Origin: a virus
Taxonomy: Duplodnaviria; Heunggongvirae; Uroviricota; Caudoviricetes
Length of the DNA: 64,000 nt
Reading direction: 5' to 3' (one strand)
Virus record (IMG/VR): IMGVR_UViG_3300033072_001087
Coordinates: 50,816-114,815 of that record
A program made the translations under genes and the position numbers. Below the pieces are notes generated by a model. It made no database searches. It worked only from the letters and a program-made list of their open reading frames with translations, and was not told where the DNA came from. Of the stretch, positions 1-64,000 are shown piece after piece; the first letter of the stretch is position 1; every line of letters starts with the position of its first letter.

Positions 1-9
1 GGCGGGGCG

Positions 10-1020
10 GTGTTGTATGTCGTCAAGTTAGATGATGACAATACTGCTGGCACACTGCGTTGGGCGTGTACAAGAGCGTTCAAGCGACATATCAAGGTTG
101 CGGTAACGGGCATCATTACGCTGCTCTCTGACCTTAATTGTGAGCCGGAGATGAATCTTGAGCCTGAAGATGGCTACGCTTTCATGACGCGGGGCGAACA
201 GTTCAGCGTCGGCAGCGATACCATCGTCAAAAACTGCCGGTTCACCAACGGCATACCGACGAACAATTGGGGCTATGCCGATGCGTTCGCGCTGCGCTCG
301 GAGGCGGACGGCGTGGTCATGCTCAACTGCGAAGTTCTCGGCGGAGCAGATAGCTGCATCGAGCATCTGGGGCAAAACCTGCTGCTGTACCGGACGCTGG
401 TCGCCGACGCCTTCTACAACGAAAAGGGCATCAACGTGACGCAGGGCGGTGAGGGCTTCACGATGCTTGAGTGCGTGGTTGCCGATGTCAGCGACCGCCC
501 GCCGACGTTTTTCAGCGGAGGCAGGGTCGATCTGTTTCGCAACATCTTTGCCTTCAATGGCACGCCAACCAACTTTGAGGTACGTGACGGTTCTGTGCAA
601 GTGAATGCGAAAAACAACCTCATGATCCCGCGCCGTAATCCGAACCCAAACGTAACTTATCATATGTTCAATACCCCTGTCGGATCGCATATCGATCCTG
701 ACTTAGTTTCGGCATCGGGCATTTATCTAGAAGGCAATACTATTGATATTGACGCCGAAGCAACACAGGCAGACATGATTCAGCCAAGTGATCGCCCCTC
801 GGTCGGTCAAGTAATGACACCTTACACAGATCAATATTATCCATTGGCATCCGTTGGAGCGATGGATGAGGCTAGTGTTCTAGCAAATGTTGGCGCTATG
901 CCGCGCGACTCGTGGGCGCAGACGGTCATTGATGAAATCGCAAGTCGCTCATGGTCGGCGCAGGTTTTACATCAAGATGCGCGCGACGGGTATCCTGATT
1001 TAGAATCGTTGTTCGAGTGA
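10..1020 (+). CDS. Right-handed parallel beta-helix (pectate-lyase-fold) protein, C-terminal portion. Possibly a tail-spike/depolymerase-like protein. The 5' end may lie outside the window.
   Basis: Repeated NxxxxNG / N-C-x-V-x-G-G-x-D beta-helix rungs (NCRFTNG, NCEVLGGADSCIEH), Asn ladders. The ORF runs from the window edge. Confidence 0.4.
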   Translation: MLYVVKLDDDNTAGTLRWACTRAFKRHIKVAVTGIITLLSDLNCEPEMNLEPEDGYAFMTRGEQFSVGSDTIVKNCRFTNGIPTNNWGYADAFALRSEADGVVMLNCEVLGGADSCIEHLGQNLLLYRTLVADAFYNEKGINVTQGGEGFTMLECVVADVSDRPPTFFSGGRVDLFRNIFAFNGTPTNFEVRDGSVQVNAKNNLMIPRRNPNPNVTYHMFNTPVGSHIDPDLVSASGIYLEGNTIDIDAEATQADMIQPSDRPSVGQVMTPYTDQYYPLASVGAMDEASVLANVGAMPRDSWAQTVIDEIASRSWSAQVLHQDARDGYPDLESLFE

Positions 1021-1024
1021 TGAT

Positions 1025-1279
1025 TTATTCGTCCATTTCGCCCGTAATCCAGACGGCAACGATGGATATGCCGTGCGGAAAGAGTATGACAGCTTCGCCA
1101 CCATAAATCGGGATGCGCGGCGGCGTGTTGTCTTGCCCGACGATGTACGTCATGATTGTTTTTAGCGCTTCTTCCGCTTCTTCGTAGCTGTTCATCTCAA
1201 ATTCGAGTGTCGGGCGCTTTGCGGCGTCCGAATAGGCGATACAGAGTTTTGCGTCGGATGAATACTGTGAATTTGCCAC
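1025..1279 (-). CDS. Hypothetical protein (84 aa).
   Basis: ORF in a compact minus-strand gene array. No recognisable motifs. Confidence 0.3.
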   Translation of the reverse strand: MANSQYSSDAKLCIAYSDAAKRPTLEFEMNSYEEAEEALKTIMTYIVGQDNTPPRIPIYGGEAVILFPHGISIVAVWITGEMDE

Positions 1280-1280
1280 G

Positions 1281-1742
1281 TTAGCCTCGTGCTTTATCGA
1301 ACGCTTCTACTAGATCGGCGATACTGTCCCACACCAATTCGTCGTCAATGTATCCGGCGACGAGTTTTGTGTAGCTGATGCCCGGTTTTTCCGCGCGCTT
1401 CTCCAGAAAAAAGCGGTAGGTGTTGACAAACGGCAGGATAACCGATGTTGGCAGCACAACTCTCTCTCCTAGTTCGTGGCTTTCCAAGTAATCTGCGTGG
1501 TCATGCCCGAAAACAAGGCTGAACGCACGCCGAAAATCACCAATACGCGGTTGAGCATAGCCATTCCACACCGGGTCACTGTCTTTTTGCCACAAAAACG
1601 AGTCTGCGATGCTCGCAAATGGTCTCAGCGCGTCGATCAAGTCGCTAACTTTCGCTGCCAGCTGCAGCGAATCGTCGCTTCTGCGCTGTTTTTCAGCCGC
1701 CAATTCCGCTTTTAGCTGTTCGATTTCCTGTTCTTTAGTCAC
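1281..1742 (-). CDS. Hypothetical protein with N-terminal coiled coil.
   Basis: 153-aa ORF with a KEQEIEQLKAELAAEKQRR coiled-coil N-terminus. Stop/start-coupled with its neighbours. Confidence 0.35.
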   Translation of the reverse strand: MTKEQEIEQLKAELAAEKQRRSDDSLQLAAKVSDLIDALRPFASIADSFLWQKDSDPVWNGYAQPRIGDFRRAFSLVFGHDHADYLESHELGERVVLPTSVILPFVNTYRFFLEKRAEKPGISYTKLVAGYIDDELVWDSIADLVEAFDKARG

Positions 1743-2062
1743 GCGTTTTCCTCACTTTCCAACACAAGATACACGGGCATGTCTGCTAAAACCCCGTACG
1801 CAGTCGCCCATTTTATGTACAGATCGACTTTTTCGGGGTTGATTCTACCGATCCGAAATGGGTCCGGTTTCTCTTTCTTGATGATATTGCATCGCTGGCA
1901 CAAGAGCTGAAGATTTTCCAGCGTGTTTCCGCCGCCAGCGATTTTGGGGATGATATGATCGATGGTCAGATCTTCCACCTTTTTGCGGCGACGGCAATGC
2001 GCACAGCGATCGGAGTCTCGCGCGATCAGTTTTTGCCGTGTCGCGCGCGCGTCGAATGGCAT
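1739..2062 (-). CDS. HNH endonuclease.
   Basis: CAHCRRRK...DHIIPKIAGGGNTLENLQLLCQRCN is a canonical HNH motif (Cys pairs, His, Asn). Confidence 0.8.
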   Translation of the reverse strand: MPFDARATRQKLIARDSDRCAHCRRRKKVEDLTIDHIIPKIAGGGNTLENLQLLCQRCNIIKKEKPDPFRIGRINPEKVDLYIKWATAYGVLADMPVYLVLESEENA

Positions 2063-2073
2063 GAGAAAACCCC

Positions 2074-2427
2074 TTAGAGCTTTCTCGCAGTATCTACGAT
2101 CTTTGAGATCGCGGCCGAAACGATTAGCATGGCGGCATCGTCGTTTTTAGGCAGCCCAACATCGTCCTTCCTGAGTAGATTGAGGATAACCCGTGTCGAA
2201 TTTGGCGGGAGTGGTGTTCCATCTAAACGACGCTTCACAACCGCGCGCGCCGAAAGAACGCTTGGCAAGGCGCTAATTTCGGCGTCTGGATTGGAGATAA
2301 ACACCGCCAGTTCGAGTTCGTCGGTGAACATTCCGTACTTCATAATGTACTCCAATACACTGTGTCGATGTCTTTTGCATAGGCTAGCAAAACGCCAAAC
2401 CCTTTCGGATAACCGGCGCGCCCCCAC
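2074..2427 (-). CDS. Hypothetical protein.
   Basis: 117-aa ORF within the minus-strand operon. Confidence 0.3.
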   Translation of the reverse strand: MGARRLSERVWRFASLCKRHRHSVLEYIMKYGMFTDELELAVFISNPDAEISALPSVLSARAVVKRRLDGTPLPPNSTRVILNLLRKDDVGLPKNDDAAMLIVSAAISKIVDTARKL

Positions 2428-2849
2428 TCTTCGAATGTAGCCATTCCGGTTTTAGGTGTTACCCTAGAGATGTCATTTGTGTCCATAAAAAACTCTGTGA
2501 CTTGTGGCGCAAGGTAGTACATTTGCATGTCTTGTCCGACGTGGCGCACATACACAACCGCCGTCTTTGCGCTGATCTCTCGGTATTTGTCCTCATAGAG
2601 CGCACACAGATATTTGCCAATGATCTTCTCAAGCGCTTGGCACTTGCAAACGACGCGTTGAGATAAAATGGTTGAAAGCGACGTGATGAGTTCGGCGATC
2701 TGCGTCGGGTTAACGGCGATAAACGGTCTGTTTTCGCTGTGATCGCCAAGTCCGACCGATAGAAATAGCTGCTGCTCATCACCGTTGATGTACGTATATG
2801 CGGCTTCGACGTGAAGATCGCCTATAGCCCTGTTGTAGATTTTGTTCAT
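2340..2849 (-). CDS. Hypothetical protein. The start is probably downstream of the annotated one, because it overlaps the neighbouring ORF.
   Basis: 169-aa ORF, translationally coupled to the downstream gene. Confidence 0.3.
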   Translation of the reverse strand: MNKIYNRAIGDLHVEAAYTYINGDEQQLFLSVGLGDHSENRPFIAVNPTQIAELITSLSTILSQRVVCKCQALEKIIGKYLCALYEDKYREISAKTAVVYVRHVGQDMQMYYLAPQVTEFFMDTNDISRVTPKTGMATFEEWGRAGYPKGFGVLLAYAKDIDTVYWSTL

Positions 2850-3364
2850 TACAGTTTCCCCTTCGGTGCCTGTTCAAGCAAGTCCACCGCTTTTGCGATC
2901 TCTTCGTCCGTATGTGGTGTGCCGCCTGTGTTCATCTCGATGTACCATCTCACCACATCGCGATACGTCTTCAGATCGTTTACGTAGATGTCGAAATACG
3001 CCTCAAGTTGATTTAGGCTGTCTTCGTAGTCACGCAGCAGCGTTCCGAAAGCGGGGATTTCGTTGTGCAAAAAGCGCAGCACCGCATTTGTACGCTGTTT
3101 GCCGTCCACAAGATACATCGGCGCTTTAAATGCGCCCATCCAATCCGCTTGGTTGAAATAGATGGCGCGGCCGGATTTACCGCCGCGTAGAATATACTCG
3201 ATATAGGCGATTTGCTGCGCTTCCGTCCAAACATGAAGGCGTTGAAAATCCGCATCGACCAGCGTAGGACGCCGCGCAAGCCAATCTTCAAGGTAGAGCC
3301 AAGGCTGCGTGACGTGATAGCTTGGCGAACGGGTGAATTGGGGGATATTTTGGAATTTAGGCAT
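2849..3364 (-). CDS. DUF262 / ParB-like nuclease-domain protein.
   Basis: VDGKQRTNAV resembles the DGQQR motif of DUF262 (GmrSD N-terminal / ParB-Srx fold). Confidence 0.5.
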   Translation of the reverse strand: MPKFQNIPQFTRSPSYHVTQPWLYLEDWLARRPTLVDADFQRLHVWTEAQQIAYIEYILRGGKSGRAIYFNQADWMGAFKAPMYLVDGKQRTNAVLRFLHNEIPAFGTLLRDYEDSLNQLEAYFDIYVNDLKTYRDVVRWYIEMNTGGTPHTDEEIAKAVDLLEQAPKGKL

Positions 3365-3869
3365 GGTTAGGTGCGATCAAGTCGCAATCGACCCCATAAG
3401 CAGACAGAGCGGTCCGGTAGAATGGATTGTTGGCTATTGCGGCGACGAGTTCGGGTGGAAGCTTCTTGCTTGGCTGCTGCAGCCCTCTGACTTTGATCTC
3501 AGGAAGCCGAACGACGTTCTCAAATACGATCGTCGTTTCCATGCCGCAGAACCGTTCCCTCCAGTAATCTCTTACGACGAACTTACTCCGATCCGCTTCC
3601 GGCATTGTCAAGAACGTATCCCCGATCGCCGCAGCGTGCGCCAAACCATAGACCACGCCGCGCGGCATATTCTTGACATCCAAGTGTTTCGCCCAGTCAA
3701 GATAGCGCCAGCTGTTCCACAGCGCGACGCTGGCATGAAGAAAGACCAGATCGCCCGGTTGAATCCAGATGGCGTGTCTTGTTTTGGACGAAATCAGCCC
3801 ATTGATGACCGCCTCGGTCCACGGCTGCCGATTGCTCATAATCCAGATTGCCACAACCTTACTCCTCAA
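3357..3869 (-). CDS. Hypothetical protein.
   Basis: 170-aa ORF, coupled to its neighbours. Confidence 0.35.
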   Translation of the reverse strand: MRSKVVAIWIMSNRQPWTEAVINGLISSKTRHAIWIQPGDLVFLHASVALWNSWRYLDWAKHLDVKNMPRGVVYGLAHAAAIGDTFLTMPEADRSKFVVRDYWRERFCGMETTIVFENVVRLPEIKVRGLQQPSKKLPPELVAAIANNPFYRTALSAYGVDCDLIAPNHA

Positions 3870-4197
3870 TCAGATTGTCAGCGCGCAAGCGCAACGCGTC
3901 GGTATACTCGTACACTGCCTCTTTTACCTTTTCGCGTACCGGTTTGGAATTGATTGCATCGTTGAATCTGTCTATATTGAACGGAAACTCGATGTCTTTG
4001 ATGTAGCGCCCTCGTTTTCCACCGATTTTCATGCGCGTTGCCATAAAATAGTTCCACGTTATTGATCGATAACTCATACACTCGACTTTGTATTCAAATT
4101 CGTCCTTTTGGAACCTTACACTCTTTACCGATACATATCGAGGGTCCGCGAATATTTCCATTACAGTGTCGAGTAGGGCGATGTTGAACATCGACAT
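3859..4197 (-). CDS. Hypothetical protein.
   Basis: 112-aa ORF. Confidence 0.3.
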   Translation of the reverse strand: MSMFNIALLDTVMEIFADPRYVSVKSVRFQKDEFEYKVECMSYRSITWNYFMATRMKIGGKRGRYIKDIEFPFNIDRFNDAINSKPVREKVKEAVYEYTDALRLRADNLIEE

Positions 4198-4198
4198 G

Positions 4199-4894
4199 CT
4201 ATTTCCCCCTCCATGCTAATGCGTCGTATGTTTTCCCGAATAAAAGACGGTTGTTGCCGGGAAATCGATCGGAGCCTTGCTTGTGAAAAAACGCCGCCCC
4301 GTCTCTCATCGCGATTTGCCGAACATCTTCCGCCCATTGCGGATCGAATGGACGACGACTTGTACCGCTTTCAGCTCCGGTAATGACTCCATCGACGCCA
4401 TTCAGGTTGATTTCACCGAGCGATCCCAACAACGGCTCGATGCTCAAGTATTTGTGCTGTGCCGGAATTCGTCGTAACCAGTCGATGCGCCATGTATAGT
4501 CGGCGTTCTCAACCGATGTGCCGAGCCATATATTCGGCAACCAATTCAGATACGGGGATAAATAGTAGGCGCGTTCGATGCGCTTGGTCAACAGCAAAAA
4601 GGTTACATCCGGGCGCATTGCCAGCGCATTAAAGTGCCAGTGCAGGTAGCGCAACGGCATATCCTCGTGAAACAGGTCATACATATCTCCGACAAAAACC
4701 TCCGCGCTTTTCGGCAGTGCGCGCAGTTCGTTCATCGCTTTTTGCCGCCACACAAACGTATCCGCTGCCGCTTGCGGATAACGTGCAGACAGTTCCAGCA
4801 TGTAACAATGCTTGCAGCCGGGTGAAATGCGCGTGCAGTACCATTTCACGAAATTCAGCGAGTGCGTACACCACGCGATGCTTGTTTTGCCCAT
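4199..4894 (-). CDS. Phage Gp37/Gp68 family protein (DUF5131).
   Basis: N-terminus TSIAWCTHSLNFVKWYCTRISPGCKHCY matches the TKIEWT..WNP..GC..VSPGC.NCY signature of the Gp37/Gp68 family. Confidence 0.7.
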   Translation of the reverse strand: MGKTSIAWCTHSLNFVKWYCTRISPGCKHCYMLELSARYPQAAADTFVWRQKAMNELRALPKSAEVFVGDMYDLFHEDMPLRYLHWHFNALAMRPDVTFLLLTKRIERAYYLSPYLNWLPNIWLGTSVENADYTWRIDWLRRIPAQHKYLSIEPLLGSLGEINLNGVDGVITGAESGTSRRPFDPQWAEDVRQIAMRDGAAFFHKQGSDRFPGNNRLLFGKTYDALAWRGK

Positions 4895-4900
4895 CTTTGC

Positions 4901-5155
4901 TTACCTTCTTTTGATGTTAAACTCGGCGGCTTGCTCATCGCTTATGACCCACAAATGACGACGGTTTGTCTCATTGACCAAGTTGCTCGATGCAGGAAAT
5001 AGCTCAATCGCAAATGTCTCTTCGCCGACCATTTCGTTTTTGATTTGCTGTAATACGTCCCACTCGGCGACTATTGGCTGTCCATCACGCCGCTGAATGA
5101 CAATATGTTTGCCGTCCACGCTGCTTGCAGTATAGGTATCCCATATATCTTGCAT
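4901..5155 (-). CDS. Hypothetical protein.
   Basis: 84-aa ORF. Confidence 0.3.
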   Translation of the reverse strand: MQDIWDTYTASSVDGKHIVIQRRDGQPIVAEWDVLQQIKNEMVGEETFAIELFPASSNLVNETNRRHLWVISDEQAAEFNIKRR

Positions 5156-5194
5156 CGCCCACCTTCGTTCACATGGTATAAAATCTATCGAAAA

Positions 5195-5575
5195 CTACTT
5201 CGCAATCTCGTAGAGCGCAGCTAATAACGCCAATGCTGCGCGTTCTGCGATTGAGATGGCATAGTCCTGTCTGGAAACACCGTGATATTCGCCGTTCTTG
5301 CGATAGGTCAGAACGACTCGTCCGTCATCGTGGAATGTGATGTCGAACCCTTTTTCTTGGCATACTTCAACGACCACATTGAGATCGGAGTGGTAATCTG
5401 GAACCCTCACGCTTGCCATAACAATCTCAACGCCTTGCGCATCGCGAGTAATTCCATTTTCTTGAATCTGAGTTTTTAATGGGTGTTCGTACCAGTAATC
5501 GTTGTATTCCGCAACGTATACTGGCTTGAGTCCTAAGTGTACTGCGATTTCTATGTCGATGCTTCTGGCGTTCAT
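5195..5575 (-). CDS. Hypothetical protein. The start was moved to the internal ATG at 5575 (MNARSIDIEI...).
   Basis: The upstream part of the long ORF covers a GC-rich hairpin and is unlikely to be coding. Confidence 0.35.
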   Translation of the reverse strand: MNARSIDIEIAVHLGLKPVYVAEYNDYWYEHPLKTQIQENGITRDAQGVEIVMASVRVPDYHSDLNVVVEVCQEKGFDITFHDDGRVVLTYRKNGEYHGVSRQDYAISIAERAALALLAALYEIAK

Positions 5576-5614
5576 AGCGCTCCTGTGAACAATTGTTCTC
5601 ACCGTAGACGCGGC

Positions 5615-5646
5615 GGAGGGGCGGCCACGCACATAGCCGCCCCTCC
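5615..5646. promoter_or_regulatory. GC-rich stem-loop (11-bp perfect stem ggaggggcggc/gccgcccctcc, 10-nt loop) in the leader of the minus-strand operon.
   Basis: Inverted repeat read directly from the sequence. No flanking T-tract on either strand. Confidence 0.5.
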
Positions 5647-5806
5647 CGTAAGCCACACTTACACACAAGGAGTGGGGTGAAAGGAGTAAACCCCCCACAC
5701 AAAAATTTTACCACAAACATCTTGAGAAAGATATGCTAGAATTGCTTAAGATAGGATTGATAAACGCGCTGAGTTTACGCAACTGTTAACTAATGAGGTA
5801 GTAAGA

Positions 5807-7105
5807 GTGAAAAAATACAAAGTTACGGAACGCAAGATCACCGATTACCAGCCTGACCCAACAAATCCGAATTTGGGTTCTGAGGAGGGATTGGCATTCA
5901 TAGAAAAGAGCTTGCGTGAAGTCGGCGGTGGGAGATCGTTGGTTGCGGACGAGAAAGACATTCTTGTTGCCGGAAATAAGACGCAGGAAGCTGCGGTCAA
6001 TGCGGGGATTACCGATGTCATTGAGATCGAGACTGAAGGGGATGTACTGATCGTTCACAAGCGGCGCGATTGGGACGCAGAACAATTGAACGGCGAAGCG
6101 CGACGCTATACGTTTCTCGACAATCGCGCATCCGAATTGTCGATGCGTTGGAATCCCGAACAGGTCAAACTGAATCTCGACGCTGGTATGAAACTGACAG
6201 ATGTGTTTGATCCGTTGACGCTCAAAAAGCTCATGAATAGCATCACCGGCGAAAACAGCGGTGCGGATCCGAACCGCACATCGAAAGGGCAGGTGGATAA
6301 AGCCGAGCAGATCCGCGCAAAGTGGAATGTCGAGAGCGGACAGGTCTGGCAAATTCCAAGCAAGTTCCGCGATGGGGCAGTGCATCGCGTGATGTGCGGA
6401 GACAGTGCGCAAACGGCGGATGTAGAAAAACTGATGCAAGGGATTATCCCCGATTTGTCGGTCACGTCGCCGCCCTATGCGGTAGGCAAAGACTACGAAG
6501 GCGCAACGCTGCAGGACTGGCGCGCGATTATCGCCGGAGTCTTCGGGGTTATGAGCGCGTGGGGGAATATCTGGTTTGTCAATTTGGGCGATCAAAAGAT
6601 CGGCGATGATGGCTTTGAGCATCACACCTACGGTGAGATGGTCGATCATTTTGAACGATCTTACGGATACAAGATTCTCACCACGCGTATCTGGAAGAAG
6701 GATGCCGCGTGGCAAGCCGCGCCGTACTGGAATACGACCTACAAGGCGGTTGATGAATTTGAGTATCTTGGTGTCTTTGCCAAAGACAAACCTAAGCACA
6801 TCATTCGTGTCGAAGGGCAGGAATACAACGACTGGGCAATACGCGGCGTTTGGGATATTCCATCGGTCCGCGCCAATACGCTGCATTCCGCACAGTTCCC
6901 GGTTGAAATTCCAATCCGTGCTATCCGGTTGTACACCGATTTTGGGGGGACGGTTCACGATCCGTTTGGCGGAAGCGGGACGACATTGGAAGCCGCCGAA
7001 CGATTGGGAAGAACCGCCTATCTGATGGAAAAGCAGCCGCATTACGCGGCAGTCATTTTAGACCGTGCGGAGAGCATGGGACTGGAGCCGAAATGCGATG
7101 AGTGA
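5807..7105 (+). CDS. ParB-like nuclease domain fused to an N4/N6 DNA methyltransferase.
   Basis: N-terminal ParB-like region. Methyltransferase motif IV SPPY (VTSPPYAVGKDY) and motif I HDPFGGSGTT. GTG start with a gagg RBS. Confidence 0.8.
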   Translation: MKKYKVTERKITDYQPDPTNPNLGSEEGLAFIEKSLREVGGGRSLVADEKDILVAGNKTQEAAVNAGITDVIEIETEGDVLIVHKRRDWDAEQLNGEARRYTFLDNRASELSMRWNPEQVKLNLDAGMKLTDVFDPLTLKKLMNSITGENSGADPNRTSKGQVDKAEQIRAKWNVESGQVWQIPSKFRDGAVHRVMCGDSAQTADVEKLMQGIIPDLSVTSPPYAVGKDYEGATLQDWRAIIAGVFGVMSAWGNIWFVNLGDQKIGDDGFEHHTYGEMVDHFERSYGYKILTTRIWKKDAAWQAAPYWNTTYKAVDEFEYLGVFAKDKPKHIIRVEGQEYNDWAIRGVWDIPSVRANTLHSAQFPVEIPIRAIRLYTDFGGTVHDPFGGSGTTLEAAERLGRTAYLMEKQPHYAAVILDRAESMGLEPKCDE

Positions 7106-7691
7106 TACGACTTACGAATGGGAAAGACAGAGTAACGAGTCAGAAGATCAGTATCGCGCTTTTCTGATCTACCGTGATTTGGGGCTGAGTCGCTCACTCC
7201 AAAAGGCATGGAAACAATATTCGCCGGATGCAACAGATAATCCTTCATCCGCGTTTTCCGGGTGGTCTTCGCGGCATAAGTGGCGCGATCGCGCGCGCGA
7301 ATGGGATCGGCATCTACAGCGCCTTGAAGATGCGACACAGGAAAACGAGTTTAAGGCAGTTCGCCGTGCGGAGAAAAAGAATCGGCTGGAGATGCTCAAT
7401 GCCCTGCGTTTAACGGCGACATATCTAGCCAACATCACGATTGGCGATGACAAGAAGTTCACAAAGTCGGCTGACATTAAAAACGCGGCAGGCGTGATCG
7501 CCATGTATCTTGAGCAGTCGCGGATTGAGATGGGCGAGGCGGTCAAGGGCGGTCAAGAAATTACGGTAAACGCAAATACAAAGGTGGATGTCAGTGATGC
7601 AGTCGCAACAGCCAGAGAGCGGCTTCAATCTCTCGTTGCTGAAAAGCCTGCCAAAGCAGAAGCAGCAAGAGATAATAAGCTCGTTCAGTGA
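7098..7691 (+). CDS. Putative terminase small subunit.
   Basis: Position immediately upstream of, and overlapping, the large terminase. Helix-rich N-terminus. ATGAGTGA start/stop overlap with the upstream gene. Confidence 0.4.
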   Translation: MSDTTYEWERQSNESEDQYRAFLIYRDLGLSRSLQKAWKQYSPDATDNPSSAFSGWSSRHKWRDRAREWDRHLQRLEDATQENEFKAVRRAEKKNRLEMLNALRLTATYLANITIGDDKKFTKSADIKNAAGVIAMYLEQSRIEMGEAVKGGQEITVNANTKVDVSDAVATARERLQSLVAEKPAKAEAARDNKLVQ

Positions 7692-8973
7692 CGAGGAAAT
7701 CCTACAACTCCTATACTCGTGGGAGTTTATGGCGCGTCCAAACCAGCTGCCACCGAAAGGCGACTGGCGCATTTGGCTTTTGATGGCGGGCCGCGGGTTC
7801 GGGAAAACGCGAGTGCTGTCAGAGTGGGCGCGGCTCATGGCACACAAAATGCCGGGCAGTCGTGGAGCAATTATCGCAGCCACCGCCGCCGACTCGCGTG
7901 ATACCGTCGTTGAAGGGCATTCCGGTATTCTGAACGTGTGTCCGCCTTGGGACCGTCCTACGTATCAGCCGACTAAGCGTCTCGTGCTTTGGGGCAATGG
8001 ATCGCGCGCGACGTTATTCAGTGCGGATGAGCCGAACCGATTGCGTGGTCCGCAGTTTCATTGGGCGGTATGCGACGAGCTAGCGGCGTGGCGCTACCAG
8101 AGCGCTTGGGATATGTTGGAGTTCGGTTTGCGTTTGGGGCAAAACCCGCAGGTGGTTGTGGCGACGACTCCGAAACCCGTTGCGCACTTGCGACGTTTGG
8201 TTAAAGACTCTGAGGATCCCGAAAACAAGATCTTCATCACGACGGGATCGATGTACGAAAACATCGATAACCTTGCGCCGACGTTCATCCGCGCGATTCT
8301 GCGCAAATATGAAGGTACGCGGCTTGGGGAGCAAGAAATTCACGCTGTTCTTCATGAGGATGCCAAATATTCGCTCTGGAAAAGCACGATGTTCGAGCGC
8401 GAGGGCTTCCGTTTTACGGATATTCCGCCGCTGGAGCGCATTGTTGTGGCGGTGGATCCGGCGATCAAGTCTGGATCGGAACGCAATGATGATGAATTGG
8501 ACGACAAGGTAACAGAGACGGGAATCATCGTTGTTGGCGTTGATCGGCGCGATCACGGGTACGTCCTTGAAGACGCGACGATCGCCGGGTCGCCGAAAGA
8601 GTGGGCGGACGAAGCGGTGCGAATGTACAAGAAATACAAAGCGGATCGAATCGTTGTCGAAATCAACAACGGCGGTGAAATGGTGGCGCATACCATTCGC
8701 ACAAGTGATCCGAATGTAGCGATTGCCGAAGTAAGCGCTTCGCGTTCAAAGCAAACACGCGCCGAACCGGTTGTCGCGTTATACGAGCAATGGCGTATTC
8801 ATCATCGCGGTGTTTTAGCCGATTTAGAGACGCAGATGGTGCAGTGGGAGCCGGGCGCAAAGTCTCCCGATCGTATGGATGCGCTTGTATGGGGACTCAG
8901 CTACCTTCTGATTAATGATCAAGAGGAAGCCTTAGAAATGATGCAGGGGCATTATGAGCATGTTAGTCGATAA
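7588..8973 (+). CDS. Terminase large subunit.
   Basis: Walker A-like LMAGRGFGKT, Walker B VCDELAAW, and C-terminal nuclease-like acidic motifs (VVAVDPA...). Confidence 0.85.
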   Translation: MSVMQSQQPESGFNLSLLKSLPKQKQQEIISSFSDEEILQLLYSWEFMARPNQLPPKGDWRIWLLMAGRGFGKTRVLSEWARLMAHKMPGSRGAIIAATAADSRDTVVEGHSGILNVCPPWDRPTYQPTKRLVLWGNGSRATLFSADEPNRLRGPQFHWAVCDELAAWRYQSAWDMLEFGLRLGQNPQVVVATTPKPVAHLRRLVKDSEDPENKIFITTGSMYENIDNLAPTFIRAILRKYEGTRLGEQEIHAVLHEDAKYSLWKSTMFEREGFRFTDIPPLERIVVAVDPAIKSGSERNDDELDDKVTETGIIVVGVDRRDHGYVLEDATIAGSPKEWADEAVRMYKKYKADRIVVEINNGGEMVAHTIRTSDPNVAIAEVSASRSKQTRAEPVVALYEQWRIHHRGVLADLETQMVQWEPGAKSPDRMDALVWGLSYLLINDQEEALEMMQGHYEHVSR

Positions 8974-10375
8974 TATCCGCAAAGGGGCAGGGGGATTCCT
9001 GCGCAGCATGATCGGATCGGTCGGCGGCTTTGCCGTCTCGCGCTACGATTATCAAGCCTATTTTTCAACGCGCGATGTGTCGCGTTCTGATTACCAGACT
9101 TTTGATCGGATGCGCCGCGCTAAAGCGCGCGGTTTTGAGTTATCGGGGCTGTTCCTCAAGCCGATGGCATCGAAGGTTGCTTCGTGGGTCTTAGGTGCTC
9201 CGCCAGAATACAAGTTCCCTGATCGAAAGACTGAGATCGCGGTTGAAGACTGGTGGCGGCGTAATCATGCCGATGTATTGAGAGCCTACGAAGAGTCGGT
9301 CAATCTTGGCGATTGCTACGCAGTTATCAACGCCGATCTGACCGTAACCGTCGTGCCACCGCATGTAGTCAAAAAGATTGTTGACAAGAAGAATTTCAGC
9401 AAAATCATCGGCTATAAAATTACCGAGCGGTATCCCGATCCTGATAAACCGTCCAGCATTATGACCATCACCGACGAATATTACGCCACGCACCGTTGGC
9501 ATACGCGTGAGATCAATGGTAAACAAGTCTTCCGAAAAAGCTACAAAAACCTGATTGGCATCAATCCGGTGGTGCATATCAAGAATCAGTTGGGCGCGGA
9601 TGAGGAAAACGGCAGACCGGAAGGCGAAGCGCTGGTCGCGTTGTTACAAATCTACAATGAAACGTTGGTCGCAGCACTGAAGGGGAATATCCGGCAGGGC
9701 AGACCGACGCCCGTCATTCAGAAGATGGGAACCGCTTCGCAGCTTAAAGCGTTCTGGGAAAAGTTTGGCAAAACCGAAACCATTACGCTTCCAAACGGAA
9801 GAACAGAGACCATCACCACGATTCCGTTCGATCCCGATCAATTGTTGACAGTAGGCGGCGAGTCTGAGTTCAAGTACGAAGCACCCGGCTCTTTCAGCGC
9901 GGATACCGTTGCGCTGTTGCAAATCTTGTTTTATCTGATTGTGCAGTTCAGCGAAATCCCCGAATTTATTTGGGGCAATGCGATTGGCGCAAGCAAGGCG
10001 AGCGCCGAATCGCAGATCGAACCGTTCGTTAAGTGGTTGGGGAAAAAGCGATCGCGCGCCCATTCATGGCTCAATTCAATAGCGACAATTGTCTTAGCAT
10101 ACATTTCGCTATATGATGATAGTGTCAATCGAGATTCGCTTCCAAGTATTCAGTGGAAGCCGCTCACAAGCGCAGATGGACGCTTGACACTCGATACGGT
10201 TATCTGGGCATGGAGTCAGAATCTCTTTGACAACGAAACAGCAGTCGCTTTGCTGCCAGTCGGGATTAGCAATCCTAAAGCCGTTCTTGCCAAAGGATTA
10301 GCAGAACCACGACACATGCAAGCGCCAGTAACTACAGATAACAAGAGTGACGACACTGGTGGGAAACCTCAATGA
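8954..10375 (+). CDS. Putative portal protein.
   Basis: 473-aa ORF directly after the large terminase, of the size and position expected for a portal. No diagnostic motif recognised. Confidence 0.5.
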   Translation: MSMLVDNIRKGAGGFLRSMIGSVGGFAVSRYDYQAYFSTRDVSRSDYQTFDRMRRAKARGFELSGLFLKPMASKVASWVLGAPPEYKFPDRKTEIAVEDWWRRNHADVLRAYEESVNLGDCYAVINADLTVTVVPPHVVKKIVDKKNFSKIIGYKITERYPDPDKPSSIMTITDEYYATHRWHTREINGKQVFRKSYKNLIGINPVVHIKNQLGADEENGRPEGEALVALLQIYNETLVAALKGNIRQGRPTPVIQKMGTASQLKAFWEKFGKTETITLPNGRTETITTIPFDPDQLLTVGGESEFKYEAPGSFSADTVALLQILFYLIVQFSEIPEFIWGNAIGASKASAESQIEPFVKWLGKKRSRAHSWLNSIATIVLAYISLYDDSVNRDSLPSIQWKPLTSADGRLTLDTVIWAWSQNLFDNETAVALLPVGISNPKAVLAKGLAEPRHMQAPVTTDNKSDDTGGKPQ

Positions 10376-10926
10376 GTGCAAGCGCGTTAGAGCAGACATT
10401 CTCGTTGTACTGGCAGACGCATTATCCCGATGCGCCGCAGCCGCGACGAGAATACCTCTTCCATCCACAGATGGATTATCGTTTCGATTTTGCGTGGCGC
10501 GATCATTTGGTCGCGCTTGAGATTCAGGGCGGCGCGTTCACAGGCGGTAAGCACGGACGCGGCAACGGGCTAACTTCCGATTTCAAGAAAAATAATGCCG
10601 CTATTGCGTTGGGCTGGCGCATTATCTACGCCTCAAGCCCAATGCTGCGTGGCGTTGCAATTACCGAACTCGGCGAGATTATCGCAGATCTGGTTTGGAC
10701 TCCCTTCTCAATTGCTGATTTGGATCGTTCGCGTTGGACAGCCGTCATTCGCAATCTTAAGCCTAAAGACAGCGAGATGATGCGGGGAATTTGCGTTCAA
10801 CGCGTGAGTGCAGGTAAGTACACTGTTGAGAAAAATGGACTCAACCGGGTGTTTACCAAAAAGAAGCTCAAGCTGCACGAGCTTCAAAGCGGCGTATTGG
10901 ACTATATACTAGGCGATCAACCATGA
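10372..10926 (+). CDS. DUF559 / Vsr-like PD-(D/E)xK endonuclease-domain protein.
   Basis: YRFDFAWRDHLVALEIQGG resembles the DUF559 core (RxDF...LaIEvDG). Confidence 0.4.
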   Translation: MSASALEQTFSLYWQTHYPDAPQPRREYLFHPQMDYRFDFAWRDHLVALEIQGGAFTGGKHGRGNGLTSDFKKNNAAIALGWRIIYASSPMLRGVAITELGEIIADLVWTPFSIADLDRSRWTAVIRNLKPKDSEMMRGICVQRVSAGKYTVEKNGLNRVFTKKKLKLHELQSGVLDYILGDQP

Positions 10927-12122
10927 AAATCCTCTTCTACACCCCGACAGTCGGGCGCGGCGGCGTACATCGCGTCGTGGAAACCGTCTTGGCGCAAATT
11001 GTCAAACAGTATCCACAGCACACCTATCATGCTTTAGGGCAGCGCTACAACGAAGTTGGCGATAAAGTCAAATATCCGTGTGCGCTTACACAGATTCGCC
11101 CGGTCAAGAAGCTGCCAGATCACCCGGAACAATTCAAGTTCTTACTCGACAACGCGGACGTGTTTTATCAGCACTTAGCCGAAATTGCGCCCAAGTACGA
11201 TCTGATTTACGCGCCGTCGATCTGGTGGGGGCTTCCGAAAGGGGAGTGGGAGATCACTACGCCGTTGGTTGCGACTATCCCCGATTTCGCTTTCGACATC
11301 ATGAATATGGGGTCGATTGCGCAGCACTTTCGATCGGTGATCCGAAAACTTGGCGAATTCAGCAACACACTCGTCGTCCACAGCCGCTATTGGCAGCAGC
11401 ACGCGCAGCAAACCTACGGCACTCAAAACATCGAAGTTATCGAACATACGCGTGATTTCCTGAGTAAATCGTTCGATTACTCGTTCGCGGAAGGCGTACG
11501 GGTAAGAGAGAAATACGGGCTGCCGAACGAATATGTCTTGGCGTTTCATTGCTATGGACACAAAGACCCGATCACGATTTTGCACGGGCAGTTGTATGCG
11601 CGTTCGCGCTCGCCGTATGTGCCGCCATTGGTGATCGCCGGACTTGAAACCGAACAATACGTAGAGGGCGCGCCCATAAAAGGCGGAGCCGAGTCTCACG
11701 TACATGAGGTTCGACGAGCTATTCGCGAGATTAAGGCGACGCTTGGGCGCGACTTGTGGATCCTTGGCAAGTTACCGGATGAGGATATTGGCGGCTTATA
11801 CGCGATGGCGATGTGTGCGGTTTCCGCGTCGGTCTCGGAGGGCGACTTGCCGGGAACTGCGTTTGAGGCAATTGAGTCGCGCACGCCGTTCATTTGTTCC
11901 GATTTTCCGATTTTCACCGAAAAGCTGGGTGAAGACTGCGCGTGGATTTTCCCGCGCCGCAATGCGAACAAGTACGGGCAAGCGCTGATCGAGTGCGTCG
12001 AAAATCGCGAAGAAGCGCTTCGCCGTGTCAACAATGCACTAGAGCGTACCGGTAAGCGCTCGGTAAAAGACGTGGCAGCCGAGTACATGACTCTATTTGA
12101 AAAGGCGGTCAGTGATGTATAG
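10923..12122 (+). CDS. Glycosyltransferase family 1 (GT4-type).
   Basis: N-terminal MKILFYTPTVGRGGVHRVV (GT4 N-domain) and C-terminal E..GTAFEAIESRTPFICSD (E-x7-E-like) motif. Confidence 0.75.
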   Translation: MKILFYTPTVGRGGVHRVVETVLAQIVKQYPQHTYHALGQRYNEVGDKVKYPCALTQIRPVKKLPDHPEQFKFLLDNADVFYQHLAEIAPKYDLIYAPSIWWGLPKGEWEITTPLVATIPDFAFDIMNMGSIAQHFRSVIRKLGEFSNTLVVHSRYWQQHAQQTYGTQNIEVIEHTRDFLSKSFDYSFAEGVRVREKYGLPNEYVLAFHCYGHKDPITILHGQLYARSRSPYVPPLVIAGLETEQYVEGAPIKGGAESHVHEVRRAIREIKATLGRDLWILGKLPDEDIGGLYAMAMCAVSASVSEGDLPGTAFEAIESRTPFICSDFPIFTEKLGEDCAWIFPRRNANKYGQALIECVENREEALRRVNNALERTGKRSVKDVAAEYMTLFEKAVSDV

Positions 12123-13092
12123 GGTAGCGGTTACAGGCGTCGGCGGCGGCTGTGGACAGGCGATTGTCAAGGCGCTGCGCATGTCGAAACTCCCGTTGGA
12201 AATTTTTAAGGTAGACATCACCCCATTATCGGCTGGATTGTTTTTCAGTGATGCAGGTTTAAGCGCGGTGCTTCCCGCGCCGGAAAAGTCGCTGACGGAG
12301 TGGGAACAGTTCATCGACGAGTTCGGCATTGATGCGATCATTCCGGGTTCGGATCACGATTTGCTGCCGTTGTCGATCGCCTTCTCGCGGTCGGTCGCGT
12401 TGGTAGCAAAACCATCGTTTGTTCGGATCGCGAATGATAAGGCTGAAACATATCGTACCGGTATTTATGCAATTCCGTCGATTTACGCGGCCGCAAATAC
12501 CGATGACATCCTTGCCTTTGCCGAAGCGCACGGCTTTCCGCTGATCGTTAAACCGCGCAACGGAATGACATCGCGCGGTGTTTCGCTGGTCAACGATCTA
12601 GAGGAACTGCTGTTTTACTGGAAGCACACAGCCAATCCGATTGTACAAAAGTACATCGACGGCGATGAATACACTTGCGCGGTCTATTTTTCACGTAGAG
12701 GCGAACCGGTCGCATTCTTCCAGATGCGGCGCTGGTTATATGCAGGATCGACTTATCGCGCGGAAGTGACGCATCACCCCATTGTTGAAGAATTTATGCG
12801 CTGCACGGCGGTTGCTTTGCAGCGGTATCGTCCGACCGGCCCAGTGAATTTGCAAATGCGATTGGACGCCAATAACACACCACATCTACTGGAAATCAAT
12901 GCGCGTTGTTCGGGTTCGACCGCAATGCGCGCGCATTTTGGCTACAACGAGCCAGAGATGCTGCTGCGTGAATATTGCGCAGGTGAAGACATCGAAATGC
13001 CAAAAACGCGAGATGGGGTCGCGATGCGTTATTGGGATGAATTGTACGTTGATAACGCGACGATCGAGGACATCAAAGGATTCAACCGGTGA
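12115..13092 (+). CDS. ATP-grasp domain enzyme.
   Basis: FPLIVKPRNGMTSRGVSLV and LEINARCSGST are ATP-grasp signatures. The ATG at 12115 overlaps the GT stop codon. Confidence 0.7.
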   Translation: MYRVAVTGVGGGCGQAIVKALRMSKLPLEIFKVDITPLSAGLFFSDAGLSAVLPAPEKSLTEWEQFIDEFGIDAIIPGSDHDLLPLSIAFSRSVALVAKPSFVRIANDKAETYRTGIYAIPSIYAAANTDDILAFAEAHGFPLIVKPRNGMTSRGVSLVNDLEELLFYWKHTANPIVQKYIDGDEYTCAVYFSRRGEPVAFFQMRRWLYAGSTYRAEVTHHPIVEEFMRCTAVALQRYRPTGPVNLQMRLDANNTPHLLEINARCSGSTAMRAHFGYNEPEMLLREYCAGEDIEMPKTRDGVAMRYWDELYVDNATIEDIKGFNR

Positions 13093-13994
13093 AAATCTTA
13101 GTGACAGGCGGAGCCGGGTACGTTGGCTCTGTATTAATTGGGGATATGCTCAATCTTGGTTACTCGGTGGTCTGTTATGATCGACTTGATCACGGAATAT
13201 CCCCGATTGCGGGGTATCTAGAACACCCGAATTTTGCGCTAATTGTCGATGACATCCGGCGCGGCTACGCGCTGCAGCAAGCGCTTTTGAAAGCGGATGC
13301 GGTCATTCATTTGGCTGCGCTGGTGGGGTATCCGATTTGTGAGCAATCACCGAAGGAGGCCGAAGGCATTAACCTTTTCGGATCGATCATGCTCAATGAG
13401 TCGCGATCGAAACATCAGCGTGTAATCTACGCGAGTACCGAGAGCGTTTACGGTGGCGTCAAAAATGCCGATAATGGCATATTGCACGAGTGGATGCAGA
13501 CCGATCCGCATTCAGTGTATGCGCGCACGAAATTGGACTCGGAATCCCCATTTTTGGATAAGGGGAATGCGGTTGTGTTTCGTTTCGCCACCGGATATGG
13601 GTTATCACCAAGAATGCGCGCTGATACGATGGTCAATGATTTTACCCGCCAGATTGTAAGGTCTGGAACGCTGTCGTTGTATGAGCCAAATGTATTGCGG
13701 TCGTTTGTTCATGTGCGGCAAATGGCGCGTGTTCTCCTACATGGACTTGGTGCATTTGAGGGATTATACAACGTTAGCGAGATCGGACTGCGCAAAGAAG
13801 CGTTGGTCAAGAAAATAATCGATCAAGTCGGCTACGGGCATGTAACCTATGGAGAGGGTGCGGATCTAGAGATGCGCGACTACTTCATGGATTGCAGCAG
13901 ACTACGCGAAAGTGGATTTGAGTTTCAGCCGATCCACATGGAATCGGCGATTAAAGCGATGGCGAGGTACTTTACACATGATACCGCTTGCTAA
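13089..13994 (+). CDS. NAD-dependent epimerase/dehydratase (SDR family).
   Basis: MKILVTGGAGYVGSVL Rossmann motif plus a YxxxK-type region. GTGA overlap with the upstream gene. Confidence 0.8.
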   Translation: MKILVTGGAGYVGSVLIGDMLNLGYSVVCYDRLDHGISPIAGYLEHPNFALIVDDIRRGYALQQALLKADAVIHLAALVGYPICEQSPKEAEGINLFGSIMLNESRSKHQRVIYASTESVYGGVKNADNGILHEWMQTDPHSVYARTKLDSESPFLDKGNAVVFRFATGYGLSPRMRADTMVNDFTRQIVRSGTLSLYEPNVLRSFVHVRQMARVLLHGLGAFEGLYNVSEIGLRKEALVKKIIDQVGYGHVTYGEGADLEMRDYFMDCSRLRESGFEFQPIHMESAIKAMARYFTHDTAC

Positions 13995-15063
13995 TCCAGA
14001 CATCACCAAAGTCGAACGCCGTCATGTCCTGCAGGCGCTTTGGTCAAACACCATTTCCGGCACGGGTCCACAAATTCGTGAATTTGAGGCGGCATGGGAA
14101 CAGCGCAGCGGGCGCAAACGCGCTTTCGCGGTGAGCAATGGCACCGTAGCGCTGGAGATCGCACTGCAAGCCATCGGCATTGGACCGGGGGATGAAGTAA
14201 TTGTTCCAGCATTGACATTCGCCGCGCCTGCTGCGGCGGTGCGCAGACTTGGAGCGACTCCGGTGTTTGCGGATGTTGGGGTGGATGCTGTAATCAACGT
14301 GCTATCGGTCGCCGAGCGAATTACCGAAAAGACGCGCGCAATCATCGCCGTCGATACGCTTGGCAACATCCCTGACTACAATGCGTTGATGGATCTGGCC
14401 TTCTATTACGGACTGACCGTCATCGAAGACGCGGCTGAAGCACATGGATCGAGTCGTTTGGGAAAACTCAGCGGAACCTTCGGACACATCTCGACCTTTT
14501 CTTTCCACGCCAACAAAACCATCACGACGGGCGAGGGCGGCATGATTCTACTAGACGACGACGACACGATCGGAGTCATTGAATTGATCCGCAATCATGG
14601 CATGAGAAAGCCATATATCCATGAAGTCGTCGGAACAAACGGTCGAATGACGAGCCTGACTGCGGCCCTCGGTATCGGGCAAATGCAGCGCTGGGACGAA
14701 ATCATGCAGCGTCGCAAAGAGATCGATCGCGCTTATGATGCTGTGCTACCAAGCGTGTATTATTCACTGCCCATATCGCCTAATACTTCCAGAATTGTGT
14801 GGCTGAAAACGATTTGCGTTCGGGATGAACATCACGACGGATTGCGCGATCGAATCGTCCACCGACTGCGGGAAGCGCAAATCGACGCGCGCGCCATCTG
14901 GCCGCCGTTGACCGGGCTGAAACCGTATCAGTCGGAGCCGCTGCCGGTTGCTGAAATCGTGAGCGGGAATTCGTTCTGGCTGCCCACCTATAATACATTG
15001 GGTGATGATGATATTTACCGGATTGGAGAGGAATTGAGGATCGCTTATGAACGAGAGAATTGA
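13978..15063 (+). CDS. DegT/DnrJ/EryC1/StrS-family PLP-dependent sugar aminotransferase.
   Basis: Motifs VIEDAAEAHGS and FSFHANKTITTGEGG (the PLP lysine region) are typical of DegT aminotransferases. Confidence 0.8.
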   Translation: MIPLANPDITKVERRHVLQALWSNTISGTGPQIREFEAAWEQRSGRKRAFAVSNGTVALEIALQAIGIGPGDEVIVPALTFAAPAAAVRRLGATPVFADVGVDAVINVLSVAERITEKTRAIIAVDTLGNIPDYNALMDLAFYYGLTVIEDAAEAHGSSRLGKLSGTFGHISTFSFHANKTITTGEGGMILLDDDDTIGVIELIRNHGMRKPYIHEVVGTNGRMTSLTAALGIGQMQRWDEIMQRRKEIDRAYDAVLPSVYYSLPISPNTSRIVWLKTICVRDEHHDGLRDRIVHRLREAQIDARAIWPPLTGLKPYQSEPLPVAEIVSGNSFWLPTYNTLGDDDIYRIGEELRIAYEREN

Positions 15064-15232
15064 TGCGCCAATGCGTGAAGTTCGCTGTCCGACGTGCAAC
15101 CATCTGTTGTTTTACGCAGATTCGTTGTCAAAACCGTACATCGAAATCAAGTGTTCATCGTGCAAGCATATCATCGCCGTTAATGGCGAAAATCAGGTCG
15201 TCAAGGTTGTGACGAAAAGAGTTGCGGAGTAG
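15047..15232 (+). CDS. Mu Com-like zinc-ribbon protein.
   Basis: VRCPTCNHLLFYADSLSKPYIEIKCSSCKHIIAV closely parallels Mu Com (RCKNCNKLLFKADSFDHIEIRCPRCKRHII). Confidence 0.6.
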   Translation: MNERIDAPMREVRCPTCNHLLFYADSLSKPYIEIKCSSCKHIIAVNGENQVVKVVTKRVAE

Positions 15233-15281
15233 CCTATTGCTATTCTGCAAAATAGTCTTACAATTGAGAAAGAATTAATTA

Positions 15282-15320
15282 GACGCCGTGAGCGCAATTC
15301 GTCTCACGGCGTCTTTTATT
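15282..15320 (+). terminator. Rho-independent terminator.
   Basis: Perfect 11-bp stem gacgccgtgag/ctcacggcgtc with a 10-nt loop, followed by TTTTATTT. Confidence 0.7.
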
Positions 15321-15331
15321 TGGAGAAAAGG

Positions 15332-16837
15332 ATGGAAACCGTCTATCTCAAGCTACCGGATGCGCTTAAGGAAGCGCTTGGAAGCATCAGCGGTGTGAAT
15401 GCTGAGAATTTGACGCTTCCAATCGCGACCATCCTAGACGACGCAGACGAAAACGCCGTCAGCGAAGCGCTGGATTATTTTGCGCAAGTCAGTGGCAAAG
15501 TCACAGGCAAAATCTCGTCACTCAGTCGTAATTTTGGCGATGAACAAGATCGGGTTGTAGTTGAACTTTTTTCAGAGAACTATAACTTTGGATACTTAGA
15601 TTTTGTTTTCTGGCTCTACGACATTAATGGTGCGGTAAGCAATCGGTTAAGTATCGAACTGATGACCATCGCGAAATCAGAGAGTATGCCGGGTGCAAGC
15701 TTATCGACGGAAATGTACGAATTTCGCGAATTGGTCTATCGCGACACAACGCGTGATTTAGCGGTCAAGGTACTCGGAGTAGGGGAGATGGCGAACGCGA
15801 AGCCAATGCTGGTCACAGAGAATCTACAGAAAAAAGACGGGCGATTGATGGTTGAAATGCGCGTCCGTGCGCAGTATGACCCATCGGCGTATCCCAAAAT
15901 CGCGCTGCCGTCCGATATTGTCGAAGGCAGCGGCGAAATGTTCATTACGCTGCCGGTGGCGGCGTTCGATGCGGAGTCCTTGAACGGACACACGTACCTT
16001 GAAAGTTCCGTCCGCGACATGCTCAACCAAATTAACGATCGCCGACCGGAATCCAACTGGGGGCATATCCCCGATCACGAGTTCTCGACGCGTTACGGCG
16101 CGCCACCAGTTCGCTGGCTGGCAGCGGTTGAGCAGGGCGGGACGATTTTTGCGCGCGGTCGCGTGTTGACGGACGAAGCGCGAACCTACTATGCCCGCGC
16201 TGACATGGACAAGGCGCGTGTTGGCACGAGTTTGTTTGCGTGGGTCGAAATGGAAGATGACCGCGTAATGCACATGGATCTGATCACGATTGATCTGGCG
16301 GATCCGGCACGAGTGGGTGTTCCGTTGACGGCGGCGCGTGCGGCTGTCAATGTTACCGAGATGAGTAAAGTCAAACAAGAGGCAGGAGCGGAAGAAATGC
16401 TGGAAGCGAAAGTGCGCGAACTGCTTGCGATTGACGAGTCTGCCGATGTCGAAAAGGAATTGGCGGCTGTAATCGAGTCAAGCAAGCTGGCACAGGAACA
16501 CGAAAAGGCGTTGGTTGAACTTGAGAACGAAAAAGTCGAATTGCAGTCGCAAATTGACGCGCTGAAGGAACAGGGCGCGGAATGGGCGAAGCAGTTTGTG
16601 GCGCTTTCGATCCCGGTTGAATTGGCGCGACAAACAGTTCTCGATCTGATGGATTTTTCGAAGATCGAAAACGTCGAACAAGCAAAGGAACAGCTGAAGG
16701 CGATCAAATCGCGTGCAGATGTTATTGCGCTCATCAAGGCTGGCGTGGTTGAAGAGTCCGGCCCTCCACAAAAACGCGGCACTGACGATGGTAGTGCTGG
16801 CGGCAAGTTCTTCAAGATTCCAGAAAGAGAGGAATAG
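15332..16837 (+). CDS. Head morphogenesis protein with a long C-terminal coiled coil (putative scaffold or protease-scaffold fusion).
   Basis: Sits between the portal region and the decoration/capsid genes. C-terminal heptad-rich segment (VRELLAIDESADVEKELAAVIESSKLAQEHEKALVELENEKVELQSQIDALKEQ). ATG at 15332 with a ggagaaaagg RBS. Confidence 0.4.
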   Translation: METVYLKLPDALKEALGSISGVNAENLTLPIATILDDADENAVSEALDYFAQVSGKVTGKISSLSRNFGDEQDRVVVELFSENYNFGYLDFVFWLYDINGAVSNRLSIELMTIAKSESMPGASLSTEMYEFRELVYRDTTRDLAVKVLGVGEMANAKPMLVTENLQKKDGRLMVEMRVRAQYDPSAYPKIALPSDIVEGSGEMFITLPVAAFDAESLNGHTYLESSVRDMLNQINDRRPESNWGHIPDHEFSTRYGAPPVRWLAAVEQGGTIFARGRVLTDEARTYYARADMDKARVGTSLFAWVEMEDDRVMHMDLITIDLADPARVGVPLTAARAAVNVTEMSKVKQEAGAEEMLEAKVRELLAIDESADVEKELAAVIESSKLAQEHEKALVELENEKVELQSQIDALKEQGAEWAKQFVALSIPVELARQTVLDLMDFSKIENVEQAKEQLKAIKSRADVIALIKAGVVEESGPPQKRGTDDGSAGGKFFKIPEREE

Positions 16838-16840
16838 TTC

Positions 16841-17218
16841 ATGGCTGGAAATCTGACGTACTTTGAAAGCGACGGCAAGTCAGTCACGGTCGATCTGACC
16901 TCGACAGTGCCGAAAGATCAGATCGCTTATGTTAGCGGTTTCTTGGGCATCGCGCTTCAATCCGGCGACAGCGGCGACTCGATTGCGCTGAATGTCGATC
17001 ATCGCGAGTATCAGTTTGTCGTGCCATCGGGCTTGTCGGTGTCGAAGGGCGATATTGTCTACATTGACACCGCCGATCTCACCGGCCATCTTCCAGACGA
17101 CACGGCATGGTCAACATCGGCTGGCTCTGGGAAAATTCGTTTGTGCAAGGCGACCTCGGCGAAGGACGCCAACAACATCGTTACAGGCATTCTTCTTGCA
17201 GGAGAACACGCGTCATGA
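16841..17218 (+). CDS. DUF2190-like head decoration protein.
   Basis: 125 aa. Pattern Y..DGK.V...S.G...VSGF.GIAL.SGDSGDSIAL resembles DUF2190 proteins found between protease and capsid genes. Confidence 0.5.
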   Translation: MAGNLTYFESDGKSVTVDLTSTVPKDQIAYVSGFLGIALQSGDSGDSIALNVDHREYQFVVPSGLSVSKGDIVYIDTADLTGHLPDDTAWSTSAGSGKIRLCKATSAKDANNIVTGILLAGEHAS

Positions 17219-18231
17219 AGATTATTTCTAAAGAGCAACTGATCAAGAGCCGCGACGTTGCTGCCGTAAGCGGCGAAGTCGATCTGAGAAAAGAACTCAG
17301 AATCGTTGAAAATTCGCCGGGGCGGACGGTGGTCGAGTTTGTCGGCACCGACGACTTCCGCGCCGAATGGTATGATCGTCAGCGCTACGAAGTTGACGCC
17401 GGACGCGACAGCGAACCGCTGCTGTATCAGCCGCTCTACCAAGAGACGGTTGATGCGTCGCTCCCACGCAACGTCACGGTCTTTCGTATCGGGCCGGGCG
17501 CTGTGGTCTTCGAAGAAATCTACGAAGGCGGCGAAGTCAAGTTCGTGACTGTCAATCAGTCCAACTATTCGGTTCAGATGCACCACTATGCGGTCGGTCT
17601 CGAATACGGGAAAGACCTCGTGATGTACAACGAACTGTGGAACTTGCCGATCATCGAACGTCAGGCGGGGATCGCGTTTAACGCGCTCAAGAATCACATC
17701 CACCTGAATCCGTTCATCAGCTATTCCTATGGCGCTGCCAATCAGACCGCCGCCAACACAGGCGGGGATTCGATTGTCGAGAATTACCTGCGCACGCTGG
17801 AAGACGCTGTGACGAACGCGACGGAAGATACAACCAATCCGCGCCGTGGCCCGTACTGGATTTTGTGCAGTACCGCCAATTTGTTCACGCTAGAACGCGC
17901 TTTGACGCGTGTGCCGCAAGAAGGCTTCACGCTGCAGTCGTCAGTGATGAACATGGTTCAGGGCATCATCGCCTACAACGGCTGGAGCGGAATGCGCGGA
18001 CACAAGGCAACCAGCTACAGCGGCGTCAGCGCCAACAAGTTGTACCTGATCGATGCGTCGGACAAGCTGCGTAATCTGCGCTCATTCGTCAAGCAGGATC
18101 TTGCGCCGACGATGGGCAACGAAGACGTGAGCCGCTTCATTTTGGAACAGGTCGTGTGGGACACGTACTTCACGATGTACGCCGACATTCCGGCGACGAC
18201 GGAAGAAGTGACGCTGCCAACAACGGCGTAA
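17215..18231 (+). CDS. Major capsid protein (HK97-like).
   Basis: 339-aa ORF immediately after the decoration-like gene, at the canonical position. No motif-level proof. Confidence 0.55.
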   Translation: MKIISKEQLIKSRDVAAVSGEVDLRKELRIVENSPGRTVVEFVGTDDFRAEWYDRQRYEVDAGRDSEPLLYQPLYQETVDASLPRNVTVFRIGPGAVVFEEIYEGGEVKFVTVNQSNYSVQMHHYAVGLEYGKDLVMYNELWNLPIIERQAGIAFNALKNHIHLNPFISYSYGAANQTAANTGGDSIVENYLRTLEDAVTNATEDTTNPRRGPYWILCSTANLFTLERALTRVPQEGFTLQSSVMNMVQGIIAYNGWSGMRGHKATSYSGVSANKLYLIDASDKLRNLRSFVKQDLAPTMGNEDVSRFILEQVVWDTYFTMYADIPATTEEVTLPTTA

Positions 18232-18233
18232 TC

Positions 18234-19247
18234 ATGAACATCTTCGCGCACACATGGGAACTTGCCGACAGCTATGGAAGGCTTGCCATTGAAACCGCAG
18301 ACGCCATTGAGCGCGTCTGCGGCGTGCAGGTTAATCGGGTCGGCGAACACAAACTTAACAAGCCAATCAAGCCCATGTTTGGCGGGGTTCTGACGGCGTA
18401 TCCGACGCAGTTTTGGAAGTACGGCCCGTTGTCGGAATTTGGAACACGAGTTGCGCTGACGATGTTTGAGTCAGACGCGCTGCCGATGGATTGGATCGAT
18501 CCGTTAAATGGTTGCGATACGGTAATTGTGCCGTCTAAGTGGCTGGTGGACGTATTTAAGTCCAGCGGGGTAACGAAGCCGGTATACGCGGAATCCATCG
18601 GAGTGAGCAGCGCGTTTCGATATGTCAAACGCAAGTCGAGTCCGGTGTTTAAGTTCTTGGCGATCGGCGATCACGCGGGTCGTAAGGGCGTGCATGATGT
18701 CCTATTCGAGTTCGTCCGGGCTTTCGGGGATCGGGATGATGTGCATCTATTCATCAAGACGCGCCACGCAACAATGGCGGGGTTTATGAACAAAAACATC
18801 ACGTTGATCAACGAAGAACTGAACGACGCGGATATGGCACGGCTGTATTGGGAATGTGACTGCATGGTGTTCCCGACGAAAGGTGAAGGGTTCGGGCTTC
18901 CGCCGCGCGAGTTTGCGGCGACCGGTGGAATCGCGCTGGTCACGAATTGGGGCGGCACGGCAGATGACATCGAACGTTGGGGAATACCGTTGCCATACAC
19001 GCTGGAAAGCGCGTGGGCGGGCGGCAAATTCGAAGGTATTGGGCGTTGGGCGCAGGTAGATCGCGTCCATTTGCGCACGCTGATGCAGTGGGTAGCGGCA
19101 ATGCCGTATGCTGCACGAATGGCGCTTGGCGCGGCATACGCTGAGAATGTCGCAGAGATGTACACATGGGATCGGTTCGGCAAGCGCGTTTACGAGATAT
19201 GGAGTGAGGCAAATGCCAACAGCCACACAGTACGCGCGGGTGCGTAG
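18234..19247 (+). CDS. Glycosyltransferase family 1 (GT4-type), second copy.
   Basis: FPTKGEGFGLPPREFAATGGIALVTNWGG is the GT4 C-terminal EX7E-type motif. Starts 3 nt after the capsid gene stop. Confidence 0.65.
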   Translation: MNIFAHTWELADSYGRLAIETADAIERVCGVQVNRVGEHKLNKPIKPMFGGVLTAYPTQFWKYGPLSEFGTRVALTMFESDALPMDWIDPLNGCDTVIVPSKWLVDVFKSSGVTKPVYAESIGVSSAFRYVKRKSSPVFKFLAIGDHAGRKGVHDVLFEFVRAFGDRDDVHLFIKTRHATMAGFMNKNITLINEELNDADMARLYWECDCMVFPTKGEGFGLPPREFAATGGIALVTNWGGTADDIERWGIPLPYTLESAWAGGKFEGIGRWAQVDRVHLRTLMQWVAAMPYAARMALGAAYAENVAEMYTWDRFGKRVYEIWSEANANSHTVRAGA

Positions 19248-19623
19248 CGACCTCAAGTGGAGCGCCTTAACCGACGCGCAGATCGATGATTGGTATGCAC
19301 GCGCCGAAGCGCGTTATGACACGCTCACCGACGCGGTTGAGGCGCAGGTGCGAATTTACGGCGTCCGTGAACTTATCATGGAAGCCGCAAAGAATGTCGA
19401 TTACAAGCAGGGGCAAAGTTCGGAGAGCCTATCGCAGCAGGTAGTGAACCTGTCCAAATACGCGCTGCCGATCTTCAAAAACGACTTGCTTGAAGCGCTT
19501 GAAGCCGGGTATCCGAACGCGATGTGGGGAGCGCTGCGCCGTCCGCGTTCAACTATTGTCGAGTACCCGGAGGATATGTTCGATTATCTGACGGATCCGG
19601 TGTTGTTAACGAGTGTGTCATGA
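19213..19623 (+). CDS. Putative head-tail connector protein.
   Basis: Position in the structural operon. ggagtgagg RBS. Confidence 0.35.
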   Translation: MPTATQYARVRSDLKWSALTDAQIDDWYARAEARYDTLTDAVEAQVRIYGVRELIMEAAKNVDYKQGQSSESLSQQVVNLSKYALPIFKNDLLEALEAGYPNAMWGALRRPRSTIVEYPEDMFDYLTDPVLLTSVS

Positions 19624-19985
19624 GTCTGTCCGACTGGCGTTCTTCAGATGTTACGGCGATTAGCGAAACGGATCGCGCGGTTTCGATCTGGCGCATGATC
19701 TCGCGTAAGCCGACTGTGATTTCAATTCAGCGGCGCGACGGGACTGCAGTAGCGGATCAGACCGTGAGAATCGAGTACGAGCAGCGCCAGATCGAACGCG
19801 GCGGAATGCTGACGACGGCGGAACGAAACAAGACGACGGTGTTTGGAGTGCGTAATCATCCGACGATCGCCGACACGGATATTCAGGAAGGGGATGTGTT
19901 CGCGTATCAGAACGCGGATTATGTGGTGATGTCAATCTCGTGGTATTCCGGCGAGGTACAGGCGCTATGCGAACAAAGGAACTAG
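19620..19985 (+). CDS. Putative head closure / head-tail adaptor protein.
   Basis: Position in the operon. ATGA overlap with the upstream gene. Confidence 0.35.
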   Translation: MSLSDWRSSDVTAISETDRAVSIWRMISRKPTVISIQRRDGTAVADQTVRIEYEQRQIERGGMLTTAERNKTTVFGVRNHPTIADTDIQEGDVFAYQNADYVVMSISWYSGEVQALCEQRN

Positions 19986-20407
19986 TTTCCATCAAGTGGA
20001 AGTTCAAAGGGGGTAACAAATATTCTACCAGACTGAGTTCTGCGTTGAGGTTCTATGATTACGACGATCTTTTTCACAATACAGTGGAAAGCATACTCAC
20101 ACGGGCTGCGGATGATATTACGGATTGGATGAAAGCAAACGCGCCGTGGACCGATCGCACAGGAAAAGCGCGCGCTTCGTTGAAAGCGCAAATGGGTGAC
20201 TTTTGGCTTGCAGGAACAGATTACGAGTCGAACTACAAGAGTTCGACGCAAGTAATCATCGGTTATGTTGCCACCGCAGATCCGGTATGGTACGCGTGGT
20301 ATCTGGAAACTATACAGGCTGGTAAGTGGGCAATTGTTGGTCCTGCGTTGGATGAATGGGGTCCAATTATTTGGCAGCGCGTGAAGACTGCATTGGGGAT
20401 GCTCTGA
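19967..20407 (+). CDS. HK97 gp10-family tail-component protein.
   Basis: APWTDRTGKARASL matches the TG.LR.S motif of the HK97 gp10 family. Confidence 0.5.
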   Translation: MRTKELVSIKWKFKGGNKYSTRLSSALRFYDYDDLFHNTVESILTRAADDITDWMKANAPWTDRTGKARASLKAQMGDFWLAGTDYESNYKSSTQVIIGYVATADPVWYAWYLETIQAGKWAIVGPALDEWGPIIWQRVKTALGML

Positions 20408-20414
20408 GGCGAAC

Positions 20415-20858
20415 ATGAGTCTTGAAAATAATGTCAGGGATTTTTTAAAAAGTGATGCAACGTTGGTTGCGCTGCTCACAGGCGGTATCTATTCATTCAG
20501 CGATGATGCCAAAACTAATGGTATCAATCGAAATGATACGCCGGGAGCGTATGGCACGAGTGGGCTAAAGCCGTGTGCGGTTGTGAAGTGTCCACAAGAG
20601 CGTATTTGGGGCGGAATTAACGACGGCAAAGTTCATTCACGAAGCGCGCGTTGCGAAATATATCTTTACGACGACGGCAAGCGCAAACGAGACGATGCGA
20701 TCGAAGCGGCCAAGACGAGACTGGAAGCCATTTTCGACGCTGAGTTTCATACCACTATCGGGCATAGCCGATTGCTTGGCTATGTGGAGGGGCGAGACAT
20801 AGAAATGTTGAACGCGCTTTTTTCACGCGCGGACTTTCAAATAGTAGGAGTAAGGTAA
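20415..20858 (+). CDS. Putative tail completion/terminator protein (DUF3168-like).
   Basis: Position plus an N-terminal ATLVALLTGGIY-type segment. Confidence 0.35.
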   Translation: MSLENNVRDFLKSDATLVALLTGGIYSFSDDAKTNGINRNDTPGAYGTSGLKPCAVVKCPQERIWGGINDGKVHSRSARCEIYLYDDGKRKRDDAIEAAKTRLEAIFDAEFHTTIGHSRLLGYVEGRDIEMLNALFSRADFQIVGVR

Positions 20859-21440
20859 ATGGCTAACATTTTTGGATTTGGCGGTCCACAGTACGACGTA
20901 GACGATGTGAAGATCGCTGTCAACAATGGCGATGGCACGTTCGGCCCACTTGTCGATGTCCCTTCGGTTGACTTGTTCCAAGTCGGTATTCGTATGAAGT
21001 CGGCAGAAATGCGCGGCGATGCCAGAATCACGGCGGTCGCGTCGCAAATCGAAGCGGTCGAGTTCCAGATGCGCATGGGTTCGTTCGGGCTGGATGTTTA
21101 CGAGATTTTGTTCGGCGTATCGAACAGTGAATCTGGAACGACGCCGGATCGCTACAAGGAGATCGAGCTTGGCGCTGGCACCAGAATGCCGTACTTCGCG
21201 ATTGTCGGACGTTCGTTGGCGGGTGAAACGAGCGGTGGCACGATGATCTTTGTGCCTTACGTCAAGATCATGCAGACGGTATCGGTGCGCGTTGAGTACA
21301 ACTCGTTCTCGATGCCAGAAGTGACGGCACTTGCACTTGGAGATCCGGTCTTGGAAGATAACTCCAGTAGACCGCTGGTGCTGAAGATCAAGGAATACGA
21401 AACGCTGCCTGCGATCACGATCCCGCTGCCGGGTGGTTGA
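20859..21440 (+). CDS. Putative major tail protein.
   Basis: 193-aa ORF directly upstream of the chaperone pair and tape measure. Confidence 0.5.
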   Translation: MANIFGFGGPQYDVDDVKIAVNNGDGTFGPLVDVPSVDLFQVGIRMKSAEMRGDARITAVASQIEAVEFQMRMGSFGLDVYEILFGVSNSESGTTPDRYKEIELGAGTRMPYFAIVGRSLAGETSGGTMIFVPYVKIMQTVSVRVEYNSFSMPEVTALALGDPVLEDNSSRPLVLKIKEYETLPAITIPLPGG

Positions 21441-21473
21441 TCATCAAATTGACGAATGGAGTAGGGAGTTAAC

Positions 21474-22019
21474 ATGGCTGAACACACGTATACGATTGAC
21501 GGAAAATGGCGGCTTGGGTGGGAGTTCAAACTCCCATCCGAGAACGTGGTGTTAATTCGCCCATTGGACGTGGCGCAGTTGCTTAAAAAACGTAAGACAC
21601 TGCCGCAAAATCTGATGCTGGTGGTTGAGCGGCTGTTCGACAACAAGCCGGTGGCTGAGAACGAGGATGAGGCAAATCAGATGGCGGCGGATGCGCTTGA
21701 GGGCATTGACCGCTTTGATCTGATGACGCACGACCGGCAGTATTGCGAGGCGCTGACATCGCTCATGTGGGTGTATCCGCGTATTGGCGAAGAAACGGAT
21801 TTGGAAAAGGGGGTGATCGCTCTCGATGACGTTCCGCTCGACGACTTGCGTTTTACGAGAGATCTCGCGTTCAAGACAGTGCAGGAGCTTCGATTTCTCT
21901 CTGACCAGCAAAGCAGTGGTGTGGAACTTGTACTCGGTCGCCAAAGCCAGCAATCGCCCGCCGTCACAGGTGATCAACCTGACGGAGACGGCGCGACATC
22001 TGACGGGGATGGATCGTGA
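21474..22019 (+). CDS. Tail assembly chaperone.
   Basis: Acidic 181-aa protein immediately upstream of the tape measure, overlapped by a second ORF in another frame. Confidence 0.45.
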   Translation: MAEHTYTIDGKWRLGWEFKLPSENVVLIRPLDVAQLLKKRKTLPQNLMLVVERLFDNKPVAENEDEANQMAADALEGIDRFDLMTHDRQYCEALTSLMWVYPRIGEETDLEKGVIALDDVPLDDLRFTRDLAFKTVQELRFLSDQQSSGVELVLGRQSQQSPAVTGDQPDGDGATSDGDGS

Positions 22020-22242
22020 CGATTTAGCCGCGTATCTGTTTGACGAGGCGGTATTGTGGTTTGGCTCTAAAATTGAAGCCAAACTCCACGTTCTCGACAA
22101 GAAGGGGAATCCAGTGTACAAGCTGGAATACCTACTGGCAGAACGCAAAATAAATCCGACCGCAAGAGAGGTTAAACAAGCGTTTGCGCAAGCATCCGGT
22201 GTAGGGGCAAACGGGTTCTTAAGCGGTGTCGAAATAGGCTAA
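21826..22242 (+). CDS. Overlapping out-of-frame ORF, a candidate frameshift extension of the tail chaperone.
   Basis: The ORF overlaps the chaperone's 3' end in the +1 frame, conserving the G/GT architecture. No slippery heptamer identified. Confidence 0.3.
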   Translation: MTFRSTTCVLREISRSRQCRSFDFSLTSKAVVWNLYSVAKASNRPPSQVINLTETARHLTGMDRDDLAAYLFDEAVLWFGSKIEAKLHVLDKKGNPVYKLEYLLAERKINPTAREVKQAFAQASGVGANGFLSGVEIG

Positions 22243-22244
22243 AT

Positions 22245-22267
22245 GAGGGCGATCATTGATCGCCCTC
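22245..22267 (+). promoter_or_regulatory. Stem-loop (10-bp stem gagggcgatc/gatcgccctc) between the chaperone ORFs and the tape measure.
   Basis: Inverted repeat read from the sequence, followed by ttcgtgtt. Confidence 0.4.
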
Positions 22268-22314
22268 TTCGTGTTATACTTAAGCCGTAAACTATTTAAA
22301 TTAAGGCGACAACT

Positions 22315-25300
22315 GTGGAGTTTAGAAGCGGGTATAACTTAGGCAGCGCGACCGCCGAAATTCGGGTTGATACGTCACAATTGACAACCGCGTTGTATCG
22401 CGCCCGTGACGCCGCAGACGACATTCAAGCGGCATTGACGCGTGTTGTTGCGTCGATTAACCAGCTGTACGCTGCTGGAGATACCGGCATGGCGGAATCG
22501 CTGCAAGCGCAAACCCAAGCGCTGAAGGCGATGACCGAGCAAATTAAAGCAGCGAACGCGGCCACAAAGCAAGCACAGGCGCAAGAACACAAAGAGCGCA
22601 TGGCGATGCTCGCCAATGAGTCGATGATGCTTGAGGCTGTCCACAAGCTGCAGATGGACAACATTCGAGAGGAAAGCTCGGCGTACAGTAGTCTCGCTAA
22701 AGCAATTACGTCGGCGCGGCGTCAGGCTGAAAACCGAGATAAAGTTCCGGCTTCGCTGCAGCGGGATCGCACAAACGCACAAGCCGAGTCGCGGCTTACC
22801 GCACTCAGAAATCAACTAGAGAAATACAACTCCGCTTTCATTGAAATGGCGCGTATTGAAGCGCAAATCGGGCAAACGTCAAATCAAAGAACAAAACAAA
22901 AGCTAGAGCAACAGCTTCAGGCGTACAAAGATTTTACCCAAAAGTTCGAGGCTGAAGTTCGGACGATTAACGCGCTGCGTTCGCAAATTAACAAAGATGC
23001 AGTTGGGTATGACTTATTAACCAGTAGGGAAAGAACTCGACTTAGAAAAGACATCTCTGTTGACAAAGCGGCTAGCGATATTGGGTTATCTACTGGCGAT
23101 CAAAGATTTAACACGCTAAGAGATGCGGAGTTCAAGAAGCAAGCTGCAGAACAAAAAGCAGCCATAGAGGAAATTGCAAGGATTAAGAAGGAAGCTGCCG
23201 CAGAGCGTGAGCGAATCGATACTAGTATTGCGCAAAACGCGAAAAAATCCGCTGCTGAACAACTTGCCGCTGATAAAGCTGCCGCCAAAGAGAAAGAGCG
23301 CGTTGAAAACGAGAAAGCTGCAATTAAGGCAAAAGTCCTAAAAGAAATTAGTGATTTTGAGCATTCCGCCCGCGTTGCTCAATTATCGGCGGATAAGTCC
23401 GCAGAAAAAGAAAGAGAGCGTATTGATAAAGAGCGGCTTGCAACCAGAAAGAAAGTCCTGAATGAAATAAGCGATTTTGAGGAATCTGTACGGGATGCAC
23501 AAAGACAAAAAGATGCGGAAACACGGAAGTTTCAAGGCCAAGAGTCTGTTGATAAAGATAAGCGCGCAGAGCGTTTTGTAAACACTTTACATAAAGAGCG
23601 ACAGCTACAGGACAAGGAGCAGGTTGAAAGCCAAAGAGCTATCGCCAAACTCAAAGCCGATATTGCCGCCAAATCTGCCGCTGACGCCGAAGCCGCATTG
23701 AGGAGGGAAATCGCTGCTGAGAAAGAAGCGAATAAAGAGCGCGCCGCTGCTCTCAGAAAGGCAAATGCTGACAAAAAGGCACAACTCGCGGAGGAAAAGA
23801 GACTCGCGGCTGAAAGCAAGTCTGTTGCCGAATCAAAAGTTGCTAACGCCACAAGATCCGTAGACGACGCGATGCGACGCGCTCGCGCATCCATGCGCAT
23901 GAGCGGCGAACAAATCTCGATCACGCGTTCCTACGATCGCGAATCACCGGATATTTCACAAGACACATCGCGGCTTATTCAGCTTAAAGCACGCCTGTCG
24001 GAATTGGATGCAGAAGCGATTGCGCTCAAACAACAGTTGCGCGCCGCGTTTGATGATCCGGCAACGCTCGATCAGCTCATTACCAAGATGAATGCGTTGC
24101 AAGCGGAAATCGACCAAACAACCAAAGACTCGCAACAAATGTACACCGCCATCAAGGGGCGCAACGATGCACTGATGGCGCGTAGTACTGTGTCTACCGA
24201 TTCTGATAAGCCGGTGATTGTTTCGCCGCTTGTCAAGCGTGAGGCGACGCGCGCGGCTATCGGCGAAGTCAATGCAACGATCAAGGAACTGCAGGCGCGA
24301 TTCAAAGCTGCGCGCGTCGGGCTGCCCATCACTGTCGATACGACACAGATGGAACGCTCGCTTGAAGACGCGATGGTGCCAATCCGCCAACTGCAATCCG
24401 CCTTTGCTGAACTCAAGCGTCAATTCAAAGACCTGACAAACGATCCCGAAGCACAGGGGCTTTTGATCCATCAATTTGAAGCGCTGGAAGCCGAAGCCCT
24501 ACGCCTGAAAGGGCAGATGGGTGCGCTGGATAACAGCATGGATCGCTTCGAGGCTTCGGCGCGGCGCGCAACCACCGGCGTACGGGGGTATTTCAACAAC
24601 CTACGCATCGAACTAGAGCGCATCAACCAAACATCGATCGGCGCAAATGTTCAACAGCTTGGGTATCAGTTGTTCCCGGCCGGGCTTGTCGCGACTGCGG
24701 GGGTTGCGCGTGGCGTCCAGACAGCGCAGACGCTTGAGGAAACCGAGATCGCGTTTCGCGGGATTGTCGGCGACCAAAAAGAGGCGTTGGCGCTCATGGA
24801 GTCGTTGGCGGACGAAGCGCGACGCTTTGGGCTGCCGGTTATTTCATCGGTGCCTGAATTTGCCAAGCTGCTGCCCATTGTCAGGAACTTGGGCTACGAC
24901 ATGGAGCAGTTTGTCGGTTTAGCCGCTAGACTGGCAACATTGAACCCGGCACAGGGGCTTGAAGGCGCTGTGCGCGCGATTTCGGAATTGGCGTCCGGCT
25001 CCGGTAATGACTTTGTTTCGATCGCGGAACGATTCAATATCGCGCGTTCCGCTTTGCGTCAGGCGATGGAAGAAACCGGACGCAACGTCCCTGAAGCGTT
25101 GGATCGCGTGCTGACCGCCTACGGACGCACCAACGAAGTGGCACTCGAATTTGGAGCCACCAGCCGCGCGTCGATGAACCGCGCGCGCGATGCGGTCGAT
25201 CAATTCCTTGCGGAATCGATGGAACCGCTGTTGGAAGCGTTCGTGCCGCTGTTGGAAAATGCGACCGGGTTGTTTAATGCGATTAACGAAGGCGGGGGCT

Positions 25301-27624
25301 TCCTACAGGGCTTTACTGGAATTGCGATGGCTGCAACCGCTGGCGCGGTGACACTAACCATCGCGCTGGGTCAGCTTATCATCGCGCTGGAAGCGATCAA
25401 GGCGGTCGGAACGGCGGGACTGTTATCTGCACTTGCCTCACCGGTTGGGTTGGCGATTGGCGGTGGGATTGCAGCGATCGCAGGTATTGTTGCGCTGAGT
25501 TCGGCGATTGATTCTCTAAATCAGGCGTCGCAAAATGCACTTAATCAGTCCATACGCCCGTTTGTTGACGAACTTGAACGCGCTGCTGCTCAACAACCGA
25601 CGACGACGACGGAACCCGTCGCGATGTCGGATGAGGACCGGACATTTGATTTTGGCGGCGTGGTGTCGCGTGGAAGAGAAATAGGCAGACCGCAATTTGA
25701 GGCTTTTGAACTTCCGAATGTCCCATCGCGCTTTACGCCCGAAATCTACACGCGCTTAAACGATGAAATTGAACGTCAATTCCAAATCGCAGCGCGAAAC
25801 TACGGGCGCGCATCACAATATATACGAAGCGAACAACTCGGCGTTCTTGGAAACTTTGCAACAGGGTTGAATGATCCAGCCTTGCGCGCGCAAACGAGAG
25901 GCGGCGAATTGGAGACCGCGCTTAGAGGCATGGTATTGACAGGTTCAGTAACCAGCCAATATGGACGCGGATTGATTGATTTACTAACCAGCAACGAAGA
26001 TATACCTATATCGCCAGAGCTGCTTCAAAATGTTCCGGTCGAAGAACTTCAAGCTATTTTACAAATTCTACCGGGCGTTAATCAAGAATACATCGCGCAA
26101 CTTCAGGCGACAATCGATCTGCAGCGGCAAGCAAATGAGGTTTGGGGTCAAAATGTTGACGCGGTAAATGAATCAAGAGAAGCGTTGCAAGCCGCATCAG
26201 AAGCCTATCGGCAGATAGCACAATCCGCACAGCTTCAGAGCGACGCTCTTGACGCCATTTACGCCGGTGCCGCTACGCGAGTTGGCGCAATGCTTAACGA
26301 AATACCGGGAGGCATTAGTCAAGAGACTCGCACCGGCATTTTGCAAGGGGTTTATGGCGCTAAACCGCAAGACCTTGCGGCGCTTGAAGAGGCGCTGCAA
26401 AGCTACGCCGATATGTACACCGACTTCATGCTGGACTCTATTCGCACCGCTGAAGACCGTGCGCGTTCGCAACTGCTAGAAATGGAAGACTTCTCGATTG
26501 GGCGGCTTCGTGCGCTAAATGATTTCGCGAGGGATGCACAGCGTGCGGAAGAGGATTATCAACGTTCGCGCCAACAGGCAATTGATGATTATTACGAACA
26601 AGAAGCAAAGGCGCAGGAGGAATACGAAAAGCAGGTCGCTGAAATCAATGGTAACTACGAAGAAGAGCGGCTGAAAGCGCTTGAAAATCATCTCATCGAC
26701 ATGCAGCGGATAGCGGCGGATGTCGATGAATCGATTGCGGCGCGTGATTTCCTTGCGGCGCAAAAACAGATTCGCTCGATGCGTGAACGTCAAGAGGACT
26801 TTGATCGCGAACAGGCGGAACGCAAAGAAGATCTCGATAAGCAGCTCGAAGATCTGATAGACAATCTTGAGGAACAACGCGCCGAACGCGAAAAGTCCTT
26901 CCGTGAACAGATGGCTGATACTGAGGCGCAGTACCGCCTACAGCGTCAACGCGCCGAAGAAGACTTCCGCCTATCGCTGCAGCGCGAGGACGAGGATCGC
27001 GCGCTGCGCCTACGTCGTCAGCAAGAGGAATACAATATTGTTGATCGGCGACGCGTTGAAGACTTTAATCGTCAAGTCGAACAGCTAATCGCGCACAATG
27101 AGGTCATGCGCTTTAATCAAGACTATTGGTTTGGTATTCTCGAAATGGATTATGGCGAACACATGGCGCGAATTCACGCGATGATGTCTCCAGCGGATTA
27201 TGTGGGATATGGCGGCGCAGCAGGGGGAATGGGCGGCACTGGTGGGCTGCCAGCGGATGTGTATCAAGCGCTGATTGACTTTTACAACTCCGCAGACCCG
27301 AATGCTGGCGCAGCGCGTCCGGGCGGCTGGATCCCGCAGTACGCGGATGGAGTAGACTTCATTACCAAAGAGGGGTTGGCGTACTTGCATTTTGGCGAAC
27401 GCGTGTCAAAGAGCGCAGACGGAGTTAGAGAGCGCACGGGCGTCATTGGGAACATCCCGAATATGTTTGCGCCAGTAGCGAATGTGAACGTGAAAGTGGA
27501 GTCGGGCGGGAAAATGTCGAAACGCGAAGAAATGGAATATGCGCGCAGACTCTCGAAACAGATCACGAGTGACGTGATGAATGCGTTTAACGGAGTCATT
27601 GATAATACACGGAGATCATCGTGA
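22315..27624 (+). CDS. Tape measure protein (1769 aa).
   Basis: Very long ORF at the TMP position with extensive coiled coil, internal tandem repeats, and hydrophobic Gly/Ala-rich TM-like segments (AMAATAGAVTLTIALGQLIIALEAIKAVGTAGLL). Confidence 0.85.
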   Translation: MEFRSGYNLGSATAEIRVDTSQLTTALYRARDAADDIQAALTRVVASINQLYAAGDTGMAESLQAQTQALKAMTEQIKAANAATKQAQAQEHKERMAMLANESMMLEAVHKLQMDNIREESSAYSSLAKAITSARRQAENRDKVPASLQRDRTNAQAESRLTALRNQLEKYNSAFIEMARIEAQIGQTSNQRTKQKLEQQLQAYKDFTQKFEAEVRTINALRSQINKDAVGYDLLTSRERTRLRKDISVDKAASDIGLSTGDQRFNTLRDAEFKKQAAEQKAAIEEIARIKKEAAAERERIDTSIAQNAKKSAAEQLAADKAAAKEKERVENEKAAIKAKVLKEISDFEHSARVAQLSADKSAEKERERIDKERLATRKKVLNEISDFEESVRDAQRQKDAETRKFQGQESVDKDKRAERFVNTLHKERQLQDKEQVESQRAIAKLKADIAAKSAADAEAALRREIAAEKEANKERAAALRKANADKKAQLAEEKRLAAESKSVAESKVANATRSVDDAMRRARASMRMSGEQISITRSYDRESPDISQDTSRLIQLKARLSELDAEAIALKQQLRAAFDDPATLDQLITKMNALQAEIDQTTKDSQQMYTAIKGRNDALMARSTVSTDSDKPVIVSPLVKREATRAAIGEVNATIKELQARFKAARVGLPITVDTTQMERSLEDAMVPIRQLQSAFAELKRQFKDLTNDPEAQGLLIHQFEALEAEALRLKGQMGALDNSMDRFEASARRATTGVRGYFNNLRIELERINQTSIGANVQQLGYQLFPAGLVATAGVARGVQTAQTLEETEIAFRGIVGDQKEALALMESLADEARRFGLPVISSVPEFAKLLPIVRNLGYDMEQFVGLAARLATLNPAQGLEGAVRAISELASGSGNDFVSIAERFNIARSALRQAMEETGRNVPEALDRVLTAYGRTNEVALEFGATSRASMNRARDAVDQFLAESMEPLLEAFVPLLENATGLFNAINEGGGFLQGFTGIAMAATAGAVTLTIALGQLIIALEAIKAVGTAGLLSALASPVGLAIGGGIAAIAGIVALSSAIDSLNQASQNALNQSIRPFVDELERAAAQQPTTTTEPVAMSDEDRTFDFGGVVSRGREIGRPQFEAFELPNVPSRFTPEIYTRLNDEIERQFQIAARNYGRASQYIRSEQLGVLGNFATGLNDPALRAQTRGGELETALRGMVLTGSVTSQYGRGLIDLLTSNEDIPISPELLQNVPVEELQAILQILPGVNQEYIAQLQATIDLQRQANEVWGQNVDAVNESREALQAASEAYRQIAQSAQLQSDALDAIYAGAATRVGAMLNEIPGGISQETRTGILQGVYGAKPQDLAALEEALQSYADMYTDFMLDSIRTAEDRARSQLLEMEDFSIGRLRALNDFARDAQRAEEDYQRSRQQAIDDYYEQEAKAQEEYEKQVAEINGNYEEERLKALENHLIDMQRIAADVDESIAARDFLAAQKQIRSMRERQEDFDREQAERKEDLDKQLEDLIDNLEEQRAEREKSFREQMADTEAQYRLQRQRAEEDFRLSLQREDEDRALRLRRQQEEYNIVDRRRVEDFNRQVEQLIAHNEVMRFNQDYWFGILEMDYGEHMARIHAMMSPADYVGYGGAAGGMGGTGGLPADVYQALIDFYNSADPNAGAARPGGWIPQYADGVDFITKEGLAYLHFGERVSKSADGVRERTGVIGNIPNMFAPVANVNVKVESGGKMSKREEMEYARRLSKQITSDVMNAFNGVIDNTRRSS

Positions 27625-28031
27625 GTAGTGTGCGAATTGCCAATGGACATGACAACGAAGCGAGTCTTGAGGAACTTCAGGATATTTTTTCAGGCACCGA
27701 TCCGCTGTTGTTTGCGGAATACACGGCGTATGACGCTGTTGAGACGGAATGGCACGACGCCGAAGCCGTCGAAATCGATGGTGATGGTAATCCGAAATTG
27801 ATCGGCTTGCCGTGGTGCGTCTGGAAATTCGGGCGGCTAACCGCTGCCGAAGTTGTGATGCTGAAGACGCTGGGGCCGAACGTAACCATTAATACGTATA
27901 ACAAGTCAGCAGGCGGATATACAGACTTCAACGCAGTCATGGACTATATTGAGGTTGGAGAATTGGATTGGGATATGGGCGGTTATGATGATGTCAATAT
28001 CACATTCCGCCGACTGGAAGAGATTTTCTGA
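27621..28031 (+). CDS. Putative tail protein.
   Basis: Position immediately after the TMP. No motifs. Confidence 0.35.
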   Translation: MSSVRIANGHDNEASLEELQDIFSGTDPLLFAEYTAYDAVETEWHDAEAVEIDGDGNPKLIGLPWCVWKFGRLTAAEVVMLKTLGPNVTINTYNKSAGGYTDFNAVMDYIEVGELDWDMGGYDDVNITFRRLEEIF

Positions 28032-31000
28032 TGAGCATTACAGTCTACGATCACGGATTGATACGGTCTGGCAAGCAGGTTGTTAAGCGTCGTATCTCTA
28101 TACCGACGCGCGAGTCCGTTTTCAGCGCCGTCGTAACCGGCATCGTACGCGATGATGTCAGCAATGCGATTATCGCCATCGAGTATGACACCGCAACCGG
28201 AGATTACGCCGACATTGAACCCGGCATGACATTGGATGTCGGTACGACAGCCGGGGCTTACGATGTTGGCATGGTCAGAATTAGGGGCTTTGCGACTTCC
28301 GATACCATCCTGATTGCGGAAACGGGGTTCTCTCTGCTTCCGGTTGAAGTTGGCGATCATCTGACGGCGCGCATGGAATTTCGGCTGCATCGCGTTTTGC
28401 CGCGCGGGGTAGGGGAGCGCACAGACGGCGCGACCTACACCAACGACTTCACGCTGTACATGGATTATGACGACGCCTACAGCGACCAAAATGACAGTCC
28501 GCCGCCTAAAGCCAACATCACGCGTTCCGCGACCAGTCAACTTGCGCCGAAACCGGCTGGATGGACAGATGACACGGATTATCGGCTTGTCACGGTCAGT
28601 TCGGCGAAAAGCGAAGCCTACAATGGGAAAACCATCACATCGCGGTTATGGGCGATCGGCGACTGCACGCTGGATACCGGCTACGCACTCACCGATACGA
28701 CGGTGGTGTTGAAAGTACCGGCTGGTTTTCGCTACATCAAGCTGGAAGTCACAGACAGCGATGGCAAGACCGGGTTGATGCGTTATCCCTTGTGGGCGCA
28801 TGATGATGCGTATTTGCCGCTGACAAGTTTTTCGGTGGTGAGTGACGACAGCGATACACTTGGCACCACCATGAATTTCGAGTTTTACGGAGAAGACGAC
28901 TCGGTAGACGAGTCGGTGCTGCCGCCCGGAACACTGCTTTGCTATTGGGAAGAGGCAAAATTCTTTAACACAGCGCCGCCAGATTTGTATCGCGACAGCT
29001 ATCTTGGCTGGGTGAATCGCGTCGCCACGACGCTTAAAATCGGAAAGCGCAGCACGCATCGCGTCGAAACCGCTGGTGTGGGCTGGTGGCTGAATGCGAT
29101 GGGCGGATCTTCGCTCTACATCTACGATCCGGGCGAAACACCGGACAAGTGGTATGAGATGCAGACCATTACCTGTGATAAAGTGGCCTATTTCATTCTG
29201 AAATGGTTTTCAAACGCGCTGGAGCTGTGCAATTTCTACGGCGGCTCAAACACCTATCGGAGCAAGGGCGAAGAAATCAGCATGGGAACCGTCTGGCAGC
29301 AACTTAATTACATGCTGGACGGCTATAAGGGAATTGCGGTGCCGGACTCTCTGAACGGCATTTGGGTCACGCGGCAGTATATGTACAAAAACGACGTTGA
29401 GCGCGGCATAACTGATGATGCCGCCAGCATGACGAGTGCCGATCTGGAAGGCGACACCGGCTTCGTTTGGGCGCAGAATTTTGTTCAGACGGTACAGGCA
29501 ATTGGCGGCGGATCGACCTACGACGGAACAACGCAGATGCTTTTTGCCAGCGCCGCGCCGTTAGCGCCGGGTTATGGCGCGTCGATTGATAATTCGCTTG
29601 CTGTGCGCTTGAATACGAGCGATCCGCAGTTGGAATTGAATGAGCTTACGGGACAACGCCGTGCTGAACTGGACAATCCAAATCGCGATCTCACCATCGA
29701 TACACTCTTGAACTTCGACGTGTTCGAGATGGCGTATGGCGAACCGATCGCCTTTACCTATGCGCATCCAAATATCGCCGGATTGTCGATTTTGACAAAA
29801 CTCGTCATCCGCAGCATTTCTCGTTCGCACAGCTCGGATTTCCGCGAACAACCAAAGCGGCTCTCAATCCGCGTCGATGCGGTGCCTGCGTGGACAGTTG
29901 GGGACACAAAGCCGGTTGAGGACGACAGTATTGACGATTGGGGTGGCGGTGGCGGCGATCCGCCGGTAATTGTTTTGCCACCGCCAGTCGATTGGAGCGG
30001 CGATGGGATACCGAGCGGGGCGGTTGTTCTCGCTTATTTCGGCACTGACAATTACGTGTATATCACGCGCAACTATCGCGCCACAAACCCAACGTGGTCG
30101 CGTTATGCCTTATCACTTGATGGGACGTTGATTGCGTTTGTCGTAGACGCGCGTTCGCCGTTGTATATGGGCAGCGGCACAGCAGTTCATGGCTGGATCG
30201 CTACAACGACTAAGATTTACAAGATCGAAGACATCTTCGGCGCGCGGACGCTGACGGCTTCCTTTACGTTCCGTTCCACTTCCAGTCTGCGCAGTATGGA
30301 TTTCTCGTATGGCGCAGCCAATCGCGGGCTTGTCGTAACAAATTACAACGACGGAGTCTACGAGACGCATACCAGTGATGGTAGTTCGTGGAGCAGCGAA
30401 GCATTAATCAGCGGGCATTTAGGAAACTCGAAAACGCTAGTGGCAACAGGCGGCGCACTTGGAATTGCGGTCAATCCATGCGGAACGGTCTTGTCGTATG
30501 AAGGAAGTGGGGAGTGGGTAGTTCAAGGAGAAAGCAACGGTGGCGGTTATTACAGTTTTGTTGGCGCATTAAGCGATAGTTCTTGTTTCGATTTTCAAAC
30601 GAGGGCGTGGAGTATTCCATTTGGTTTTGGAGGAGGGCATAGCTACATTAATTGCAGCGGGACACCAGTCGGTTCCGGCTCTTTTCATAACAACACATCA
30701 TTTGGTTTTATTACCAGCGGATTAATGTTCAGAATCGATTGGAACGCCTATTATCCGCCAACATTCCGAGTGCGAGTTGACGGATGGGTGGACGACGATG
30801 GCAGCGCGTATCAACCCGGCGCATTTTTGGGAAGCTCGCTTGTCGGGCTTGCCTATACGACTGCGAAAAACTCCACTGTGCAGGGCGGATACAAAGACGC
30901 ATCGGCATATGGCGCATCTTTTTCGCTTGATAGTACGGCGTGGGGGCATGGTGGTCATGCGGCAGGTGATATTTATGCAGGGTATGGTGGGGAAACGACC

Positions 31001-31435
31001 CTGTTTTATGGAGCGACTGTAAGTGGCGAAAGACGCCTGTATCGACGCAGATCGGGGATTGACTCGGACGTAAGTCCATCTTACGGTGGCACGAAATACG
31101 GACCGTGGCAATCGCGCCACCAAATCTATGTTTATCCACTTAATTCAAGCATCGTCATCTGCGTTGGCGGCAATGCCGATCAAAGCCTGTGCGGAGTCTG
31201 GGTGTCTCGAAATGAGGGTGCGACTTGGACAAACATCGTCACGCCTTCTAGTAGTAGTGACAGAATTGAACGCGCCGCATTTTCAGGTGACGATCCCGAT
31301 GTCATCTACCTGTATGGCAAAACGGGAAAGAATTATATTTCCACCGATTTTGGTGTAACATTGAAAGAGCGCACGGGGAATATTGCGCAAATGGCAAGCG
31401 TCGGAACTTTCGTCAATCTGTGCGGCGGTGCGTGA
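28031..31435 (+). CDS. Large tail/baseplate protein with BNR/Asp-box repeats (putative host-specificity protein).
   Basis: 1134 aa. Asp-box-like SRNEGATWTNI and SDGSSWSSE. Confidence 0.5.
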   Translation: MSITVYDHGLIRSGKQVVKRRISIPTRESVFSAVVTGIVRDDVSNAIIAIEYDTATGDYADIEPGMTLDVGTTAGAYDVGMVRIRGFATSDTILIAETGFSLLPVEVGDHLTARMEFRLHRVLPRGVGERTDGATYTNDFTLYMDYDDAYSDQNDSPPPKANITRSATSQLAPKPAGWTDDTDYRLVTVSSAKSEAYNGKTITSRLWAIGDCTLDTGYALTDTTVVLKVPAGFRYIKLEVTDSDGKTGLMRYPLWAHDDAYLPLTSFSVVSDDSDTLGTTMNFEFYGEDDSVDESVLPPGTLLCYWEEAKFFNTAPPDLYRDSYLGWVNRVATTLKIGKRSTHRVETAGVGWWLNAMGGSSLYIYDPGETPDKWYEMQTITCDKVAYFILKWFSNALELCNFYGGSNTYRSKGEEISMGTVWQQLNYMLDGYKGIAVPDSLNGIWVTRQYMYKNDVERGITDDAASMTSADLEGDTGFVWAQNFVQTVQAIGGGSTYDGTTQMLFASAAPLAPGYGASIDNSLAVRLNTSDPQLELNELTGQRRAELDNPNRDLTIDTLLNFDVFEMAYGEPIAFTYAHPNIAGLSILTKLVIRSISRSHSSDFREQPKRLSIRVDAVPAWTVGDTKPVEDDSIDDWGGGGGDPPVIVLPPPVDWSGDGIPSGAVVLAYFGTDNYVYITRNYRATNPTWSRYALSLDGTLIAFVVDARSPLYMGSGTAVHGWIATTTKIYKIEDIFGARTLTASFTFRSTSSLRSMDFSYGAANRGLVVTNYNDGVYETHTSDGSSWSSEALISGHLGNSKTLVATGGALGIAVNPCGTVLSYEGSGEWVVQGESNGGGYYSFVGALSDSSCFDFQTRAWSIPFGFGGGHSYINCSGTPVGSGSFHNNTSFGFITSGLMFRIDWNAYYPPTFRVRVDGWVDDDGSAYQPGAFLGSSLVGLAYTTAKNSTVQGGYKDASAYGASFSLDSTAWGHGGHAAGDIYAGYGGETTLFYGATVSGERRLYRRRSGIDSDVSPSYGGTKYGPWQSRHQIYVYPLNSSIVICVGGNADQSLCGVWVSRNEGATWTNIVTPSSSSDRIERAAFSGDDPDVIYLYGKTGKNYISTDFGVTLKERTGNIAQMASVGTFVNLCGGA

Positions 31436-32778
31436 TGAACGGGATTAAGCGTCGGTTTAGAGATAATGTAGCCTCCATTGTTAGTGGGCAAATCAAGCCC
31501 GATCCTTCAGGGATCGCACAATTGGGTTACACGATACGCGGCAAATATATGGTGGTAGACGACACCGACTCACGCTATATGTTTGCTCGGTTTATCGACG
31601 GCGGATTTGTGCGCGCGCGTCATGAGGGATTGATCGTCCCCAAGCCGGACAAGTATGTGCGCGTGGTCACAACCAATAGCATTACTTACTTAAAGCCGCT
31701 GACGAAAGAAGAGGAATTCTATTACGAAGGCGGCAACTCAACAACCGCGCAGGTCGGGATTCATTCACACAAACGCGGAACGCCTTACGAATTTGAGATC
31801 GACCCGTATTTGTTGGGCAACGGGCGAACTACGGTCTATGAAGATCTGAAGGTCAAAACGACACAAGCATGGTTTTGGGACAACGGCGCGTTCGATGGCA
31901 TGACAGAAGTTATCACCGATTTGTCCGTCTCGTTGCCCGGAGCCGCAAGTACGTGGTATTACGTGACACTTTCGATAGACCCCGCAACCAACGCGATTGA
32001 GATTGAAGAAGGCACAGAAAAATCGATTGCTATACCATTGCTTATGTCGGATATTCCCGTGCCAGATGCGGAAAACATTTGCTTATGTGCCATCAAATTG
32101 CGTTACGGCCAAACCGAGATTTACCCCGCTGACATTATTGACTTGCGCGGATCGCTGATTTCGCAAGCCATCGCGACGCTGCAGATCGGTGAAATGACCG
32201 GCGCGACATCTGGATATGACGGGGAAAGCGGCTTAGTGCCGCAGCCAGTAGCAGGGGAACAGGACAAGGCGCTGCTTGGCGATGGCACATTCGCATTTCG
32301 CCATCTGACATCTACGGCTTCAGAAACGCTCACCATTGCGTCTGGCGTGGTCACAGGTACTAGCACAGCCTCATACTTCAAAATAGCGGCTGAAAGCGGC
32401 ACGGCGGGCGATCTAGATACATTGACATTGACGGGTGCGCCGCGTCTAATCGTGCTGCAAGCGGATACAGGCGACACCATTACAGTCAAGCACAGCACGG
32501 ACAACATCGAACTGAACGGCGCTGTGGATTTTGAATTGAGCGGCGACAAGACGCTTGCGCTGTTCTGGGACGGCACGAATTTAGCGGATGTCGGCGCTGG
32601 TGGCGGTGGAGCAGGTGGCAGTTTCGCAACACTCTCTGATGTTGACGTATCAACACCGCCGACCGATGGGCAGGTGCCGGTTTGGGATGATGGCGACTCA
32701 AAATGGAAACCCGGAACAGTTTCCGGTGGCGATGAAAGCACAGCCGAAAAAGTATACGCGTATACCGTGTTTAGATAG
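31420..32778 (+). CDS. Tail fibre protein.
   Basis: 452 aa. Gly-rich C-terminal region GAGGGGAGGSFATLSDVDVSTP and a beta-rich repeat-like middle. Confidence 0.5.
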   Translation: MRRCVMNGIKRRFRDNVASIVSGQIKPDPSGIAQLGYTIRGKYMVVDDTDSRYMFARFIDGGFVRARHEGLIVPKPDKYVRVVTTNSITYLKPLTKEEEFYYEGGNSTTAQVGIHSHKRGTPYEFEIDPYLLGNGRTTVYEDLKVKTTQAWFWDNGAFDGMTEVITDLSVSLPGAASTWYYVTLSIDPATNAIEIEEGTEKSIAIPLLMSDIPVPDAENICLCAIKLRYGQTEIYPADIIDLRGSLISQAIATLQIGEMTGATSGYDGESGLVPQPVAGEQDKALLGDGTFAFRHLTSTASETLTIASGVVTGTSTASYFKIAAESGTAGDLDTLTLTGAPRLIVLQADTGDTITVKHSTDNIELNGAVDFELSGDKTLALFWDGTNLADVGAGGGGAGGSFATLSDVDVSTPPTDGQVPVWDDGDSKWKPGTVSGGDESTAEKVYAYTVFR

Positions 32779-32787
32779 GAGCTACAA

Positions 32788-33180
32788 ATGGCAGCAAGTC
32801 CAGAATTCGCAACCAATCCGGTTGTCGGAATGGCGCAGGTATCCACCGCCAATACGAACCGTGATGGAACGGGAACAGTCGTAGATGTACTGACTGGCGG
32901 CAGTAATGGGACGCTGATCAACAAGGTCAGAATTCAAGCGGTGGGAACGACGACCGCTGGCGTAATTCGTTTGTACCTGTATGATGGAACAAACACGCGA
33001 CTGATGAAAGAAATTCTTGTGACTGCGAAAACACCAAGCACGACAGTGGAAGCGTGGTCTACAACAGTCATGTTCAGCGGATATGACTTGCTTGTTTTGC
33101 CGAGCGCCTCGTGGGTCTTGAAGGCTTCTACCCACAACGCGGAAACCTTTAATATCTTCGCGGTAGGGGCTGAGCTGTGA
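32788..33180 (+). CDS. Hypothetical tail-fibre-associated protein.
   Basis: Position. Gly/Thr-rich. Confidence 0.3.
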   Translation: MAASPEFATNPVVGMAQVSTANTNRDGTGTVVDVLTGGSNGTLINKVRIQAVGTTTAGVIRLYLYDGTNTRLMKEILVTAKTPSTTVEAWSTTVMFSGYDLLVLPSASWVLKASTHNAETFNIFAVGAEL

Positions 33181-33602
33181 ACGGCGGGGTGATGGGATTT
33201 CCGAGCGGATTGGGGGGCGATATTCCAATCTCGTTCATGGCGCTCTTTTCAGGCACGCCAAACCTAAGCGCTTCAGTTCAACGGATGAACTTTCAAACCG
33301 TCATTCACGACGTTTACGGCGTCTATGACGCCGCGAATTCGCGTTTCAATGTGACACTGAGTGGTGTGTACTACATTTTCTTTAACGTCGCATCGAACAG
33401 CGGACCGGGAAAATACATTCGCTTTTATATCAATGGCGTTGATATTTTCCCAGCCATGATTGCTTTCGGCACGGTGGGAAATTTCAATCTCGGCATTTTA
33501 CACTATCTCCAAGCAGGGGATTACGTAGAGGTTTGGGGCGCTGCTGACAGCAACGCAGCAATGATCGGTTGGGGTAATTTTGGCGCGTTTATGGTGAGGT
33601 AG
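33177..33602 (+). CDS. C1q/TNF-like domain protein (putative receptor-binding tip).
   Basis: FSGT...FNVTLSGVYYIFFNVAS...YIRFYINGV...LQAGDYVEVW follows the C1q jelly-roll consensus (F.A.....G.Y.F.........L..GD.V.v). Confidence 0.45.
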   Translation: MNGGVMGFPSGLGGDIPISFMALFSGTPNLSASVQRMNFQTVIHDVYGVYDAANSRFNVTLSGVYYIFFNVASNSGPGKYIRFYINGVDIFPAMIAFGTVGNFNLGILHYLQAGDYVEVWGAADSNAAMIGWGNFGAFMVR

Positions 33603-33608
33603 CTATCT

Positions 33609-34538
33609 ATGACAGCACGGCGGCAGAACACAATCGCAATATTTTACGCATTGGCGCTCGGCGTCTTCGTCTTGATTCAGTACATCCGAATTTCACTTCC
33701 CGCTTGCACTACCTACTGTGTCGGATTGCACAACGCGATCCTCGATAACACGCTGACAAGCCCATTCGTCTACCGCGTGCTGTCACCCTTCGCGGTGAAT
33801 GTGCTGGTCGGGGGCGCGCGAGATTTCCAGACGGTTTCGATGGGCTATATCATTGCACACGCGATTGTATTCCCCGTGCTGTTTGTGCTGCTCTATCTGT
33901 GGCTACGGCGATGGTTGTCGTTGCCCGCGTCGGTCGCCGGTATCTCGATTGCGGCAGCGCTGTTCAACGTCATGTTGCCATTGTGGGCGGTCGCGCTCTA
34001 CAACGCGGTCGAAGCGGCGCTGTTGTGTGCTGCGCTCCTGCTTATCACGGATCAGCGGCGCTTGCGCTTCGGTTTGTTGTGCGCGATCACGGCACTGGCG
34101 GCACTCAATCGGGAAACATCGGTGCTGATTCCACTGGCATTCGCGGCATATACACTGCCAGTAAACCGGGATCGCCGATCATTGTTGCGATCTGCTGTGC
34201 TGTTAGGTATTTGGGGCGCGATCTTCGTCGGGATACGCATAATTCGAGGCTCCGCGCCGGACGATACTCCCATCGCGGTCGCGTGGAATATGAACACAAA
34301 CGGCGGGTGGTGGACAATCTCAGCGATTGAAAACAACCTGCCATTTATGTTCGTGTGGATTGCGGCGTTGGCATTTTACGGACGCGCTGCACCGGGGCTG
34401 AAAAGGATCGCGCTGGTAGCGCCGGTCTATGCCGGATTATTCCTAGTGTTCGCGCTTTGGAATGAGGTACGGCTCCTCTTGCCGCTACTGATTTTGCTTT
34501 TGCCAATCTCTCTGTTTCCAATCGATCAGAATCGTTAA
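33609..34538 (+). CDS. Polytopic integral membrane protein (about 8-9 TM helices). Possible GT-C-like or O-antigen-modifying enzyme.
   Basis: Hydrophobicity pattern only. Confidence 0.4.
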   Translation: MTARRQNTIAIFYALALGVFVLIQYIRISLPACTTYCVGLHNAILDNTLTSPFVYRVLSPFAVNVLVGGARDFQTVSMGYIIAHAIVFPVLFVLLYLWLRRWLSLPASVAGISIAAALFNVMLPLWAVALYNAVEAALLCAALLLITDQRRLRFGLLCAITALAALNRETSVLIPLAFAAYTLPVNRDRRSLLRSAVLLGIWGAIFVGIRIIRGSAPDDTPIAVAWNMNTNGGWWTISAIENNLPFMFVWIAALAFYGRAAPGLKRIALVAPVYAGLFLVFALWNEVRLLLPLLILLLPISLFPIDQNR

Positions 34539-34623
34539 CACAATAATTGAGATCGCGCAACCCCGATTGCCAATATTTGTGTTATAATCATTGTTGTGAA
34601 TGGGATAACACTGGTGGTCGGGA

Positions 34624-34986
34624 TTGGAAACTAACGGAACGAAGCGCGCGATTGCAACTATCTTTGGGTTGGCGATGGCACTTTTTGGTGCTTACATGCT
34701 CTCCATTCCGGAGTCATTAAAGCTCGGATCGCTGGCGCTGATTGTATCGCTGATCGGCGCGACTGGATATACGCTCATTGCCTTAGTGTTTATGCTGTAC
34801 GGGGTTATCTTAATTTTGCGTCGTCCGGCAAGGACGCCGATGTTCCTTCTTCTTACTACGCCTTATTCGCTTTACATCCTTTTCACAATCTTTGGTACTC
34901 TCCTCAACAATGGGCCGCTGCATGTGGGCTATTGGTTCGGGGCGCTTTACTTCGCGATTTGCATAGCATATTGGATGGCAGATTAA
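34624..34986 (+). CDS. Small 4-TM membrane protein (possible holin).
   Basis: Four hydrophobic segments in 120 aa. Confidence 0.3.
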   Translation: METNGTKRAIATIFGLAMALFGAYMLSIPESLKLGSLALIVSLIGATGYTLIALVFMLYGVILILRRPARTPMFLLLTTPYSLYILFTIFGTLLNNGPLHVGYWFGALYFAICIAYWMAD

Positions 34987-35619
34987 ATGACACCAGATCA
35001 ACTATTGCTTTTACTTTTTACAACGCTCGCCTCAATTATTACCTTCTTTTTGAGCCGCACGCGCAATTCAGCGCGTGCGCAAGAGTTCGTGCAAAAGTAT
35101 GCCGAAGAGAGCGATCGAAAGATCGAGGCGTTAGGGGCGGCGCTTGAAGACCAGCGCAAAGAGAATGTACGTCTGAAGGCGGAAGTCGAACACTTGAAAG
35201 ATGACAAAACGTTATCCGAAGGCATCATTGAGGACTTGCGTAAAGGCAAAGAGTCGCAAGAGGCGCGTATCGTCACACTAGAAAAGCAATTTGTAGATGT
35301 TCAAAACGAACGTGAAATCGAAAAAGCTAACTACAAACGGGACATCGACGCGCTGCGTCAAAAACTGGAAAAAACCGAGCGTGACTTGGCAGTTGTGCAA
35401 TCTGAGCGTAAGCAGCTGGCAACCGAGCGCGATGAACTGCTCAAGCGTGTTTCTGAGATCGAAACATTGGCGGAACGGCGCGCGGTCGAATTGGACGACA
35501 TGAAAAAGCGCCTTGAGACCGAACGCGTTGTGTTCAAAGAGTTCATTGAGCCGACCATCAATGACCTCTTTAAAACCATGAAAGACGCCGTAAATTCGGC
35601 AGTTAGGAATGAGGAATGA
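34987..35619 (+). CDS. N-terminal TM plus coiled-coil protein.
   Basis: TM segment followed by a long heptad coiled coil. Confidence 0.3.
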   Translation: MTPDQLLLLLFTTLASIITFFLSRTRNSARAQEFVQKYAEESDRKIEALGAALEDQRKENVRLKAEVEHLKDDKTLSEGIIEDLRKGKESQEARIVTLEKQFVDVQNEREIEKANYKRDIDALRQKLEKTERDLAVVQSERKQLATERDELLKRVSEIETLAERRAVELDDMKKRLETERVVFKEFIEPTINDLFKTMKDAVNSAVRNEE

Positions 35620-35963
35620 ATACCGAAACCCTGCTCATCATCATCACGATCGTCGTCGTTGGCGCGATCTTGGCGTATCTCCAGCGCAAGGCGCTGACGG
35701 ATGCGATTATCGAAATTGTCGAGAATCAGGACTTGGTGTCGAACATCGAGACCGTTGTCGAACAACAGCCGCAGGCAACACAAGATTTGGTCGCCGTCCT
35801 TCAACGTCAGCTTACCTTGATCGAAGGACTGGTTCGCGGTGCAGGCTTAATCGATACTCCTATTGGACGCGTCATTGATAAGATTGAGGACTCGGCACGC
35901 GAAATTACGGACGCCAATGGAGCCGAAAAGCCAAAAGAAGATCCTGAGACTCCGGCTGGTTAG
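35616..35963 (+). CDS. N-terminal TM plus helical protein.
   Basis: LLIIITIVVVGAILAYL TM segment, then helical. Confidence 0.3.
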   Translation: MNTETLLIIITIVVVGAILAYLQRKALTDAIIEIVENQDLVSNIETVVEQQPQATQDLVAVLQRQLTLIEGLVRGAGLIDTPIGRVIDKIEDSAREITDANGAEKPKEDPETPAG

Positions 35964-35974
35964 TATCTAGACAC

Positions 35975-35998
35975 AACAAGGGGCATACGCCCCTTGTT
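35975..35998. terminator. Strong stem-loop (10-bp stem aacaaggggc/gccccttgtt, 4-nt loop) at the end of the plus-strand late block.
   Basis: Perfect inverted repeat. No T-tract, so terminator status is uncertain. Confidence 0.45.
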
Positions 35999-36010
35999 AC
36001 TGGAAAGAAC

Positions 36011-37078
36011 ATGCCACCAACACGCGAAATCTACAAAGAATATACCCGCTTGCTCGAAGAACTGTCACTCTCGAAAAGGAGCGCGGCGCGCATGATAGCG
36101 GACAAGTACGGACTATCGCTCGATCCAACGCGGCGTCGGCTGCATCAATATGATGTGCGGCTTAAAGACGATCTCAGTAAATGGAAAGACGCGCTTTCAG
36201 ACCTTCGTCGGCAGAACCATTTTGTTGTCGGTCACGCCAGCGATATTCACGCCCCATTTCACGACCAACAAGCCCTCAACCTGTCTTATCAGACCACACA
36301 TCATCTACAACCCAATATCGTTGTCGTCGGCTCTGACTTCGCCGATTTTCCAACGATCAGCGCCTACGCGCCCGACCCGGACTTGGGCAACGAAGATATT
36401 CTCGAAACCATCCAACAGGCTTGGTGGCGGCACATTGACGACATTCGTAAAGCCGCGCCGAACGCGGTACTCGTCTGGATACGCGGGAACCACGAAGAAC
36501 GGCTTTGGCGTTTCATCAATGAAAGCGCACCGCAAATTCGTAATACGACGCGCGACGCCTTTATCAACCTCATCCGCTATCAAGGGAATGTCCTCTATCT
36601 AGGCGACATACCGGAAATCGAGATCGGCCCACTGACGGTGCTGCATGGCGACAACACTTGCATCGGCGACATGGCGGCGCGCAAGCTGCTGACGCATCGC
36701 CGTTTTCAAGGATTCTATATGTTCGGGCATAATCACAAGATTACCGAATACACCACGCAGGGCAATAATCGGTTGTCTGGCGCAGCGGGCGGCGGGCATC
36801 TTGGGCAGCGCATCCCGCATTACCAGCGCAACTCAAAATTCAATCACTGGATTCAAGGCACTTGCTACGGAATCGTAGATTGGAAAGCCGATTACGTGGC
36901 ATTTGAAAATCTCAAGTTTCAAGTGGATAATAAAGGCACGCTGCACACAAGCATCGGCAGCACTCACTTTACGGAGAGGAAATGTACATCTTCGCGCCAA
37001 ACTACCCAATGGCACAACGTTATGCAGAACTCCATCGAATCAAGTCCTTCGTCTACGTCACAGATGAATGCCAAGTAA
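36011..37078 (+). CDS. Metallophosphoesterase (calcineurin-like phosphatase) with N-terminal HTH-like segment.
   Basis: VVGHASDIHAPFHD (DxH), VVVVGSDFADF (GD), WIRGNHEE (GNH[DE]), FMFGHNH. Confidence 0.7.
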   Translation: MPPTREIYKEYTRLLEELSLSKRSAARMIADKYGLSLDPTRRRLHQYDVRLKDDLSKWKDALSDLRRQNHFVVGHASDIHAPFHDQQALNLSYQTTHHLQPNIVVVGSDFADFPTISAYAPDPDLGNEDILETIQQAWWRHIDDIRKAAPNAVLVWIRGNHEERLWRFINESAPQIRNTTRDAFINLIRYQGNVLYLGDIPEIEIGPLTVLHGDNTCIGDMAARKLLTHRRFQGFYMFGHNHKITEYTTQGNNRLSGAAGGGHLGQRIPHYQRNSKFNHWIQGTCYGIVDWKADYVAFENLKFQVDNKGTLHTSIGSTHFTERKCTSSRQTTQWHNVMQNSIESSPSSTSQMNAK

Positions 37079-37215
37079 CCAATGGCGACAAAATCCTCGC
37101 CATTGTCAAGGACAATCGTGGTGGTATTCCGCTCCCAAAACCCAAAGCCGAACTCCTCAAACGCCTTGAAAGCGCCTACCGACACCGCGTCGAGTATGTC
37201 GAACAATCGCAGTGA
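36982..37215 (+). CDS. Hypothetical small protein.
   Basis: 77-aa ORF overlapping the 3' end of the phosphoesterase gene. Weak support. Confidence 0.2.
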   Translation: MYIFAPNYPMAQRYAELHRIKSFVYVTDECQVTNGDKILAIVKDNRGGIPLPKPKAELLKRLESAYRHRVEYVEQSQ

Positions 37216-37225
37216 ACAATTGTTC
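37214..37225. promoter_or_regulatory. Cheo-box-like palindrome GAACAATTGTTC (GAAC-N4-GTTC), a candidate LexA/SOS operator.
   Basis: Perfect 12-bp palindrome matching the Gram-positive-type LexA box core, about 90 bp upstream of the ATG at 37312. Confidence 0.45.
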
Positions 37226-37265
37226 GCATTCTTTGGGCTTTACTATCTAAAAATCTTGTGCTAAA

Positions 37266-37300
37266 ATTACTGTACATTAGTAAGTCTAATGTACAGTAAT
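37266..37300. promoter_or_regulatory. Perfect inverted repeat with 15-bp arms and a 5-nt spacer (attactgtacattag taagt ctaatgtacagtaat), an operator-like site adjacent to the RBS.
   Basis: Read directly. Ends 5 nt before the aggag RBS of the ORF starting at 37312. Confidence 0.6.
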
Positions 37301-37311
37301 TAGGAGCTGTC

Positions 37312-37815
37312 ATGATTTCAACCAAAGACCTGAACAACTATAATCTAATCGGCGTATTTTCCGTCCGCGATCTGGCGACGATGTTCAATCCGCCAACCGG
37401 CACATATGTATATTTTAAGCGGTCTGATTTGGTTTGCTGTGGATTCGACGCGATCGTTATCGAAAGAGTCCTGCGCGAGAAGATGCACACAAAAGCCGCA
37501 TATGGGCTGGTATTTACCAACGAGGATCGAAAGGATCTACTTCTCGTAGACGGAAACGATATGATTTTCGCTTATGAGCCAAGAATGGCTGTTGAGTCAA
37601 CGAGCGGCTTGACGGAAGACGAACGCGCGGTACTCGACAACCTCGTCGCGGCTTGGGACGCGCACGCAAAACTGCCGGTGCAGCACCCGACGCACATGAA
37701 TGAATTTATGCAAGCCATTCACGCCGCACAACGGATTGTCATGTCGCGTCCAGTGGCACGCGCCGAAGGCTGGATAAAAGAAACCGCAAATACTCGTATC
37801 AATCTACCGGAGTAA
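37312..37815 (+). CDS. Hypothetical protein.
   Basis: 167-aa ORF with a good RBS (taggag). Confidence 0.4.
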   Translation: MISTKDLNNYNLIGVFSVRDLATMFNPPTGTYVYFKRSDLVCCGFDAIVIERVLREKMHTKAAYGLVFTNEDRKDLLLVDGNDMIFAYEPRMAVESTSGLTEDERAVLDNLVAAWDAHAKLPVQHPTHMNEFMQAIHAAQRIVMSRPVARAEGWIKETANTRINLPE

Positions 37816-37818
37816 GCA

Positions 37819-38325
37819 GTGACAAACCTAAAAGGCTATACGCTGAAGTTCGTAGTAACGGCTGGGGCGATTTCGTCCAGCTTTCCATCTGTAGATGTTG
37901 TCAAGTTTTTTCAGACGGAGAACGGGGTGATTATCGCGTATGAGTTAACAGACCCAAAGCAATATGACACGTCGCGGATCTCATTTCTCGATAAAACGTC
38001 GAACAAGCGCATTGTGCTGCACGTCAACGACATCGTGTTTGTGTTTGCAAGTCCCGATACGGCACAGAATCGGTATGTTGGCGAGCCGACGACGCAAGCT
38101 GAACGCTTTATGGATTCCGATTCGACCAAAAAGCGCAAGGCAATTATGGCTGCGCTTGACGTTTTAGCCGATGAGCGTGGGTTTGAGCATAATAAGGAAA
38201 TGGCGCGAGCGATGTTTGATCCGCACGGCATGACCGATCCATCGAAGGCGTACATGAAAAAGCTGGCTTCAGGAATTCTATCCATCGCGTTCGAGGAGCT
38301 TTACGAGGAGACCGGGCTGGCATGA
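37819..38325 (+). CDS. Hypothetical protein.
   Basis: 168-aa ORF in the operon. Confidence 0.35.
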   Translation: MTNLKGYTLKFVVTAGAISSSFPSVDVVKFFQTENGVIIAYELTDPKQYDTSRISFLDKTSNKRIVLHVNDIVFVFASPDTAQNRYVGEPTTQAERFMDSDSTKKRKAIMAALDVLADERGFEHNKEMARAMFDPHGMTDPSKAYMKKLASGILSIAFEELYEETGLA

Positions 38326-38816
38326 CAACGACATTCTTCCGTGATGTTCTGGACATGCAGGTGTGGCGGTTCACGGAAAAGACCGGAGTCGTCTTCGTAA
38401 ACGGCGCTCCGCGCTACATCAGCGAGCACCAAGACGTTGAACTGCGATTTGTCGGTTCAGTCGGCGATTCGGGCGTATTTCTTTGGGTAAACGGTAGTGG
38501 ATATAAGCCCGGAGATTGCGATCTATTCTCGATGCCTCTGAGTTATGCCGAGCCGGTCAATATCATCCGGTCGAAGATTTACATTGCCGGGTGTGATGAG
38601 CCGGTTTTGATCTACGAGTACGACAACGCGCCGTCGCGCTGGAAGAAGCTGCTTCACAGCGATGACGGGTACTATATCGCGCTTGTGCCGTTTGACATCG
38701 CGAAATACGGACTCAAGCAAGAACTTGGGTTCTTGCTAGGCAACAGCTGGTTTGGCGATACAGTCGTCATGTTCATCGAAAGACCTTATCAAATCTACAT
38801 TGGAGTCAAAGCGTGA
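38322..38816 (+). CDS. Hypothetical protein.
   Basis: 164-aa ORF, coupled. Confidence 0.35.
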   Translation: MTTTFFRDVLDMQVWRFTEKTGVVFVNGAPRYISEHQDVELRFVGSVGDSGVFLWVNGSGYKPGDCDLFSMPLSYAEPVNIIRSKIYIAGCDEPVLIYEYDNAPSRWKKLLHSDDGYYIALVPFDIAKYGLKQELGFLLGNSWFGDTVVMFIERPYQIYIGVKA

Positions 38817-39061
38817 ACGAGCAAGTCATCCTTACACTTTTGCTCATCGGGCTAATCGCGTTTGTCGTGCTGCGGTCGATTCCGCGAACTAATACCAACG
38901 GCGACGGGGCATTTAAACTGCGTGGCGGTTCTGGAGAGTATGAGGTTTGCATTGGTGGCAGGCGCGAACGCTATATCGTCAAAGCCACGAGCGGACGTGA
39001 GGCGATCCAGAAAGTCAGGATGTTCATAGAGACGAAAGGCGTTAAGCGTGTCGATCCATGA
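38813..39061 (+). CDS. Small protein with N-terminal TM segment.
   Basis: ILTLLLIGLIAFVVL TM segment. Confidence 0.3.
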   Translation: MNEQVILTLLLIGLIAFVVLRSIPRTNTNGDGAFKLRGGSGEYEVCIGGRRERYIVKATSGREAIQKVRMFIETKGVKRVDP

Positions 39062-39476
39062 TTTGATGAACGAGGCCATGAAGTGGCTTCGAACCTATAG
39101 CGTGAAAAGAGATGAGACCATTCCACATCTGGGATATTTTGTCGATCTCAACCTTGTGCGCGTGTTCTTTGTGCCGGTGCTTTTGCCACAGGAAGCACCG
39201 GCACTTGTGTTTCGGTGTATGCCAGAAGTGTTTGATAATGGTGAAATAAATACGTTTTCAGAAGACAATATCACCGAGATCGAAAACCTCTTTGAGTGGC
39301 TTGGTGAACCGATACTATCCGAATTTACAAACAACGAGCGGACAACGCATACGGTCGTTCTAGGCATCAACAGCCGCGCCGAAGTACGAGATGCGCTGGA
39401 TCGCTATATTGCACAGGGGATTTGGGATAACCTGTCAACGGCTGAAGCGCCGAATGGTTGGATGCAATATGTTTAA
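39048..39476 (+). CDS. Hypothetical protein.
   Basis: 142-aa ORF. Confidence 0.35.
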   Translation: MSIHDLMNEAMKWLRTYSVKRDETIPHLGYFVDLNLVRVFFVPVLLPQEAPALVFRCMPEVFDNGEINTFSEDNITEIENLFEWLGEPILSEFTNNERTTHTVVLGINSRAEVRDALDRYIAQGIWDNLSTAEAPNGWMQYV

Positions 39477-39621
39477 CAAGCTTAAGGGCGCAGCGCTTTT
39501 TCTATTCACGCGCTTTGCATATACGCAAAAATCTGCGGAAGACGTTATTTTTGTCGTTATTGCTATCGCACTGATCGTCATCATGGCATCTTGTGGTATC
39601 ATTATCCTCATCGCACGATGA
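39469..39621 (+). CDS. Small hydrophobic peptide (about 50 aa).
   Basis: FVVIAIALIVIMASCGIIILIA TM segment. Could be a membrane-active or lysis-related peptide. Confidence 0.25.
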   Translation: MFNKLKGAALFLFTRFAYTQKSAEDVIFVVIAIALIVIMASCGIIILIAR

Positions 39622-39636
39622 GGATAATCAATCTAG

Positions 39637-40170
39637 ATGAAAAGGTTCATGCAGCGTTACGCCGAAGGACGCACTTGGTTCGCTTTGTTTACGCGTGATA
39701 GCGACAGCCCACAGCCCTTTGCCATTGTTGATATACGCGACTCTGCGCTCTTGCGTAACTTCTTTTCGCGTGCATTTTCGCAGTATAACCACCGACTGAT
39801 TTCAGATTCGCTGATGCACTACATTGAACAGAGTGAATGGGATCGGCAAGGCTATTTTGACGCCATTATCCGCGTCGGTCGCCGCCACCCAAGTCGATCA
39901 CAAATGTTCCTACTGTCCTATGCGGCAACCCATACGGGATGGTTTCGCTTTCCCGAAGAAATGCGCGCCGACGTTTCCACTAAGAGCCTGTTTGTCTGCA
40001 CGGAACGGGGTTGGATGGCATGGAACGATGGCAACTATCGCATTACATCGGAAGGGCGTCGCGTCCTAAGAAATGCAATCCTAGATGAACGAGATCGAGA
40101 AAAATCAAGCCGGGATAAACGCCGCGCTCGGCAAAATCGCCAACGCGGCGGCGCAGGCGACAGCACTTGA
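39637..40170 (+). CDS. Hypothetical protein with basic C-terminal tail.
   Basis: 177-aa ORF. C-terminus RDKRRARQNRQRGG. Confidence 0.35.
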   Translation: MKRFMQRYAEGRTWFALFTRDSDSPQPFAIVDIRDSALLRNFFSRAFSQYNHRLISDSLMHYIEQSEWDRQGYFDAIIRVGRRHPSRSQMFLLSYAATHTGWFRFPEEMRADVSTKSLFVCTERGWMAWNDGNYRITSEGRRVLRNAILDERDREKSSRDKRRARQNRQRGGAGDST

Positions 40171-41080
40171 CACCTACAAATTAGACCTTGCCCCAAATAC
40201 ATTGGATCGTCAACGGCGCGATTTGTCGCTCTTTGCGGATTACTTGATGGGAAAAGGGATGCGCGTCGGCGATCTGTTCAACAGCGCCGAGGCGTGGCGT
40301 GGTATTACGTGGGGATTGGTCAAGGGGTTCGGGTTGTGGATGCAGCACAAGGGATACGCGTTGGGTTCGGTTGCGGTTAGATTTGCAACCGTCAAGCGCT
40401 ATGCCGCGCTTGCTGTACAATCTGGAATAATCGACGCAAATGAGGGCGCATTGATTAAATCCTTGCGCCCCTTTACGAACACACGCAATGTCGATGCAAA
40501 ACGCGCCAGAACACGTCTGGGCGCGAAAAAAGCCCATTCTACAGACTTGACGTTAGAGCAGCGAAAAACCCTCAAAGAACGCGCCTCCTCTACCCCACAA
40601 AGCGCGTGTTACGCCCTGCTCATGTGTTTACTTCTTGATCACGGTCTTAGAGTATCGGAGGTCATTCTGCTTACTGACGCGAACGTAGACACTACCCTGT
40701 GGACTCTCAGTTTCTATCGTCCAAAGGTTGATCGTCACGATATTCACCGCATGACGCAAGACACAATCCATGCTTACTTAGCCTACAAACCGTTTATAAT
40801 AGAAGGCGAGAAGCTGCTGCGTCAATCAGAACGCGGCGGCGCATTAGGCAAGCCCGGATTAACGCGTGGCGGCGTCGAACAAATCGTCAAACGACTTGGG
40901 AAAAACATCGGGGTCCCATCGCTCTCGCCCCATGATTGTCGGCATTCTTGGGCAACAGAATACGAGAAGAAACACACGCCGTTTGAACTGCGCGACGCAG
41001 GGGGCTGGAACAGCTTGGATATGCCAAATCGCTATGTCAACCGAAAACGAATCAGCAATCAAGGAGAGGACTTGGAATAA
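40085..41080 (+). CDS. Tyrosine recombinase / phage integrase.
   Basis: C-terminal catalytic region HDCRHSWATEY...GGWNSLDMPNRYV (R..H..R..Y). N-terminal SAM-like core-binding region. The true start may be downstream of 40085. Confidence 0.8.
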   Translation: MNEIEKNQAGINAALGKIANAAAQATALDTYKLDLAPNTLDRQRRDLSLFADYLMGKGMRVGDLFNSAEAWRGITWGLVKGFGLWMQHKGYALGSVAVRFATVKRYAALAVQSGIIDANEGALIKSLRPFTNTRNVDAKRARTRLGAKKAHSTDLTLEQRKTLKERASSTPQSACYALLMCLLLDHGLRVSEVILLTDANVDTTLWTLSFYRPKVDRHDIHRMTQDTIHAYLAYKPFIIEGEKLLRQSERGGALGKPGLTRGGVEQIVKRLGKNIGVPSLSPHDCRHSWATEYEKKHTPFELRDAGGWNSLDMPNRYVNRKRISNQGEDLE

Positions 41081-42285
41081 TGTTTGGCGTGAATATACTG
41101 GCGCAATTCCTCAAAGATCGAAATCGCGCCATTGACTTTGTGTACGATCTCAAGCCCAATGCGCTGTTGGTGATGGACGATCGACAGCTGGCATTAGATT
41201 TAGCGTTTTCGCCAAAACTGCCAACGACGACGGTTGTTTACCGCGCCTACGATCCACACGACGATTCGTGGCATCTAAGAAACAGCGCGAGCGAGATATG
41301 GAACTGGCACAAACGCTTCGCGCATCCGAAACTCGTCATGCAGATCTGGAACGAGCCGTCTGGATACGTGAACGTCGAAGCGTTGGTCGAAAAAGCGGTT
41401 GACATTGTGCATATGGCTTCTGCAGACAACTTAAGAGTGGTCATGCCGATGTGGGGCGTCGGACATCCCGATAACAAGTTGATCAGCAGTGGGGTTTTAG
41501 ATCCGCTGATCGAAACGCTCTACCAACACCCGGAACAGTATTACGGCGTTCATGAATACGCCAGAACATCCATTGCAGAAGCGATTGACGAAGACCATGT
41601 ACTGCGCTGTGTCGCTTTCTTGGAACGCGCAAAAAAGATCGGCTGCCCGATTGCGGCTCAGCGCATCATCGTCGGCGAATTTGGGCGTGACTACATGGGG
41701 CGCTATGAAGATGGCTATCGCGATAACATGACCAGCGAGGGCTATGCTGTCATGCACCGGAGTGCTGAAGAAGCATACCGCGCCTACGGCATCAACAAGG
41801 TTATTACGTTTTGCATGGGCAACGGCGGCGGCAATCGGTGGGAGAAGTTCAATATCGAAGGAGACGAGATCGTGCAAGACGCGCTTATCGACATCAACAC
41901 AAAATCAATCACGGAGCCCCCACCTGCGGTCGAACCGCCGGTTGAATCAAAGAAGTATTACGGCATCATTCAAACCACTGCTCTACGCGTGAATGTCAGA
42001 GAAGCCCCTTCCCTCAACGCGAAGGTTGTAACAACAGTCACGGGCGGAAATGTTGTCGAATACATGCCGGACTCGGTTGTGATGGATGAGAATGGGCGCG
42101 CATGGTTCATGCTGATTGAACCGCGCGGCTATCTTGCGTCATGGGCGGCTTGGGTTCAAAGCATTACAAGCGATCAAGGTTCTATCGATCGGATTGCCAA
42201 ACTTAACGATGACATCACGGATGCGCTGACACGCGCCGCAAGCGCTGTTGGCGAGATAAAAGACATACTGAACTCGATCAAGTAG
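41080..42285 (+). CDS. GH5-like glycoside hydrolase domain fused to a C-terminal SH3b domain (candidate lysin or depolymerase).
   Basis: QIWNEPSGY (GH5 NEP acid/base) and IIVGEFGR (GEFG nucleophile-like). C-terminal YYGIIQTTALRVNVREAPSLNAKVVTTVTGGNVVEY...DENGRAWFMLIE resembles bacterial SH3b. Confidence 0.5.
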   Translation: MFGVNILAQFLKDRNRAIDFVYDLKPNALLVMDDRQLALDLAFSPKLPTTTVVYRAYDPHDDSWHLRNSASEIWNWHKRFAHPKLVMQIWNEPSGYVNVEALVEKAVDIVHMASADNLRVVMPMWGVGHPDNKLISSGVLDPLIETLYQHPEQYYGVHEYARTSIAEAIDEDHVLRCVAFLERAKKIGCPIAAQRIIVGEFGRDYMGRYEDGYRDNMTSEGYAVMHRSAEEAYRAYGINKVITFCMGNGGGNRWEKFNIEGDEIVQDALIDINTKSITEPPPAVEPPVESKKYYGIIQTTALRVNVREAPSLNAKVVTTVTGGNVVEYMPDSVVMDENGRAWFMLIEPRGYLASWAAWVQSITSDQGSIDRIAKLNDDITDALTRAASAVGEIKDILNSIK

Positions 42286-42286
42286 C

Positions 42287-42326
42287 GATAGTCCCGGTCA
42301 TGACCGGGACTATCTAATTTTGTTGG
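42287..42326 (+). terminator. Rho-independent terminator.
   Basis: 13-bp perfect stem gatagtcccggtc/gaccgggactatc with a 2-nt loop, followed by taattttgttgg. Confidence 0.75.
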
Positions 42327-42483
42327 TTGAGATGATCCGCGTTCTATGTCCCGTCCCGTTTCTTAAACGCATCCATATCACCAGCCGCAAAATCTCGGTT
42401 AGCTTGAGGCACTTTATCAAGCGGGATTTCACGGGGTCTGTGCGGCACATATTCAAGATCGGAAGGCTTCAAAACTAAGCTGA

Positions 42484-43257
42484 TCAAGCAAAGTTATCTG
42501 CGAACATTGGCAGCGTGTAGGCAACGGATAGCCGCTTACGTGCTGTTACCGAGTGAACTGGCGAATTATCCCCAAGAATGTACCGTCGTCCCGTGTTCCG
42601 CGCAGCGACGCCGGTAGTGCCGCTGCCGCACGTTGGGTCTAAGACGACATCGCCAGATAGCGTATAGGTTCGTATAAGATACTCGATCAAGCTAACAGGC
42701 TTTTGCGTCGGATGCAGCCCGGTTTCGTTCGCAAATTGATGAACGGTCTTCGGGTATCTCCACCCCTCGTTGACTGTACCGAGCAAATCGAACTTGCCGT
42801 AGTTGGTCGTCTTGCCTTTCGTCTTTGCCTTGTACGGCGTTCCAGCTTCCATTTGCGGGAAATATACCGGTTCTTTCCGAGAGAAAATCAGAATGTTCTC
42901 GTGTGAGCGAAGCGGACGGCGGTTCGCATCCAAGAAGCCGCTTCCGCGCGGCTTCTCCCAAATCATCTCGTAGCGAAATAAGTCGAGTGCGCTCATAACC
43001 AACATACTCGTGAATGGTTGAGATCCGGTGAGCGCAATTACGCCGTCCGACTTGATGATGCGGCGGAAACGCCGCCACATCGGTTCAAGCGGAATCAGCG
43101 TATCCCAACTGTTTTGCGTTACCGCGTAGGGTAAATCTGCGAAGATGAAATCGACAACGACTCCCGCCTCGTAAATCCAGTCGCACAGCGAGAACAGGTC
43201 CAGAAAATGAACCGCGTTGAATAGATCTGAGGCCGTCCGCGCTGGCAGCAGGTTCAC
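42484..43257 (-). CDS. DNA methyltransferase (N4/N6 class).
   Basis: FADLPY-type motif IV and VLDPTCGSGTTGVAA motif I. Confidence 0.7.
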   Translation of the reverse strand: MNLLPARTASDLFNAVHFLDLFSLCDWIYEAGVVVDFIFADLPYAVTQNSWDTLIPLEPMWRRFRRIIKSDGVIALTGSQPFTSMLVMSALDLFRYEMIWEKPRGSGFLDANRRPLRSHENILIFSRKEPVYFPQMEAGTPYKAKTKGKTTNYGKFDLLGTVNEGWRYPKTVHQFANETGLHPTQKPVSLIEYLIRTYTLSGDVVLDPTCGSGTTGVAARNTGRRYILGDNSPVHSVTARKRLSVAYTLPMFADNFA

Positions 43258-43266
43258 GATAGCGTC

Positions 43267-44397
43267 CTAACGGTTGAGGCTCATCGGCATGATCACGCAA
43301 ACGAGTCCGTCATAGCTTTCTGGGCGAATCACCACCGGATGCGCCGCGCCGTGAGTCTCCAGAATAATGCGCTCGCTGTCGATGATATTCAGCACGTCGA
43401 TCAAGTAGCGAATGTTATACGCCACTTCCAGCGCTTCCCCTTCGACTCCGGCGTCGATCATGCCCTCACTATCACCGCGTTCGGCGCTGCGTCCCAAGAT
43501 CGATAACTGTCCCGGTTCACTGGGGCTGGCAGGCGGTTGTGCGATGAATCGCGCGCTGAAGTTGTTGTCGCGCGCAAAAATTTCGGCTCGCTTGCATTGA
43601 TTGAGCAGTTCATCGGCATATACCGTTATCGATGTACTGTAGGTTTTTGGAACAATAGCGTTGAAGTCTGGGAATTTACCGCTGATCAATTGCGACGTAA
43701 TGATCGTGCTTTCGTAATAAAACGCCACACCCTCTCGTTCATCGAGCATGGATAGTCCAAGCGGCCGCTCTTCATCGGTAATCACACGCGCTACTTCCGC
43801 TAACGTTCTTGCGGGAATGATCATCGGTTCACTTTCAGCGGACTCGTCAATTTGACTTGTCCGAACTGACAGACGATACCCATCCGCTGAAGTCATTGTC
43901 AGCGCGTTATTGCCGAACTGAGTATAGATGCCACCCAAAACAGGGCGAGAGTCTTCCTTCGCCGCAGCAAAGACTGTTTGCGTAATCATCTGCTTGAATA
44001 CGCCGGATGGTAGTTGTACGGACGCCCCTTTTGTTTCAGGAATCGGAGGGAATTCTGACGCCGCAATGCCCTTGATGTTCGATTTGGTCGTACCACAGCG
44101 GACATTAACCGTTTGCGTTTGCGCGTCAAGTATTAGATCGACTCGTTCAGATGACAGGTTATTGACTAATTCAGCGAATGTCTTAGCGGGAAGCGTAATC
44201 GCGCCGGGAACATCGATTTTCGCACCGACATAGGTTGTGATGCTCATTTCGAGGTTCGTTGCGACGAGTTTGAGGCGGGCATCTTCGGTCATCAACAGCA
44301 CGTTCGCCAAGACCGGCAGAGTCGGACGCGACTCGACAGCTTTGGCGACAATACTTAATCCTCTGGCGAGCTGATCTTGCAAGATTGAAACACGCAT
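43267..44397 (-). CDS. dnaN: DNA polymerase III beta subunit (sliding clamp).
   Basis: 376 aa. N-terminus MRVSILQDQLARGLSIVAKAV...PVLANVLL and the three-domain clamp pattern. Confidence 0.8.
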   Translation of the reverse strand: MRVSILQDQLARGLSIVAKAVESRPTLPVLANVLLMTEDARLKLVATNLEMSITTYVGAKIDVPGAITLPAKTFAELVNNLSSERVDLILDAQTQTVNVRCGTTKSNIKGIAASEFPPIPETKGASVQLPSGVFKQMITQTVFAAAKEDSRPVLGGIYTQFGNNALTMTSADGYRLSVRTSQIDESAESEPMIIPARTLAEVARVITDEERPLGLSMLDEREGVAFYYESTIITSQLISGKFPDFNAIVPKTYSTSITVYADELLNQCKRAEIFARDNNFSARFIAQPPASPSEPGQLSILGRSAERGDSEGMIDAGVEGEALEVAYNIRYLIDVLNIIDSERIILETHGAAHPVVIRPESYDGLVCVIMPMSLNR

Positions 44398-45242
44398 TAC
44401 GTTGACTCCTCATTGATTGTTAGGTTCGCGAACATCGGTAGTGTTCGGATTGGATCGTAATTCATCCACAGCGATTCCATCTTCTGCTTTGGCGTCCCTG
44501 TGCCGCTAACTGTATTTACGGCAAAGTCCCTGCGCGTATACCCGTTTAAAGCGGAATACAACGCATTATCGTAGCCGCTCAAAATGACATATGCCTTCTT
44601 GATCGCGTTTAAAGCGGCGACCAACCGTTCGTGATGCGCATCATCAACATCATTTTCATACCGCGCTTCGGTCCGCGTCGATAAAACATATGGCGGATCA
44701 AGATAAATCAACGTCCGTTCGCGGTCAAATTCGCCGATCAGTTCCAGTGCGTCGCGGTTGGTCACAATGACCGTCGATAGCCGCGCGTGTAATTCCGGCA
44801 TTTCATCGACCGATGACAGGAAATCGCTGACCGACTTGCTCGTATTACGGCGAACGGTTGTGTTGATTGAGAACCCCCCAATGCCATTATGCCGTGTCCG
44901 ATTGACGTACCAGAAACGGAATGCGCGCTCAACATCATCCAATTCGCCGCGCAGCGATACGCGGTACTCGTTCGATGTGCTTTCGTCATAGAGCGCTAAC
45001 TGACACAGGCGATAAAATTCCGCGAACAACGCCTCATCGCGCAGCACTTTGAATAAGGCGTAGACATTCCGATTCACGTCGTTGTAGAGTTCAATCGGAA
45101 CGCGCGGCTTGTTGAGCAGAACAACGCCGCTTCCGCCATACGCATCCACGAACGTGTCGTATAAGGACTCGTCAGGGAAATAAGACAACAATTGCGCGAT
45201 CATGCCGCCTTTTCCGCCAAAATACTTGACCGGTGCGTTCAT
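44397..45242 (-). CDS. dam: DNA adenine methyltransferase (Dam-like).
   Basis: KYFGGKGGM (motif I region), DAYGGSG, YLDPPYVLSTR (DPPY). Start placed at MNAPVKYFGGKG. Confidence 0.75.
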   Translation of the reverse strand: MNAPVKYFGGKGGMIAQLLSYFPDESLYDTFVDAYGGSGVVLLNKPRVPIELYNDVNRNVYALFKVLRDEALFAEFYRLCQLALYDESTSNEYRVSLRGELDDVERAFRFWYVNRTRHNGIGGFSINTTVRRNTSKSVSDFLSSVDEMPELHARLSTVIVTNRDALELIGEFDRERTLIYLDPPYVLSTRTEARYENDVDDAHHERLVAALNAIKKAYVILSGYDNALYSALNGYTRRDFAVNTVSGTGTPKQKMESLWMNYDPIRTLPMFANLTINEEST

Positions 45243-45562
45243 TTTGTATCTAGTAATTTTGGCATGTACAGCGCGTGTTTGCCCATCACCCATCCATCCG
45301 GCATCGCGAAGATTTTTATCTTAATCGCCCAATCCGCAAACGCTTTTGCCTCAAGCAGCATCTTGATCTTGCCATCATCAAGGTTGGTTGCAGTTTGTGC
45401 TGCAAACAAGAGAAGCAAGCAGTACGATGCGCGCCAATAGACCATTTCGCGCCACGCTTTAAACCAGCGGTAAAGCAAGTACAATGGCACAAGAAATATC
45501 GCGAAGAACCACCCAACATCCGCGTTCATGAAGGCTGTCCAATCGATAATGCTGGCGTTCAC
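45239..45562 (-). CDS. Small membrane protein.
   Basis: Hydrophobic segment DVGWFFAIFLVPLYLLY. Confidence 0.3.
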   Translation of the reverse strand: MNASIIDWTAFMNADVGWFFAIFLVPLYLLYRWFKAWREMVYWRASYCLLLLFAAQTATNLDDGKIKMLLEAKAFADWAIKIKIFAMPDGWVMGKHALYMPKLLDTK

Positions 45563-45960
45563 TCGATCGATTCCTTTGCGTAATAGCGTGCGATCATCGC
45601 GTCCGTCTTACCAGTCTCATCGATGATACCGGCGCGTTTGCCGTATATCATGTGATATGGCTTACGCGTACTCAAATCAAGATAGACCGGTGTATTCCGC
45701 GCGCCGAAATAGTCGCCGTAGCCGATAATCGGACCTTGCTCATGTTTCTTGAATCGCTTCGCCGCTGGCTGCGTCGATGCTTCAATGGCCACCTGCTTGA
45801 CCGCCTCGATAAAATCGGGGTGTCGTAATGTGCGATAGACCGACTCGATGACGTTTTCCCAGACAATCGGGATTTGTTCGCCCCGCTCATCGTATGCCGC
45901 ACCGACAATACCCAATCCGATCGCCAATTTCATTGTGTTTACAGCGTCATGATGCTTCAT
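45559..45960 (-). CDS. Hypothetical protein. Start moved to MKHHD to avoid overlap with the ligase.
   Basis: ORF. A possible H..HD..D HD-like motif, but too weak to call. Confidence 0.25.
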   Translation of the reverse strand: MKHHDAVNTMKLAIGLGIVGAAYDERGEQIPIVWENVIESVYRTLRHPDFIEAVKQVAIEASTQPAAKRFKKHEQGPIIGYGDYFGARNTPVYLDLSTRKPYHMIYGKRAGIIDETGKTDAMIARYYAKESIE

Positions 45961-47029
45961 CGTTACCCTCTGTGCGTTCCTTGAAAGCATTGCGGTAGAT
46001 AATAGGTTCAATCGACTTTCCCGACTTAAGCGCAAACAAATACCCATGTACATCTTTCGGGTAATTTGCTTGTACCCACAGCGCGAAGTCCCGTTGAGTT
46101 CCGCTCGGCGCAATTGATATTGCGTCCACGCACTCGTTTGTGATGCGTGTTACTGTTTCATCTATCTCTCTTTTCCAAGCACGAATTTGATCAAGGAACT
46201 CGTCTGGTACGCCATCAATTAGCTGCTCGTATTTGTCTTGCGCAACCGCATCAAGGATTCGGTTAAAGCTGCATCCCGTCAAAATGCGATGAGCCATTAC
46301 ATACGCATCCCCCTTGACTTTAAGACGCATATTGTCCGAATAGCGCAGCACCCAGCCCTCCTCATTCGCACTTAAAGATTGCGCCGCATTCAAAATGTCA
46401 TCTATACTATCGAAGGTGTAGGTTCGCGGACGCATAAACCCATACGCATTTGCTATAACATCTAATTCAGCCGCATAAAGCTCGTGACCTAATTGAATAT
46501 TGCGCCCGCCAAGCAGCACAACACCCTCGTAATCGCCGTAATTTACGACGATGCGGTTTTCTGGATAGATGATTTCAAATAACAGCGTAACCCTGCTGTC
46601 AAATGCGAAATTGGGATGATGTTGTTGAAACCATGCGCTCGCCCATTGTGCTTGAGCGCCGGTGAACGATCCGCGCGTTGCCATTTTCCATTGATCGTTG
46701 TGGAAATACAAAATACCAAGCGAACCATCCATCTTTTCCGTTATCTCGATCAAACGAGCGCCCGGCATAGGAAAGATTTGTCCGTAATTCCAGAACTTTG
46801 AGAACGGACGGGCTATGCACTCGCCGTTCTGAGTGTTAAAAATCAGCCCTCGTGAATTCGCTTCGAACCAGTTCCATCCTGACGGCGGCTTAAATTGTGC
46901 TGCTTGGGTGTAGTTGAATAACACTAACCCGTCGTGGTATGTAGCTGATACCTCTCCATACTGGCTCCAATCTTGTTCGCCGCGCTGGATTAACGACTGT
47001 ATATCGCCCAAGGACCGGATACTATTCAT
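45947..47029 (-). CDS. ATP-dependent RNA/DNA ligase-family nucleotidyltransferase.
   Basis: ITEKMDGSLG is the KxDG lysine-adenylylation motif I. 360 aa. Confidence 0.5.
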   Translation of the reverse strand: MNSIRSLGDIQSLIQRGEQDWSQYGEVSATYHDGLVLFNYTQAAQFKPPSGWNWFEANSRGLIFNTQNGECIARPFSKFWNYGQIFPMPGARLIEITEKMDGSLGILYFHNDQWKMATRGSFTGAQAQWASAWFQQHHPNFAFDSRVTLLFEIIYPENRIVVNYGDYEGVVLLGGRNIQLGHELYAAELDVIANAYGFMRPRTYTFDSIDDILNAAQSLSANEEGWVLRYSDNMRLKVKGDAYVMAHRILTGCSFNRILDAVAQDKYEQLIDGVPDEFLDQIRAWKREIDETVTRITNECVDAISIAPSGTQRDFALWVQANYPKDVHGYLFALKSGKSIEPIIYRNAFKERTEGNDEAS

Positions 47030-47820
47030 GATGCTCCCCCAAATAAGCTCAATTGCACAACGCCGTCTTTAAGCGGCTTATCCGTAGGAAATTCGGCGAT
47101 GCGCCGGTTTGCCATTTCGACATATTTTCCAGAACGATCGCAGCCTAAGAAACAACGCTTGTGTTTAAGCGCGGCTTCAGCAACCGTTCCGGATCCCATA
47201 TACGGATCAAGGATAACTTGCGCATTCGTCGTGCGAATGCAGCGGCTTGCCAATTCCAGCGGAAATGGCGCGGGATGTTCGGTACCAGAGGCTTGTGGAA
47301 TATCCCACACATCCGTCAACCCGGACGATCCTTCGACAAACGTAAAATCAGCCATCGCGATGATGTAAATGACCTCATAGCTAGGCAAGAAATAACCACG
47401 ATTGTGATTGACTCCACCAGATCGCCGCCAAATAATAATCTGACGCAGCGGCGCATCACCGATGATCTTTTCAGCGTGACGTTGGTATAACCCATTCTGC
47501 ACGCGCCACTTGTGGTTGTAGAATATGACCCCTGTTTTCGGGTTAATCACACGCAGCAGTTCGCGCATCACCTGCCGCTGCCAGTCAATGTACTCATCTT
47601 CCGGCAAATCGTCTGCGTAGCCGTCGTAGCCATTTGTGACTAATTCGCCATGCCATCCCGAAAGCGGCGGATGCTTGAATGAATTGCCGCTGCTGTTGCG
47701 GATATTGTATGGCGGCGAAGTCACGACCGAGTCAACAAAACCATCGGGAATTCGCTTAAGGTAATCTAAATCTTTCTCAACAGAAATTGTATTAAGTTGC
47801 GGTGGGAGTACCATCAGCAT
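47026..47820 (-). CDS. DNA methyltransferase (N4/N6 class, ParB-less).
   Basis: VVTSPPYNIRN motif IV and DPYMGSGTVAEAA motif I. Confidence 0.8.
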   Translation of the reverse strand: MLMVLPPQLNTISVEKDLDYLKRIPDGFVDSVVTSPPYNIRNSSGNSFKHPPLSGWHGELVTNGYDGYADDLPEDEYIDWQRQVMRELLRVINPKTGVIFYNHKWRVQNGLYQRHAEKIIGDAPLRQIIIWRRSGGVNHNRGYFLPSYEVIYIIAMADFTFVEGSSGLTDVWDIPQASGTEHPAPFPLELASRCIRTTNAQVILDPYMGSGTVAEAALKHKRCFLGCDRSGKYVEMANRRIAEFPTDKPLKDGVVQLSLFGGAS

Positions 47821-48421
47821 CGATCCGTCTTAGCTTGTACGTCGGGTAAGTACGTGTACATTCTGGAAAGCGAATATACGCTACATCGTCATCAACTCTA
47901 AAGATTTCACCGCTTGCGCCATCGAACGGCGCTACGCGGACCACATCCCCCACCATCACATGGGACTCAAGGTTATTCTTCACAGTCAGCGTTTCTAGTG
48001 GCAAATCAACTGCCGAACCGGACACCGAGACTAACGCCGATGTGCCGCGCACATCAAGTACACGGCACAAAATCCTTGCCGACTTGCCTTCAATCAAAGA
48101 ATCCGCGTACACATAAGCCCCGATCTCGATAAAGCCGATTTTGGGGTTGATGTCGCGCTCCACGAAATCGCGCAGCATCGCCTCGATCCGAAGCAGTTCC
48201 CCTTCTTTTCGGGTGTATACGCCAAGTCCGACCATCTTCACCAGCGCGCGAATGCGCCCGATCAAATATCCGCGCCGAAACGACTGCCCATCGTGTCTGC
48301 TTAACTTTACCTTATTTTTGCGCTGCCAGAGCGTTAATATCCGCTCTGGCGTCATCTCGCGCGCATTTCTGACAAACATCTCGCCGATGTCTTCGGCGAT
48401 TTTTTGGTACGTCTTCCGCAT
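47792..48421 (-). CDS. Hypothetical protein.
   Basis: 209-aa ORF. Confidence 0.35.
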   Translation of the reverse strand: MRKTYQKIAEDIGEMFVRNAREMTPERILTLWQRKNKVKLSRHDGQSFRRGYLIGRIRALVKMVGLGVYTRKEGELLRIEAMLRDFVERDINPKIGFIEIGAYVYADSLIEGKSARILCRVLDVRGTSALVSVSGSAVDLPLETLTVKNNLESHVMVGDVVRVAPFDGASGEIFRVDDDVAYIRFPECTRTYPTYKLRRIDADGTPTAT

Positions 48422-48428
48422 CGGTCAG

Positions 48429-48803
48429 CTAGTTCGTATACTTCGGCTTGGGCGCATTTTGCGCCATCTGCGCGCCTGTGACTGACGTGACCGCCTGTGC
48501 CAACGCAAACTCGACCTCGGTCTCGTAAATCATCTGCAGTAGCTCAAAGAGCGCTGACACGCGTGTCGCTTCCATGTCGTATTCGGCGATCGGCTCCCAT
48601 TCCACTTCATCGTTGAACACGAATGGAAGATACTCCCCGTCTCGTTCGACAAAGTTCACGTAACGGAACTTGTCTCCGTCCCGCTGTTCCACGATGTCAA
48701 TAAACTCGTCTGCGACTGGTACGCGCGCGATCAACAACCCGTGCGGGAATGTGTTTGGCGCTACCGGATTTCCAAGTTCTCCGCTTGCGTTCTGGTTATC
48801 CAC
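48429..48803 (-). CDS. Hypothetical protein, paralog A of a tandem pair.
   Basis: GELGNPVAPNTFPHGLLIARVPVADEFIDIVEQRDGDKFRYVNFVERDGEYL is a paralog of the next ORF. Confidence 0.4.
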   Translation of the reverse strand: MDNQNASGELGNPVAPNTFPHGLLIARVPVADEFIDIVEQRDGDKFRYVNFVERDGEYLPFVFNDEVEWEPIAEYDMEATRVSALFELLQMIYETEVEFALAQAVTSVTGAQMAQNAPKPKYTN

Positions 48804-49138
48804 TATGCACCAAACCCCTTGAGAATTTTTGCCATGCCCATCACAACGCTGTTCGCTTCATTGACCGACTTGCTCACAACCGACGCCATCGCCGCGTCCA
48901 GCATATGCCGATCCATCTTCTCAACCAGTTCTTGTGGGATGTCCATCGCTTGTTCTGTACGAATGTACTTGCCGTCTCGACCGCACACATAAACGTGGTA
49001 AGCCGGTTCGTTTTCGTCACCCTCGTCGATCAGATCGATAAATCCGGTGAATACGCTCTGGATTCTCGCTACCAATCTACCGCAGGGGTGCGTTTCGCGC
49101 TGCGCCGGTGTACCGATTTCGCCTATGTCAAAGTTCAT
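48803..49138 (-). CDS. Hypothetical protein, paralog B of a tandem pair.
   Basis: GEIGTPAQRETHPCGRLVARIQSVFTGFIDLIDEGDENEPAYHVYVCGRDGKYI aligns with the previous ORF. Confidence 0.4.
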   Translation of the reverse strand: MNFDIGEIGTPAQRETHPCGRLVARIQSVFTGFIDLIDEGDENEPAYHVYVCGRDGKYIRTEQAMDIPQELVEKMDRHMLDAAMASVVSKSVNEANSVVMGMAKILKGFGA

Positions 49139-49575
49139 TGCGTTTTCTCCTGTGTGAATATATCGTCAATTGACTCGCCGCATAACCGGATCGCCGCATA
49201 TAAGATCAACATTCCGGGTACGTACTTCCTGCGTTTGCCTAGTCCGATGGCGGAGGCTGTCTCTCTCAATCGCTTTCCCATCTGCGCCTGCAGCCCACGA
49301 ATGACACGCTTGTCTTCCGGTTCCATCCGCACGGATAAACGCCTGTAATCGTAGGCTGCACGGCTGTAATCCAGAAACAAGCCCGTGATCACGTCGCTAT
49401 CGGCGGTGAGAAACAGATTACGCTTGTCGCACTCAATCAGACAACGGCGAATGATCGCCTCTTTAGGAACAAGCCGCATCCCAATCGCCTCGAATTGAGG
49501 GCGAATTGCAGTGCCAACTTTCTCTAACGCCTCGTCGATCTTGGAATCGACGTAGTACCACGTTTTACTTACCAT
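49135..49575 (-). CDS. Hypothetical protein.
   Basis: 146-aa ORF. Confidence 0.35.
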   Translation of the reverse strand: MVSKTWYYVDSKIDEALEKVGTAIRPQFEAIGMRLVPKEAIIRRCLIECDKRNLFLTADSDVITGLFLDYSRAAYDYRRLSVRMEPEDKRVIRGLQAQMGKRLRETASAIGLGKRRKYVPGMLILYAAIRLCGESIDDIFTQEKTQ

Positions 49576-49624
49576 ACCTTACCCTACTGTTTAGAGGGAA
49601 TTATAGCACACGGTAGCATGAATT

Positions 49625-50143
49625 TCAAGGGTGAGGTTGATTGAATGTCAAGGCAAAAAAGGCGTCGGCGTCAATGTAGTTCGTTCCACCATTTTCTGCG
49701 GCTAGCTTATCCTCAATGCGATCACCGATGTAGACCGTTTCTTTGAGGTCGTACCCCAGCTTCTTTGCCAGAAAATGCAGCATTCCCGGCATTGGCTTCC
49801 GCCACTGCGGATCGAGCGAGAATCCATGTTCAGGGTGGTTGAGAGCGTACTGCATCTGTCGCGTATAAGCAACGGATGGATGCCACAGCGCCGCAGCGAA
49901 AGCATCAGCGTTCACCAATACGGATAGCGCCGATAGCTTGAGCAAGACATCGCCAAGCGTGACATAGCCGAGCGAAACCCCTGCTTGGTTCGTCGCAATG
50001 GCGATGGCGTTTCGCTTTGAGAGCCGACGGACCGCGCCTACGCGGTTGTAGTAGATGCTTTCCCCGAAAGACTTACCCGTGAGCGGCTTTGCGTTTTTCG
50101 AGTGTGCTAACGTGCCATCGAGATCAAAGATGTAAAGCATGGT
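49625..50143 (-). CDS. HAD-superfamily phosphatase.
   Basis: MLYIFDLDGTL (motif I DxDGT), and a late IGDRIEDKL...D motif. The N-terminal 150 aa of the track ORF are judged non-coding. Confidence 0.6.
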   Translation of the reverse strand, partial: TMLYIFDLDGTLAHSKNAKPLTGKSFGESIYYNRVGAVRRLSKRNAIAIATNQAGVSLGYVTLGDVLLKLSALSVLVNADAFAAALWHPSVAYTRQMQYALNHPEHGFSLDPQWRKPMPGMLHFLAKKLGYDLKETVYIGDRIEDKLAAENGGTNYIDADAFFALTFNQPHP

Positions 50144-50190
50144 GCCTCGTTTCTGGCGGATGCGTAGTGCATCCGCCAGTGCGTGTGTTC

Positions 50191-50391
50191 TTATTTCTTG
50201 ATACTGACTGAAACAAGCGGCTTTGATAGGCGGATGATGAGTAGCCATGCGATGAGCGCAATAGCACCCCAAAGCGGATTGACGCCAAATGTCCAGATCA
50301 CGATCGCCCATCCGATGATCCCGATAGACAGCATCACGCCAAGAAAAATCACGAATAGCGCCACGAATAACAACCCAAACAGCGTCTTCAT
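50191..50391 (-). CDS. Small two-TM membrane protein.
   Basis: 66 aa, two clear hydrophobic helices. Immediately downstream of the SPFH gene. Confidence 0.4.
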   Translation of the reverse strand: MKTLFGLLFVALFVIFLGVMLSIGIIGWAIVIWTFGVNPLWGAIALIAWLLIIRLSKPLVSVSIKK

Positions 50392-50402
50392 GACAGACTC
50401 CT

Positions 50403-51695
50403 TTAAGCCGGAGGTGTTGGCGAGACAGGAACGGCGGTCGGTGCAACAGGCGGAATGAACGGCATGACGCTATCGCTGTCCATGATGTCCGGCAGCTGTC
50501 CGTCCCATCGGCGCACAGCTTCCAGATAGATCGAGTCTGGGTTCTCTGCAAGCGCTTCGGCTTGTGCGCGCTGGACTTCGGCATTCGCCTGCCCAGCAAT
50601 CACAGTCGCGGTTGCTGCGGCTTGACCACTGACAACGAGCGCATTGTTATAGATCGCAGTCTGTGTCGCACCAGCAATCGCTGCATTTTGTTGTTCCTCG
50701 CGGATGTAGGACTCGTCAATCGCCTCTTGGATGCGAACATTGTCATAAACCAACCCATTCATGCCGCCCAAGACTTCAATGGTAATGCCGTCCTGTGCAA
50801 ATGCGGCCGCCACTTCTGTGCGTGCGATTTCCCAAATCATCGATTTTTCACGCTGTGCCTGATCGACCGTGCGCTGCCCAAACTCGCGATCCAGAACCAC
50901 CTGCACGCGATCACGCACAACCGAGTCCAGCACCGAACCGAGATCGCGCGCATAGCGAACAGTCGCAAGCGGATCGCTAACCGCAATCGTCCCGTAGTGC
51001 GCCAGATACAGCGCGGCGTCTTCGGCGGCAATACGCGCGGTAATCACCGCGCCCACTGCGATCCCTTGACTATCGACGCTCTCAACCATCAACGCTTCGA
51101 CGGAGTCGGCGTCTTGACCGGGCAGGATTTGTGTCCACTCGCGCGATACTTCGGTTAGCGGCACAAGAATAACCGTGTGACTCGGACGCCAGACGCCCGG
51201 CAGATCAAGGAATCCGCCTGTCTTTACCCATGAACGCGTGATCGGAATCTGTGGACGAAGATCGCTCAAGTTTTCCCAATACTGTTCATTATGTTCGATT
51301 TCGCTGGCGTCATCAATGCCAGCCGTCAGACTTACCGTAAATGCAGCATAATTCGACTCGACCGCCACAAATTCGCGCGGCGGCGAACATGCGCCAGCAC
51401 CAATCGCGACAATCAATACCACCGCAGACAACACGACCGATTTGGCGAACCGCTTGATCAGCGGCACCAGCACATCGATCGCTTGAAATAGAAACGCCAC
51501 AATCACCGACAGCCCAACGATATTGAGCAGCACGTTTTGAATGGCATAACGCGATGCTTCGACTTCACTGTAATTCCCTCGCGCACCTTCGATGGTGAGC
51601 CGCGCCGCCGCTTCCGTCATGCTTGGCATCACAATGCCGTAGATGATGAGCATGACCAAAAGTAACACTGCCAGAATTCCCGCTTTGCGCATCAT
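50403..51695 (-). CDS. SPFH/band-7 (stomatin/HflKC-like) membrane protein.
   Basis: N-terminal TM ILAVLLLVMLIIYGIV, then an SPFH-like core and an Ala/Gln-rich C-terminal coiled coil (AIAGATQTAIYNNALVVSGQAAATATVIAGQANAEVQRAQAEALAENPD). ATGA coupling to the upstream gene. Confidence 0.45.
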   Translation of the reverse strand: MMRKAGILAVLLLVMLIIYGIVMPSMTEAAARLTIEGARGNYSEVEASRYAIQNVLLNIVGLSVIVAFLFQAIDVLVPLIKRFAKSVVLSAVVLIVAIGAGACSPPREFVAVESNYAAFTVSLTAGIDDASEIEHNEQYWENLSDLRPQIPITRSWVKTGGFLDLPGVWRPSHTVILVPLTEVSREWTQILPGQDADSVEALMVESVDSQGIAVGAVITARIAAEDAALYLAHYGTIAVSDPLATVRYARDLGSVLDSVVRDRVQVVLDREFGQRTVDQAQREKSMIWEIARTEVAAAFAQDGITIEVLGGMNGLVYDNVRIQEAIDESYIREEQQNAAIAGATQTAIYNNALVVSGQAAATATVIAGQANAEVQRAQAEALAENPDSIYLEAVRRWDGQLPDIMDSDSVMPFIPPVAPTAVPVSPTPPA

Positions 51696-52188
51696 TCGAT
51701 TATCTCCAGACCTTTTCTCTTGTACAAGTCGATACGTTGTTCGGTCCACGCGTGCCGATCCAGCACGCGGCATACCCTATTTCGGATGTCATCGGCGTAA
51801 TACGACCACAATGACCATTCGTCCCGTTCATCCAGCACCAGCACACATGATGAGGCGGACAAGTCCGGTGTCAGCAGTAATTCAGCCTCACAGGATTGCG
51901 CCGGATGAATGATTTGCCACGCATCCCCCCGGAAATTGAGGTTGGTTCCGCGCTTGTAGTGCGTGATTTCGCCTGTTTCGTGCAGCGCGCACAAGCGCTT
52001 GTGCCAGCGGAAATACGCCGTCCAATCCTTCGCATATAGGTCAATATCGCCATAGAAGTCCGCTTGCCCTGTCAGCCACAGCGGATAGCCCCCTGCGATC
52101 ATCAAGCCGCTGCCGACCATTTCGCGCAGCAGCGGCTCGTGTCGAATGGCGCGGCGCAATTCAAGGCGTTCGATCTGTCCGTTCGCCA
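51692..52188 (-). CDS. Minimal nucleotidyltransferase-fold protein.
   Basis: GGYPLWLTGQADFYGDIDLY is a G[GS]-x9-13-DxD NTase motif. Start at 52188 with a ggag RBS. Confidence 0.4.
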
Positions 52189-52487
52189 TTGCATTCTCCG
52201 TAGTACAGCACTTGGTATTCCCGCGCTCTCCACGCGTTTTGCATGATATACGCCCCGTCATTCCGCTTGTACACGATGTATTGACGATTGAACGACGAAT
52301 CGACGCTGATAATTTGCGGGACTCCGTTTTCAATGCACACATCGTCAAGAATTGGCGTTCCGCGACTATCGCCGCTATTAGGCGGAAGCAAGATAATAAC
52401 CGTGATAAACACGGCGACCGCAAGAACTACCCCAACAAGAGCAGGGAATAGATCGTGCGCGATTAGACGCCGCAGCATTTTTCTCAT
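52161..52487 (-). CDS. Small protein with N-terminal TM anchor.
   Basis: ALVGVVLAVAVFITVIILL. Confidence 0.3.
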   Translation of the reverse strand: MRKMLRRLIAHDLFPALVGVVLAVAVFITVIILLPPNSGDSRGTPILDDVCIENGVPQIISVDSSFNRQYIVYKRNDGAYIMQNAWRAREYQVLYYGECNGERTDRTP

Positions 52488-53536
52488 TGCCACCACTTCC
52501 AATCGACGCGCGTGATGTTCAGCGGCACAAATTCGCGCTGCCAACCGAGTTCGTCGTACATCACGCGGTCAAAAAGCGCGAACAATTGTTCAGGCTTGTA
52601 CAGCCGCGCGTGCTTGTCCGCCAACGTACATGCCCTGAAGTATTTGACCATCGGTTCGGGCATATCCTGACACGCCCAAAGCATACACTTCGCCGCCATG
52701 TAAATATCGCTGGCAGGTACGGTATCGGTACTCCCAAGCAGCGTTTCGGTCGGATAAAAGTTCTCCCACCGGTCGATCATGTACGAGAACTTCGCGCCCG
52801 CCTCGACCGCGCATGTCCAGTCGATCAGGTAGCCGCGATGCTGTCCGCCGCCACCGATGCCACCGGGTTTGAGCAGGATGTTATCCGGCACTACCGCCCC
52901 GTGCAAGTAGCCAAAGGCGTGCGGGATGGTCAGCGCAGCCAGAACCCGCCGCCAGATCCACGAAATCGCTTTCACAGGAACATGACGATCATAGATGTCA
53001 GCAAGCGTTGTCAGCGAAATCAGTTCATCGCCCTTCACATCATCGCTGTAGGCGAGAATGTGATAGTAGCCGTCGTCGTCCATGTCGCTTTCGACGAGGC
53101 GCGGAATGTACTTGAACGCTTCGCCTTCGTACAACGGCAGCGCGTTGATCCGGTTTAGGATGGCTTCTTCGCGGTCGAACAAGTCTTTGTCGCCGGTGAG
53201 AAGCCGTTTTGTGACCGTCCCATCCGCATTCAACGTGACGGACGCGATTTCGCCGACGCCGAGCATGTGTGAATCATCTTCGACCCACAGCTCATATTTC
53301 GCGTTCAAGTCGGCGATGAAGTCCTCCGCCAGCCCGTACACTTCCTTGTCGCCCATGTGTGCATCGGGGTGATAGGACTTCACAAGCCGCCGCCGAACGT
53401 CGTCAATTTGCGCTTCGACGTTCCCAAAAACCATCGCCGGTGTCGATTGGCGCATCTGTGCGTGCAGTGAACGCAGTTGATCGCGTACGGGCAATTGCTG
53501 AAAAGTTTGCAGGTTCATGTGCGACTCCATTCGCAT
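52484..53536 (-). CDS. J-domain (DnaJ-like) fused to a protein-kinase-like fold.
   Basis: RRRLVKSYHPDAHMGD carries the HPD tripeptide of J-domains. YLHGAVVPDNILL resembles the kinase catalytic loop (HRDLKPENILL, with the Asp replaced), and YLIDWT is DFG-like. Confidence 0.4.
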   Translation of the reverse strand: MRMESHMNLQTFQQLPVRDQLRSLHAQMRQSTPAMVFGNVEAQIDDVRRRLVKSYHPDAHMGDKEVYGLAEDFIADLNAKYELWVEDDSHMLGVGEIASVTLNADGTVTKRLLTGDKDLFDREEAILNRINALPLYEGEAFKYIPRLVESDMDDDGYYHILAYSDDVKGDELISLTTLADIYDRHVPVKAISWIWRRVLAALTIPHAFGYLHGAVVPDNILLKPGGIGGGGQHRGYLIDWTCAVEAGAKFSYMIDRWENFYPTETLLGSTDTVPASDIYMAAKCMLWACQDMPEPMVKYFRACTLADKHARLYKPEQLFALFDRVMYDELGWQREFVPLNITRVDWKWWQ

Positions 53537-54663
53537 ACGCGCCGTCCATGCCCCATGATTTTCACGGGAGCGAATGCGGCGACTTCGATTAGCTCAACCA
53601 ATGACTTCAGCGAGTGTACTTCGATGTAGTCTTTCATTCCGATTCGATCTGTTCCGCGCAAATCGATAACATTCCATAGCTGTTCTGGATTGAATCGATC
53701 AACATGCGACAATGCGATTTCGTGAATGCCGCCCAGAATGTTGTCTGCGGCGTAACGCAGCAGCTTGCGGTCAAGCCAGCCAACGCGCCATGCTCCTTGT
53801 AGTTCCGGTAGTCCGTCGTGATTGTGTCGCTCGACTATTGCCTTACGATCGAGCATATGACTCTCTGACGGGAACGGTCCAACGCCATGCCGCGTGGCAT
53901 AGATGCGGGTTACGCCAACCCGCTTGACCTGTGTGCCGGACGGAATCATCTCCAGAGCGCCTGAAAATGTCGTATCGCTCGACGTGACATATGGGCGATA
54001 GCCGCGATCGCAATCCAACAGCGCTCCTTGTGCGCCTTCAAAGATAACGTGATCAAAGCCGCCGAGTACACTTTCGTCCGAAACGGCGGTCACGACGTTA
54101 TTCAATGCGTCGATCAAATCATCGCCGATTTCCCGATAGAAACTCTCCACCGGACAAATGCGCGCTTCAAGGTACTGCAGCTTCTCATAGACTCTTTGCG
54201 GATCGTTGATCAGATCGCATACGCGCAGCGCCATATCGGGATGGGTTTCTGCCCAGCGCTTCGTGGTGCCTACCCCATTCGCCGTCGTACCGCGCTTGTG
54301 TATGCTGGCGTTGATCAGCGACGTGTACTTGTGATACTCTGTCACGACCAACGCTTGCGGATGAACGATCAGCGCCGGATTTTCACCTAATAGGCGCAGC
54401 CGTTTGTATTCTGCCCACGCCTCGATCGGATCGAAACACACATGCCGACCAAGATACGTGGAAGCGCCCTCAAACGTGCCGCTTCCGAATTGACGGAAGG
54501 TGTGATGGCGAAAATCGTCCGATGTGACGTTGTGCGCAGCGTTCGCGCCACCGTTGTACCGCGCTACCATCTTAGCAGCGTGCTGGCGCGTCAAAAACGC
54601 GGTCGTCATGCCTTTACCTTCGTCGCCGAACCCAAGTCCGGCGACTACCGTTGCGCTTTTCAT
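53515..54663 (-). CDS. Adenylosuccinate synthetase homolog (PurA-like / possibly PurZ-like).
   Basis: GFGDEGKGMTTAFL (GDEGKGK P-loop), YNGGANAAHN (GGxNAGH), IFEGAQGALLDCDRGYRPYVTSSDTT (very close to PurA [25 protein letters not shown]), ATRHGVGPFPSE. At 382 aa it is shorter than bacterial PurA. Confidence 0.75.
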   Translation of the reverse strand: MKSATVVAGLGFGDEGKGMTTAFLTRQHAAKMVARYNGGANAAHNVTSDDFRHHTFRQFGSGTFEGASTYLGRHVCFDPIEAWAEYKRLRLLGENPALIVHPQALVVTEYHKYTSLINASIHKRGTTANGVGTTKRWAETHPDMALRVCDLINDPQRVYEKLQYLEARICPVESFYREIGDDLIDALNNVVTAVSDESVLGGFDHVIFEGAQGALLDCDRGYRPYVTSSDTTFSGALEMIPSGTQVKRVGVTRIYATRHGVGPFPSESHMLDRKAIVERHNHDGLPELQGAWRVGWLDRKLLRYAADNILGGIHEIALSHVDRFNPEQLWNVIDLRGTDRIGMKDYIEVHSLKSLVELIEVAAFAPVKIMGHGRRVCEWSRT

Positions 54664-55722
54664 TTACAGCCTGCGAAGTGTGTGTGATTGATCAGCGGTG
54701 ACGATCGAACCCGCGCCGAACAGCGTCAGCGCGCGATCGATGACTTGCAGCCCATTGCTCGTCGCGGTGTTGCCATTCGACAGGGCTTCCATGATTTGCT
54801 TCTTGCTTGCGCCTGCCGTGCGCGCGATCAACGCGGTTGTAAGTTCCGACATATCGGAAGCGTCCGCCATCTTGATCGTGCGTTCCGCGCCCAACAAGCC
54901 GCTCCAACGCGCAAAACAGTTGTCGCGGAAATCAGACCCGTAGCCGTCGCTTTCCGAACAAAGCACGCCAAACACATCATATTTCTTCTTGACTTCAGCG
55001 ACTAATTCTTCGATCTCCATATCCCGAAACGCCTCCTTTGGAAGCTCGCCGACAGTCGAACGCTGCATTTTGTCGCTCATCTCACCGTTACTGATAGTGC
55101 CGATGGGCTTGTCCCGATACAGACTGCGCAAGCGCGAGGCGTAGATTCGATCGTAAGGAAGCTCGTCGAACATGATGACAAGGATGCCTTTGCGCCCGTC
55201 TTTCCAGATTTCAAGATCGTTCTGGTAAGCAGCCGCCCACAACGCGGCTTCATAGGCTTCGTGCCCATTGCCGTAGCCGCGTCCCGCTGGCCACAGACGC
55301 TCAAGCCACTTGGTCATCACCGACAGATCGGCTTCGAATTGCGACAACTGCAGCGCCCCATCCGCATTATCGCCGTAATAATCGTCAACCGCGCCGATTT
55401 GGAGGTTTGGATGAAACTCCTCCGGGATAAGGTATTCCCACAGCCCGTGAATCTGCGGCATGTCGTCCATGATCTTCCGCGCTGCCTCCGCGTTCGATCC
55501 GGTCACGTCAACAATCAGACTCGCCGAAATCAACGTCTTGTCCGACCGATCTTTCGGCTTGAGCGAATAGCGTTTGCCGCCGAACGCCGGATCCAACGCT
55601 GGATGCAGGCTGCTGCCAGTCTGTACGGTTTTGCCGTTATAGCTGAAGACCGTGCCTCCCGTTGACCGATACGCCGAAACCGCTTGCGCGGTTTGCTGCG
55701 CGTTACCGCGTGATGCTCCCAT
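54664..55722 (-). CDS. von Willebrand factor A-like domain protein.
   Basis: LIVDVTGSN is a MIDAS-like DxSxS variant. Weak. Confidence 0.35.
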   Translation of the reverse strand: MGASRGNAQQTAQAVSAYRSTGGTVFSYNGKTVQTGSSLHPALDPAFGGKRYSLKPKDRSDKTLISASLIVDVTGSNAEAARKIMDDMPQIHGLWEYLIPEEFHPNLQIGAVDDYYGDNADGALQLSQFEADLSVMTKWLERLWPAGRGYGNGHEAYEAALWAAAYQNDLEIWKDGRKGILVIMFDELPYDRIYASRLRSLYRDKPIGTISNGEMSDKMQRSTVGELPKEAFRDMEIEELVAEVKKKYDVFGVLCSESDGYGSDFRDNCFARWSGLLGAERTIKMADASDMSELTTALIARTAGASKKQIMEALSNGNTATSNGLQVIDRALTLFGAGSIVTADQSHTLRRL

Positions 55723-55778
55723 GTGATCGTCCTTTCATATCCTATATTGAACTATTATAACACACCGCGCTTGTTAGT

Positions 55779-57404
55779 TCAAGCCCCAAGTGTGCCACTT
55801 AAGAGTTCCAGCACTTGTGCTTTTTCCGCCACCCATTCTAGAATACTCTCTGGTAATTCAGAGAGAATTTCATCGATAGAGCGCAAGCGTAGGTGCGCTG
55901 CCATCAATAATAAATCCTGTGGGGTGATTGTGTCATCCCCTACAAAATCGGGGTAATATTGTGTAACATACTCCAATGGCTCTAGCGCATCCTGATCGAT
56001 CGCCTGTTCAACGACGGAAAAGAGCGTCGGATCATGAAAATCGCCGCGATCAAGCAAGCGTAGGTTGTGACTGCGAAACTCGCGTTTCAAGTACCAGTGA
56101 TGCGTGAGGTATCCATAAGCAACCGACTGCTCCAGCATGTGTGAGTCGGGAACGGGCGCAACAATGGTGACGGGCTGTTTTATGGACGGCGTTTCGCGAA
56201 TAGAATCGATCGGCAATGACAGCGACAGCGCGATCTTCTGCTGTGCGTCGATTCGTTCCAAGTGATTAGAAGAGGAAAGCAGTTCAATCAGCCGCAGCGC
56301 CGCGTTTTTGCGTTCTTGAAACGATTGTGGATTGCCGCGCAGTTCATGGGCGATCATGTAATCCACAACTGGAATCGCCTGCGCGATCGCGCTTGCCCAT
56401 GTCCCCGCCTTCACTAGATCGTCCGGATCCGCGCCCTGCGGAAGTTCTGCTACCCACAAGTCATAAGCTGTCTTCGCCAACTGCGCGATCCCACCGACCG
56501 TCGCGCTCTCCCCCGCCTTGTCACCATCCAGCGCGAGAATGGTTTTGCTCTTGCCGATGAGTTTTGCCTGTGCGTCGGTCAGTTGTGTACCCATCTGCGC
56601 GACGACATCCCGATACCCCGCCAAATGACACTGAATGACATCGAAATAGCCTTCTACCAGCACCATTGAACGTGTTGAGCGAATGACGGATTTGCCCTGC
56701 ACGTAGCCGTACAGGATGGAGCCACGATCAAAGATTTCGGTGCGTGGCGTATTTAAGAATTTCGGCTGCACATCATCGCTCAATGAGCGCCCGGAAAAGC
56801 CGACGATCGCGCCACTTGCATCGAATAACGGAATAATCAACCGTCCGCGAAACAATTCCGTAATTCCGTGTTCGCCTTTATGCAGCAACCCGATTGCCAA
56901 CAATTCGCTTTCCTTGAAGCCCCGCTTTTCGAGTGTTTTTGCGACGCCCCAACGCGGTGAATAGCCCAAGCGAAATTCGCTCATGAGCGCTTCGCCAAGC
57001 CCACGCGCTTCAAGGTGATCGCGCGCTGGATTAGATGTTTCGACAAGCGACTGACTGTACAATTCAGCCGCCGCCGCCAACGCGTCGTAAAGCCGCTGCT
57101 TGTGCCGCGATCCCTGCCGTTGAATTTCGACTCCCGCTTCTTTCGCAAGATTCTCAATCGCGGTTGCCAGATCCCAACCGTGTTTGAGCCGCGCGAAATC
57201 AATGACATCGCCGCCCGTTGCGCACGCCCCAAAACAGCGCCATTTCCCCGTATCCGCGTTGAGAACAAAAGAAGGCGTCGAATCGTCGTGCAGCGGACAG
57301 CGGCATTTGTAGCGATTGGTTCCGGTTTGCTTGACGTCTGGCGCGAACTGCCGTACATACGACAGCAGATCGATTTTGTTCTTAATATCTTCGATTGTGG
57401 ACAA
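55779..57404 (-). CDS. dnaG: DNA primase.
   Basis: Zinc-binding CHC2 region YKCRCPLHDDSTPSF...WRCFGAC, TOPRIM LVEGYFDVI...DGDKAG. Confidence 0.85.
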   Translation of the reverse strand: MSTIEDIKNKIDLLSYVRQFAPDVKQTGTNRYKCRCPLHDDSTPSFVLNADTGKWRCFGACATGGDVIDFARLKHGWDLATAIENLAKEAGVEIQRQGSRHKQRLYDALAAAAELYSQSLVETSNPARDHLEARGLGEALMSEFRLGYSPRWGVAKTLEKRGFKESELLAIGLLHKGEHGITELFRGRLIIPLFDASGAIVGFSGRSLSDDVQPKFLNTPRTEIFDRGSILYGYVQGKSVIRSTRSMVLVEGYFDVIQCHLAGYRDVVAQMGTQLTDAQAKLIGKSKTILALDGDKAGESATVGGIAQLAKTAYDLWVAELPQGADPDDLVKAGTWASAIAQAIPVVDYMIAHELRGNPQSFQERKNAALRLIELLSSSNHLERIDAQQKIALSLSLPIDSIRETPSIKQPVTIVAPVPDSHMLEQSVAYGYLTHHWYLKREFRSHNLRLLDRGDFHDPTLFSVVEQAIDQDALEPLEYVTQYYPDFVGDDTITPQDLLLMAAHLRLRSIDEILSELPESILEWVAEKAQVLELLSGTLGA

Positions 57405-57612
57405 GCCGTATCCCTCGTGTGACGCGCGGCGTATAATGAATACGCCCCTGCTTCGCCAGTTTCAAAACGTGCCAACGCGCCGTACCTACATTCATATCGA
57501 ATTTCTCGGCAATATCGTACAGCGATGGCGAACAATCTTGGTCATAGATGAAATCGCGAATAAAGATCTCCATCTCTTGCCGTAATTGCCGTCCTTCTAA
57601 CCCCTTACGCAT
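57382..57612 (-). CDS. LexA-like winged-helix DNA-binding protein (DBD only, no protease domain).
   Basis: QEMEIFIRDFIYDQDCSPSLYDIAEKFDMNVGTARWHVLKLAKQGRI follows the LexA N-terminal domain pattern. 76 aa. Confidence 0.45.
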   Translation of the reverse strand: MRKGLEGRQLRQEMEIFIRDFIYDQDCSPSLYDIAEKFDMNVGTARWHVLKLAKQGRIHYTPRVTRGIRLVHNRRY

Positions 57613-57624
57613 GGCGATACCAAC

Positions 57625-58242
57625 CTACCCTATATCGAACAACTGCATCTGTTTTACCATATCCAACGCCTCTGGAATTGACTCCATTGGCATTTGTTTG
57701 CGTTTGCTAATTTTCGCGAAGGTAAACGGTCGTCCGATTCCCAATCTCCACGTAAACCAGACCGATGCGAATTGACTACTGCTGCCCTCAAAGCCGATGT
57801 TTGGCATTCCGTAGTCGATACGCTTATTCATGAACACGAACTCGAACCCGTAGCGATCAAAGAGCGCCTGCGCCTGCCCGGATCCCAATACATCGAGTGG
57901 CATGATCAGCGCAAATGGCTTATCCAGCAAATAGGCGCGTGTCAGCCATTTATACTTTATGCTGAACGGCGGATTTGTGACCATGACATCGTAGTGATCA
58001 GGAACGCTTTCACTCAGAAAGTAGTTCTGTCCGGTCAAAAGATCGCCGCTAATGACCTTATGTCCGTTTGTCAAGAGCGTCCGTTCAATATAACCACCCC
58101 CTCGCGCTGGTTCCCAAATCACCCACTCCGGCTTCAAGTACGGAAGAATCGGATCGAGCGCGTAATCAGGAGTTTGGCACTGATCGCGTCGATTTACGGT
58201 CGATCCGTTCGACTGCTTGTCGTTGCGCTTGGGCTTGCTCAT
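57625..58242 (-). CDS. N6-adenine DNA methyltransferase.
   Basis: MVTNPPF (NPPF motif IV) and an upstream EPARGGG motif-I-like region. Confidence 0.7.
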   Translation of the reverse strand: MSKPKRNDKQSNGSTVNRRDQCQTPDYALDPILPYLKPEWVIWEPARGGGYIERTLLTNGHKVISGDLLTGQNYFLSESVPDHYDVMVTNPPFSIKYKWLTRAYLLDKPFALIMPLDVLGSGQAQALFDRYGFEFVFMNKRIDYGMPNIGFEGSSSQFASVWFTWRLGIGRPFTFAKISKRKQMPMESIPEALDMVKQMQLFDIG

Positions 58243-59702
58243 ATCCCGCTACCGGCATACTCATCGGCGTCAAAGATCTTCATGTAAGACGTGTCGATGC
58301 GGAACAAAATATCATCATGCGTATCGACATTGCGCCCTTTGGCGATGATAAGTTCCGCTTCGTGCGGATCGCCATATCCCTTGTTCTTTTGTAGCTTCGA
58401 TGGACGCCACAGAAACAGGACGCCATCGGCATTGTCCTGCGCGGCTGAAGTGCCAAACAGATCATTCATGTTGAATTTGTCGTCTTCGCTGCGCCCTTCG
58501 TAATTTCGGTTCATTTGCGTGGCGCAGATCAACGGCGCGTGTGCAAAATCTTTCTTTGACCACTTGTCGATTCGCGTGAACATCGCCGCCATTTCCGATG
58601 GCGTATCCGTTCCGCCAGCAAACTTGGTCGTCTTCGCGTAGTCAAGGAATAGAATGTCAAAGCCCGGATTATAGAATGCGCTGTAAATCTCGCTCTCCAA
58701 TTCATCCAGCGTCGGGCTTACCTTGCGTAGAATCGTGAATTGTCCGCTGCCGACCAGCGTTGCGACGCGCTGCTGCGCTTCCGCCAGCCGCTCCAGTTCG
58801 TCTCCCTGAAAATCGCGTTTTTGATAGTGCGTGTAATCTATGCGTCCAAGATTGCAAATCAGGCGATCGATAAACTCGTTGGGGTCCATTTCCAGTGTCA
58901 CGTACAGAACGCGATACCCCGCCATCGCGGCGTTGAGCGCCCAATTCATCATGACTACCGTCTTCCCCCAGCCTTGCGGCGCAGAGAAGATATAGAGTCG
59001 CCCGCGCTGCCAGCCCAACAACGCCTCATCCATCGCTTTGAGTCCGGTTGTGATGCCCGGCTTAAACGACGGATCGGCGATCTCGGCTTTGACCTGTTCG
59101 ATACGCTTTTGTACTGTATCCACAGCGTCATACAACGATTGCCCGCTCATGCTGTCAAGCCGCATTTGCAGTTGACGTTCGGCGGAGCGAATTTCTGCCA
59201 GCGCGGATGGCAAATCGCGCTGCGAATCGTCAAGAATACTAAGCGCATGTTGGCTCAAATACATAAACCCACGACGGACGGATAAACGCATCAAAGCGTC
59301 CGCGTAGGATTGCACAGAAAGCCCCTTTACAGACGCGATCAGCGTGTTTAGGTAGCTATCCCCCCCAACGTAATCCAGAACCGATCTAGCCCCATTTTTG
59401 ACCGATTCCAAGCGTGTTCTGAGAGTTGTTAGATCGACGTGCTGCCCATCGCGTGCGATTGCTTGCATCGCCTTGTAAATCGTGCCGTTTTGCACGAAAT
59501 AGAAATCTCTGTAATCGAGTCCGCCGATGCTTTTCATCAGCGCCGATGTATCAGCGCTTGGCGACTGCCCCTTGAGCAGAATCGCGCCTAACAGCGATTG
59601 TTCAAGTGTGCGATCGGACGGATAATCAGGATCCTTTTTGTTGCCGACAACGACTTTCGTTGGCGTCGAAATCTGGTTGTTGACCCAAATATCGATGGTC
59701 AT
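58239..59702 (-). CDS. dnaB: Replicative DNA helicase (DnaB family).
   Basis: N-terminal EQSLLGAILLKG, Walker A IFSAPQGWGKT, RecA-like core. Confidence 0.85.
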   Translation of the reverse strand: MTIDIWVNNQISTPTKVVVGNKKDPDYPSDRTLEQSLLGAILLKGQSPSADTSALMKSIGGLDYRDFYFVQNGTIYKAMQAIARDGQHVDLTTLRTRLESVKNGARSVLDYVGGDSYLNTLIASVKGLSVQSYADALMRLSVRRGFMYLSQHALSILDDSQRDLPSALAEIRSAERQLQMRLDSMSGQSLYDAVDTVQKRIEQVKAEIADPSFKPGITTGLKAMDEALLGWQRGRLYIFSAPQGWGKTVVMMNWALNAAMAGYRVLYVTLEMDPNEFIDRLICNLGRIDYTHYQKRDFQGDELERLAEAQQRVATLVGSGQFTILRKVSPTLDELESEIYSAFYNPGFDILFLDYAKTTKFAGGTDTPSEMAAMFTRIDKWSKKDFAHAPLICATQMNRNYEGRSEDDKFNMNDLFGTSAAQDNADGVLFLWRPSKLQKNKGYGDPHEAELIIAKGRNVDTHDDILFRIDTSYMKIFDADEYAGSGI

Positions 59703-59704
59703 GT

Positions 59705-60703
59705 TCAGCCTCGCGGGGTTGATGCAAGACGCGCGATCTCGTCACGCTTCCTGAAAAACTCGGCGATTTTCTCTGGATCGGCTGGTGCCATTTTCGTCTC
59801 CTGTGCTGGTTTGATGCGCTTGAGCAGTCGTTCGCGCGCAACCCGGACCGCCGTGTCGCTGCGTTCGTGCGCCAAAAACGCCTCAAAGTGATGTTGGATG
59901 GTTTCGGGCTTGGTCGGAATCGGTGTATCACCGTACATCATGCGCCAATATGCGCCGAATGCCTCGACGTGTGGTGCTGTTACTTCGCCGTCGATCTTAA
60001 AATCACCCCATTTTCCCGTACCCCGCCCTTGAAAATAAGCGATCAACTTGCCCGGAAACGGCCCGGCCTTGAGCCGGTAAGCAACGCAAACCGCATCCAT
60101 CCACGCACGATGACTCGCGAGTATTTCGTCGTCGCTTTGCGACGACAGATCTTTTAAATCTTTTTTCTTTTCTTTGTCTTTATCTTTGTCTTTAGGTCCT
60201 ATAGGCCCCGGGACTTTAGCCTTAAGAGACAAGAGAAGAGAGTCTAGGATCCGCGCGCGCGCGTCCGAAGGCAGCACCGCTAAATCTGGCTGTGCTTCAA
60301 GGTTTTCCCTCAACTGTTCAGCAAGCACCGCTAAATCTGGCTGTGCTTCTTCGACGGTTTCGGGCAGCACCGCTAAATCTGACGATGCTTTCGCTGCGAC
60401 ATATTCAAGGTTATCGACGTGACGATCTTGCAGTTCGATGCGGGTTGAAATGCCCCGCGCGGCTTCTGATTTGGTGGGTGTTGTGCATTTAAGATAGCCA
60501 AGCCGTTCAAGCGACTCGCGTGCTTCGCGTGTTTTGCTGACACTCATCTTACAGGCTGCGGCGGTTGTCTCAAGGGACTCGTCGCTGTTTGCGCCGAGCG
60601 ATAGATAATGACCGAGAAGCCGATGCTCGTATGGGTCAAGCTCTTCCGCCAGCATCGGCATGGTGTAGTCGTAGCGGGGAGCGGTTGAAATAATGGTTTG
60701 CAT
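59705..60703 (-). CDS. Replication initiation protein (HTH N-terminus) containing internal repeats.
   Basis: Position upstream of dnaB. wHTH-like N-terminus. Repeated peptide (Q)PDLAVL(AEQ) three times. Confidence 0.45.
   Translation of the reverse strand: MQTIISTAPRYDYTMPMLAEELDPYEHRLLGHYLSLGANSDESLETTAAACKMSVSKTREARESLERLGYLKCTTPTKSEAARGISTRIELQDRHVDNLEYVAAKASSDLAVLPETVEEAQPDLAVLAEQLRENLEAQPDLAVLPSDARARILDSLLLSLKAKVPGPIGPKDKDKDKEKKKDLKDLSSQSDDEILASHRAWMDAVCVAYRLKAGPFPGKLIAYFQGRGTGKWGDFKIDGEVTAPHVEAFGAYWRMMYGDTPIPTKPETIQHHFEAFLAHERSDTAVRVARERLLKRIKPAQETKMAPADPEKIAEFFRKRDEIARLASTPRG
60273..60391. repeat. Three direct repeats of about 26 bp (agcaccgctaaatctggctgtgcttc), a candidate origin with iterons inside the initiator gene.
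   Basis: Copies at 60273-60298 and 60324-60349 are identical. The third, at 60366-60391, has a few mismatches. Confidence 0.5.
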
Positions 60704-60762
60704 GAGTTGTTCTCAATAGACCATAGAGGGACACAGAGTCCCTCTATGGCGCTTGCTTTTGG

Positions 60763-62163
60763 TTAGAACGGGATGTCTGCCATCGAGAGGCTGACGCCGA
60801 CAACTTCCATGTAGGCGCGATCCGCTTCGCCGCGCTTTTCCCATGTCAGCAGTACCAGCTTGTCGAGTGACAGCTTGCTTTTCAGACCTTCGTCCTGTAG
60901 GTTTTGCAGTCCGGTCTCGTCGATTTCGGCAAAGATTTCACGCAGCTTTGTGCGTCCGGCGTGATAGCTCAGATCGCCGATAACCGTGTGGAACACGATC
61001 GGTTTGCCCTTGCCTGCATAACTGACATCACGCGCTGTCACCGGGAGAAGGCGCTTGACAACTTCGGCGATAATCCCTGCCCGCGCCGCTTCTTCCGATG
61101 CAAAGCCTCTTACGTCGGATACCGGAGCGCTGATGAGGATGAGTTCGGCGGGAGTTTCAAAGTTTGCCTGACACCACGCGTCAAGATGCGCGATGGACTG
61201 TTCGTCCCATGTGAATTTCGGCTTTGGCTTGTTGTTTGCCGCAAGCGATTGCAGGTGCGCATCCATCGCCGCCAAGAACGAATCGACGGTTGGATAAGTC
61301 TTGAGATCAAGTTCGCTAAAGCCCTTGATCGGATGTCCAAGCATTTCGCCCGTTTCCTTGAGTGCCGCTTCCCAATCGACGTTCTTCGGCTTGCCCTTTT
61401 CGGTGAACTCGTGTTTGCGCCAGTATGCGGCGAAGGCTTGCTTGGCGGTGTCGTCCGTAATCCAATGCTTGATTTCAGCGGAGCCGCCGTTCCCGCTGGC
61501 TGCGCCCGCTGCCGAGTCTGGCGCGGGTGTTGCTGACTCCCCGTGTTTCGGGAGCGCGCGTAAAGGGGGCGTTGTCGATCTAACCTCCTCAACTTCGCCG
61601 ACTACCGTCATGTTGCCTTCGGCGTCTACATCTACGTCCGCTCCTAATTCATCTGGCGTGTACAAGCCTAAGATGACATCGGGGAACACGACACGGGCGC
61701 AAGCAGCGACCGCGCGCCATTTGAGCATTGTCTTCGGCTGTTTCTTGTAGTTCTCTTTGGCAGCCAGCCCCAATTTCTGAGCATCGTCCATCGAGAAACT
61801 TTCGGTGTGCGCCGCGCGCCCTGAGCGCTTCATGGTGACGATGGCGACCGTATCGCTGCAGTCAAATTCGATGTTTTCCAGAAGCCCGCTAGCGTTGATC
61901 ATCGCCAACATCAACTGCGGCGACGCCGCAGGCTTGCCATTGATGACGTTGATGTTGTTGATGCTCGTCCAGTAGGATAAGCCATATTCAGCGCCCATCA
62001 TGATAATGGCGGCTGCTTGCTGTTCGCTGCGGATGTGGGATGGCATGAACCCGCTCCGCACAAGCACCGACGAGATTTGGATAATGGTGTTGAGGTCATT
62101 CATGTCGCGTGGCACGCCAACAATACCCTTCGGCTGTGTCGTCGTTATTGCCATGTCTACCAT
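60763..62163 (-). CDS. RecT-like single-strand annealing protein with a C-terminal extension.
   Basis: N-terminal 200 aa (SQLLMAMINASGLLENIEFDCSDTVAIVTMKR...YKKQPKTMLKWRAVA) fits the RecT-family pattern. The C-terminal 250 aa are unassigned. Confidence 0.5.
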   Translation of the reverse strand: MVDMAITTTQPKGIVGVPRDMNDLNTIIQISSVLVRSGFMPSHIRSEQQAAAIIMMGAEYGLSYWTSINNINVINGKPAASPQLMLAMINASGLLENIEFDCSDTVAIVTMKRSGRAAHTESFSMDDAQKLGLAAKENYKKQPKTMLKWRAVAACARVVFPDVILGLYTPDELGADVDVDAEGNMTVVGEVEEVRSTTPPLRALPKHGESATPAPDSAAGAASGNGGSAEIKHWITDDTAKQAFAAYWRKHEFTEKGKPKNVDWEAALKETGEMLGHPIKGFSELDLKTYPTVDSFLAAMDAHLQSLAANNKPKPKFTWDEQSIAHLDAWCQANFETPAELILISAPVSDVRGFASEEAARAGIIAEVVKRLLPVTARDVSYAGKGKPIVFHTVIGDLSYHAGRTKLREIFAEIDETGLQNLQDEGLKSKLSLDKLVLLTWEKRGEADRAYMEVVGVSLSMADIPF

Positions 62164-62354
62164 ACTGCGTCTCCCGCAATAATTAATTTGGCGATTACGA
62201 AAGAATAAGGCGCAATGCTCGTAAGCCGTGCGCCCTTAGTTTTTCTCAATATTGTATCGGGTTTGTTTGCCATTGACCATTGAGACTTGTTTTGCTCTTT
62301 TATCCCTGCTATCATTTATTCTATCACCTTAAATCTCTCAAGGCAAGGGTCAAA

Positions 62355-62594
62355 ATGTCAAGGAAAATAGGATCGGGATTTATAAAAGAAGGCGAAACAG
62401 CAGTGCATGTTCGTCTTAAATCTGACGTTCACGGCGCTGCGGCGTTGTTGATCGAAACCAACACGGCGCATAAGGGCAAGACGGTTGAAATGGTACTGGA
62501 CGAAATGCTGCGCGAAGAATTACGGCTGCATATCGAAGCGTACCAAAAAATAGAAAATGCAAAGCAGAAGGCTTTAGCGCATCTGGTCGAGTAG
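62355..62594 (+). CDS. Small protein (about 80 aa) at the start of a plus-strand unit divergent from recT.
   Basis: ORF following a 190-bp AT-richer intergenic region. Confidence 0.3.
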   Translation: MSRKIGSGFIKEGETAVHVRLKSDVHGAAALLIETNTAHKGKTVEMVLDEMLREELRLHIEAYQKIENAKQKALAHLVE

Positions 62595-62671
62595 GTGGTA
62601 TAATAGACGGCATCAGTGATGTCCGTTTATGTGTGGGAAAATGACCACAACAACCTCTCAAGGATAAGCCA

Positions 62672-63586
62672 ATGAGCCTAGCAGTACGAACGGCGGATGG
62701 TCTTGACGACCAGACCGCTATTACGAGTCGGTCGGAACGGTTAAAGGCGCTTGAGGCGCGAATCGAAACCAACAAGCGTGCGTTCATTCAGGTCGGCATG
62801 GATCTAGCCGAGATCCATGCCGATCGTTTGTATAAAGAGTCGGGTTATGCCAACTGGAACCAATACTGCCGCGATCGGTGGGGCTTCAGCGGACGCAAGG
62901 GTTATTTCCAGATCGGTGCGGCATTGATTGCGATGGAAATTGAAACCGATACCCCCGCCACCAGCGAATCACAGGTGCGCCCTTTGACGCTTGACGGCTT
63001 GAGCGATGACGCGCGCAGCATCATCTGGAATCGCGCCGCCCAAGACGAACGCACGACCGGAGACGCGCCAACCGCTAAAGTCGTGACTGAACACCGCGAT
63101 CGCTTTATTGTCGAAGCCTGCCCCTACGAATACATCAAAGAGTCTGTGAACAATTGTTCACTTCAACCAAAAGACGCCGCCGCCTTGATCGTTGCTTTGG
63201 ATTCCGCCCCGAATCGCGTTGTGCGCGATGCGTTGGCCAGTGCCAAAATCCAAGACAAGTCTTTGGCGTTGGAATTGGTTCGACTCTACAACGATAATTC
63301 ATCGACGTTCGGCGAAGTCATGGCTTCCCGTCACATTCAAGTCGAAGATACCGCGATTCCGCTTGAGAAAGCGCGTGTCGGCGATCTGCGCGTACTCTTG
63401 GATGCAAAGGCAAAAGAGCATCGCGCAGCCGCGCAAGCCGAACGCGATGCTGACAAGCGGGTGACGCCGATCTCGTTGGTGATTTACCGTAACGATCCGC
63501 GCGCCACGTACCGCGAACTGCAGCGCGCGTTGACGACCGACGATCTTCGCGGACTAAAAACCATCCTAAACGCGGCGGATGTTTGA
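62672..63586 (+). CDS. Hypothetical protein.
   Basis: 304-aa ORF. Confidence 0.35.
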   Translation: MSLAVRTADGLDDQTAITSRSERLKALEARIETNKRAFIQVGMDLAEIHADRLYKESGYANWNQYCRDRWGFSGRKGYFQIGAALIAMEIETDTPATSESQVRPLTLDGLSDDARSIIWNRAAQDERTTGDAPTAKVVTEHRDRFIVEACPYEYIKESVNNCSLQPKDAAALIVALDSAPNRVVRDALASAKIQDKSLALELVRLYNDNSSTFGEVMASRHIQVEDTAIPLEKARVGDLRVLLDAKAKEHRAAAQAERDADKRVTPISLVIYRNDPRATYRELQRALTTDDLRGLKTILNAADV

Positions 63587-63760
63587 GCCTAGTAGATAGA
63601 GCAGGTTGCAAAGCTGTAGAAACACAAGGGAAGCCACGCCGGTGAATACAACAGCGGGGTTTTCCTTGTGGGTGTCAGCCACAAGCATAGTTACGCCGTA
63701 GGCGATCATGATTCCGATGGTGAATAGGATGTACTTGATCGCTCTGATGTCTTTTTCCAT
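63566..63760 (-). CDS. Small membrane protein.
   Basis: YILFTIGIMIAYGVTMLVA TM segment. Confidence 0.3.
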   Translation of the reverse strand: MEKDIRAIKYILFTIGIMIAYGVTMLVADTHKENPAVVFTGVASLVFLQLCNLLYLLGSNIRRV

Positions 63761-64000
63761 GTTCTTATTCCTCTGTCATTTCGTGATATGATTTTGCCAG
63801 CCCGTACTTGCGTGCGATGTTCCACAAATCATCAGCAATCGCATCGATTTGTGTTGCATTGGCGTAACGCAAATAGCGGTCGATGTCTTCAACCGCATAC
63901 CGCGCTTTGCCGATACGCCAACCACGAAAGAAGTCCCGTTTTTCCCGACCAGTCAGCTTTCGACCGATTTCTTGTTCGCGTTCGGCAAGCGCTTCGTGTA

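What the first reader, a model, noticed from the sequence alone, without database searches (positions are those of the whole stretch)
33177..33602. C1q/TNF-like jelly-roll protein at the tail-fibre locus
The sequence follows the C1q consensus closely (aromatic ladder, SGVYYIFFNVAS, LQAGDYVEVW). A bacterial/phage C1q-like domain would be a trimeric receptor-binding tip.
Basis: partly seen in the sequence, partly recalled or inferred. Interest (0 to 1): 0.5.

Follow-up and report, generated by a model that had tools for sequence, protein, structure and literature searches.

The report
Small C1q-fold phage tail-tip protein
A 141-residue phage protein really does have the C1q/TNF jelly-roll fold and sits in the slot where related phages keep their swappable host-recognition module; the fold is already well known in phages, but the short docking peptide and conserved partner protein next to it are not described.

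Summary
ORF 33177-33602(+) encodes 141 aa containing both quoted motifs. It passes Pfam's C1q gathering cut-off (27.8 vs 23.7 bits). Its AlphaFold2 model (pLDDT 90.7) superposes on gC1q heads (TM about 0.8, rmsd 1.6-1.8 A).

The window is a siphovirus-type phage with an integrase. The gene order is tape measure, 136 aa, 1134 aa, 452-aa fibre, 130 aa, then this ORF.

C1q-domain proteins beside phage tail fibres are already published as putative receptor-binding proteins, and BFVD holds 514 viral structural matches. The finding is therefore correct but a new member of a known kind.

The context is the new part:
- The upstream 130-aa gene belongs to a large family with no Pfam or PHROG match (1691 clusters). 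It forms a conserved island between hypervariable genes.
- The 119 unique genes following it fall into 59 unrelated groups (lectins, CBMs, pectate lyases, propellers, collagen, C1q).
- 66% of them share an N-terminal peptide, M-N-x-G-[ILV]-x-G-[FYW]-P; here it reads MNGGVMGFP. This fixes the true start at GTG 33177.
- Upstream fibres share conserved C-terminal peptides.

I infer a minimal exchangeable receptor-binding head docked through its N-terminal peptide. Trimer formation, docking and receptor binding are untested.

The parts
33177..33602 (+). Complete ORF (141 aa plus stop): an N-terminal anchor peptide followed by one gC1q-type jelly-roll domain. The GTG start overlaps the TGA stop of the preceding gene (GTGA).
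   Evidence: ORF and sequence; Pfam C1q above its gathering cut-off; structure model and fold match.
33177..33221 (+). N-terminal anchor peptide MNGGVMGFPSGLGGD (aa 1-15), matching the motif M-N-x-G-[ILV]-x-G-[FYW]-P shared by otherwise unrelated proteins in this slot. Low-confidence and unstructured in the model.
   Evidence: motif in 79/119 slot proteins; window scores 14.9 against a background 99th percentile of 4.9; only weak, sub-window-score matches in any other ORF of the loci; synonymous codon variation, so selection is at protein level; first 10 modelled residues have pLDDT 59.
33231..33599 (+). gC1q/TNF-type 10-strand jelly-roll domain (aa 19-141), containing SGVYYIFFNVAS (aa 62-73) and LQAGDYVEVW (aa 111-120).
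32788..33180 (+). Conserved 130-aa protein translationally coupled to the C1q ORF. It belongs to a large family with no Pfam, PHROG or NCBIfam match, is predicted to be a jelly-roll beta-sandwich, and is the proposed connector or docking partner.
   Evidence: no family hit; 1691 clusters, 50-66% identity among the best 120 listed; 20 invariant columns; pLDDT 90.6; only weak fold neighbours; conserved island between variable genes.
31420..32778 (+). 452-aa fibre-like protein (public gene calls start at ATG 31435, giving 447 aa). Its C-terminal region matches phage minor-tail and fibre-connector families.
   Evidence: phrog_4120, 1736, 1565, 677 at aa 389-437; Phage_depo_C, weak; aa 168-257 resemble L003 fibre P0005 aa 165-256, E 6e-4; fibre-type domains in the equivalent genes of relatives.
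32749..32775 (+). C-terminal peptide KVYAYTVFR of the 452-aa protein, of class 1 ([YF]-x-[WYF]-x-x-[FYL]-[RNH] at the C-terminus) shared by otherwise unrelated upstream fibre proteins.
   Evidence: 48/90 upstream proteins carry one of two C-terminal motif classes, against 7/4665 background ORFs.
28031..31435 (+). 1134-aa protein in the tail-tip or host-specificity position, homologous to the 1019-aa protein that precedes the C1q-tipped fibre in L003.
   Evidence: blastp 1.9e-15 over about 800 aa, plus 1.3e-10 at the C-terminus; weak Sortilin/BNR-like C-terminus.
22315..27624 (+). 1769-aa tape measure protein, which marks the tail module upstream.
   Evidence: phrog_28 tape measure protein, E 3.1e-5; gene order.

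Best explanation
The ORF encodes a minimal, exchangeable host-recognition subunit of a phage tail. It consists of a roughly 15-residue N-terminal anchor peptide (MNGGVMGFPSGLGG) followed directly by a single gC1q/TNF-type jelly-roll head, with no stalk. By analogy with all solved gC1q heads it most likely forms a trimer whose loops bind a host surface glycan or protein. It is translated together with the preceding 130-aa gene. I propose it is held on the tail fibre complex by its anchor peptide, most probably docked on the 130-aa jelly-roll protein, which would also receive the conserved C-terminal peptide of the 452-aa proximal fibre. Shown here: the ORF, C1q family membership by sequence, the predicted fold, the position in the tail module, the hypervariability of the slot, the conserved terminal peptides, and the fusion of a homologous C1q domain to a fibre in a related phage. 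Inferred: trimer formation, virion incorporation, docking on the 130-aa protein, and receptor binding.
For: Family and fold: Pfam C1q above its gathering cut-off; PDB sequence hits to C1q heads; AF2 pLDDT 90.7; Foldseek TM about 0.8 to gC1q heads and to the phage phi812 central-spike knob. Tail location: terminase, portal, capsid and tape measure lie upstream, followed by 136-aa, 1134-aa, 452-aa, 130-aa and 141-aa genes. No convincing terminator was found around the gene, and only 6 nt separate it from the next ORF. Fusion evidence: in L003 the homologue of the 1134-aa protein (E 2e-15) is followed by a 434-aa fibre whose last 120 aa are 32% identical to this ORF (E 1e-17); its middle weakly matches the window's 452-aa protein. 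Slot behaviour: in 134 loci a gene follows the 130-aa gene, 83 of them at offset -3 or 0 nt. The 119 unique products form 59 BLAST-unrelated groups. Their domains are typical of receptor-binding or depolymerase proteins: Gly_rich_2 in 36, ConA-like lectin, pectate lyase, GH5, beta-propellers, collagen, discoidin, CBM_4_9. For pairs of loci whose 130-aa proteins are 55-65% identical, only 2% have related downstream genes. A second, only 20% identical, C1q protein occupies the same slot in L137. Anchor: the N-terminal motif occurs in 79/119 slot proteins across 34 of 60 unrelated groups; no other ORF of the loci comes near the window's score (two reach 9.3 and 10.5, against 14.9 here), and synonymous codon variation points to protein-level selection. 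The cultured Pseudanabaena phage Pam2 has the same layout: an annotated tail fiber, a 126-aa family member, then gp54 starting (M)NFGTQGFPQGLG. Upstream fibres share C-terminal peptides that co-vary with columns of the 130-aa alignment. Precedents: C1q-domain proteins next to tail fibres are proposed receptor-binding proteins (PMC3909814, PMC7468147). The N-terminal leader peptide of the C1q-headed BclA-type proteins docks in clefts of the trimeric jelly-roll ExsF (PMC12357932).
Against: There is no direct evidence that the protein is in the virion. In Pam2 the homologous ORFs 53-56 are not flagged as detected by virion mass spectrometry. Trimer formation and docking could not be modelled with the tools available. 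The fold of the 130-aa model is only weakly similar to ExsF (TM 0.36) or to any solved protein, so the docking analogy is conceptual only. The conserved termini could instead reflect a co-inherited block around the 130-aa gene. C1q modules also occur at other virion positions: between capsid and adaptor genes in L002, and at the major-tail-protein position in L004. So the fold does not by itself imply a fibre tip. The L137 C1q protein lacks the anchor motif. The enrichment controls use crude six-frame ORFs as background.
Confidence: 0.6

Rival explanations
1. The protein is on the virion and C1q-like, but it is an accessory adhesin or decoration that binds environmental or secondary glycans, not the primary receptor-binding protein. 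Primary specificity would lie in the 452-aa or 1134-aa proteins.
For: C1q modules occur at non-tip positions in other phages: a stand-alone 140-aa protein between the capsid and adaptor genes (L002) and a 347-aa protein at the major-tail-protein position (L004). The upstream fibre genes are just as hypervariable as the downstream slot (3% related at 55-65% identity of the 130-aa protein) and also carry lectin or depolymerase domains. The 1134-aa protein has a BNR/sortilin-like C-terminus.
Against: The slot immediately follows the fibre gene and holds classic receptor-binding and depolymerase modules in relatives. In L003 the C1q domain is the distal end of the only fibre gene after the large tail protein.
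Confidence: 0.2
2. The conserved N- and C-terminal peptides are not docking elements. They are the edges of a block that is inherited together with the 130-aa gene, and the C1q protein attaches elsewhere, for example directly to the tip of the 452-aa fibre or to the baseplate. The 130-aa protein would have an unrelated structural or chaperone role.
For: The peptides lie within a few nucleotides of the 130-aa gene, so breakpoints just inside the flanking genes would produce the same pattern. Co-variation between C-terminal class and columns of the 130-aa alignment is equally expected from linkage. The 130-aa model has no convincing structural homologue that binds peptides.
Against: The 130-aa proteins are only about 35-66% identical, too diverged for the flanks to be kept by DNA homology. 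The motif codons vary synonymously (AAC 32, AAT 26, all four Gly codons), which indicates protein-level selection. The motif persists across 34 unrelated protein groups.
Confidence: 0.25
3. The protein is a fibre assembly chaperone or tip cap (like Tfa or T4 gp38) needed to fold the 452-aa fibre, and is not itself a determinant of specificity.
For: It is a small gene directly downstream of a fibre gene, which is the usual position of tail fibre assembly proteins (general knowledge of lambda Tfa, Mu U and T4 gp38).
Against: No Pfam or PHROG chaperone family matches it. The fold is that of a ligand-binding head. Proteins in this slot reach 1127 aa and carry lectin, CBM and enzyme domains, unlike chaperones. 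If anything, the conserved 130-aa gene is the better chaperone candidate.
Confidence: 0.07
4. The protein is not part of the virion. It would be a moron or lysogenic-conversion lectin expressed from the prophage.
For: The phage carries an integrase. The next gene is a 309-aa multi-pass membrane protein with a higher GC3 that looks like a moron. The Pam2 homologues were not detected by virion mass spectrometry.
Against: The start codon overlaps the stop of a conserved tail-module gene, and this arrangement holds in more than 100 loci. There is no signal peptide-like N-terminus; instead there is the conserved anchor motif. Its base composition matches the neighbouring structural genes.
Confidence: 0.05

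Closest known systems
C1q-domain-containing putative receptor-binding proteins of uncultured marine pelagiphages and cyanophages, and of cryoconite Mu-like phages (Mizuno et al. 2014, PMC3909814; Bellas et al. 2020, PMC7468147)
   Same: A C1q globular-head domain is encoded next to or just downstream of the tail fibre gene. It is highly variable between related phages and is inferred to recognise the host. The BFVD fold search returns many such 'C1q domain containing proteins' at TM 0.78-0.86.
   Different: The published examples carry the C1q domain at the C-terminus of longer proteins, for example a 1.7-kb gene. Here the protein is essentially the head alone plus a 15-residue peptide. The best relative is only 41% identical. 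The association with the 130-aa family and the anchor motif is not described in those papers.
Bacillus exosporium BclA / F-Anchor with ExsF (PMC12357932; PDB 9H3D)
   Same: BclA is a C1q/TNF-superfamily-headed protein attached by a short N-terminal leader peptide, and the homologous F-Anchor peptide was crystallised docked in clefts of the small trimeric jelly-roll ExsF. ExsF appears among the weak fold neighbours of the 130-aa model. The window ORF also hits Pfam BclA_C at 25.1 bits.
   Different: BclA has a long collagen stalk between peptide and head, and this ORF has none. BclA_C is below its gathering cut-off (38 bits). The 130-aa model matches ExsF only at TM 0.36, and the peptide sequences are unrelated. 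This is an analogy of mechanism, not homology.
Metazoan gC1q heads (C1QL1/C1QL3, cerebellin, C1q A/B/C, adiponectin, collagen VIII/X NC1)
   Same: The same Pfam family and the same 10-strand jelly-roll, with TM 0.79-0.83 and rmsd 1.6-1.8 A. The conserved G-x-Y, N-G and G-D-Y blocks are shared.
   Different: Identity is 16-22%. There is no collagen-like or coiled-coil stalk, and the protein is viral. Trimer formation and the apical Ca2+ site were not tested.
Knob of the central spike protein of Staphylococcus phage phi812 (PDB 9eul), and C1q-like tips of annotated phage tail fibres (Bacillus phage Sam46 RBP, Klebsiella phage Eowyn, Xanthomonas phage RiverRider, actinophage minor tail proteins)
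   Same: These are C1q-like jelly-rolls at the distal end of phage host-recognition proteins (TMq 0.79 to 9eul; TMq 0.79-0.84 to the BFVD entries). PHROG minor-tail families 737 and 746 match this ORF at their C-termini.
   Different: In all of them the domain is covalently part of a protein of 360-1170 aa. Here it is a separate gene product.
RcGTA-type baseplate with the DUF2793 tail fibre Rcc00171 (PMC5026251, PMC8265664)
   Same: In locus L007 the 130-aa family sits at the end of an RcGTA-like cluster: a g15-like 1346-aa protein, a 138-aa DUF2793 protein, the 127-aa family member, then a 397-aa variable protein. DUF2793 is the conserved N-terminal domain of the RcGTA tail fibre (Rcc00171), whose variable C-terminus carries the receptor-binding site.
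   Different: The window's 452-aa protein has no detectable DUF2793. Its tail-tip genes are not detectably GTA-like, and the papers read here do not mention the 130-aa family.
Separate tip adhesins of T-even phages (gp38 of T2/S16 type); comparison from my own knowledge, not tested here
   Same: A small, separately encoded, highly variable protein binds the distal end of a fibre and determines host range.
   Different: The fold and sequence are unrelated, and there is no evidence here for a chaperone function.

Membership tests
C1q domain (Pfam PF00386; C1q/TNF superfamily) | Sequence match to the family HMM at or above the curated gathering score | tested here: met
   27.8 bits against a cut-off of 23.7, E 3.1e-6, aa 20-123 on model positions 2-105 of 127. 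Independent phmmer hits to C1q heads in the PDB, best 3.3e-8.
C1q domain (Pfam PF00386; C1q/TNF superfamily) | Compact 10-strand jelly-roll beta-sandwich that superposes on solved gC1q heads | tested here: met
   The AF2 model has pLDDT 90.7 and 10 strands. Foldseek against the PDB gives prob 1.0, TM 0.79-0.83 and rmsd 1.6-1.8 A to C1QL3 and C1QL1, with 287 PDB matches at E<=1e-3. This is a prediction, not a solved structure.
C1q domain (Pfam PF00386; C1q/TNF superfamily) | Conserved signature residues (G-x-Y in the central strand, N-G, G-D-Y/x-V) | tested here: met
   The near-invariant columns in 62 relatives fall on G63, Y65, N86, G87, D115 and Y116 of this protein (converted from 136-aa numbering).
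C1q domain (Pfam PF00386; C1q/TNF superfamily) | Assembly into a trimer about a three-fold axis | not testable with these tools
   Only single-chain prediction was available.
Classical C1q-family protein architecture (collagen-like stalk plus C-terminal gC1q head) | An N-terminal collagen G-X-Y repeat or other trimeric stalk preceding the head | tested here: not met
   Only about 18 residues precede the first strand, and Pfam finds no Collagen hit. The protein has the domain but not the classical architecture.
BclA C-terminal domain (PF18573) | HMM score at or above the gathering cut-off | tested here: not met
   25.1 bits against 38.
TNF family (PF00229) | HMM score at or above the gathering cut-off | tested here: not met
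   13.2 bits against 23, with no domain passing on its own.
Phage C1q-domain putative receptor-binding proteins (as in PMC3909814 and PMC7468147) | Encoded adjacent to or downstream of the tail fibre gene in the tail module | tested here: met
   The gene order is tape measure, 136, 1134, 452 (fibre-like), 130, then 141 aa. Fibre-type domains occur in the equivalent upstream genes of relatives.
Phage C1q-domain putative receptor-binding proteins (as in PMC3909814 and PMC7468147) | Hypervariability between related phages | tested here: met
   No relative above 41% identity was found among 1.84 billion representatives of about 15 billion proteins. The slot holds 59 unrelated groups among 119 unique proteins, next to a conserved neighbour. 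No read-recruitment test was done.
Phage C1q-domain putative receptor-binding proteins (as in PMC3909814 and PMC7468147) | Demonstrated binding to a host receptor | not testable with these tools
   This needs experiments. It is also untested for the published examples read here.
Variable tail proteins coupled to the 130-aa family (group defined here) | Start codon within a few nucleotides of the stop of a 130-aa family gene, on the same strand | tested here: met
   The offset is -3 nt (GTGA overlap). Across the 134 loci with a called downstream gene the offset is -3 in 37 and 0 in 46.
Variable tail proteins coupled to the 130-aa family (group defined here) | N-terminal motif M-N-x-G-[ILV]-x-G-[FYW]-P | tested here: met
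   MNGGVMGFP has a PSSM score of 14.9, against a background 99th percentile of 4.9.
Tail fibre assembly chaperones (Tfa / gp38-like) | Match to a known chaperone family | tested here: not met
   Neither Pfam nor PHROGs gave such a hit at permissive E-values.
Diversity-generating retroelement target gene | A template repeat elsewhere that matches a variable region of the gene | tested here: not met
   A sensitive blastn of the gene against the 64-kb window found only chance matches of 21 nt or less.

The most novel reading that the evidence does not exclude
The conserved 130-aa jelly-roll protein may be a general 'junction box' of phage tails. It would non-covalently join a proximal fibre, through that fibre's conserved C-terminal peptide (...YLWSNFR or ...PDYxxQxxGII), to a freely exchangeable distal receptor-binding protein, through the N-terminal peptide MNxG[ILV]xGFP. 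The C1q ORF would be the smallest cargo seen so far, a bare head plus plug. This would be a plug-and-play host-range system found in phages, prophages and an RcGTA-like cluster. The contigs are assigned to many bacterial phyla, although isolate-genome evidence covers only Alpha- and Betaproteobacteria plus one cyanophage. The family has no Pfam, PHROG or NCBIfam match, and I found no description of it in the papers read.
Probability: 0.4. Interest if true: 0.65.

Novelty: new member of a known kind. Interest (0 to 1): 0.4.

Why it matters
The C1q assignment adds one more, very divergent, member to an already recognised class of phage host-recognition domains, so on its own it is ordinary.

The context may matter more. 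If the 9-residue N-terminal plug and the conserved 130-aa partner really mediate attachment, they define a simple portable rule for hanging arbitrary binding domains on a phage tail. At least 59 unrelated modules already use it in nature. That would help in predicting which gene sets host range in thousands of uncultured phages, and in engineering host range by swapping one small gene.

The analysis also corrects the start codon used in public gene calls for this protein.

Tried and rejected
- Close homologues of the C1q ORF. The word-indexed search found only the protein itself. tblastn of cultured phages gave nothing significant, best E 0.09. The IMG/VR pattern scan found nothing. The exhaustive HMMER search found only distant C1q/BclA_C proteins at 41% identity or less. 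Conservation or dN/dS of the ORF itself could therefore not be assessed.
- DGR-type diversification: no template-like repeat of the gene exists in the window.
- Programmed frameshift fusion of the 130-aa and 141-aa ORFs. This is considered unlikely and was not examined in detail. The junction is an ordinary GTGA or ATGA overlap, or an abutting stop and start, in most loci, and the downstream proteins keep their own conserved Met-Asn start.
- A second copy of the pair in phage Pam2 (ORF2 of 126 aa plus the MS-positive ORF3): ORF2 does not match the family HMM.
- PDB sequence searches with the 452-aa and 1134-aa proteins gave only chance-level hits.
- Natural fusions of the 130-aa domain to its neighbours. 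Longer ORFs containing the domain exist, for example 526 aa in L130 and 273-300 aa in L077 and L052. I did not verify that they are real fusions rather than artefacts of my longest-ORF calling, so they are not used as evidence.
- Hierarchical clustering of the 130-aa proteins did not separate the two C-terminal peptide classes. Only individual alignment columns co-vary, which cannot be distinguished from linkage.
- Recent horizontal acquisition: the ORF's GC and GC3 match its neighbours.
Full report
**Observation**

The window carries an ORF at 33177-33602 (+) with a GTG start and 141 codons. SGVYYIFFNVAS is aa 62-73 and LQAGDYVEVW is aa 111-120. The GTG overlaps the TGA stop of the preceding 130-aa ORF (GTGA). 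Public gene calls for the identical sequence start five codons later, at ATG 33192. They come from a 114.8-kb JGI contig and a 64-kb Logan contig (P0001, 136 aa).

**Is it C1q-like?**

- Pfam C1q (PF00386) matches aa 20-123 at 27.8 bits, above the curated cut-off of 23.7 (E 3.1e-6).
- BclA_C (25.1 vs 38 bits) and TNF (13.2 vs 23 bits) stay below their cut-offs.
- phmmer against PDB sequences finds single-chain C1q (5hkj, E 3.3e-8), C1QL1 and the C1q C chain.
- An exhaustive HMMER scan of 1.84 billion representative proteins returns at least 150 relatives at E<=1e-3. All those examined are environmental C1q/BclA_C proteins, and none is above 41% identical.
- With an alignment of 62 of them (A1), AlphaFold2 gives a confident 10-strand beta-sandwich (pLDDT 90.7, pTM 0.84). 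Only the first ten residues are uncertain.
- Foldseek places the model on gC1q heads: C1QL3, C1QL1, cerebellin, C1q and collagen X NC1 (prob 1.0, TM 0.79-0.83, rmsd 1.6-1.8 A). It also matches the knob of the phage phi812 central spike.

Sequence identity to solved heads is only 16-22%, so 'follows the consensus closely' is generous. The two quoted strings are nevertheless the family's best-conserved blocks.

**Context**

The window is a phage. The large terminase is at 7588-8973, the portal at 8954-10375, the major capsid protein at 15320-16837 and a 1769-aa tape measure at 22315-27624. These are followed by ORFs of 136, 1134, 452, 130 and 141 aa, all on the + strand and tightly packed. An integrase lies at 40085-41080. 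The C-terminus of the 452-aa protein matches PHROG minor-tail and fibre-connector families.

**A related phage supplies a fusion link (L003)**

In L003 the homologue of the 1134-aa protein (blastp 1.9e-15) is followed by a single 434-aa fibre gene (P0005). Its last 120 residues are 32% identical to the window ORF (E 1e-17). Its middle weakly resembles the window's 452-aa protein (E 6e-4). So in L003 the C1q head is the distal domain of the fibre, whereas here it is a separate gene product.

**The neighbour is the surprise**

The 130-aa ORF (32788-33180) has no Pfam, PHROG or NCBIfam match. Yet it has 1691 homologous clusters; the 120 best listed are 45-66% identical and mostly 126-132 aa long, and a 28-sequence alignment has 20 invariant columns. 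Its model is also a confident jelly-roll (pLDDT 90.6). Its structural neighbours are only weak, at TM about 0.45-0.6: the phage KHP40 cement trimer, the STMV capsid, the TNF-like Bc2L-C lectin and ExsF.

I fetched 143 loci with this family, 80 of 409 IMG/VR hits and 63 from GTDB genomes. The GTDB genomes include isolates of Pannonibacter, Caulobacter, Ramlibacter and Acidovorax. In one MAG (L007) the family sits at the end of an RcGTA-like cluster, after a g15-like protein and a DUF2793 fibre stub. DUF2793 is the conserved N-terminal domain of the RcGTA tail fibre, whose C-terminus carries the receptor-binding site.

**The slot after the 130-aa gene**

- In 134 loci a gene follows on the same strand, at offset -3 nt in 37 loci and 0 nt in 46.
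- The 119 unique products range from 112 to 1127 aa and form 59 BLAST-unrelated groups, 42 of them singletons.
- For pairs of loci whose 130-aa proteins are 55-65% identical, only 2% have related downstream genes and 3% related upstream genes. The 130-aa gene is thus a conserved island between two hypervariable genes.
- Pfam domains in the downstream set include Gly_rich_2 (36 members), ConA-like lectin, pectate lyase, GH5 cellulase, beta-propellers, collagen, discoidin, CBM_4_9, DUF285 and one C1q. This repertoire is typical of receptor-binding and depolymerase proteins.
- Upstream genes carry collagen repeats, tail-collar fibre N-terminus, DUF2793, Mtd_N, beta-helix and phage tail repeats, so they are fibre-type.
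- With a C1q HMM, only the window (plus its duplicate L001) and L137 have a C1q protein in the slot. The L137 protein is just 20% identical. C1q is therefore a rare cargo, and the 20% identity would fit independent acquisition, although very deep divergence cannot be excluded.

**Conserved terminal peptides**

Despite being unrelated, the downstream proteins share an N-terminal peptide, M-N-x-G-[ILV]-x-G-[FYW]-P.

- N-x-G lies within the first six residues in 71 of 119, against 23 of 4663 background ORFs.
- A stricter core occurs in 24 of 119, against 0 of 4663.
- A PSSM finds the motif in 79 of 119 at a 1% background threshold.
- No other ORF of at least 100 aa in these loci scores close to the window: the only two above 9 reach 10.5 and 9.3, against 14.9 here.
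- The motif spans 34 of 60 unrelated groups.
- Its codons vary synonymously (AAC 32, AAT 26, all four Gly codons), and GTG starts occur in 15 of 58.

The window ORF reads MNGGVMGFPSGLGG and scores 14.9, but only if translation starts at GTG 33177. That settles the start codon.

The upstream fibre proteins likewise end in one of two conserved peptides. One is ...[YF]-x-[WYF]-x-x-[FYL]-[RNH], and the window's 452-aa protein ends KVYAYTVFR. The other is ...PD[FY]-x-x-Q-x-x-G-[IV]-[IV]. Together they occur in 48 of 90 upstream proteins, against 7 of 4665 background ORFs. Some columns of the 130-aa alignment co-vary with the class, with MI up to 0.8 bit.

The only cultured carrier in INPHARED is Pseudanabaena phage Pam2. 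It shows the same layout: an annotated tail fiber (gp56), a 126-aa family member (gp55), then gp54 starting (M)NFGTQGFPQGLG. Its published virion mass spectrometry does not flag ORFs 53-56.

**Mechanism proposed**

The ORF is a minimal exchangeable host-recognition subunit made of a plug peptide and a gC1q head. It presumably forms a trimer, as all solved gC1q heads do. It would be held on the fibre complex through the plug.

The most economical partner is the 130-aa jelly-roll, which would also bind the C-terminal peptide of the proximal fibre. A structural precedent exists in Bacillus. The N-terminal leader of the C1q-headed BclA, and of F-Anchor, docks into clefts of the trimeric jelly-roll ExsF (PMC12357932).

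All of this docking scheme is inference. Multimer modelling was not available, and linkage around the 130-aa gene could explain part of the pattern.

**Comparison with what is known, and novelty**

C1q-domain proteins next to tail fibres were reported as likely receptor-binding proteins and as hypervariable 'metaviromic island' genes in marine pelagiphages (PMC3909814). They were also reported in cryoconite phages (PMC7468147) and on eCIS fibres (PMC12923769).

BFVD contains 514 viral structures matching this model at E<=1e-3. They include small stand-alone proteins of 135-184 aa and annotated tail fibres of Bacillus, Klebsiella and Xanthomonas phages, plus actinophage minor tail proteins.

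The C1q finding is thus a new, very divergent member of a known kind. The conserved 130-aa partner with its two terminal-peptide motifs is, as far as the libraries and papers searched here show, undescribed. It is the most interesting lead.

**Caveats**

- My gene calls in the fetched loci use a simple longest-ORF rule, so some starts are wrong and some 'motif-less' cases are artefacts.
- The background set contains many spurious ORFs.
- MAG taxonomic assignments of phage-like contigs are unreliable.
- C1q modules also occur at other virion positions: between the capsid and adaptor genes in L002, and at the major-tail-protein position in L004. An accessory adhesin role therefore remains possible.

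Noticed in passing
window 32788-33180 (+); loci L005-L152: The 130-aa ORF upstream of the C1q gene belongs to a large, well-conserved family (1691 clusters; 409 IMG/VR contigs; invariant ANTNRDGTGT and STHNAE blocks) with no Pfam, PHROG or NCBIfam model. It is predicted to be a jelly-roll and always sits between two hypervariable tail genes.
   Followed up: yes
window 32749-32775 (+) and the equivalent upstream genes in L005-L152: Otherwise unrelated upstream fibre proteins end in one of two conserved C-terminal peptides, ...YLWSNFR-like or ...PDYxxQxxGII-like. They occur in 48/90 upstream proteins against 7/4665 background ORFs. The window's 452-aa protein ends KVYAYTVFR.
   Followed up: partly
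window 33177 vs 33192: Public gene calls (JGI and Logan) start this protein at ATG 33192, giving 136 aa. The conserved MNxG[ILV]xGFP motif shows that the GTG at 33177, overlapping the upstream stop, is the real start.
   Followed up: yes
window 10923-15063 and 18156-19247 (+): A sugar-modification cassette lies inside the head morphogenesis module, between portal and capsid genes. It comprises a GT4 glycosyltransferase, an ATP-grasp enzyme, an NAD-dependent epimerase/dehydratase and a DegT/DnrJ/EryC1 aminotransferase (E 1e-96), plus a second GT1 after the capsid gene. It may glycosylate the virion or modify host glycans.
   Followed up: no
window 33609-34538 (+): A 309-aa multi-pass membrane protein starts 6 nt after the C1q ORF. 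It has a weak match to an NCBIfam 'cell surface glycopolymer formation' family (E 7.7e-5) and a higher GC3 (0.66) than its neighbours. It could be a lysogenic-conversion or superinfection-exclusion gene next to the receptor-binding gene.
   Followed up: no
L137 7365-7856 (Acidobacteria MAG contig): A second small C1q-like protein (163 aa) sits directly after a 130-aa family gene. It is only 20% identical to the window's protein and lacks the anchor motif, which would fit a separate acquisition of the fold in the same slot, although deep divergence cannot be excluded.
   Followed up: partly
L002 10001-10423; L004 10001-11044: C1q modules occur at other virion positions. One is a stand-alone 140-aa C1q protein between the SU10-type capsid and adaptor genes of a podophage. 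The other is a 347-aa protein with a C-terminal C1q domain just upstream of two small ORFs and the tape measure, which is the major-tail-protein position judged from gene order only.
   Followed up: no
L107, L108, L113, L114, L130 (Pannonibacter sp. SL95): One isolate genome carries five copies of the 130-aa family, each with its own downstream variable gene starting MANFGLNGFPRG. In L130 the domain appears to continue into a 526-aa ORF, which may be a fusion or an ORF-calling artefact.
   Followed up: no
L007 (= L090), uncultured alphaproteobacterial MAG, 387-kb contig: An RcGTA-like cluster (TAC_6, DUF2460, BR0599, g15-like 1346 aa) is followed by a 138-aa DUF2793-only protein, a 127-aa family member and a 397-aa variable protein. 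This suggests that some GTA-like elements use the same three-gene fibre arrangement.
   Followed up: partly
window 22315-27624 (+): The tape measure protein is 1769 aa, which implies an unusually long tail. The small 136-aa gene after it (27621-28031) has no family match but has a size-matched counterpart in L003 (144 aa) and L005 (141 aa).
   Followed up: no

What the first reader, a model, noticed from the sequence alone, without database searches (positions are those of the whole stretch)
37214..37300. Two-operator control region: Cheo-type SOS box plus a long perfect palindrome in front of the integrase-proximal operon
GAACAATTGTTC (the GAAC-N4-GTTC LexA core of Gram-positive-type SOS boxes) lies about 90 bp upstream of the ORF at 37312. 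A perfect 15+5+15 inverted repeat, with TGTACA as the inner half-site, abuts the RBS. The phage also encodes a LexA-DBD-only protein (57382-57612). This suggests SOS-coupled induction through a LexA mimic or truncated LexA.
Basis: seen in the sequence. Interest (0 to 1): 0.7.

Follow-up and report, generated by a model that had tools for sequence, protein, structure and literature searches.

The report
Phage promoter-operator beside LexA-type box
This stretch is the promoter of a phage operon that ends in an integrase and a lysin, carrying a duplicated operator-like element, and next to it lies one of four identical LexA-type (SOS) boxes scattered over the genome; the parts are real, but they do not form one conserved SOS switch.

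Summary
GAACAATTGTTC sits at 37214-37225. The inverted repeat is 16+5+16 (37265-37301), ends 1 nt before the AGGAG RBS, and is the best in the window.

New facts change the reading:
1. The 12-mer occurs four times, exactly, in the window (two copies inside genes). It also occurs exactly in two phages whose proteins are only about 57-61% identical, at non-syntenic places. It is identical to the core of the M. tuberculosis dnaE2 SOS box, a proven LexA site.
2. The palindrome overlaps a sigma70-type promoter. Three relatives keep that promoter. Two of them carry TAnTGTACAnTA directly after the -10, and the third has a TTTACA variant overlapping its -10. The long palindrome itself is not conserved: it is single-copy in L009, split in L039 and has different outer arms in L007.
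3. The 76-aa protein is a genuine LexA-DBD-only protein.
4. An array of five Cheo-like boxes (three perfect GAAC-N4-GTTC, two with one mismatch) lies about 2.8-3.1 kb outside the window, in a 1-kb divergent control region.

Best reading: a promoter with a TSS-centred operator, duplicated here, plus a separate family of dispersed LexA-type sites. This resembles the GIL01 LexA/gp6 system but is untested, and the host is unknown.

The parts
37214..37225 (.). Box B: GAACAATTGTTC, a perfect Cheo/actinobacterial-type LexA operator core. It overlaps the stop codon of the 77-aa gene and lies 13 nt upstream of the -35 hexamer.
   Evidence: It is identical to the core of the Mtb dnaE2 SOS box.
37239..37267 (+). 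Sigma70-type promoter: TTTACT - 17 nt - TAAAAT, with an extended -10 TG (TGTGCTAAAAT). Predicted TSS is about 37274.
   Evidence: Found by the promoter scan. Homologous promoters in relatives are TTGACG-17-TATAAT (L039), TTGACA-17-TAAAAT (L009) and TTGACA-17-TACATT (L007). The 10-mer TGTGCTAAAA also occurs at two promoter-like units of the external control region.
37265..37301 (.). Perfect 16+5+16 inverted repeat. It overlaps the last 3 nt of the -10 and ends 1 nt before the RBS.
   Evidence: As RNA it folds at -23.4 kcal/mol (z = -4.5) only if transcribed from upstream. A transcript starting at 37274 keeps only a 7-bp 5' hairpin.
37268..37279 (.). Unit O1: TACTGTACATTA, matching the quasi-palindrome TAnTGTACAnTA. 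It abuts the -10 and is centred on the predicted TSS.
   Evidence: The same unit sits directly after the -10 in L039 (identical) and in L009 (TAATGTACAGTA). The pattern occurs nowhere else in about 0.5 Mb of held sequence.
37287..37298 (.). Unit O2: TAATGTACAGTA, an inverted second copy 19 bp from O1.
37303..37815 (+). RBS AGGAG (37303-37307) and the first gene of the operon (ATG 37312, 167 aa). The gene is an orphan apart from a short C-terminal phage domain.
36982..37215 (+). A 77-aa gene whose stop codon overlaps box B. It is a real gene, conserved after the metallophosphoesterase gene in relatives.
   Evidence: BLASTP against the L009 and L007 homologues gives 1e-9 and 5e-8.
39637..42285 (+). 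Conserved distal module of the operon: a 177-aa protein, an Xer-like tyrosine recombinase (40085-41080) and a GH5-like/SH3 lysin (41080-42285). A bidirectional terminator follows at 42287-42314.
5587..5598 (.). Box A: the same 12-mer, 2 nt upstream of the RBS of the first gene of the leftward operon (ATG at 5574, minus strand). It lies about 100 nt downstream of the extended -10 TGGTAAAAT.
52580..52591 (.). Box C: the same 12-mer inside the 350-aa gene (minus strand), read as E-Q-L-F. A Logan assembly-graph branch falls exactly at its left edge.
63148..63159 (.). Box D: the same 12-mer within the full 16-bp palindrome GTGAACAATTGTTCAC, inside the 304-aa gene. It is conserved in a second sample (L004, 98.9% identical).
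57382..57612 (-). A LexA-DBD-only winged-helix protein of 76 aa, lying between a DNA methyltransferase gene and the DnaG primase gene.
   Evidence: A homologue, P0003 (65% identical), sits in the same gene order in L006.

Best explanation
The region holds two separate things.

(1) A host-sigma70/sigmaA-type promoter (TTTACT-17-TGcTAAAAT, predicted TSS about 37274). It drives a cargo operon that ends in a conserved 177-aa protein, an Xer-like integrase and a GH5 lysin. A 12-bp quasi-palindrome, TAnTGTACAnTA, lies directly after the -10 and is centred on the start site. I infer it is the operator of a dimeric repressor that has not been identified. In this phage the unit is present twice in inverted orientation, 19 bp apart, embedded in a perfect 16+5+16 palindrome. 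Two dimers could therefore cover the region from the -10 to the RBS. Transcripts reading through from upstream would also fold into a -23 kcal/mol hairpin next to the RBS.

(2) GAACAATTGTTC is one copy of a family of invariant, dispersed LexA-class sites: four in this window, and more in related phages. I infer these are bound by a LexA-fold protein, either the host LexA, the phage's own uncleavable 76-aa LexA-DBD protein, or both. Its closeness to this promoter is specific to this lineage and not part of a conserved two-operator unit. The main SOS-type control array lies outside the window.

What is shown: the sequences, their statistics, the conservation of the promoter, unit and box in relatives, and the protein family. 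What is inferred: all binding, repression and SOS coupling.
For: Promoter:
- The scan finds it.
- Three relatives with 57-61% identical neighbouring proteins have near-consensus promoters at the homologous place.

Unit:
- TAnTGTACAnTA starts at the base after the -10 in the window, L039 and L009.
- It is found nowhere else in about 0.5 Mb of held sequence, against about 0.5 expected.
- L007 has a TTTACATTA variant overlapping its -10, inside its own perfect 17+7+17 palindrome.
- The predicted TSS lies inside the left arm (window, L039) or in the loop (L007). The full hairpin therefore cannot form in the local transcript, which favours a DNA-level role.
- The palindrome is perfect, with no G-T pairs.

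Box:
- Four exact copies against about 0.004 expected, with no degenerate copies.
- Exact copies also occur in L007/L008 and twice in L009.
- None occur in 330 kb of more distant integrase relatives.
- The 12-mer is identical to a validated LexA operator.
- Across the 77 kb known for this phage there are 9 GAAC-N4-GTTC sites against about 1.2 expected. Three of them, plus two one-mismatch boxes, form the array at the external control region.
- The LexA-DBD-only protein is real, and its recognition helix is conserved in P0003.
- GIL01 gp6 is a precedent.
Against: - No repressor for the TGTACA unit was identified. The operon's first genes differ between relatives, and none of the operon proteins has a detectable DNA-binding domain.
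- TSS positions are predictions only.
- L039 can fold into an imperfect long-range stem (CTGTAC...GTACAG) closing a variable insert. This is what an RNA element would look like, although z = -1.6.
- Outer-arm covariation between the window and L007 fits RNA or a recombinase site as well as an operator.
- For the box, invariance of the AATT spacer and in-frame intragenic copies (E-Q-L-F in three unrelated genes) are atypical for LexA regulons.
- The flanks often lack the C/G of CGAAC...GTTCG.
- Box positions relative to promoters are inconsistent (-54.5, about +105, intragenic).
- The host, and so its LexA class, is unknown. All searches for close relatives with a named host failed.
Confidence: 0.45

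Rival explanations
1. Box and palindrome together form one SOS-coupled two-operator switch for the integrase-proximal operon, worked by host LexA and/or the 76-aa LexA mimic. For example, LexA or its mimic sits on the box while the mimic binds the TACTGT-containing arms.
For: In this phage the box and promoter are only 13 nt apart. The 12-mer is a validated LexA site. The LexA-DBD-only protein exists. GIL01 shows LexA and a truncated LexA homologue acting together at one promoter. Each palindrome arm begins TACTGTA, which from my own knowledge equals the E. coli-type LexA half-site.
Against: The pairing is not conserved. L007, L009 and L039 keep the promoter and unit but have the box kilobases away, degenerate, or inside genes. 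The box centre at about -54.5 is neither a repressing position nor the gp6-like -43.5. CTGT and ACAG are 19 nt apart, not 8. The array of Cheo-like boxes lies at another control region.
Confidence: 0.15
2. The palindrome works as RNA. It is either a 5'-terminal stem-loop that stabilises the operon mRNA, or a long hairpin in read-through late transcripts (an RNase III site or translational gate) placed just before the RBS.
For: The 16-bp stem folds at -23.4 kcal/mol, z = -4.5. L007 folds at -25.8, z = -6.3. The outer arms differ between the window and L007 but stay complementary. The predicted primary transcript of both the window and L039 starts with ACAUUAG, which pairs with a downstream (C)UAAUGU. 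The stems end 1-3 nt from the RBS. A second palindrome at 39601-39628 encloses the RBS of the 177-aa gene.
Against: L009 has one unit and no hairpin at all. In L007 the local TSS would fall in the loop. Seven to ten base pairs of each perfect palindrome lie upstream of the predicted TSS. There are no G-U pairs in 33 pairs. The conserved piece keeps its position relative to the -10, not relative to the start codon. There is no U-tract, so it is not a terminator. There is no Rfam match.
Confidence: 0.22
3. The palindrome is the core site (lox/dif-like: 15-nt arms around a 7-bp asymmetric spacer GTAAGTC) of the Xer-like tyrosine recombinase encoded 2.8 kb downstream. It would serve integration or dimer resolution, and possibly autoregulation as well.
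For: The architecture is 15-7-15 in the window and 17-7-17 in L007, with shared inner arms TACATTA/TAATGTA and different spacers. The recombinase is small and Xer-like, with no detected arm-binding domain. Distant relatives L015 and L027 have perfect AT-rich palindromes abutting the integrase RBS. A ParM-like ATPase just outside the window hints at a plasmid-prophage lifestyle.
Against: L009 keeps a 59% identical integrase but has only one half-unit, and L039 has a 25-nt spacing. Most of the 23 integrase loci have no such palindrome upstream. There is no second copy in 77 kb. There is no match to the arms in 596 Gb of GTDB genomes. There is no assembly break at the site.
Confidence: 0.08
4. 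The GAACAATTGTTC copies are not LexA-family sites at all. They would be dispersed sites for another dimeric protein, acting as centromere-like sites, roadblocks or recombination linkers, like the invariant 17-bp dyad repeats of Cluster O mycobacteriophages.
For: All 12 positions are invariant. Copies sit inside coding sequence. Positions are non-syntenic in relatives. A de Bruijn-graph branch falls exactly at the edge of box C. Boxes B and L009-a sit at borders between conserved and variable gene blocks. The Cluster O precedent, TGTTCGG-N3-CCGAACA, has about a third of its copies in genes and no known function (PMC4351075).
Against: The match to a proven LexA operator is exact. Canonical Cheo boxes co-occur in the same genome. 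A LexA-fold DNA-binding protein is encoded by the phage. No ParA/ParB pair was seen in the sequence held.
Confidence: 0.25

Closest known systems
Bacillus tectivirus GIL01 control by host LexA, gp7 and the truncated LexA homologue gp6 (PMC6182141)
   Same: The phage has no recognisable CI-type repressor in the sequence seen. It carries LexA-class boxes at control regions. It encodes a small LexA-DBD-only protein in its early/replication block. A palindromic site lies upstream of a promoter for later genes.
   Different: This is an unrelated and much larger phage: at least 77 kb, with a long tape-measure protein and its own DnaB/DnaG. No gp7 homologue was looked for. The 76-aa protein gives no tblastn hit in GenBank phages at E<=0.01. 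The gp6 site is GaCACAC-GTGTGaC at -43.5, whereas here the box is a true LexA-type sequence centred about -54.5. The box is repeated four times, including inside genes.
Mycobacterium tuberculosis dnaE2 SOS box TCGAACAATTGTTCGA (PMC8607333, PMC2724278)
   Same: The 12-bp core GAACAATTGTTC is identical and perfectly palindromic. It is bound by a Cheo/actinobacterial-class LexA with a KD of about 2 nM.
   Different: The flanks here are mostly not TC...GA (GT..GC, GT..TC, GC..AG, GT..AC). The sites are in a phage, and half of them are intragenic. The host is unknown.
Invariant 17-bp dyad repeats of Cluster O mycobacteriophages (PMC4351075)
   Same: Invariant palindromic repeats are scattered through a siphovirus genome. 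Many lie inside coding regions and most are not at promoters. They are conserved across related phages.
   Different: Cluster O has more than 30 copies per genome, against 4 in 64 kb here. The half-sites are everted (TGTTCGG-N3-CCGAACA). No LexA-like protein is implicated there.
Stoperators of Cluster A mycobacteriophages (PMC9283540)
   Same: Many copies of one repressor site are spread through transcription units, acting beyond promoters.
   Different: Stoperators are asymmetric 13-mers, oriented with transcription and mostly intergenic. They are bound by a monomeric two-domain repressor.
Classical promoter-overlapping phage operators (lambda/434/P22 type; from my own knowledge)
   Same: A dyad element abuts or overlaps the -10 and +1 of a sigma70 promoter, sometimes in two adjacent copies.
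   Different: The cognate repressor is unknown. The two copies here are fused into one perfect 37-bp palindrome that also reaches the RBS.

Membership tests
Cheo/Gram-positive-type LexA operator (SOS box) | Inverted repeat GAAC-N4-GTTC with an A/T-rich spacer | tested here: met
   GAACAATTGTTC at 37214-37225. It is identical to the core of a validated SOS box.
Cheo/Gram-positive-type LexA operator (SOS box) | Flanking C/G (CGAAC...GTTCG) | tested here: inconclusive
   Box B has tGAAC...GTTCg. Box C has cGAAC...GTTCa. Boxes A and D have neither. Four of seven sites across the phage family have it on one side, which is about the chance level.
Cheo/Gram-positive-type LexA operator (SOS box) | Overlaps the -35/-10/+1 of a damage-inducible promoter | tested here: not met
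   Box B is centred about -54.5 from the predicted TSS. Box A is about +105. Boxes C and D are intragenic. The one-mismatch boxes of the external array do overlap TGTGCTAAAA -10 elements.
Cheo/Gram-positive-type LexA operator (SOS box) | Bound by the host's LexA, in a host with Cheo-class LexA | not testable with these tools
   The host was not identified. There is indirect support from the Cheo-like box array in the same genome.
GIL01 gp6-type truncated LexA regulator | Protein consists of the LexA N-terminal winged-helix domain only | tested here: met
   It is 76 aa. PDB matches cover LexA residues 7-71. The family profile hits LexA at E of about 1e-19, 29 of 29 members hit PF01726, and there is no S24 domain.
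GIL01 gp6-type truncated LexA regulator | Detectable sequence relationship to gp6 or tectivirus homologues | tested here: not met
   tblastn of the 76-aa protein against 50,697 GenBank phage records found no match at E<=0.01.
GIL01 gp6-type truncated LexA regulator | Binds a palindrome overlapping the -35 (about -43.5) and activates a late promoter | not testable with these tools
   Binding and activation were not measured. The geometry differs: the box ends 13 nt upstream of the -35.
Promoter-overlapping repressor operator | Dyad element at a fixed position overlapping the -10/+1 of a real promoter | tested here: met
   TAnTGTACAnTA starts at the base after the -10 in the window, L039 and L009. 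The promoters are near consensus in the relatives.
Promoter-overlapping repressor operator | Cognate DNA-binding repressor identified | tested here: not met
   No DNA-binding domain was found in the operon proteins. The structure model of the first gene product was unusable, with pLDDT 43.
lox/dif-type tyrosine-recombinase core site | Two inverted 11-17-bp arms around a 6-8-bp asymmetric spacer, with the recombinase encoded in cis | tested here: met
   The architecture is 15-7-15 if the G/C pair is counted in the spacer. The Xer-like recombinase gene is at 40085-41080.
lox/dif-type tyrosine-recombinase core site | A partner site or recombination junction, with the site conserved alongside the recombinase | tested here: not met
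   There is no second copy and no match in GTDB genomes. L009 keeps the recombinase but has no dyad.
Intrinsic terminator | G+C-rich stem followed by a U-tract | tested here: not met
   The stem is A/U-rich and is followed by AAUUAGGAGCUG. The terminator scan did not list it.
Protelomerase tel site | Palindrome that is symmetric through its centre, plus a large protelomerase | tested here: not met
   The centre is 5 nt and asymmetric (TAAGT). The recombinase is 277-331 aa and Xer-like.

The most novel reading that the evidence does not exclude
The invariant GAACAATTGTTC copies form a genome-wide system of dispersed binding sites, shared by a whole family of uncultured phages, for a LexA-fold protein. 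The most interesting candidate is the phage's own cleavage-proof LexA-DBD protein, which could take over sites vacated by host LexA during SOS. The sites would act away from promoters as roadblocks, silencers or recombination linkers. They are even written into coding sequence as E-Q-L-F in unrelated genes, and one coincides with an assembly-graph junction. This would be a stoperator-like or Cluster-O-like system built on the SOS operator.
Probability: 0.2. Interest if true: 0.75.

Novelty: new variant of a known kind. Interest (0 to 1): 0.5.

Why it matters
If binding is confirmed, this would extend the GIL01 strategy far beyond small Bacillus tectiviruses. In that strategy the phage borrows the host SOS repressor and adds its own truncated LexA. 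Here the same logic would apply to a large, otherwise unrelated group of uncultured tailed phages.

It would also give a concrete, testable case of invariant operator copies kept inside genes. The same puzzle is unsolved for the Cluster O mycobacteriophage repeats.

The promoter with its TGTACA unit is a clean, conserved handle for finding the unknown regulator of an integrase/lysin operon.

If binding fails, the region is an ordinary phage promoter with a hairpin, next to a repeat of unknown function.

Tried and rejected
Searches for close relatives that found nothing:
- Megablast and tblastn against GenBank phages.
- IMG/VR with the 167-aa protein, the phosphoesterase, the LexA-like alignment and the phosphoesterase alignment.
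- The exact palindrome in IMG/VR and in GTDB genomes.
- JGI metagenomes with the 167-aa protein, which found nothing, and with the integrase alignment, which gave only one 22%-identical hit.
- GTDB genomes with the terminase.
- The 167-aa protein is an orphan among 5.8 billion proteins.

Useful relatives came only through the phosphoesterase and through distant integrase homologues.

Other dead ends:
- The structure prediction of the 167-aa protein was unusable, with pLDDT 43.
- There was no Rfam family and no tRNA.
- No papers mention the SRA runs.

Readings considered and dropped:
- Intrinsic terminator: there is no U-tract.
- Protelomerase tel site: the centre is asymmetric and the recombinase is small and Xer-like.
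- E. coli-type LexA box: CTGT and ACAG are 19 nt apart, not 8.
- CRP-like TGTGA-N6-TCACA: the spacing is 8.
- parS: the half-sites are everted relative to TGTTNCACGTGNAACA (from my own knowledge).
- Restriction or methylation target: a 12-16-bp site is too long.
- Circular wrap-around artefact of the window: the ends do not repeat.
- A general rule that integrase relatives carry an upstream palindrome: only about 6 of 23 loci do, and such palindromes are common in phage DNA.

Full report
**What is in the sequence**

The window is 52% G+C and reads as one large tailed-phage genome:
- leftward genes up to about 5.6 kb;
- a rightward block from 5.8 to 42.3 kb, containing methylase, terminase, structural, lysis-like and accessory genes, then integrase and lysin;
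- a leftward replication block from 42.5 to 62.2 kb.

The finding sits in the only sizeable non-coding gap of the distal rightward block.

GAACAATTGTTC is at 37214-37225. A sigma70-like promoter, TTTACT-17-TAAAAT with an extended -10 TG, spans 37239-37267. A perfect 16+5+16 inverted repeat spans 37265-37301 and is the best in the window. AGGAG is at 37303-37307 and the ATG is at 37312. Both elements are far beyond chance.

**The box is a family, not a single site**

The identical 12-mer occurs four times, at 5587, 37214, 52580 and 63148. About 0.004 copies are expected, and there are no near-variants beyond chance. The half-site consensus extends to GTGAACAATTGTTCAC.

The four copies sit in different contexts:
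- Copy A lies 2 nt before the RBS of the first leftward gene, about 100 nt downstream of an extended -10.
- Copy B overlaps the stop codon of a conserved 77-aa gene.
- Copies C and D are inside genes.

The phosphoesterase gene next to the finding has relatives at 57-61% identity on long contigs. Those phages share the gene order 115-aa, phosphoesterase, 77-aa, variable small ORFs, 142-aa, 177-aa, integrase, GH5 lysin. They also carry the exact 12-mer at other places. In L007/L008 it lies inside a 67-aa ORF. In L009 one copy lies after the 113-aa gene and one inside the integrase gene.

Three intragenic copies in unrelated proteins are read in the same frame, as E-Q-L-F. L039 has only near-boxes. 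In 330 kb around more distant integrase homologues (36-46% identity) there is no copy at all.

The motif is therefore under selection at the DNA level in one phage lineage, independent of gene context.

**Is it a LexA site?**

A text search found the 12-mer in two papers. TCGAACAATTGTTCGA is the M. tuberculosis dnaE2 SOS box. It is described as perfectly palindromic and is bound by Mtb LexA with a KD of about 2 nM (PMC8607333, PMC2724278). The sequence itself is therefore a proven operator for a GAAC-N4-GTTC-class LexA.

The window is also only part of the genome. Logan contigs place 11.4 kb before its start. About 2.8-3.1 kb before the window there is a 1-kb non-coding region between divergent genes. 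It holds five Cheo-like boxes:
- two identical copies of AGAACATGCGTTCG, 81 bp apart;
- three 59-bp tandem units, each with TTTAGAAC-N4-GT(T/G)CTA. The first unit carries a perfect box. The boxes of the other two each have one mismatch and overlap a TGTGCTAAAA extended -10.

Over the 77 kb known, GAAC-N4-GTTC occurs 9 times against about 1.2 expected. This favours a host with a Cheo-class LexA. It also places the likeliest SOS switch outside the window, not at 37.2 kb. The host itself could not be named.

**The LexA-DBD-only protein**

Alone, the 76-aa protein is sub-threshold in Pfam. However, its top nine PDB matches are LexA DNA-binding domains over residues 7-71, and NCBIfam's lexA model is its only hit. 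A search of 1.8 billion representatives finds 47 relatives, mostly 67-160 aa. A profile of 29 of them hits LexA structures at about 1e-19, and all 29 hit PF01726. Only two carry the S24 peptidase domain.

A 65% identical homologue, P0003, keeps the recognition helix (NVGTAR[W/F]HVLKLAK). It lies in the same methylase, LexA-like, primase gene order.

GIL01 gp6 is the precedent. It is a truncated LexA homologue that binds a palindrome at -43.5 and activates the late promoter (PMC6182141).

**The palindrome is a duplicated promoter-proximal unit**

The three relatives have near-consensus promoters at the homologous position:
- L039: TTGACG-17-TATAAT
- L009: TTGACA-17-TAAAAT
- L007: TTGACA-17-TACATT

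The sequences directly after the -10 are:
- window: TACTGTACATTAG
- L039: TACTGTACATTAG (18 of 19 identical with the window, counting the -10)
- L009: TAATGTACAGTAG

The pattern TAnTGTACAnTA occurs in about 0.5 Mb of held sequence only at these places and in the window's right arm. About 0.5 copies are expected.

The long palindrome itself is not conserved:
- L009 has a single unit and no dyad.
- L039 has its inverted TAATGTA 25 nt away.
- L007 has its own perfect 17+7+17 palindrome. It shares the inner TACATTA-N7-TAATGTA but has different outer arms, and its -10 lies inside the left arm.

With the usual 7-nt distance from the -10, the start site is about 37274. That is the centre of unit O1 and lies inside the left arm. 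The local transcript therefore keeps only a 7-bp 5' hairpin. The full -23.4 kcal/mol stem needs read-through from upstream.

The unit's position is fixed relative to the -10. The pairing is perfect, with no wobbles. L009 has no hairpin at all. Together these favour a DNA-level operator centred on the start site, duplicated in this phage.

An RNA role remains a serious rival. The outer arms covary between the window and L007, the 5'-terminal ACAUUAG pairing is kept in the window and L039, and the stems end at the RBS. A recombinase core site is a weaker rival, because L009 keeps a 59% identical integrase without a dyad and no partner site was found.

**Do the two elements work together?**

In this phage they are 13 nt apart, but the relatives do not keep them together. 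The box centre (about -54.5) matches neither a repressing position nor the gp6 geometry. I therefore treat them as two systems that happen to be adjacent here. One is a conserved promoter-operator for the accessory/integrase/lysin operon. The other is one member of a dispersed family of LexA-class sites.

No binding has been shown. The mechanism is an inference from position, conservation, and the identity of the 12-mer with a proven operator.

**Comparison with known systems**

The logic is closest to GIL01 (host LexA plus a truncated phage LexA), in an unrelated and much larger phage. The dispersed invariant palindromes, a third to a half of them inside genes, most resemble the unexplained 17-bp repeats of Cluster O mycobacteriophages (PMC4351075). 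In concept they also resemble Cluster A stoperators (PMC9283540).

I rate this a new variant of a known kind, of moderate interest. The higher-interest reading is a promoter-independent system of LexA-fold binding sites, to which I give about 0.2.

Noticed in passing
Outside the window: L002 14498-14857, equivalent to window -2755 to -3114: A 1-kb non-coding region lies between divergent genes and holds five Cheo-like boxes. Two are identical copies of CAGAACATGCGTTCGTTA, 81 bp apart. Three are 59-bp tandem units with TTTAGAAC-N4-GT(T/G)CTA, of which the first box is perfect and the other two each have one mismatch; the -10-like TGTGCTAAAA of those two overlaps the box. This is probably the phage's real SOS-controlled switch, or possibly an origin.
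   Followed up: partly
window 52579-52610: In the Logan assembly of SRR32380192, one contig ends at 52609 and the next starts exactly at 52580, the first base of box C. The 30-nt overlap equals k-1. This means the assembly graph branches precisely at the left edge of the box. It may be a mosaic or recombination junction, or just a SNP at 52579.
   Followed up: partly
window 53515-54663 (minus strand): An adenylosuccinate-synthetase homologue hits the phage PurZ-type family phrog_1211 at 1.4e-60. It scores far below the cut-offs of both the NCBIfam PurZ and PurA models. The phage might make 2-aminoadenine (Z) DNA, but no DatZ or MazZ was identified.
   Followed up: partly
window 39597-39637: This is a second unit built like the first. 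An extended -10 TATCAT (39597-39602) overlaps a perfect 13+2+13 palindrome, ATTATCCTCATCG-ca-CGATGAGGATAAT (39601-39628). The palindrome encloses the GAGGA RBS of the conserved 177-aa gene just upstream of the integrase. As RNA it folds at -16.2 kcal/mol, z = -4.2.
   Followed up: partly
window 5807-7105, 42484-43257, 44397-45293, 47026-47820, 57625-58242: The phage has at least five DNA methyltransferase genes, one of them fused to a ParB-like N-terminal domain. This is an unusually heavy anti-restriction load.
   Followed up: no
L004 4869-5918, about window 66400-67450 (outside the window); also L010 3197-4282: An actin-like (ParM/ALP-type) ATPase gene is present. Together with an Xer-like recombinase and no obvious attP or tRNA, this hints at a plasmid-prophage lifestyle.
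   Followed up: no
window 36011-37215: The metallophosphoesterase ORF runs 32 codons past the point where its relatives stop. It overlaps the conserved 77-aa gene by 97 nt in another frame, whereas in the relatives the two genes overlap by 4 nt. Automatic gene callers missed the 77-aa gene.
   Followed up: partly
window 60273-60298 and 60324-60349: An exact 26-bp direct repeat, AGCACCGCTAAATCTGGCTGTGCTTC, occurs 51 bp apart inside the 332-aa gene of the replication block.
   Followed up: no
L015 7850-7884 and L027 7849-7875 (IMG/VR relatives, 64% and 63% G+C): Perfect A/T-rich palindromes (13+9+13 and 11+5+11) containing -10-like hexamers lie just upstream of the RBS of integrase homologues (41-46% identical). 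Most other integrase loci lack them.
   Followed up: partly
window 41080-42285 and L007 14477 onward: The last gene of the operon is a GH5 (cellulase-family)-like domain with an SH3b domain, conserved right after the integrase in relatives. It is an odd partner for an integrase and an unusual candidate lysin or depolymerase.
   Followed up: no

What the first reader, a model, noticed from the sequence alone, without database searches (positions are those of the whole stretch)
41080..42285. GH5-like catalytic motifs plus SH3b at the spot where an endolysin would be expected
The NEP and GEFG motifs, spaced about 100 aa apart, resemble family-5 glycoside hydrolases, an atypical fold for endolysins. 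The C-terminal SH3b indicates cell-wall targeting. It is encoded next to the integrase rather than with the holin-like genes at 34.6-36 kb. No canonical lysozyme, amidase or peptidase lysin is seen in the window.
Basis: partly seen in the sequence, partly recalled or inferred. Interest (0 to 1): 0.55.

Follow-up and report, generated by a model that had tools for sequence, protein, structure and literature searches.

The report
New TIM-barrel glycosidase phage endolysin
The last gene of this phage's late operon encodes a probable cell-lysis enzyme whose catalytic domain is an unannotated family of cellulase-like (clan GH-A) TIM-barrel glycosidases fused to a cell-wall-binding SH3b domain, a fold I found no report of in phage lysins, in a phage that probably infects Chloroflexota.

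Summary
ORF 41080-42285 (+, 401 aa) carries N91-E92-P93 and G199-E200-F201-G202, 108 residues apart, followed by an SH3b domain and a C-terminal helix.

The domain defines a large unannotated family found only in metagenomes (790 cluster representatives at E<=1e-10). Its catalytic set is invariant: R55, E92, Y160 and E200 in 147/147.

No member has a signal peptide. The barrel is fused or adjacent to SH3b, C39-like, M23, Amidase_2 or GH25 modules, and in most related phages it is flanked by membrane proteins.

In this phage it is translationally coupled to an integrase, about 5 kb downstream of three membrane-protein genes. No other lysin is detectable.

The host is probably an Anaerolineae bacterium.

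Best reading: a holin-dependent endolysin with a new GH-A catalytic family. The bond it cleaves, peptidoglycan or another wall glycan, is unresolved and untested.

The parts
41080..42285 (+). Gene for the 401-aa GH-A barrel / SH3b / C-terminal helix protein (putative endolysin)
   Evidence: ORF listing. An identical protein is on two metagenome contigs.
41062..41069 (+). Shine-Dalgarno AGGAGAGG, 10 nt upstream of the ATG. The integrase stop overlaps the start as TAATG (41078-41082).
   Evidence: Sequence read directly
41080..41919 (+). N-terminal (beta/alpha)8 clan GH-A-like catalytic domain, residues 1-280
41350..41358 (+). N91-E92-P93, inferred acid/base glutamate just after strand beta4
   Evidence: N91 146/147 and E92 147/147. 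Aligns with the NEP of GH5 Cel5A.
41551..41559 (+). H158-E159-Y160 on strand beta6, the GH-A-type His/Tyr pair
   Evidence: H158 146/147 and Y160 147/147. Aligns with Cel5A HQY.
41674..41685 (+). G199-E200-F201-G202, inferred nucleophile glutamate on strand beta7
   Evidence: E200 147/147. Strand 196-203 in the model. Aligns with Cel5A GEFG.
41956..42165 (+). SH3b cell-wall-binding domain, residues about 293-362
   Evidence: Pfam SH3_3 E 8.8e-6. Family profile hits SH3b domains of solved lysins. Beta-rich in the model.
42175..42279 (+). C-terminal long amphipathic helix, residues 366-400, of unknown role (possibly oligomerisation or docking)
   Evidence: Model helix H366-400, block-mean pLDDT about 79-91 over residues 361-400. 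Similar C-terminal coiled-coil tails in relatives.
42287..42324 (+). Intrinsic-terminator-like hairpin (12-bp stem, 7 GC pairs) with a T-rich tail, closing the rightward late operon
   Evidence: sequence. It is a consensus match only: the count of such sites in the region is not above shuffles.
40085..41080 (+). Tyrosine recombinase (integrase) gene immediately upstream, translationally coupled to the lysin gene
   Evidence: Pfam Phage_integrase 2.5e-14 and PHROG integrase 1.2e-16
34624..34986 (+). 120-aa protein with 3-4 TM segments, the best holin candidate
   Evidence: Hydropathy scan. No family hit.
34987..35619 (+). 210-aa protein with an N-terminal TM helix plus coiled coil. It has the same architecture as the protein that directly precedes the lysin homolog in related phages.
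   Evidence: Analogous partners in L003, L010, L011, L015 and L043. Homology not detectable.
35616..35963 (+). 115-aa protein with an N-terminal TM helix

Best explanation
The gene encodes the phage's endolysin. It is a cytoplasmic enzyme with no signal peptide, made late in infection as the last gene of the rightward operon.

Proposed mechanism: the membrane proteins encoded at 34.6-36 kb permeabilise the membrane, the enzyme reaches the wall, binds it through its SH3b domain, and cuts a beta-glycosidic bond of a wall glycan with its N-terminal barrel. The barrel would work as a clan GH-A retaining glycosidase, with E92 as acid/base and E200 as nucleophile.

What is shown: the fold, the conserved catalytic constellation, the SH3b domain, the absence of export signals, and the family's systematic fusion or adjacency to peptidoglycan hydrolase modules and membrane proteins in phage genomes.

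What is inferred: catalytic activity, the retaining mechanism, late expression, dependence on the membrane proteins, and the lysis role in this phage.

What is unresolved: the bond cleaved. My split is about 0.45 for the peptidoglycan backbone and about 0.3 for another wall polysaccharide of the probable Anaerolineae host.

For: Active site. R55, E92, Y160 and E200 are 147/147, and N91, H158, D204 and W254 are 146/147, among representatives <=50% identical to each other. NEP, HEY and TExG align in register with the NEP, HQY and GEFG of GH5 Cel5A.

Wall targeting. SH3b is supported.

Lysin-type architecture. The barrel starts within 10 residues of the N-terminus in 139/147 members, and 0/147 have an N-terminal signal or TM. 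Fusion partners among genuine members (about 151 of the 152 scanned) are SH3_3 in about 65, C39-like peptidase in 16, M23 in 8, Amidase_2 in 2 and GH25 in 1.

Neighbourhood. All contexts seen are phage contigs. A stand-alone M23 or C39-like gene lies next to the homolog in L005, L006 and L010. In about 10 of 14 distinct contexts, membrane proteins lie within two genes of the homolog or are fused to it.

This phage. Strong SD, terminator-like hairpin and last position in the operon. No other recognisable lysin in the window or 5.8 kb to its left.
Against: No activity data exist, and neither phage nor host is cultured.

In this phage the gene is about 5 kb from the membrane-protein genes and is coupled to an integrase.

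The window's membrane proteins match no holin family and show no detectable homology to the partners seen in other phages.

From my own knowledge, no clan GH-A enzyme is known to cleave peptidoglycan. The Asn before the acid/base Glu in GH-A enzymes normally binds a 2-OH, whereas both peptidoglycan sugars carry a 2-acetamido group. That favours a non-peptidoglycan glycan.

Relatives often carry or neighbour a true peptidoglycan hydrolase (M23, C39-like, Amidase_2, GH25), so the barrel could be the accessory activity.

The genome extends at least 11.4 kb beyond the window, and most of that region was not examined.

One homolog sits next to the portal gene and another among replication genes.
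Confidence: 0.7

Rival explanations
1. It is an accessory lysis enzyme and not the main endolysin. It would depolymerise a non-peptidoglycan wall or sheath polysaccharide of the Chloroflexota host, much as LysB adds to LysA in mycobacteriophages. Peptidoglycan itself would be cut by another enzyme that is unrecognised or encoded outside the window.
For: Relatives pair the barrel with M23, C39-like, Amidase_2 or GH25 modules, either fused or as adjacent genes. One member has both the barrel and a GH25 muramidase (P0109). Among the closest folds is PslG, an exopolysaccharide hydrolase (4zn2). Chloroflexota envelopes are multilayered, with layers suggested to be polysaccharide or protein (PMC13319060). 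GH-A chemistry normally uses a 2-OH at subsite -1 (own knowledge). The genome extends beyond the window.
Against: No second muralytic gene was found in the 64-kb window or in 5.8 kb to its left. Many family members, including this one, consist only of the barrel and SH3b, with no peptidase fused. SH3b domains are typical peptidoglycan binders.
Confidence: 0.2
2. It is a virion-associated lysin or depolymerase used at infection to penetrate the host envelope, not for release.
For: One homolog (P0155, L014) lies directly after the portal gene in the head module. The C-terminal helix could mediate assembly onto a structure.
Against: The catalytic domain is N-terminal, with no structural or tail-attachment domain, in 139/147 members. 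The gene lies outside the tail module. It usually neighbours small membrane proteins, as lysis genes do. In some members it is fused to TM segments.
Confidence: 0.05
3. It is an auxiliary metabolic glycosidase for an environmental or storage polysaccharide, like the soil viral GH5 endomannanase, and is unrelated to lysis.
For: Phage-encoded GH-A enzymes with such proposed roles exist: a viral GH5 endomannanase is cited in bioRxiv 10.1101/2024.12.20.629349. BFVD contains phage proteins annotated as GH5 with a similar fold.
Against: The SH3b domain, the exclusive fusion to cell-wall hydrolase modules, the membrane-protein neighbours, the absence of a secretion signal and the absence of the family from 185,579 species-representative genomes with the patterns used.
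Confidence: 0.04

Closest known systems
Glycoside hydrolase family 5 (e.g. Cel5A endoglucanases 9p41, 3qr3, 5hos; GH5 mannanases)
   Different: No significant sequence similarity: no Pfam PF00150 hit in the target or in any of the about 151 relatives scanned, PDB profile E 0.54, hhalign probability 7%. It is phage-encoded, lacks a signal peptide and is fused to SH3b and peptidoglycan hydrolase modules instead of CBMs.
GH39-type clan GH-A enzymes (Bacteroides GH39 5jvk; PslG 4zn2) and GH164 (6t5o)
   Different: Identity is 8-15% and there is no sequence-family match. Those enzymes are bacterial periplasmic or secreted proteins with extra beta-sandwich domains and are not phage lysis proteins.
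GH25 endolysins with SH3_3 wall-binding domains (e.g. Clostridium phage phiSM101 Psm, 4krt)
   Same: Phage lysin built from an N-terminal barrel-type glycosidase and C-terminal SH3_3 domain(s). The SH3b parts are detectably homologous.
Modular EAD-CBD-EAD endolysins of monoderm hosts (own knowledge: e.g. staphylococcal and streptococcal lysins combining two catalytic domains with an SH3b or other wall-binding domain)
   Same: The family-wide layout is barrel - SH3b - optional second catalytic module (C39-like, M23, Amidase_2 or GH25).
   Different: The first catalytic module is an undescribed family. This particular protein has only one catalytic domain and ends in a long helix.
Endolysin of Hafnia phage Enc34 with a C-terminal transmembrane domain (PMC8943055, abstract seen)
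   Same: Relatives of this protein in L008/L009 (P0023, 570 aa) carry two C-terminal TM segments after the SH3b domain.
   Different: The window protein has no TM segment, and the catalytic folds are unrelated.

Membership tests
Clan GH-A (4/7 superfamily) glycoside hydrolases | (beta/alpha)8 barrel fold | tested here: met
Clan GH-A (4/7 superfamily) glycoside hydrolases | Two catalytic glutamates at the C-terminal ends of strands beta4 (acid/base, preceded by Asn) and beta7 (nucleophile) | tested here: met
   N91-E92 follow strand 86-88 and E200 lies in strand 196-203. Both Glu are 147/147 conserved.
Clan GH-A (4/7 superfamily) glycoside hydrolases | Retaining beta-glycosidase activity | not testable with these tools
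   Needs an enzyme assay and NMR of product anomers.
Glycoside hydrolase family 5 (CAZy GH5 / Pfam PF00150 Cellulase) | Significant sequence similarity to family members (CAZy families are defined by sequence) | tested here: not met
   No PF00150 hit at E<=1 for the target. None at the thresholds used (E<=0.01 or 0.001) in the about 151 relatives scanned. Best PDB profile hit is Cel5A at E 0.54. hhalign against a 3-sequence GH5 alignment gives probability 7.4%, P 0.005.
Glycoside hydrolase family 5 (CAZy GH5 / Pfam PF00150 Cellulase) | Conserved residue set (Arg, His, Asn-Glu, His, Tyr, Glu, Trp) lining subsite -1 | tested here: inconclusive
   R55, N91-E92, H158, Y160, E200 and W254 are near-invariant, and three motifs align with GH5. 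R55 sits on the third strand of the model, and the second His (H65) is only 76/147 conserved.
Phage endolysin | Phage-encoded, with no secretion signal, in or at the end of the late/lysis region | tested here: met
   The window has a phage structural and replication gene set. The gene is last in the rightward operon. 0/147 family members have an N-terminal TM or signal.
Phage endolysin | Cell-wall-binding domain | tested here: met
   SH3b
Phage endolysin | Genetic linkage to holin-type membrane proteins | tested here: inconclusive
   In about 10 of 14 related phage contexts a membrane protein is within two genes or fused. In this window the membrane-protein genes are about 5 kb upstream and none matches a holin family.
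Phage endolysin | Catalytic domain that cleaves peptidoglycan, with lytic activity | not testable with these tools
   Support is indirect only: fusion or adjacency to M23, C39-like, Amidase_2 and GH25 modules.
Bacterial SH3 domain (Pfam SH3_3, PF08239) | Score at or above the Pfam gathering threshold | tested here: not met
   26.3 bits against a cut-off of 27.0, E 8.8e-6. This is a marginal miss for the single sequence.
Bacterial SH3 domain (Pfam SH3_3, PF08239) | Profile-level homology to solved SH3b domains, and a beta-rich fold | tested here: met
   The family profile hits 4krt at 6.6e-10, 5d74 at 3.7e-6 and 2krs at 1.5e-5. About 65 genuine relatives hit SH3_3. The model has six to seven strands at 293-362.
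GH25 muramidase (barrel-type endolysin domain) | Sequence match to PF01183 or structural match to GH25 | tested here: not met

The most novel reading that the evidence does not exclude
The barrel founds a new CAZy-type glycoside hydrolase family in clan GH-A that is specific to phage lysis. Either it is the first 4/7-superfamily retaining glycosidase that cleaves the peptidoglycan backbone, or lysis of Chloroflexota requires cutting a non-peptidoglycan wall glycan, which would reveal an essential envelope polymer in that phylum. A further possibility is that the enzyme's C-terminal helix docks onto the recurrent TM-plus-coiled-coil partner, which would tether the lysin at the membrane until lysis.
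Probability: 0.45. Interest if true: 0.7.

Novelty: new variant of a known kind. Interest (0 to 1): 0.58.

Why it matters
Endolysin catalytic domains are a short, well-catalogued list, and I found no clan GH-A barrel on it.

This family has hundreds of diverged clusters yet carries no annotation in Pfam, NCBIfam or PHROGs. Standard pipelines therefore leave these phages without a recognisable lysin.

Naming the family would improve annotation of uncultured phages. It would give a handle on lysis in phages of Chloroflexota, filamentous bacteria with poorly understood envelopes that include wastewater-sludge lineages. It would also add a new enzymatic module for engineered lysins.

Finding which bond it cuts would report directly on the wall chemistry of an uncultured host group.

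Tried and rejected
- Sequence searches on the target alone gave nothing for the N-terminal domain in Pfam, PHROGs, NCBIfam or PDB.
- The word-indexed protein search found only 4 relatives. The exhaustive HMMER search was needed to reveal the family.
- The first AlphaFold model, built on a 4-sequence alignment, was mediocre (pLDDT 64.8) and gave only weak Foldseek hits. It was superseded by the 75-sequence model.
- tblastn against 50,697 isolated phage genomes found nothing with the target, P0009 or P0011.
- The genome-contig scan with the family patterns found no relative. The first attempt, with the 75-sequence alignment, failed because no stretch was conserved enough.
- GH5 membership was rejected after a PDB profile search and hhalign. 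GH25 membership was rejected.
- The apparent GH73 glucosaminidase partner came from P0112, which has SH3 repeats only and is not a family member.
- Homology between the window's membrane proteins and the partners in other phages was not detectable.
- Host inference from the terminase failed, since it is about 45% identical to phages of many phyla. The capsid-region protein had no match.
- The top Anaerolineae beta-clamp hits share no flanking genes with the window, so they do not look like prophage copies of this region.
- The metagenome contig scan added only 7 loci.

Full report
**Observation.** The ORF is exactly as described: 41080..42285 on the + strand, 401 aa. It has a strong Shine-Dalgarno (AGGAGAGG, 41062-41069). 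Its ATG overlaps the TAA stop of the upstream gene as TAATG. A 12-bp GC-rich hairpin with a T-rich tail follows the stop codon at 42287-42324. It is therefore the last gene of the rightward transcription unit and faces a convergent leftward replication module.

NEP is residues 91-93 and GEFG is residues 199-202, so the two glutamates are 108 residues apart. The upstream ORF 40085-41080 is a tyrosine recombinase (Pfam Phage_integrase 2.5e-14).

**What single-sequence searches see.** Pfam finds only SH3_3 at residues 304-357 (E 8.8e-6, 26.3 bits against a cut-off of 27.0). PHROGs and PDB sequence searches also match only the SH3 part, to phage lysins. NCBIfam finds nothing. Residues 1-280 are unannotated. 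tblastn against 50,697 isolated phage genomes finds nothing for this protein or for two relatives.

**The family.** The word-indexed search gave only four proteins. An exhaustive HMMER search of 1.84 billion cluster representatives gave 2230 hits at E<=1e-3, 790 at E<=1e-10 and 187 at E<=1e-30. All source names seen are 'hypothetical protein'.
- Among 147 representatives with a near-complete N-terminal domain, each <=50% identical to the others, R55, E92, Y160 and E200 are invariant (147/147). N91, H158, D204 and W254 are 146/147.
- The domain starts within the first 10 residues in 139/147.
- None has an N-terminal hydrophobic segment.

**Fold.** A first model from 4 sequences was mediocre (pLDDT 64.8). 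Foldseek already ranked GH128, GH5 and GH17 barrels first. With the 75-sequence alignment the model reached pLDDT 92.9 and pTM 0.78, with eight alternating strands and helices. In that model:
- N91-E92 follow strand 4.
- H158 and Y160 are on strand 6.
- E200 is on strand 7.
- W254 follows strand 8.

In BFVD the best matches are uncharacterised phage proteins, followed by phage proteins annotated as GH5.

**GH5 membership.** A profile of the N-terminal domain finds only one GH5 (Cel5A 9p41) in the PDB, at E 0.54. hhalign against a small GH5 alignment gives probability 7%, P 0.005. Both alignments nevertheless place family NEP on GH5 NEP, HEY on HQY and TExG on GEFG. No Pfam Cellulase hit occurs in the target or in the about 151 relatives scanned. 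The domain is a clan GH-A barrel with the canonical catalytic constellation, but it is not a GH5 member by sequence. It looks like a family of its own.

**Evidence for a cell-wall and lysis role.**
1. The SH3b domain is homologous to those of solved lysins (4krt 6.6e-10, 5d74, 2krs).
2. Every Pfam domain found fused to the barrel is a wall module. Among genuine members these are SH3_3 (about 65), C39-like peptidase (16), M23 peptidase (8), Amidase_2 (P0015, P0165) and GH25 (P0109). The usual order is barrel - SH3b - second catalytic domain. A GH73 hit came from P0112, which has SH3 repeats only.
3. All genomic contexts retrieved are phage contigs.
   - L003: a TM-plus-coiled-coil protein overlaps the start of the homolog, and a 2-TM protein overlaps its end.
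   - L005 and L006: the homolog is followed by a stand-alone M23 or C39-like gene and then a 2-TM protein.
   - L010, L011, L015, L042 and L043: similar arrangements.
   - L008 and L009: two TM segments are fused to the C-terminus.
   - About 10 of 14 distinct contexts have such membrane partners.
   - Exceptions: L014 lies after the portal gene and L012 lies among replication genes.

**This phage.** Three membrane-protein genes lie at 34624-35963 (3-4 TM; N-terminal TM plus coiled coil; N-terminal TM). They follow the tail-fibre genes directly, but none matches a holin family, and none is detectably homologous to the partners in other phages.

Between them and the lysin gene lie a metallophosphoesterase gene, several unknown ORFs and the integrase gene. 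The usual cassette therefore appears split by about 5 kb.

No lysozyme, amidase or peptidase was detected anywhere in the window or in 5.8 kb to its left, using precomputed Pfam, Pfam, PHROGs and PDB sequence searches.

The window is part of a larger genome. One Logan contig extends 11.4 kb further left, and a 114,815-bp contig is on record. A lysin outside the window cannot be excluded.

**Host.** The phage beta-clamp (43267-44397, - strand) is 70-76% identical to clamps in Anaerolineae MAGs, including Candidatus Flexifilum breve. All 18 genome hits are Chloroflexota. The flanks are not shared, so the gene was probably acquired from the host lineage.

Chloroflexota are considered monoderm, with multilayered envelopes whose outer layers may be polysaccharide or protein (PMC13319060). 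This fits a lysin with a wall-binding domain and no spanins. It also keeps a non-peptidoglycan substrate plausible.

**Interpretation.** The best-supported reading is a holin-dependent endolysin whose catalytic domain is a new clan GH-A family, probably a retaining beta-glycosidase with E92 as acid/base and E200 as nucleophile (confidence about 0.7).

The substrate is open. The fusion partners point to the wall. However, GH-A chemistry and the frequent company of true peptidoglycan hydrolases allow the barrel to be an accessory depolymerase of another wall glycan (about 0.2). A virion-associated role or a metabolic role is unlikely.

**Novelty.** I found no clan GH-A endolysin in the searchable literature. 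The kind of system, a modular endolysin, is known. The catalytic module is new and unannotated, so I rate it a new variant of a known kind, with interest about 0.58.

Noticed in passing
window 10923-15063 and 18234-19247 (+): A sugar-modification gene set sits inside the head module, between the portal and the capsid/cement genes. It comprises a GT4 glycosyltransferase, an ATP-grasp enzyme, an NAD-dependent epimerase/dehydratase and a DegT/DnrJ aminotransferase, plus a second glycosyltransferase further on (precomputed Pfam). It may be a virion glycosylation cassette.
   Followed up: no
window 43267-44397 (-): The phage-encoded DNA polymerase III beta clamp is 70-76% identical to clamps of Anaerolineae MAGs, including Ca. 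Flexifilum breve. All 18 genome hits are Chloroflexota and the flanks are not shared. This suggests an Anaerolineae host and recent gene capture.
   Followed up: partly
window 1 and 52609; L036, L035: The window is not a whole genome. Logan contig SRR32380192_10528 (63,988 bp) spans from 11.4 kb left of the window to window position 52609. The rest of the window lies on a second contig, and a 114,815-bp contig is on record.
   Followed up: partly
L009 3485-5197 and L008 2243-4165 (P0023, 570 aa): These lysin homologs carry two C-terminal TM segments after the SH3b domain. In L003, L005 and L006 a separate 2-TM gene lies downstream, immediately in L003 and one to two genes away in L005/L006. 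This looks like a lysin-membrane protein fusion. P0094 has three TM segments.
   Followed up: partly
L003 9363-10004, L010 4962-5561, L011 5226-5924, L015 5462-6001, L043 235-978; window 34987-35619: A 180-250-aa protein with an N-terminal TM helix and a long coiled coil recurs directly upstream of the lysin homolog, often with overlapping stop and start. Many lysins, including this one (residues 366-400), end in a long helix. The two might pair, but this was not tested.
   Followed up: no
P0131 (705 aa); L045 327-644 and 1664-2632: P0131 contains two tandem GH-A barrels. L045 carries a truncated 105-aa copy of the barrel's N-terminus, a 53-aa TM ORF and a 258-aa zinc-finger-like ORF ahead of a full copy. 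This may be a gene disrupted and duplicated by a mobile element.
   Followed up: no
L014 6001-7554 (P0155) and L012 5522-6535 (P0115): Two homologs lie in atypical places: one directly after the terminase and portal genes, the other between a PD-(D/E)XK nuclease gene and an HNH endonuclease gene, in a replication module that also encodes DNA polymerase A.
   Followed up: no
window 53515-54663 (-): The phage encodes an adenylosuccinate synthase (Pfam Adenylsucc_synt) within the replication module, next to the primase and DnaB helicase genes.
   Followed up: no
window 40085-41082 (+): The integrase gene lies inside the rightward late operon and is translationally coupled (TAATG) to the lysin gene. 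This placement is unusual for a phage integrase. A 198-bp intergenic region follows the lysin gene (42286-42483) and was not examined for an attachment site.
   Followed up: no
window 33177-33602 (+): A tail-fibre-region protein has a C1q / BclA C-terminal-like domain (Pfam C1q 3.1e-6), just upstream of the membrane-protein cluster.
   Followed up: no
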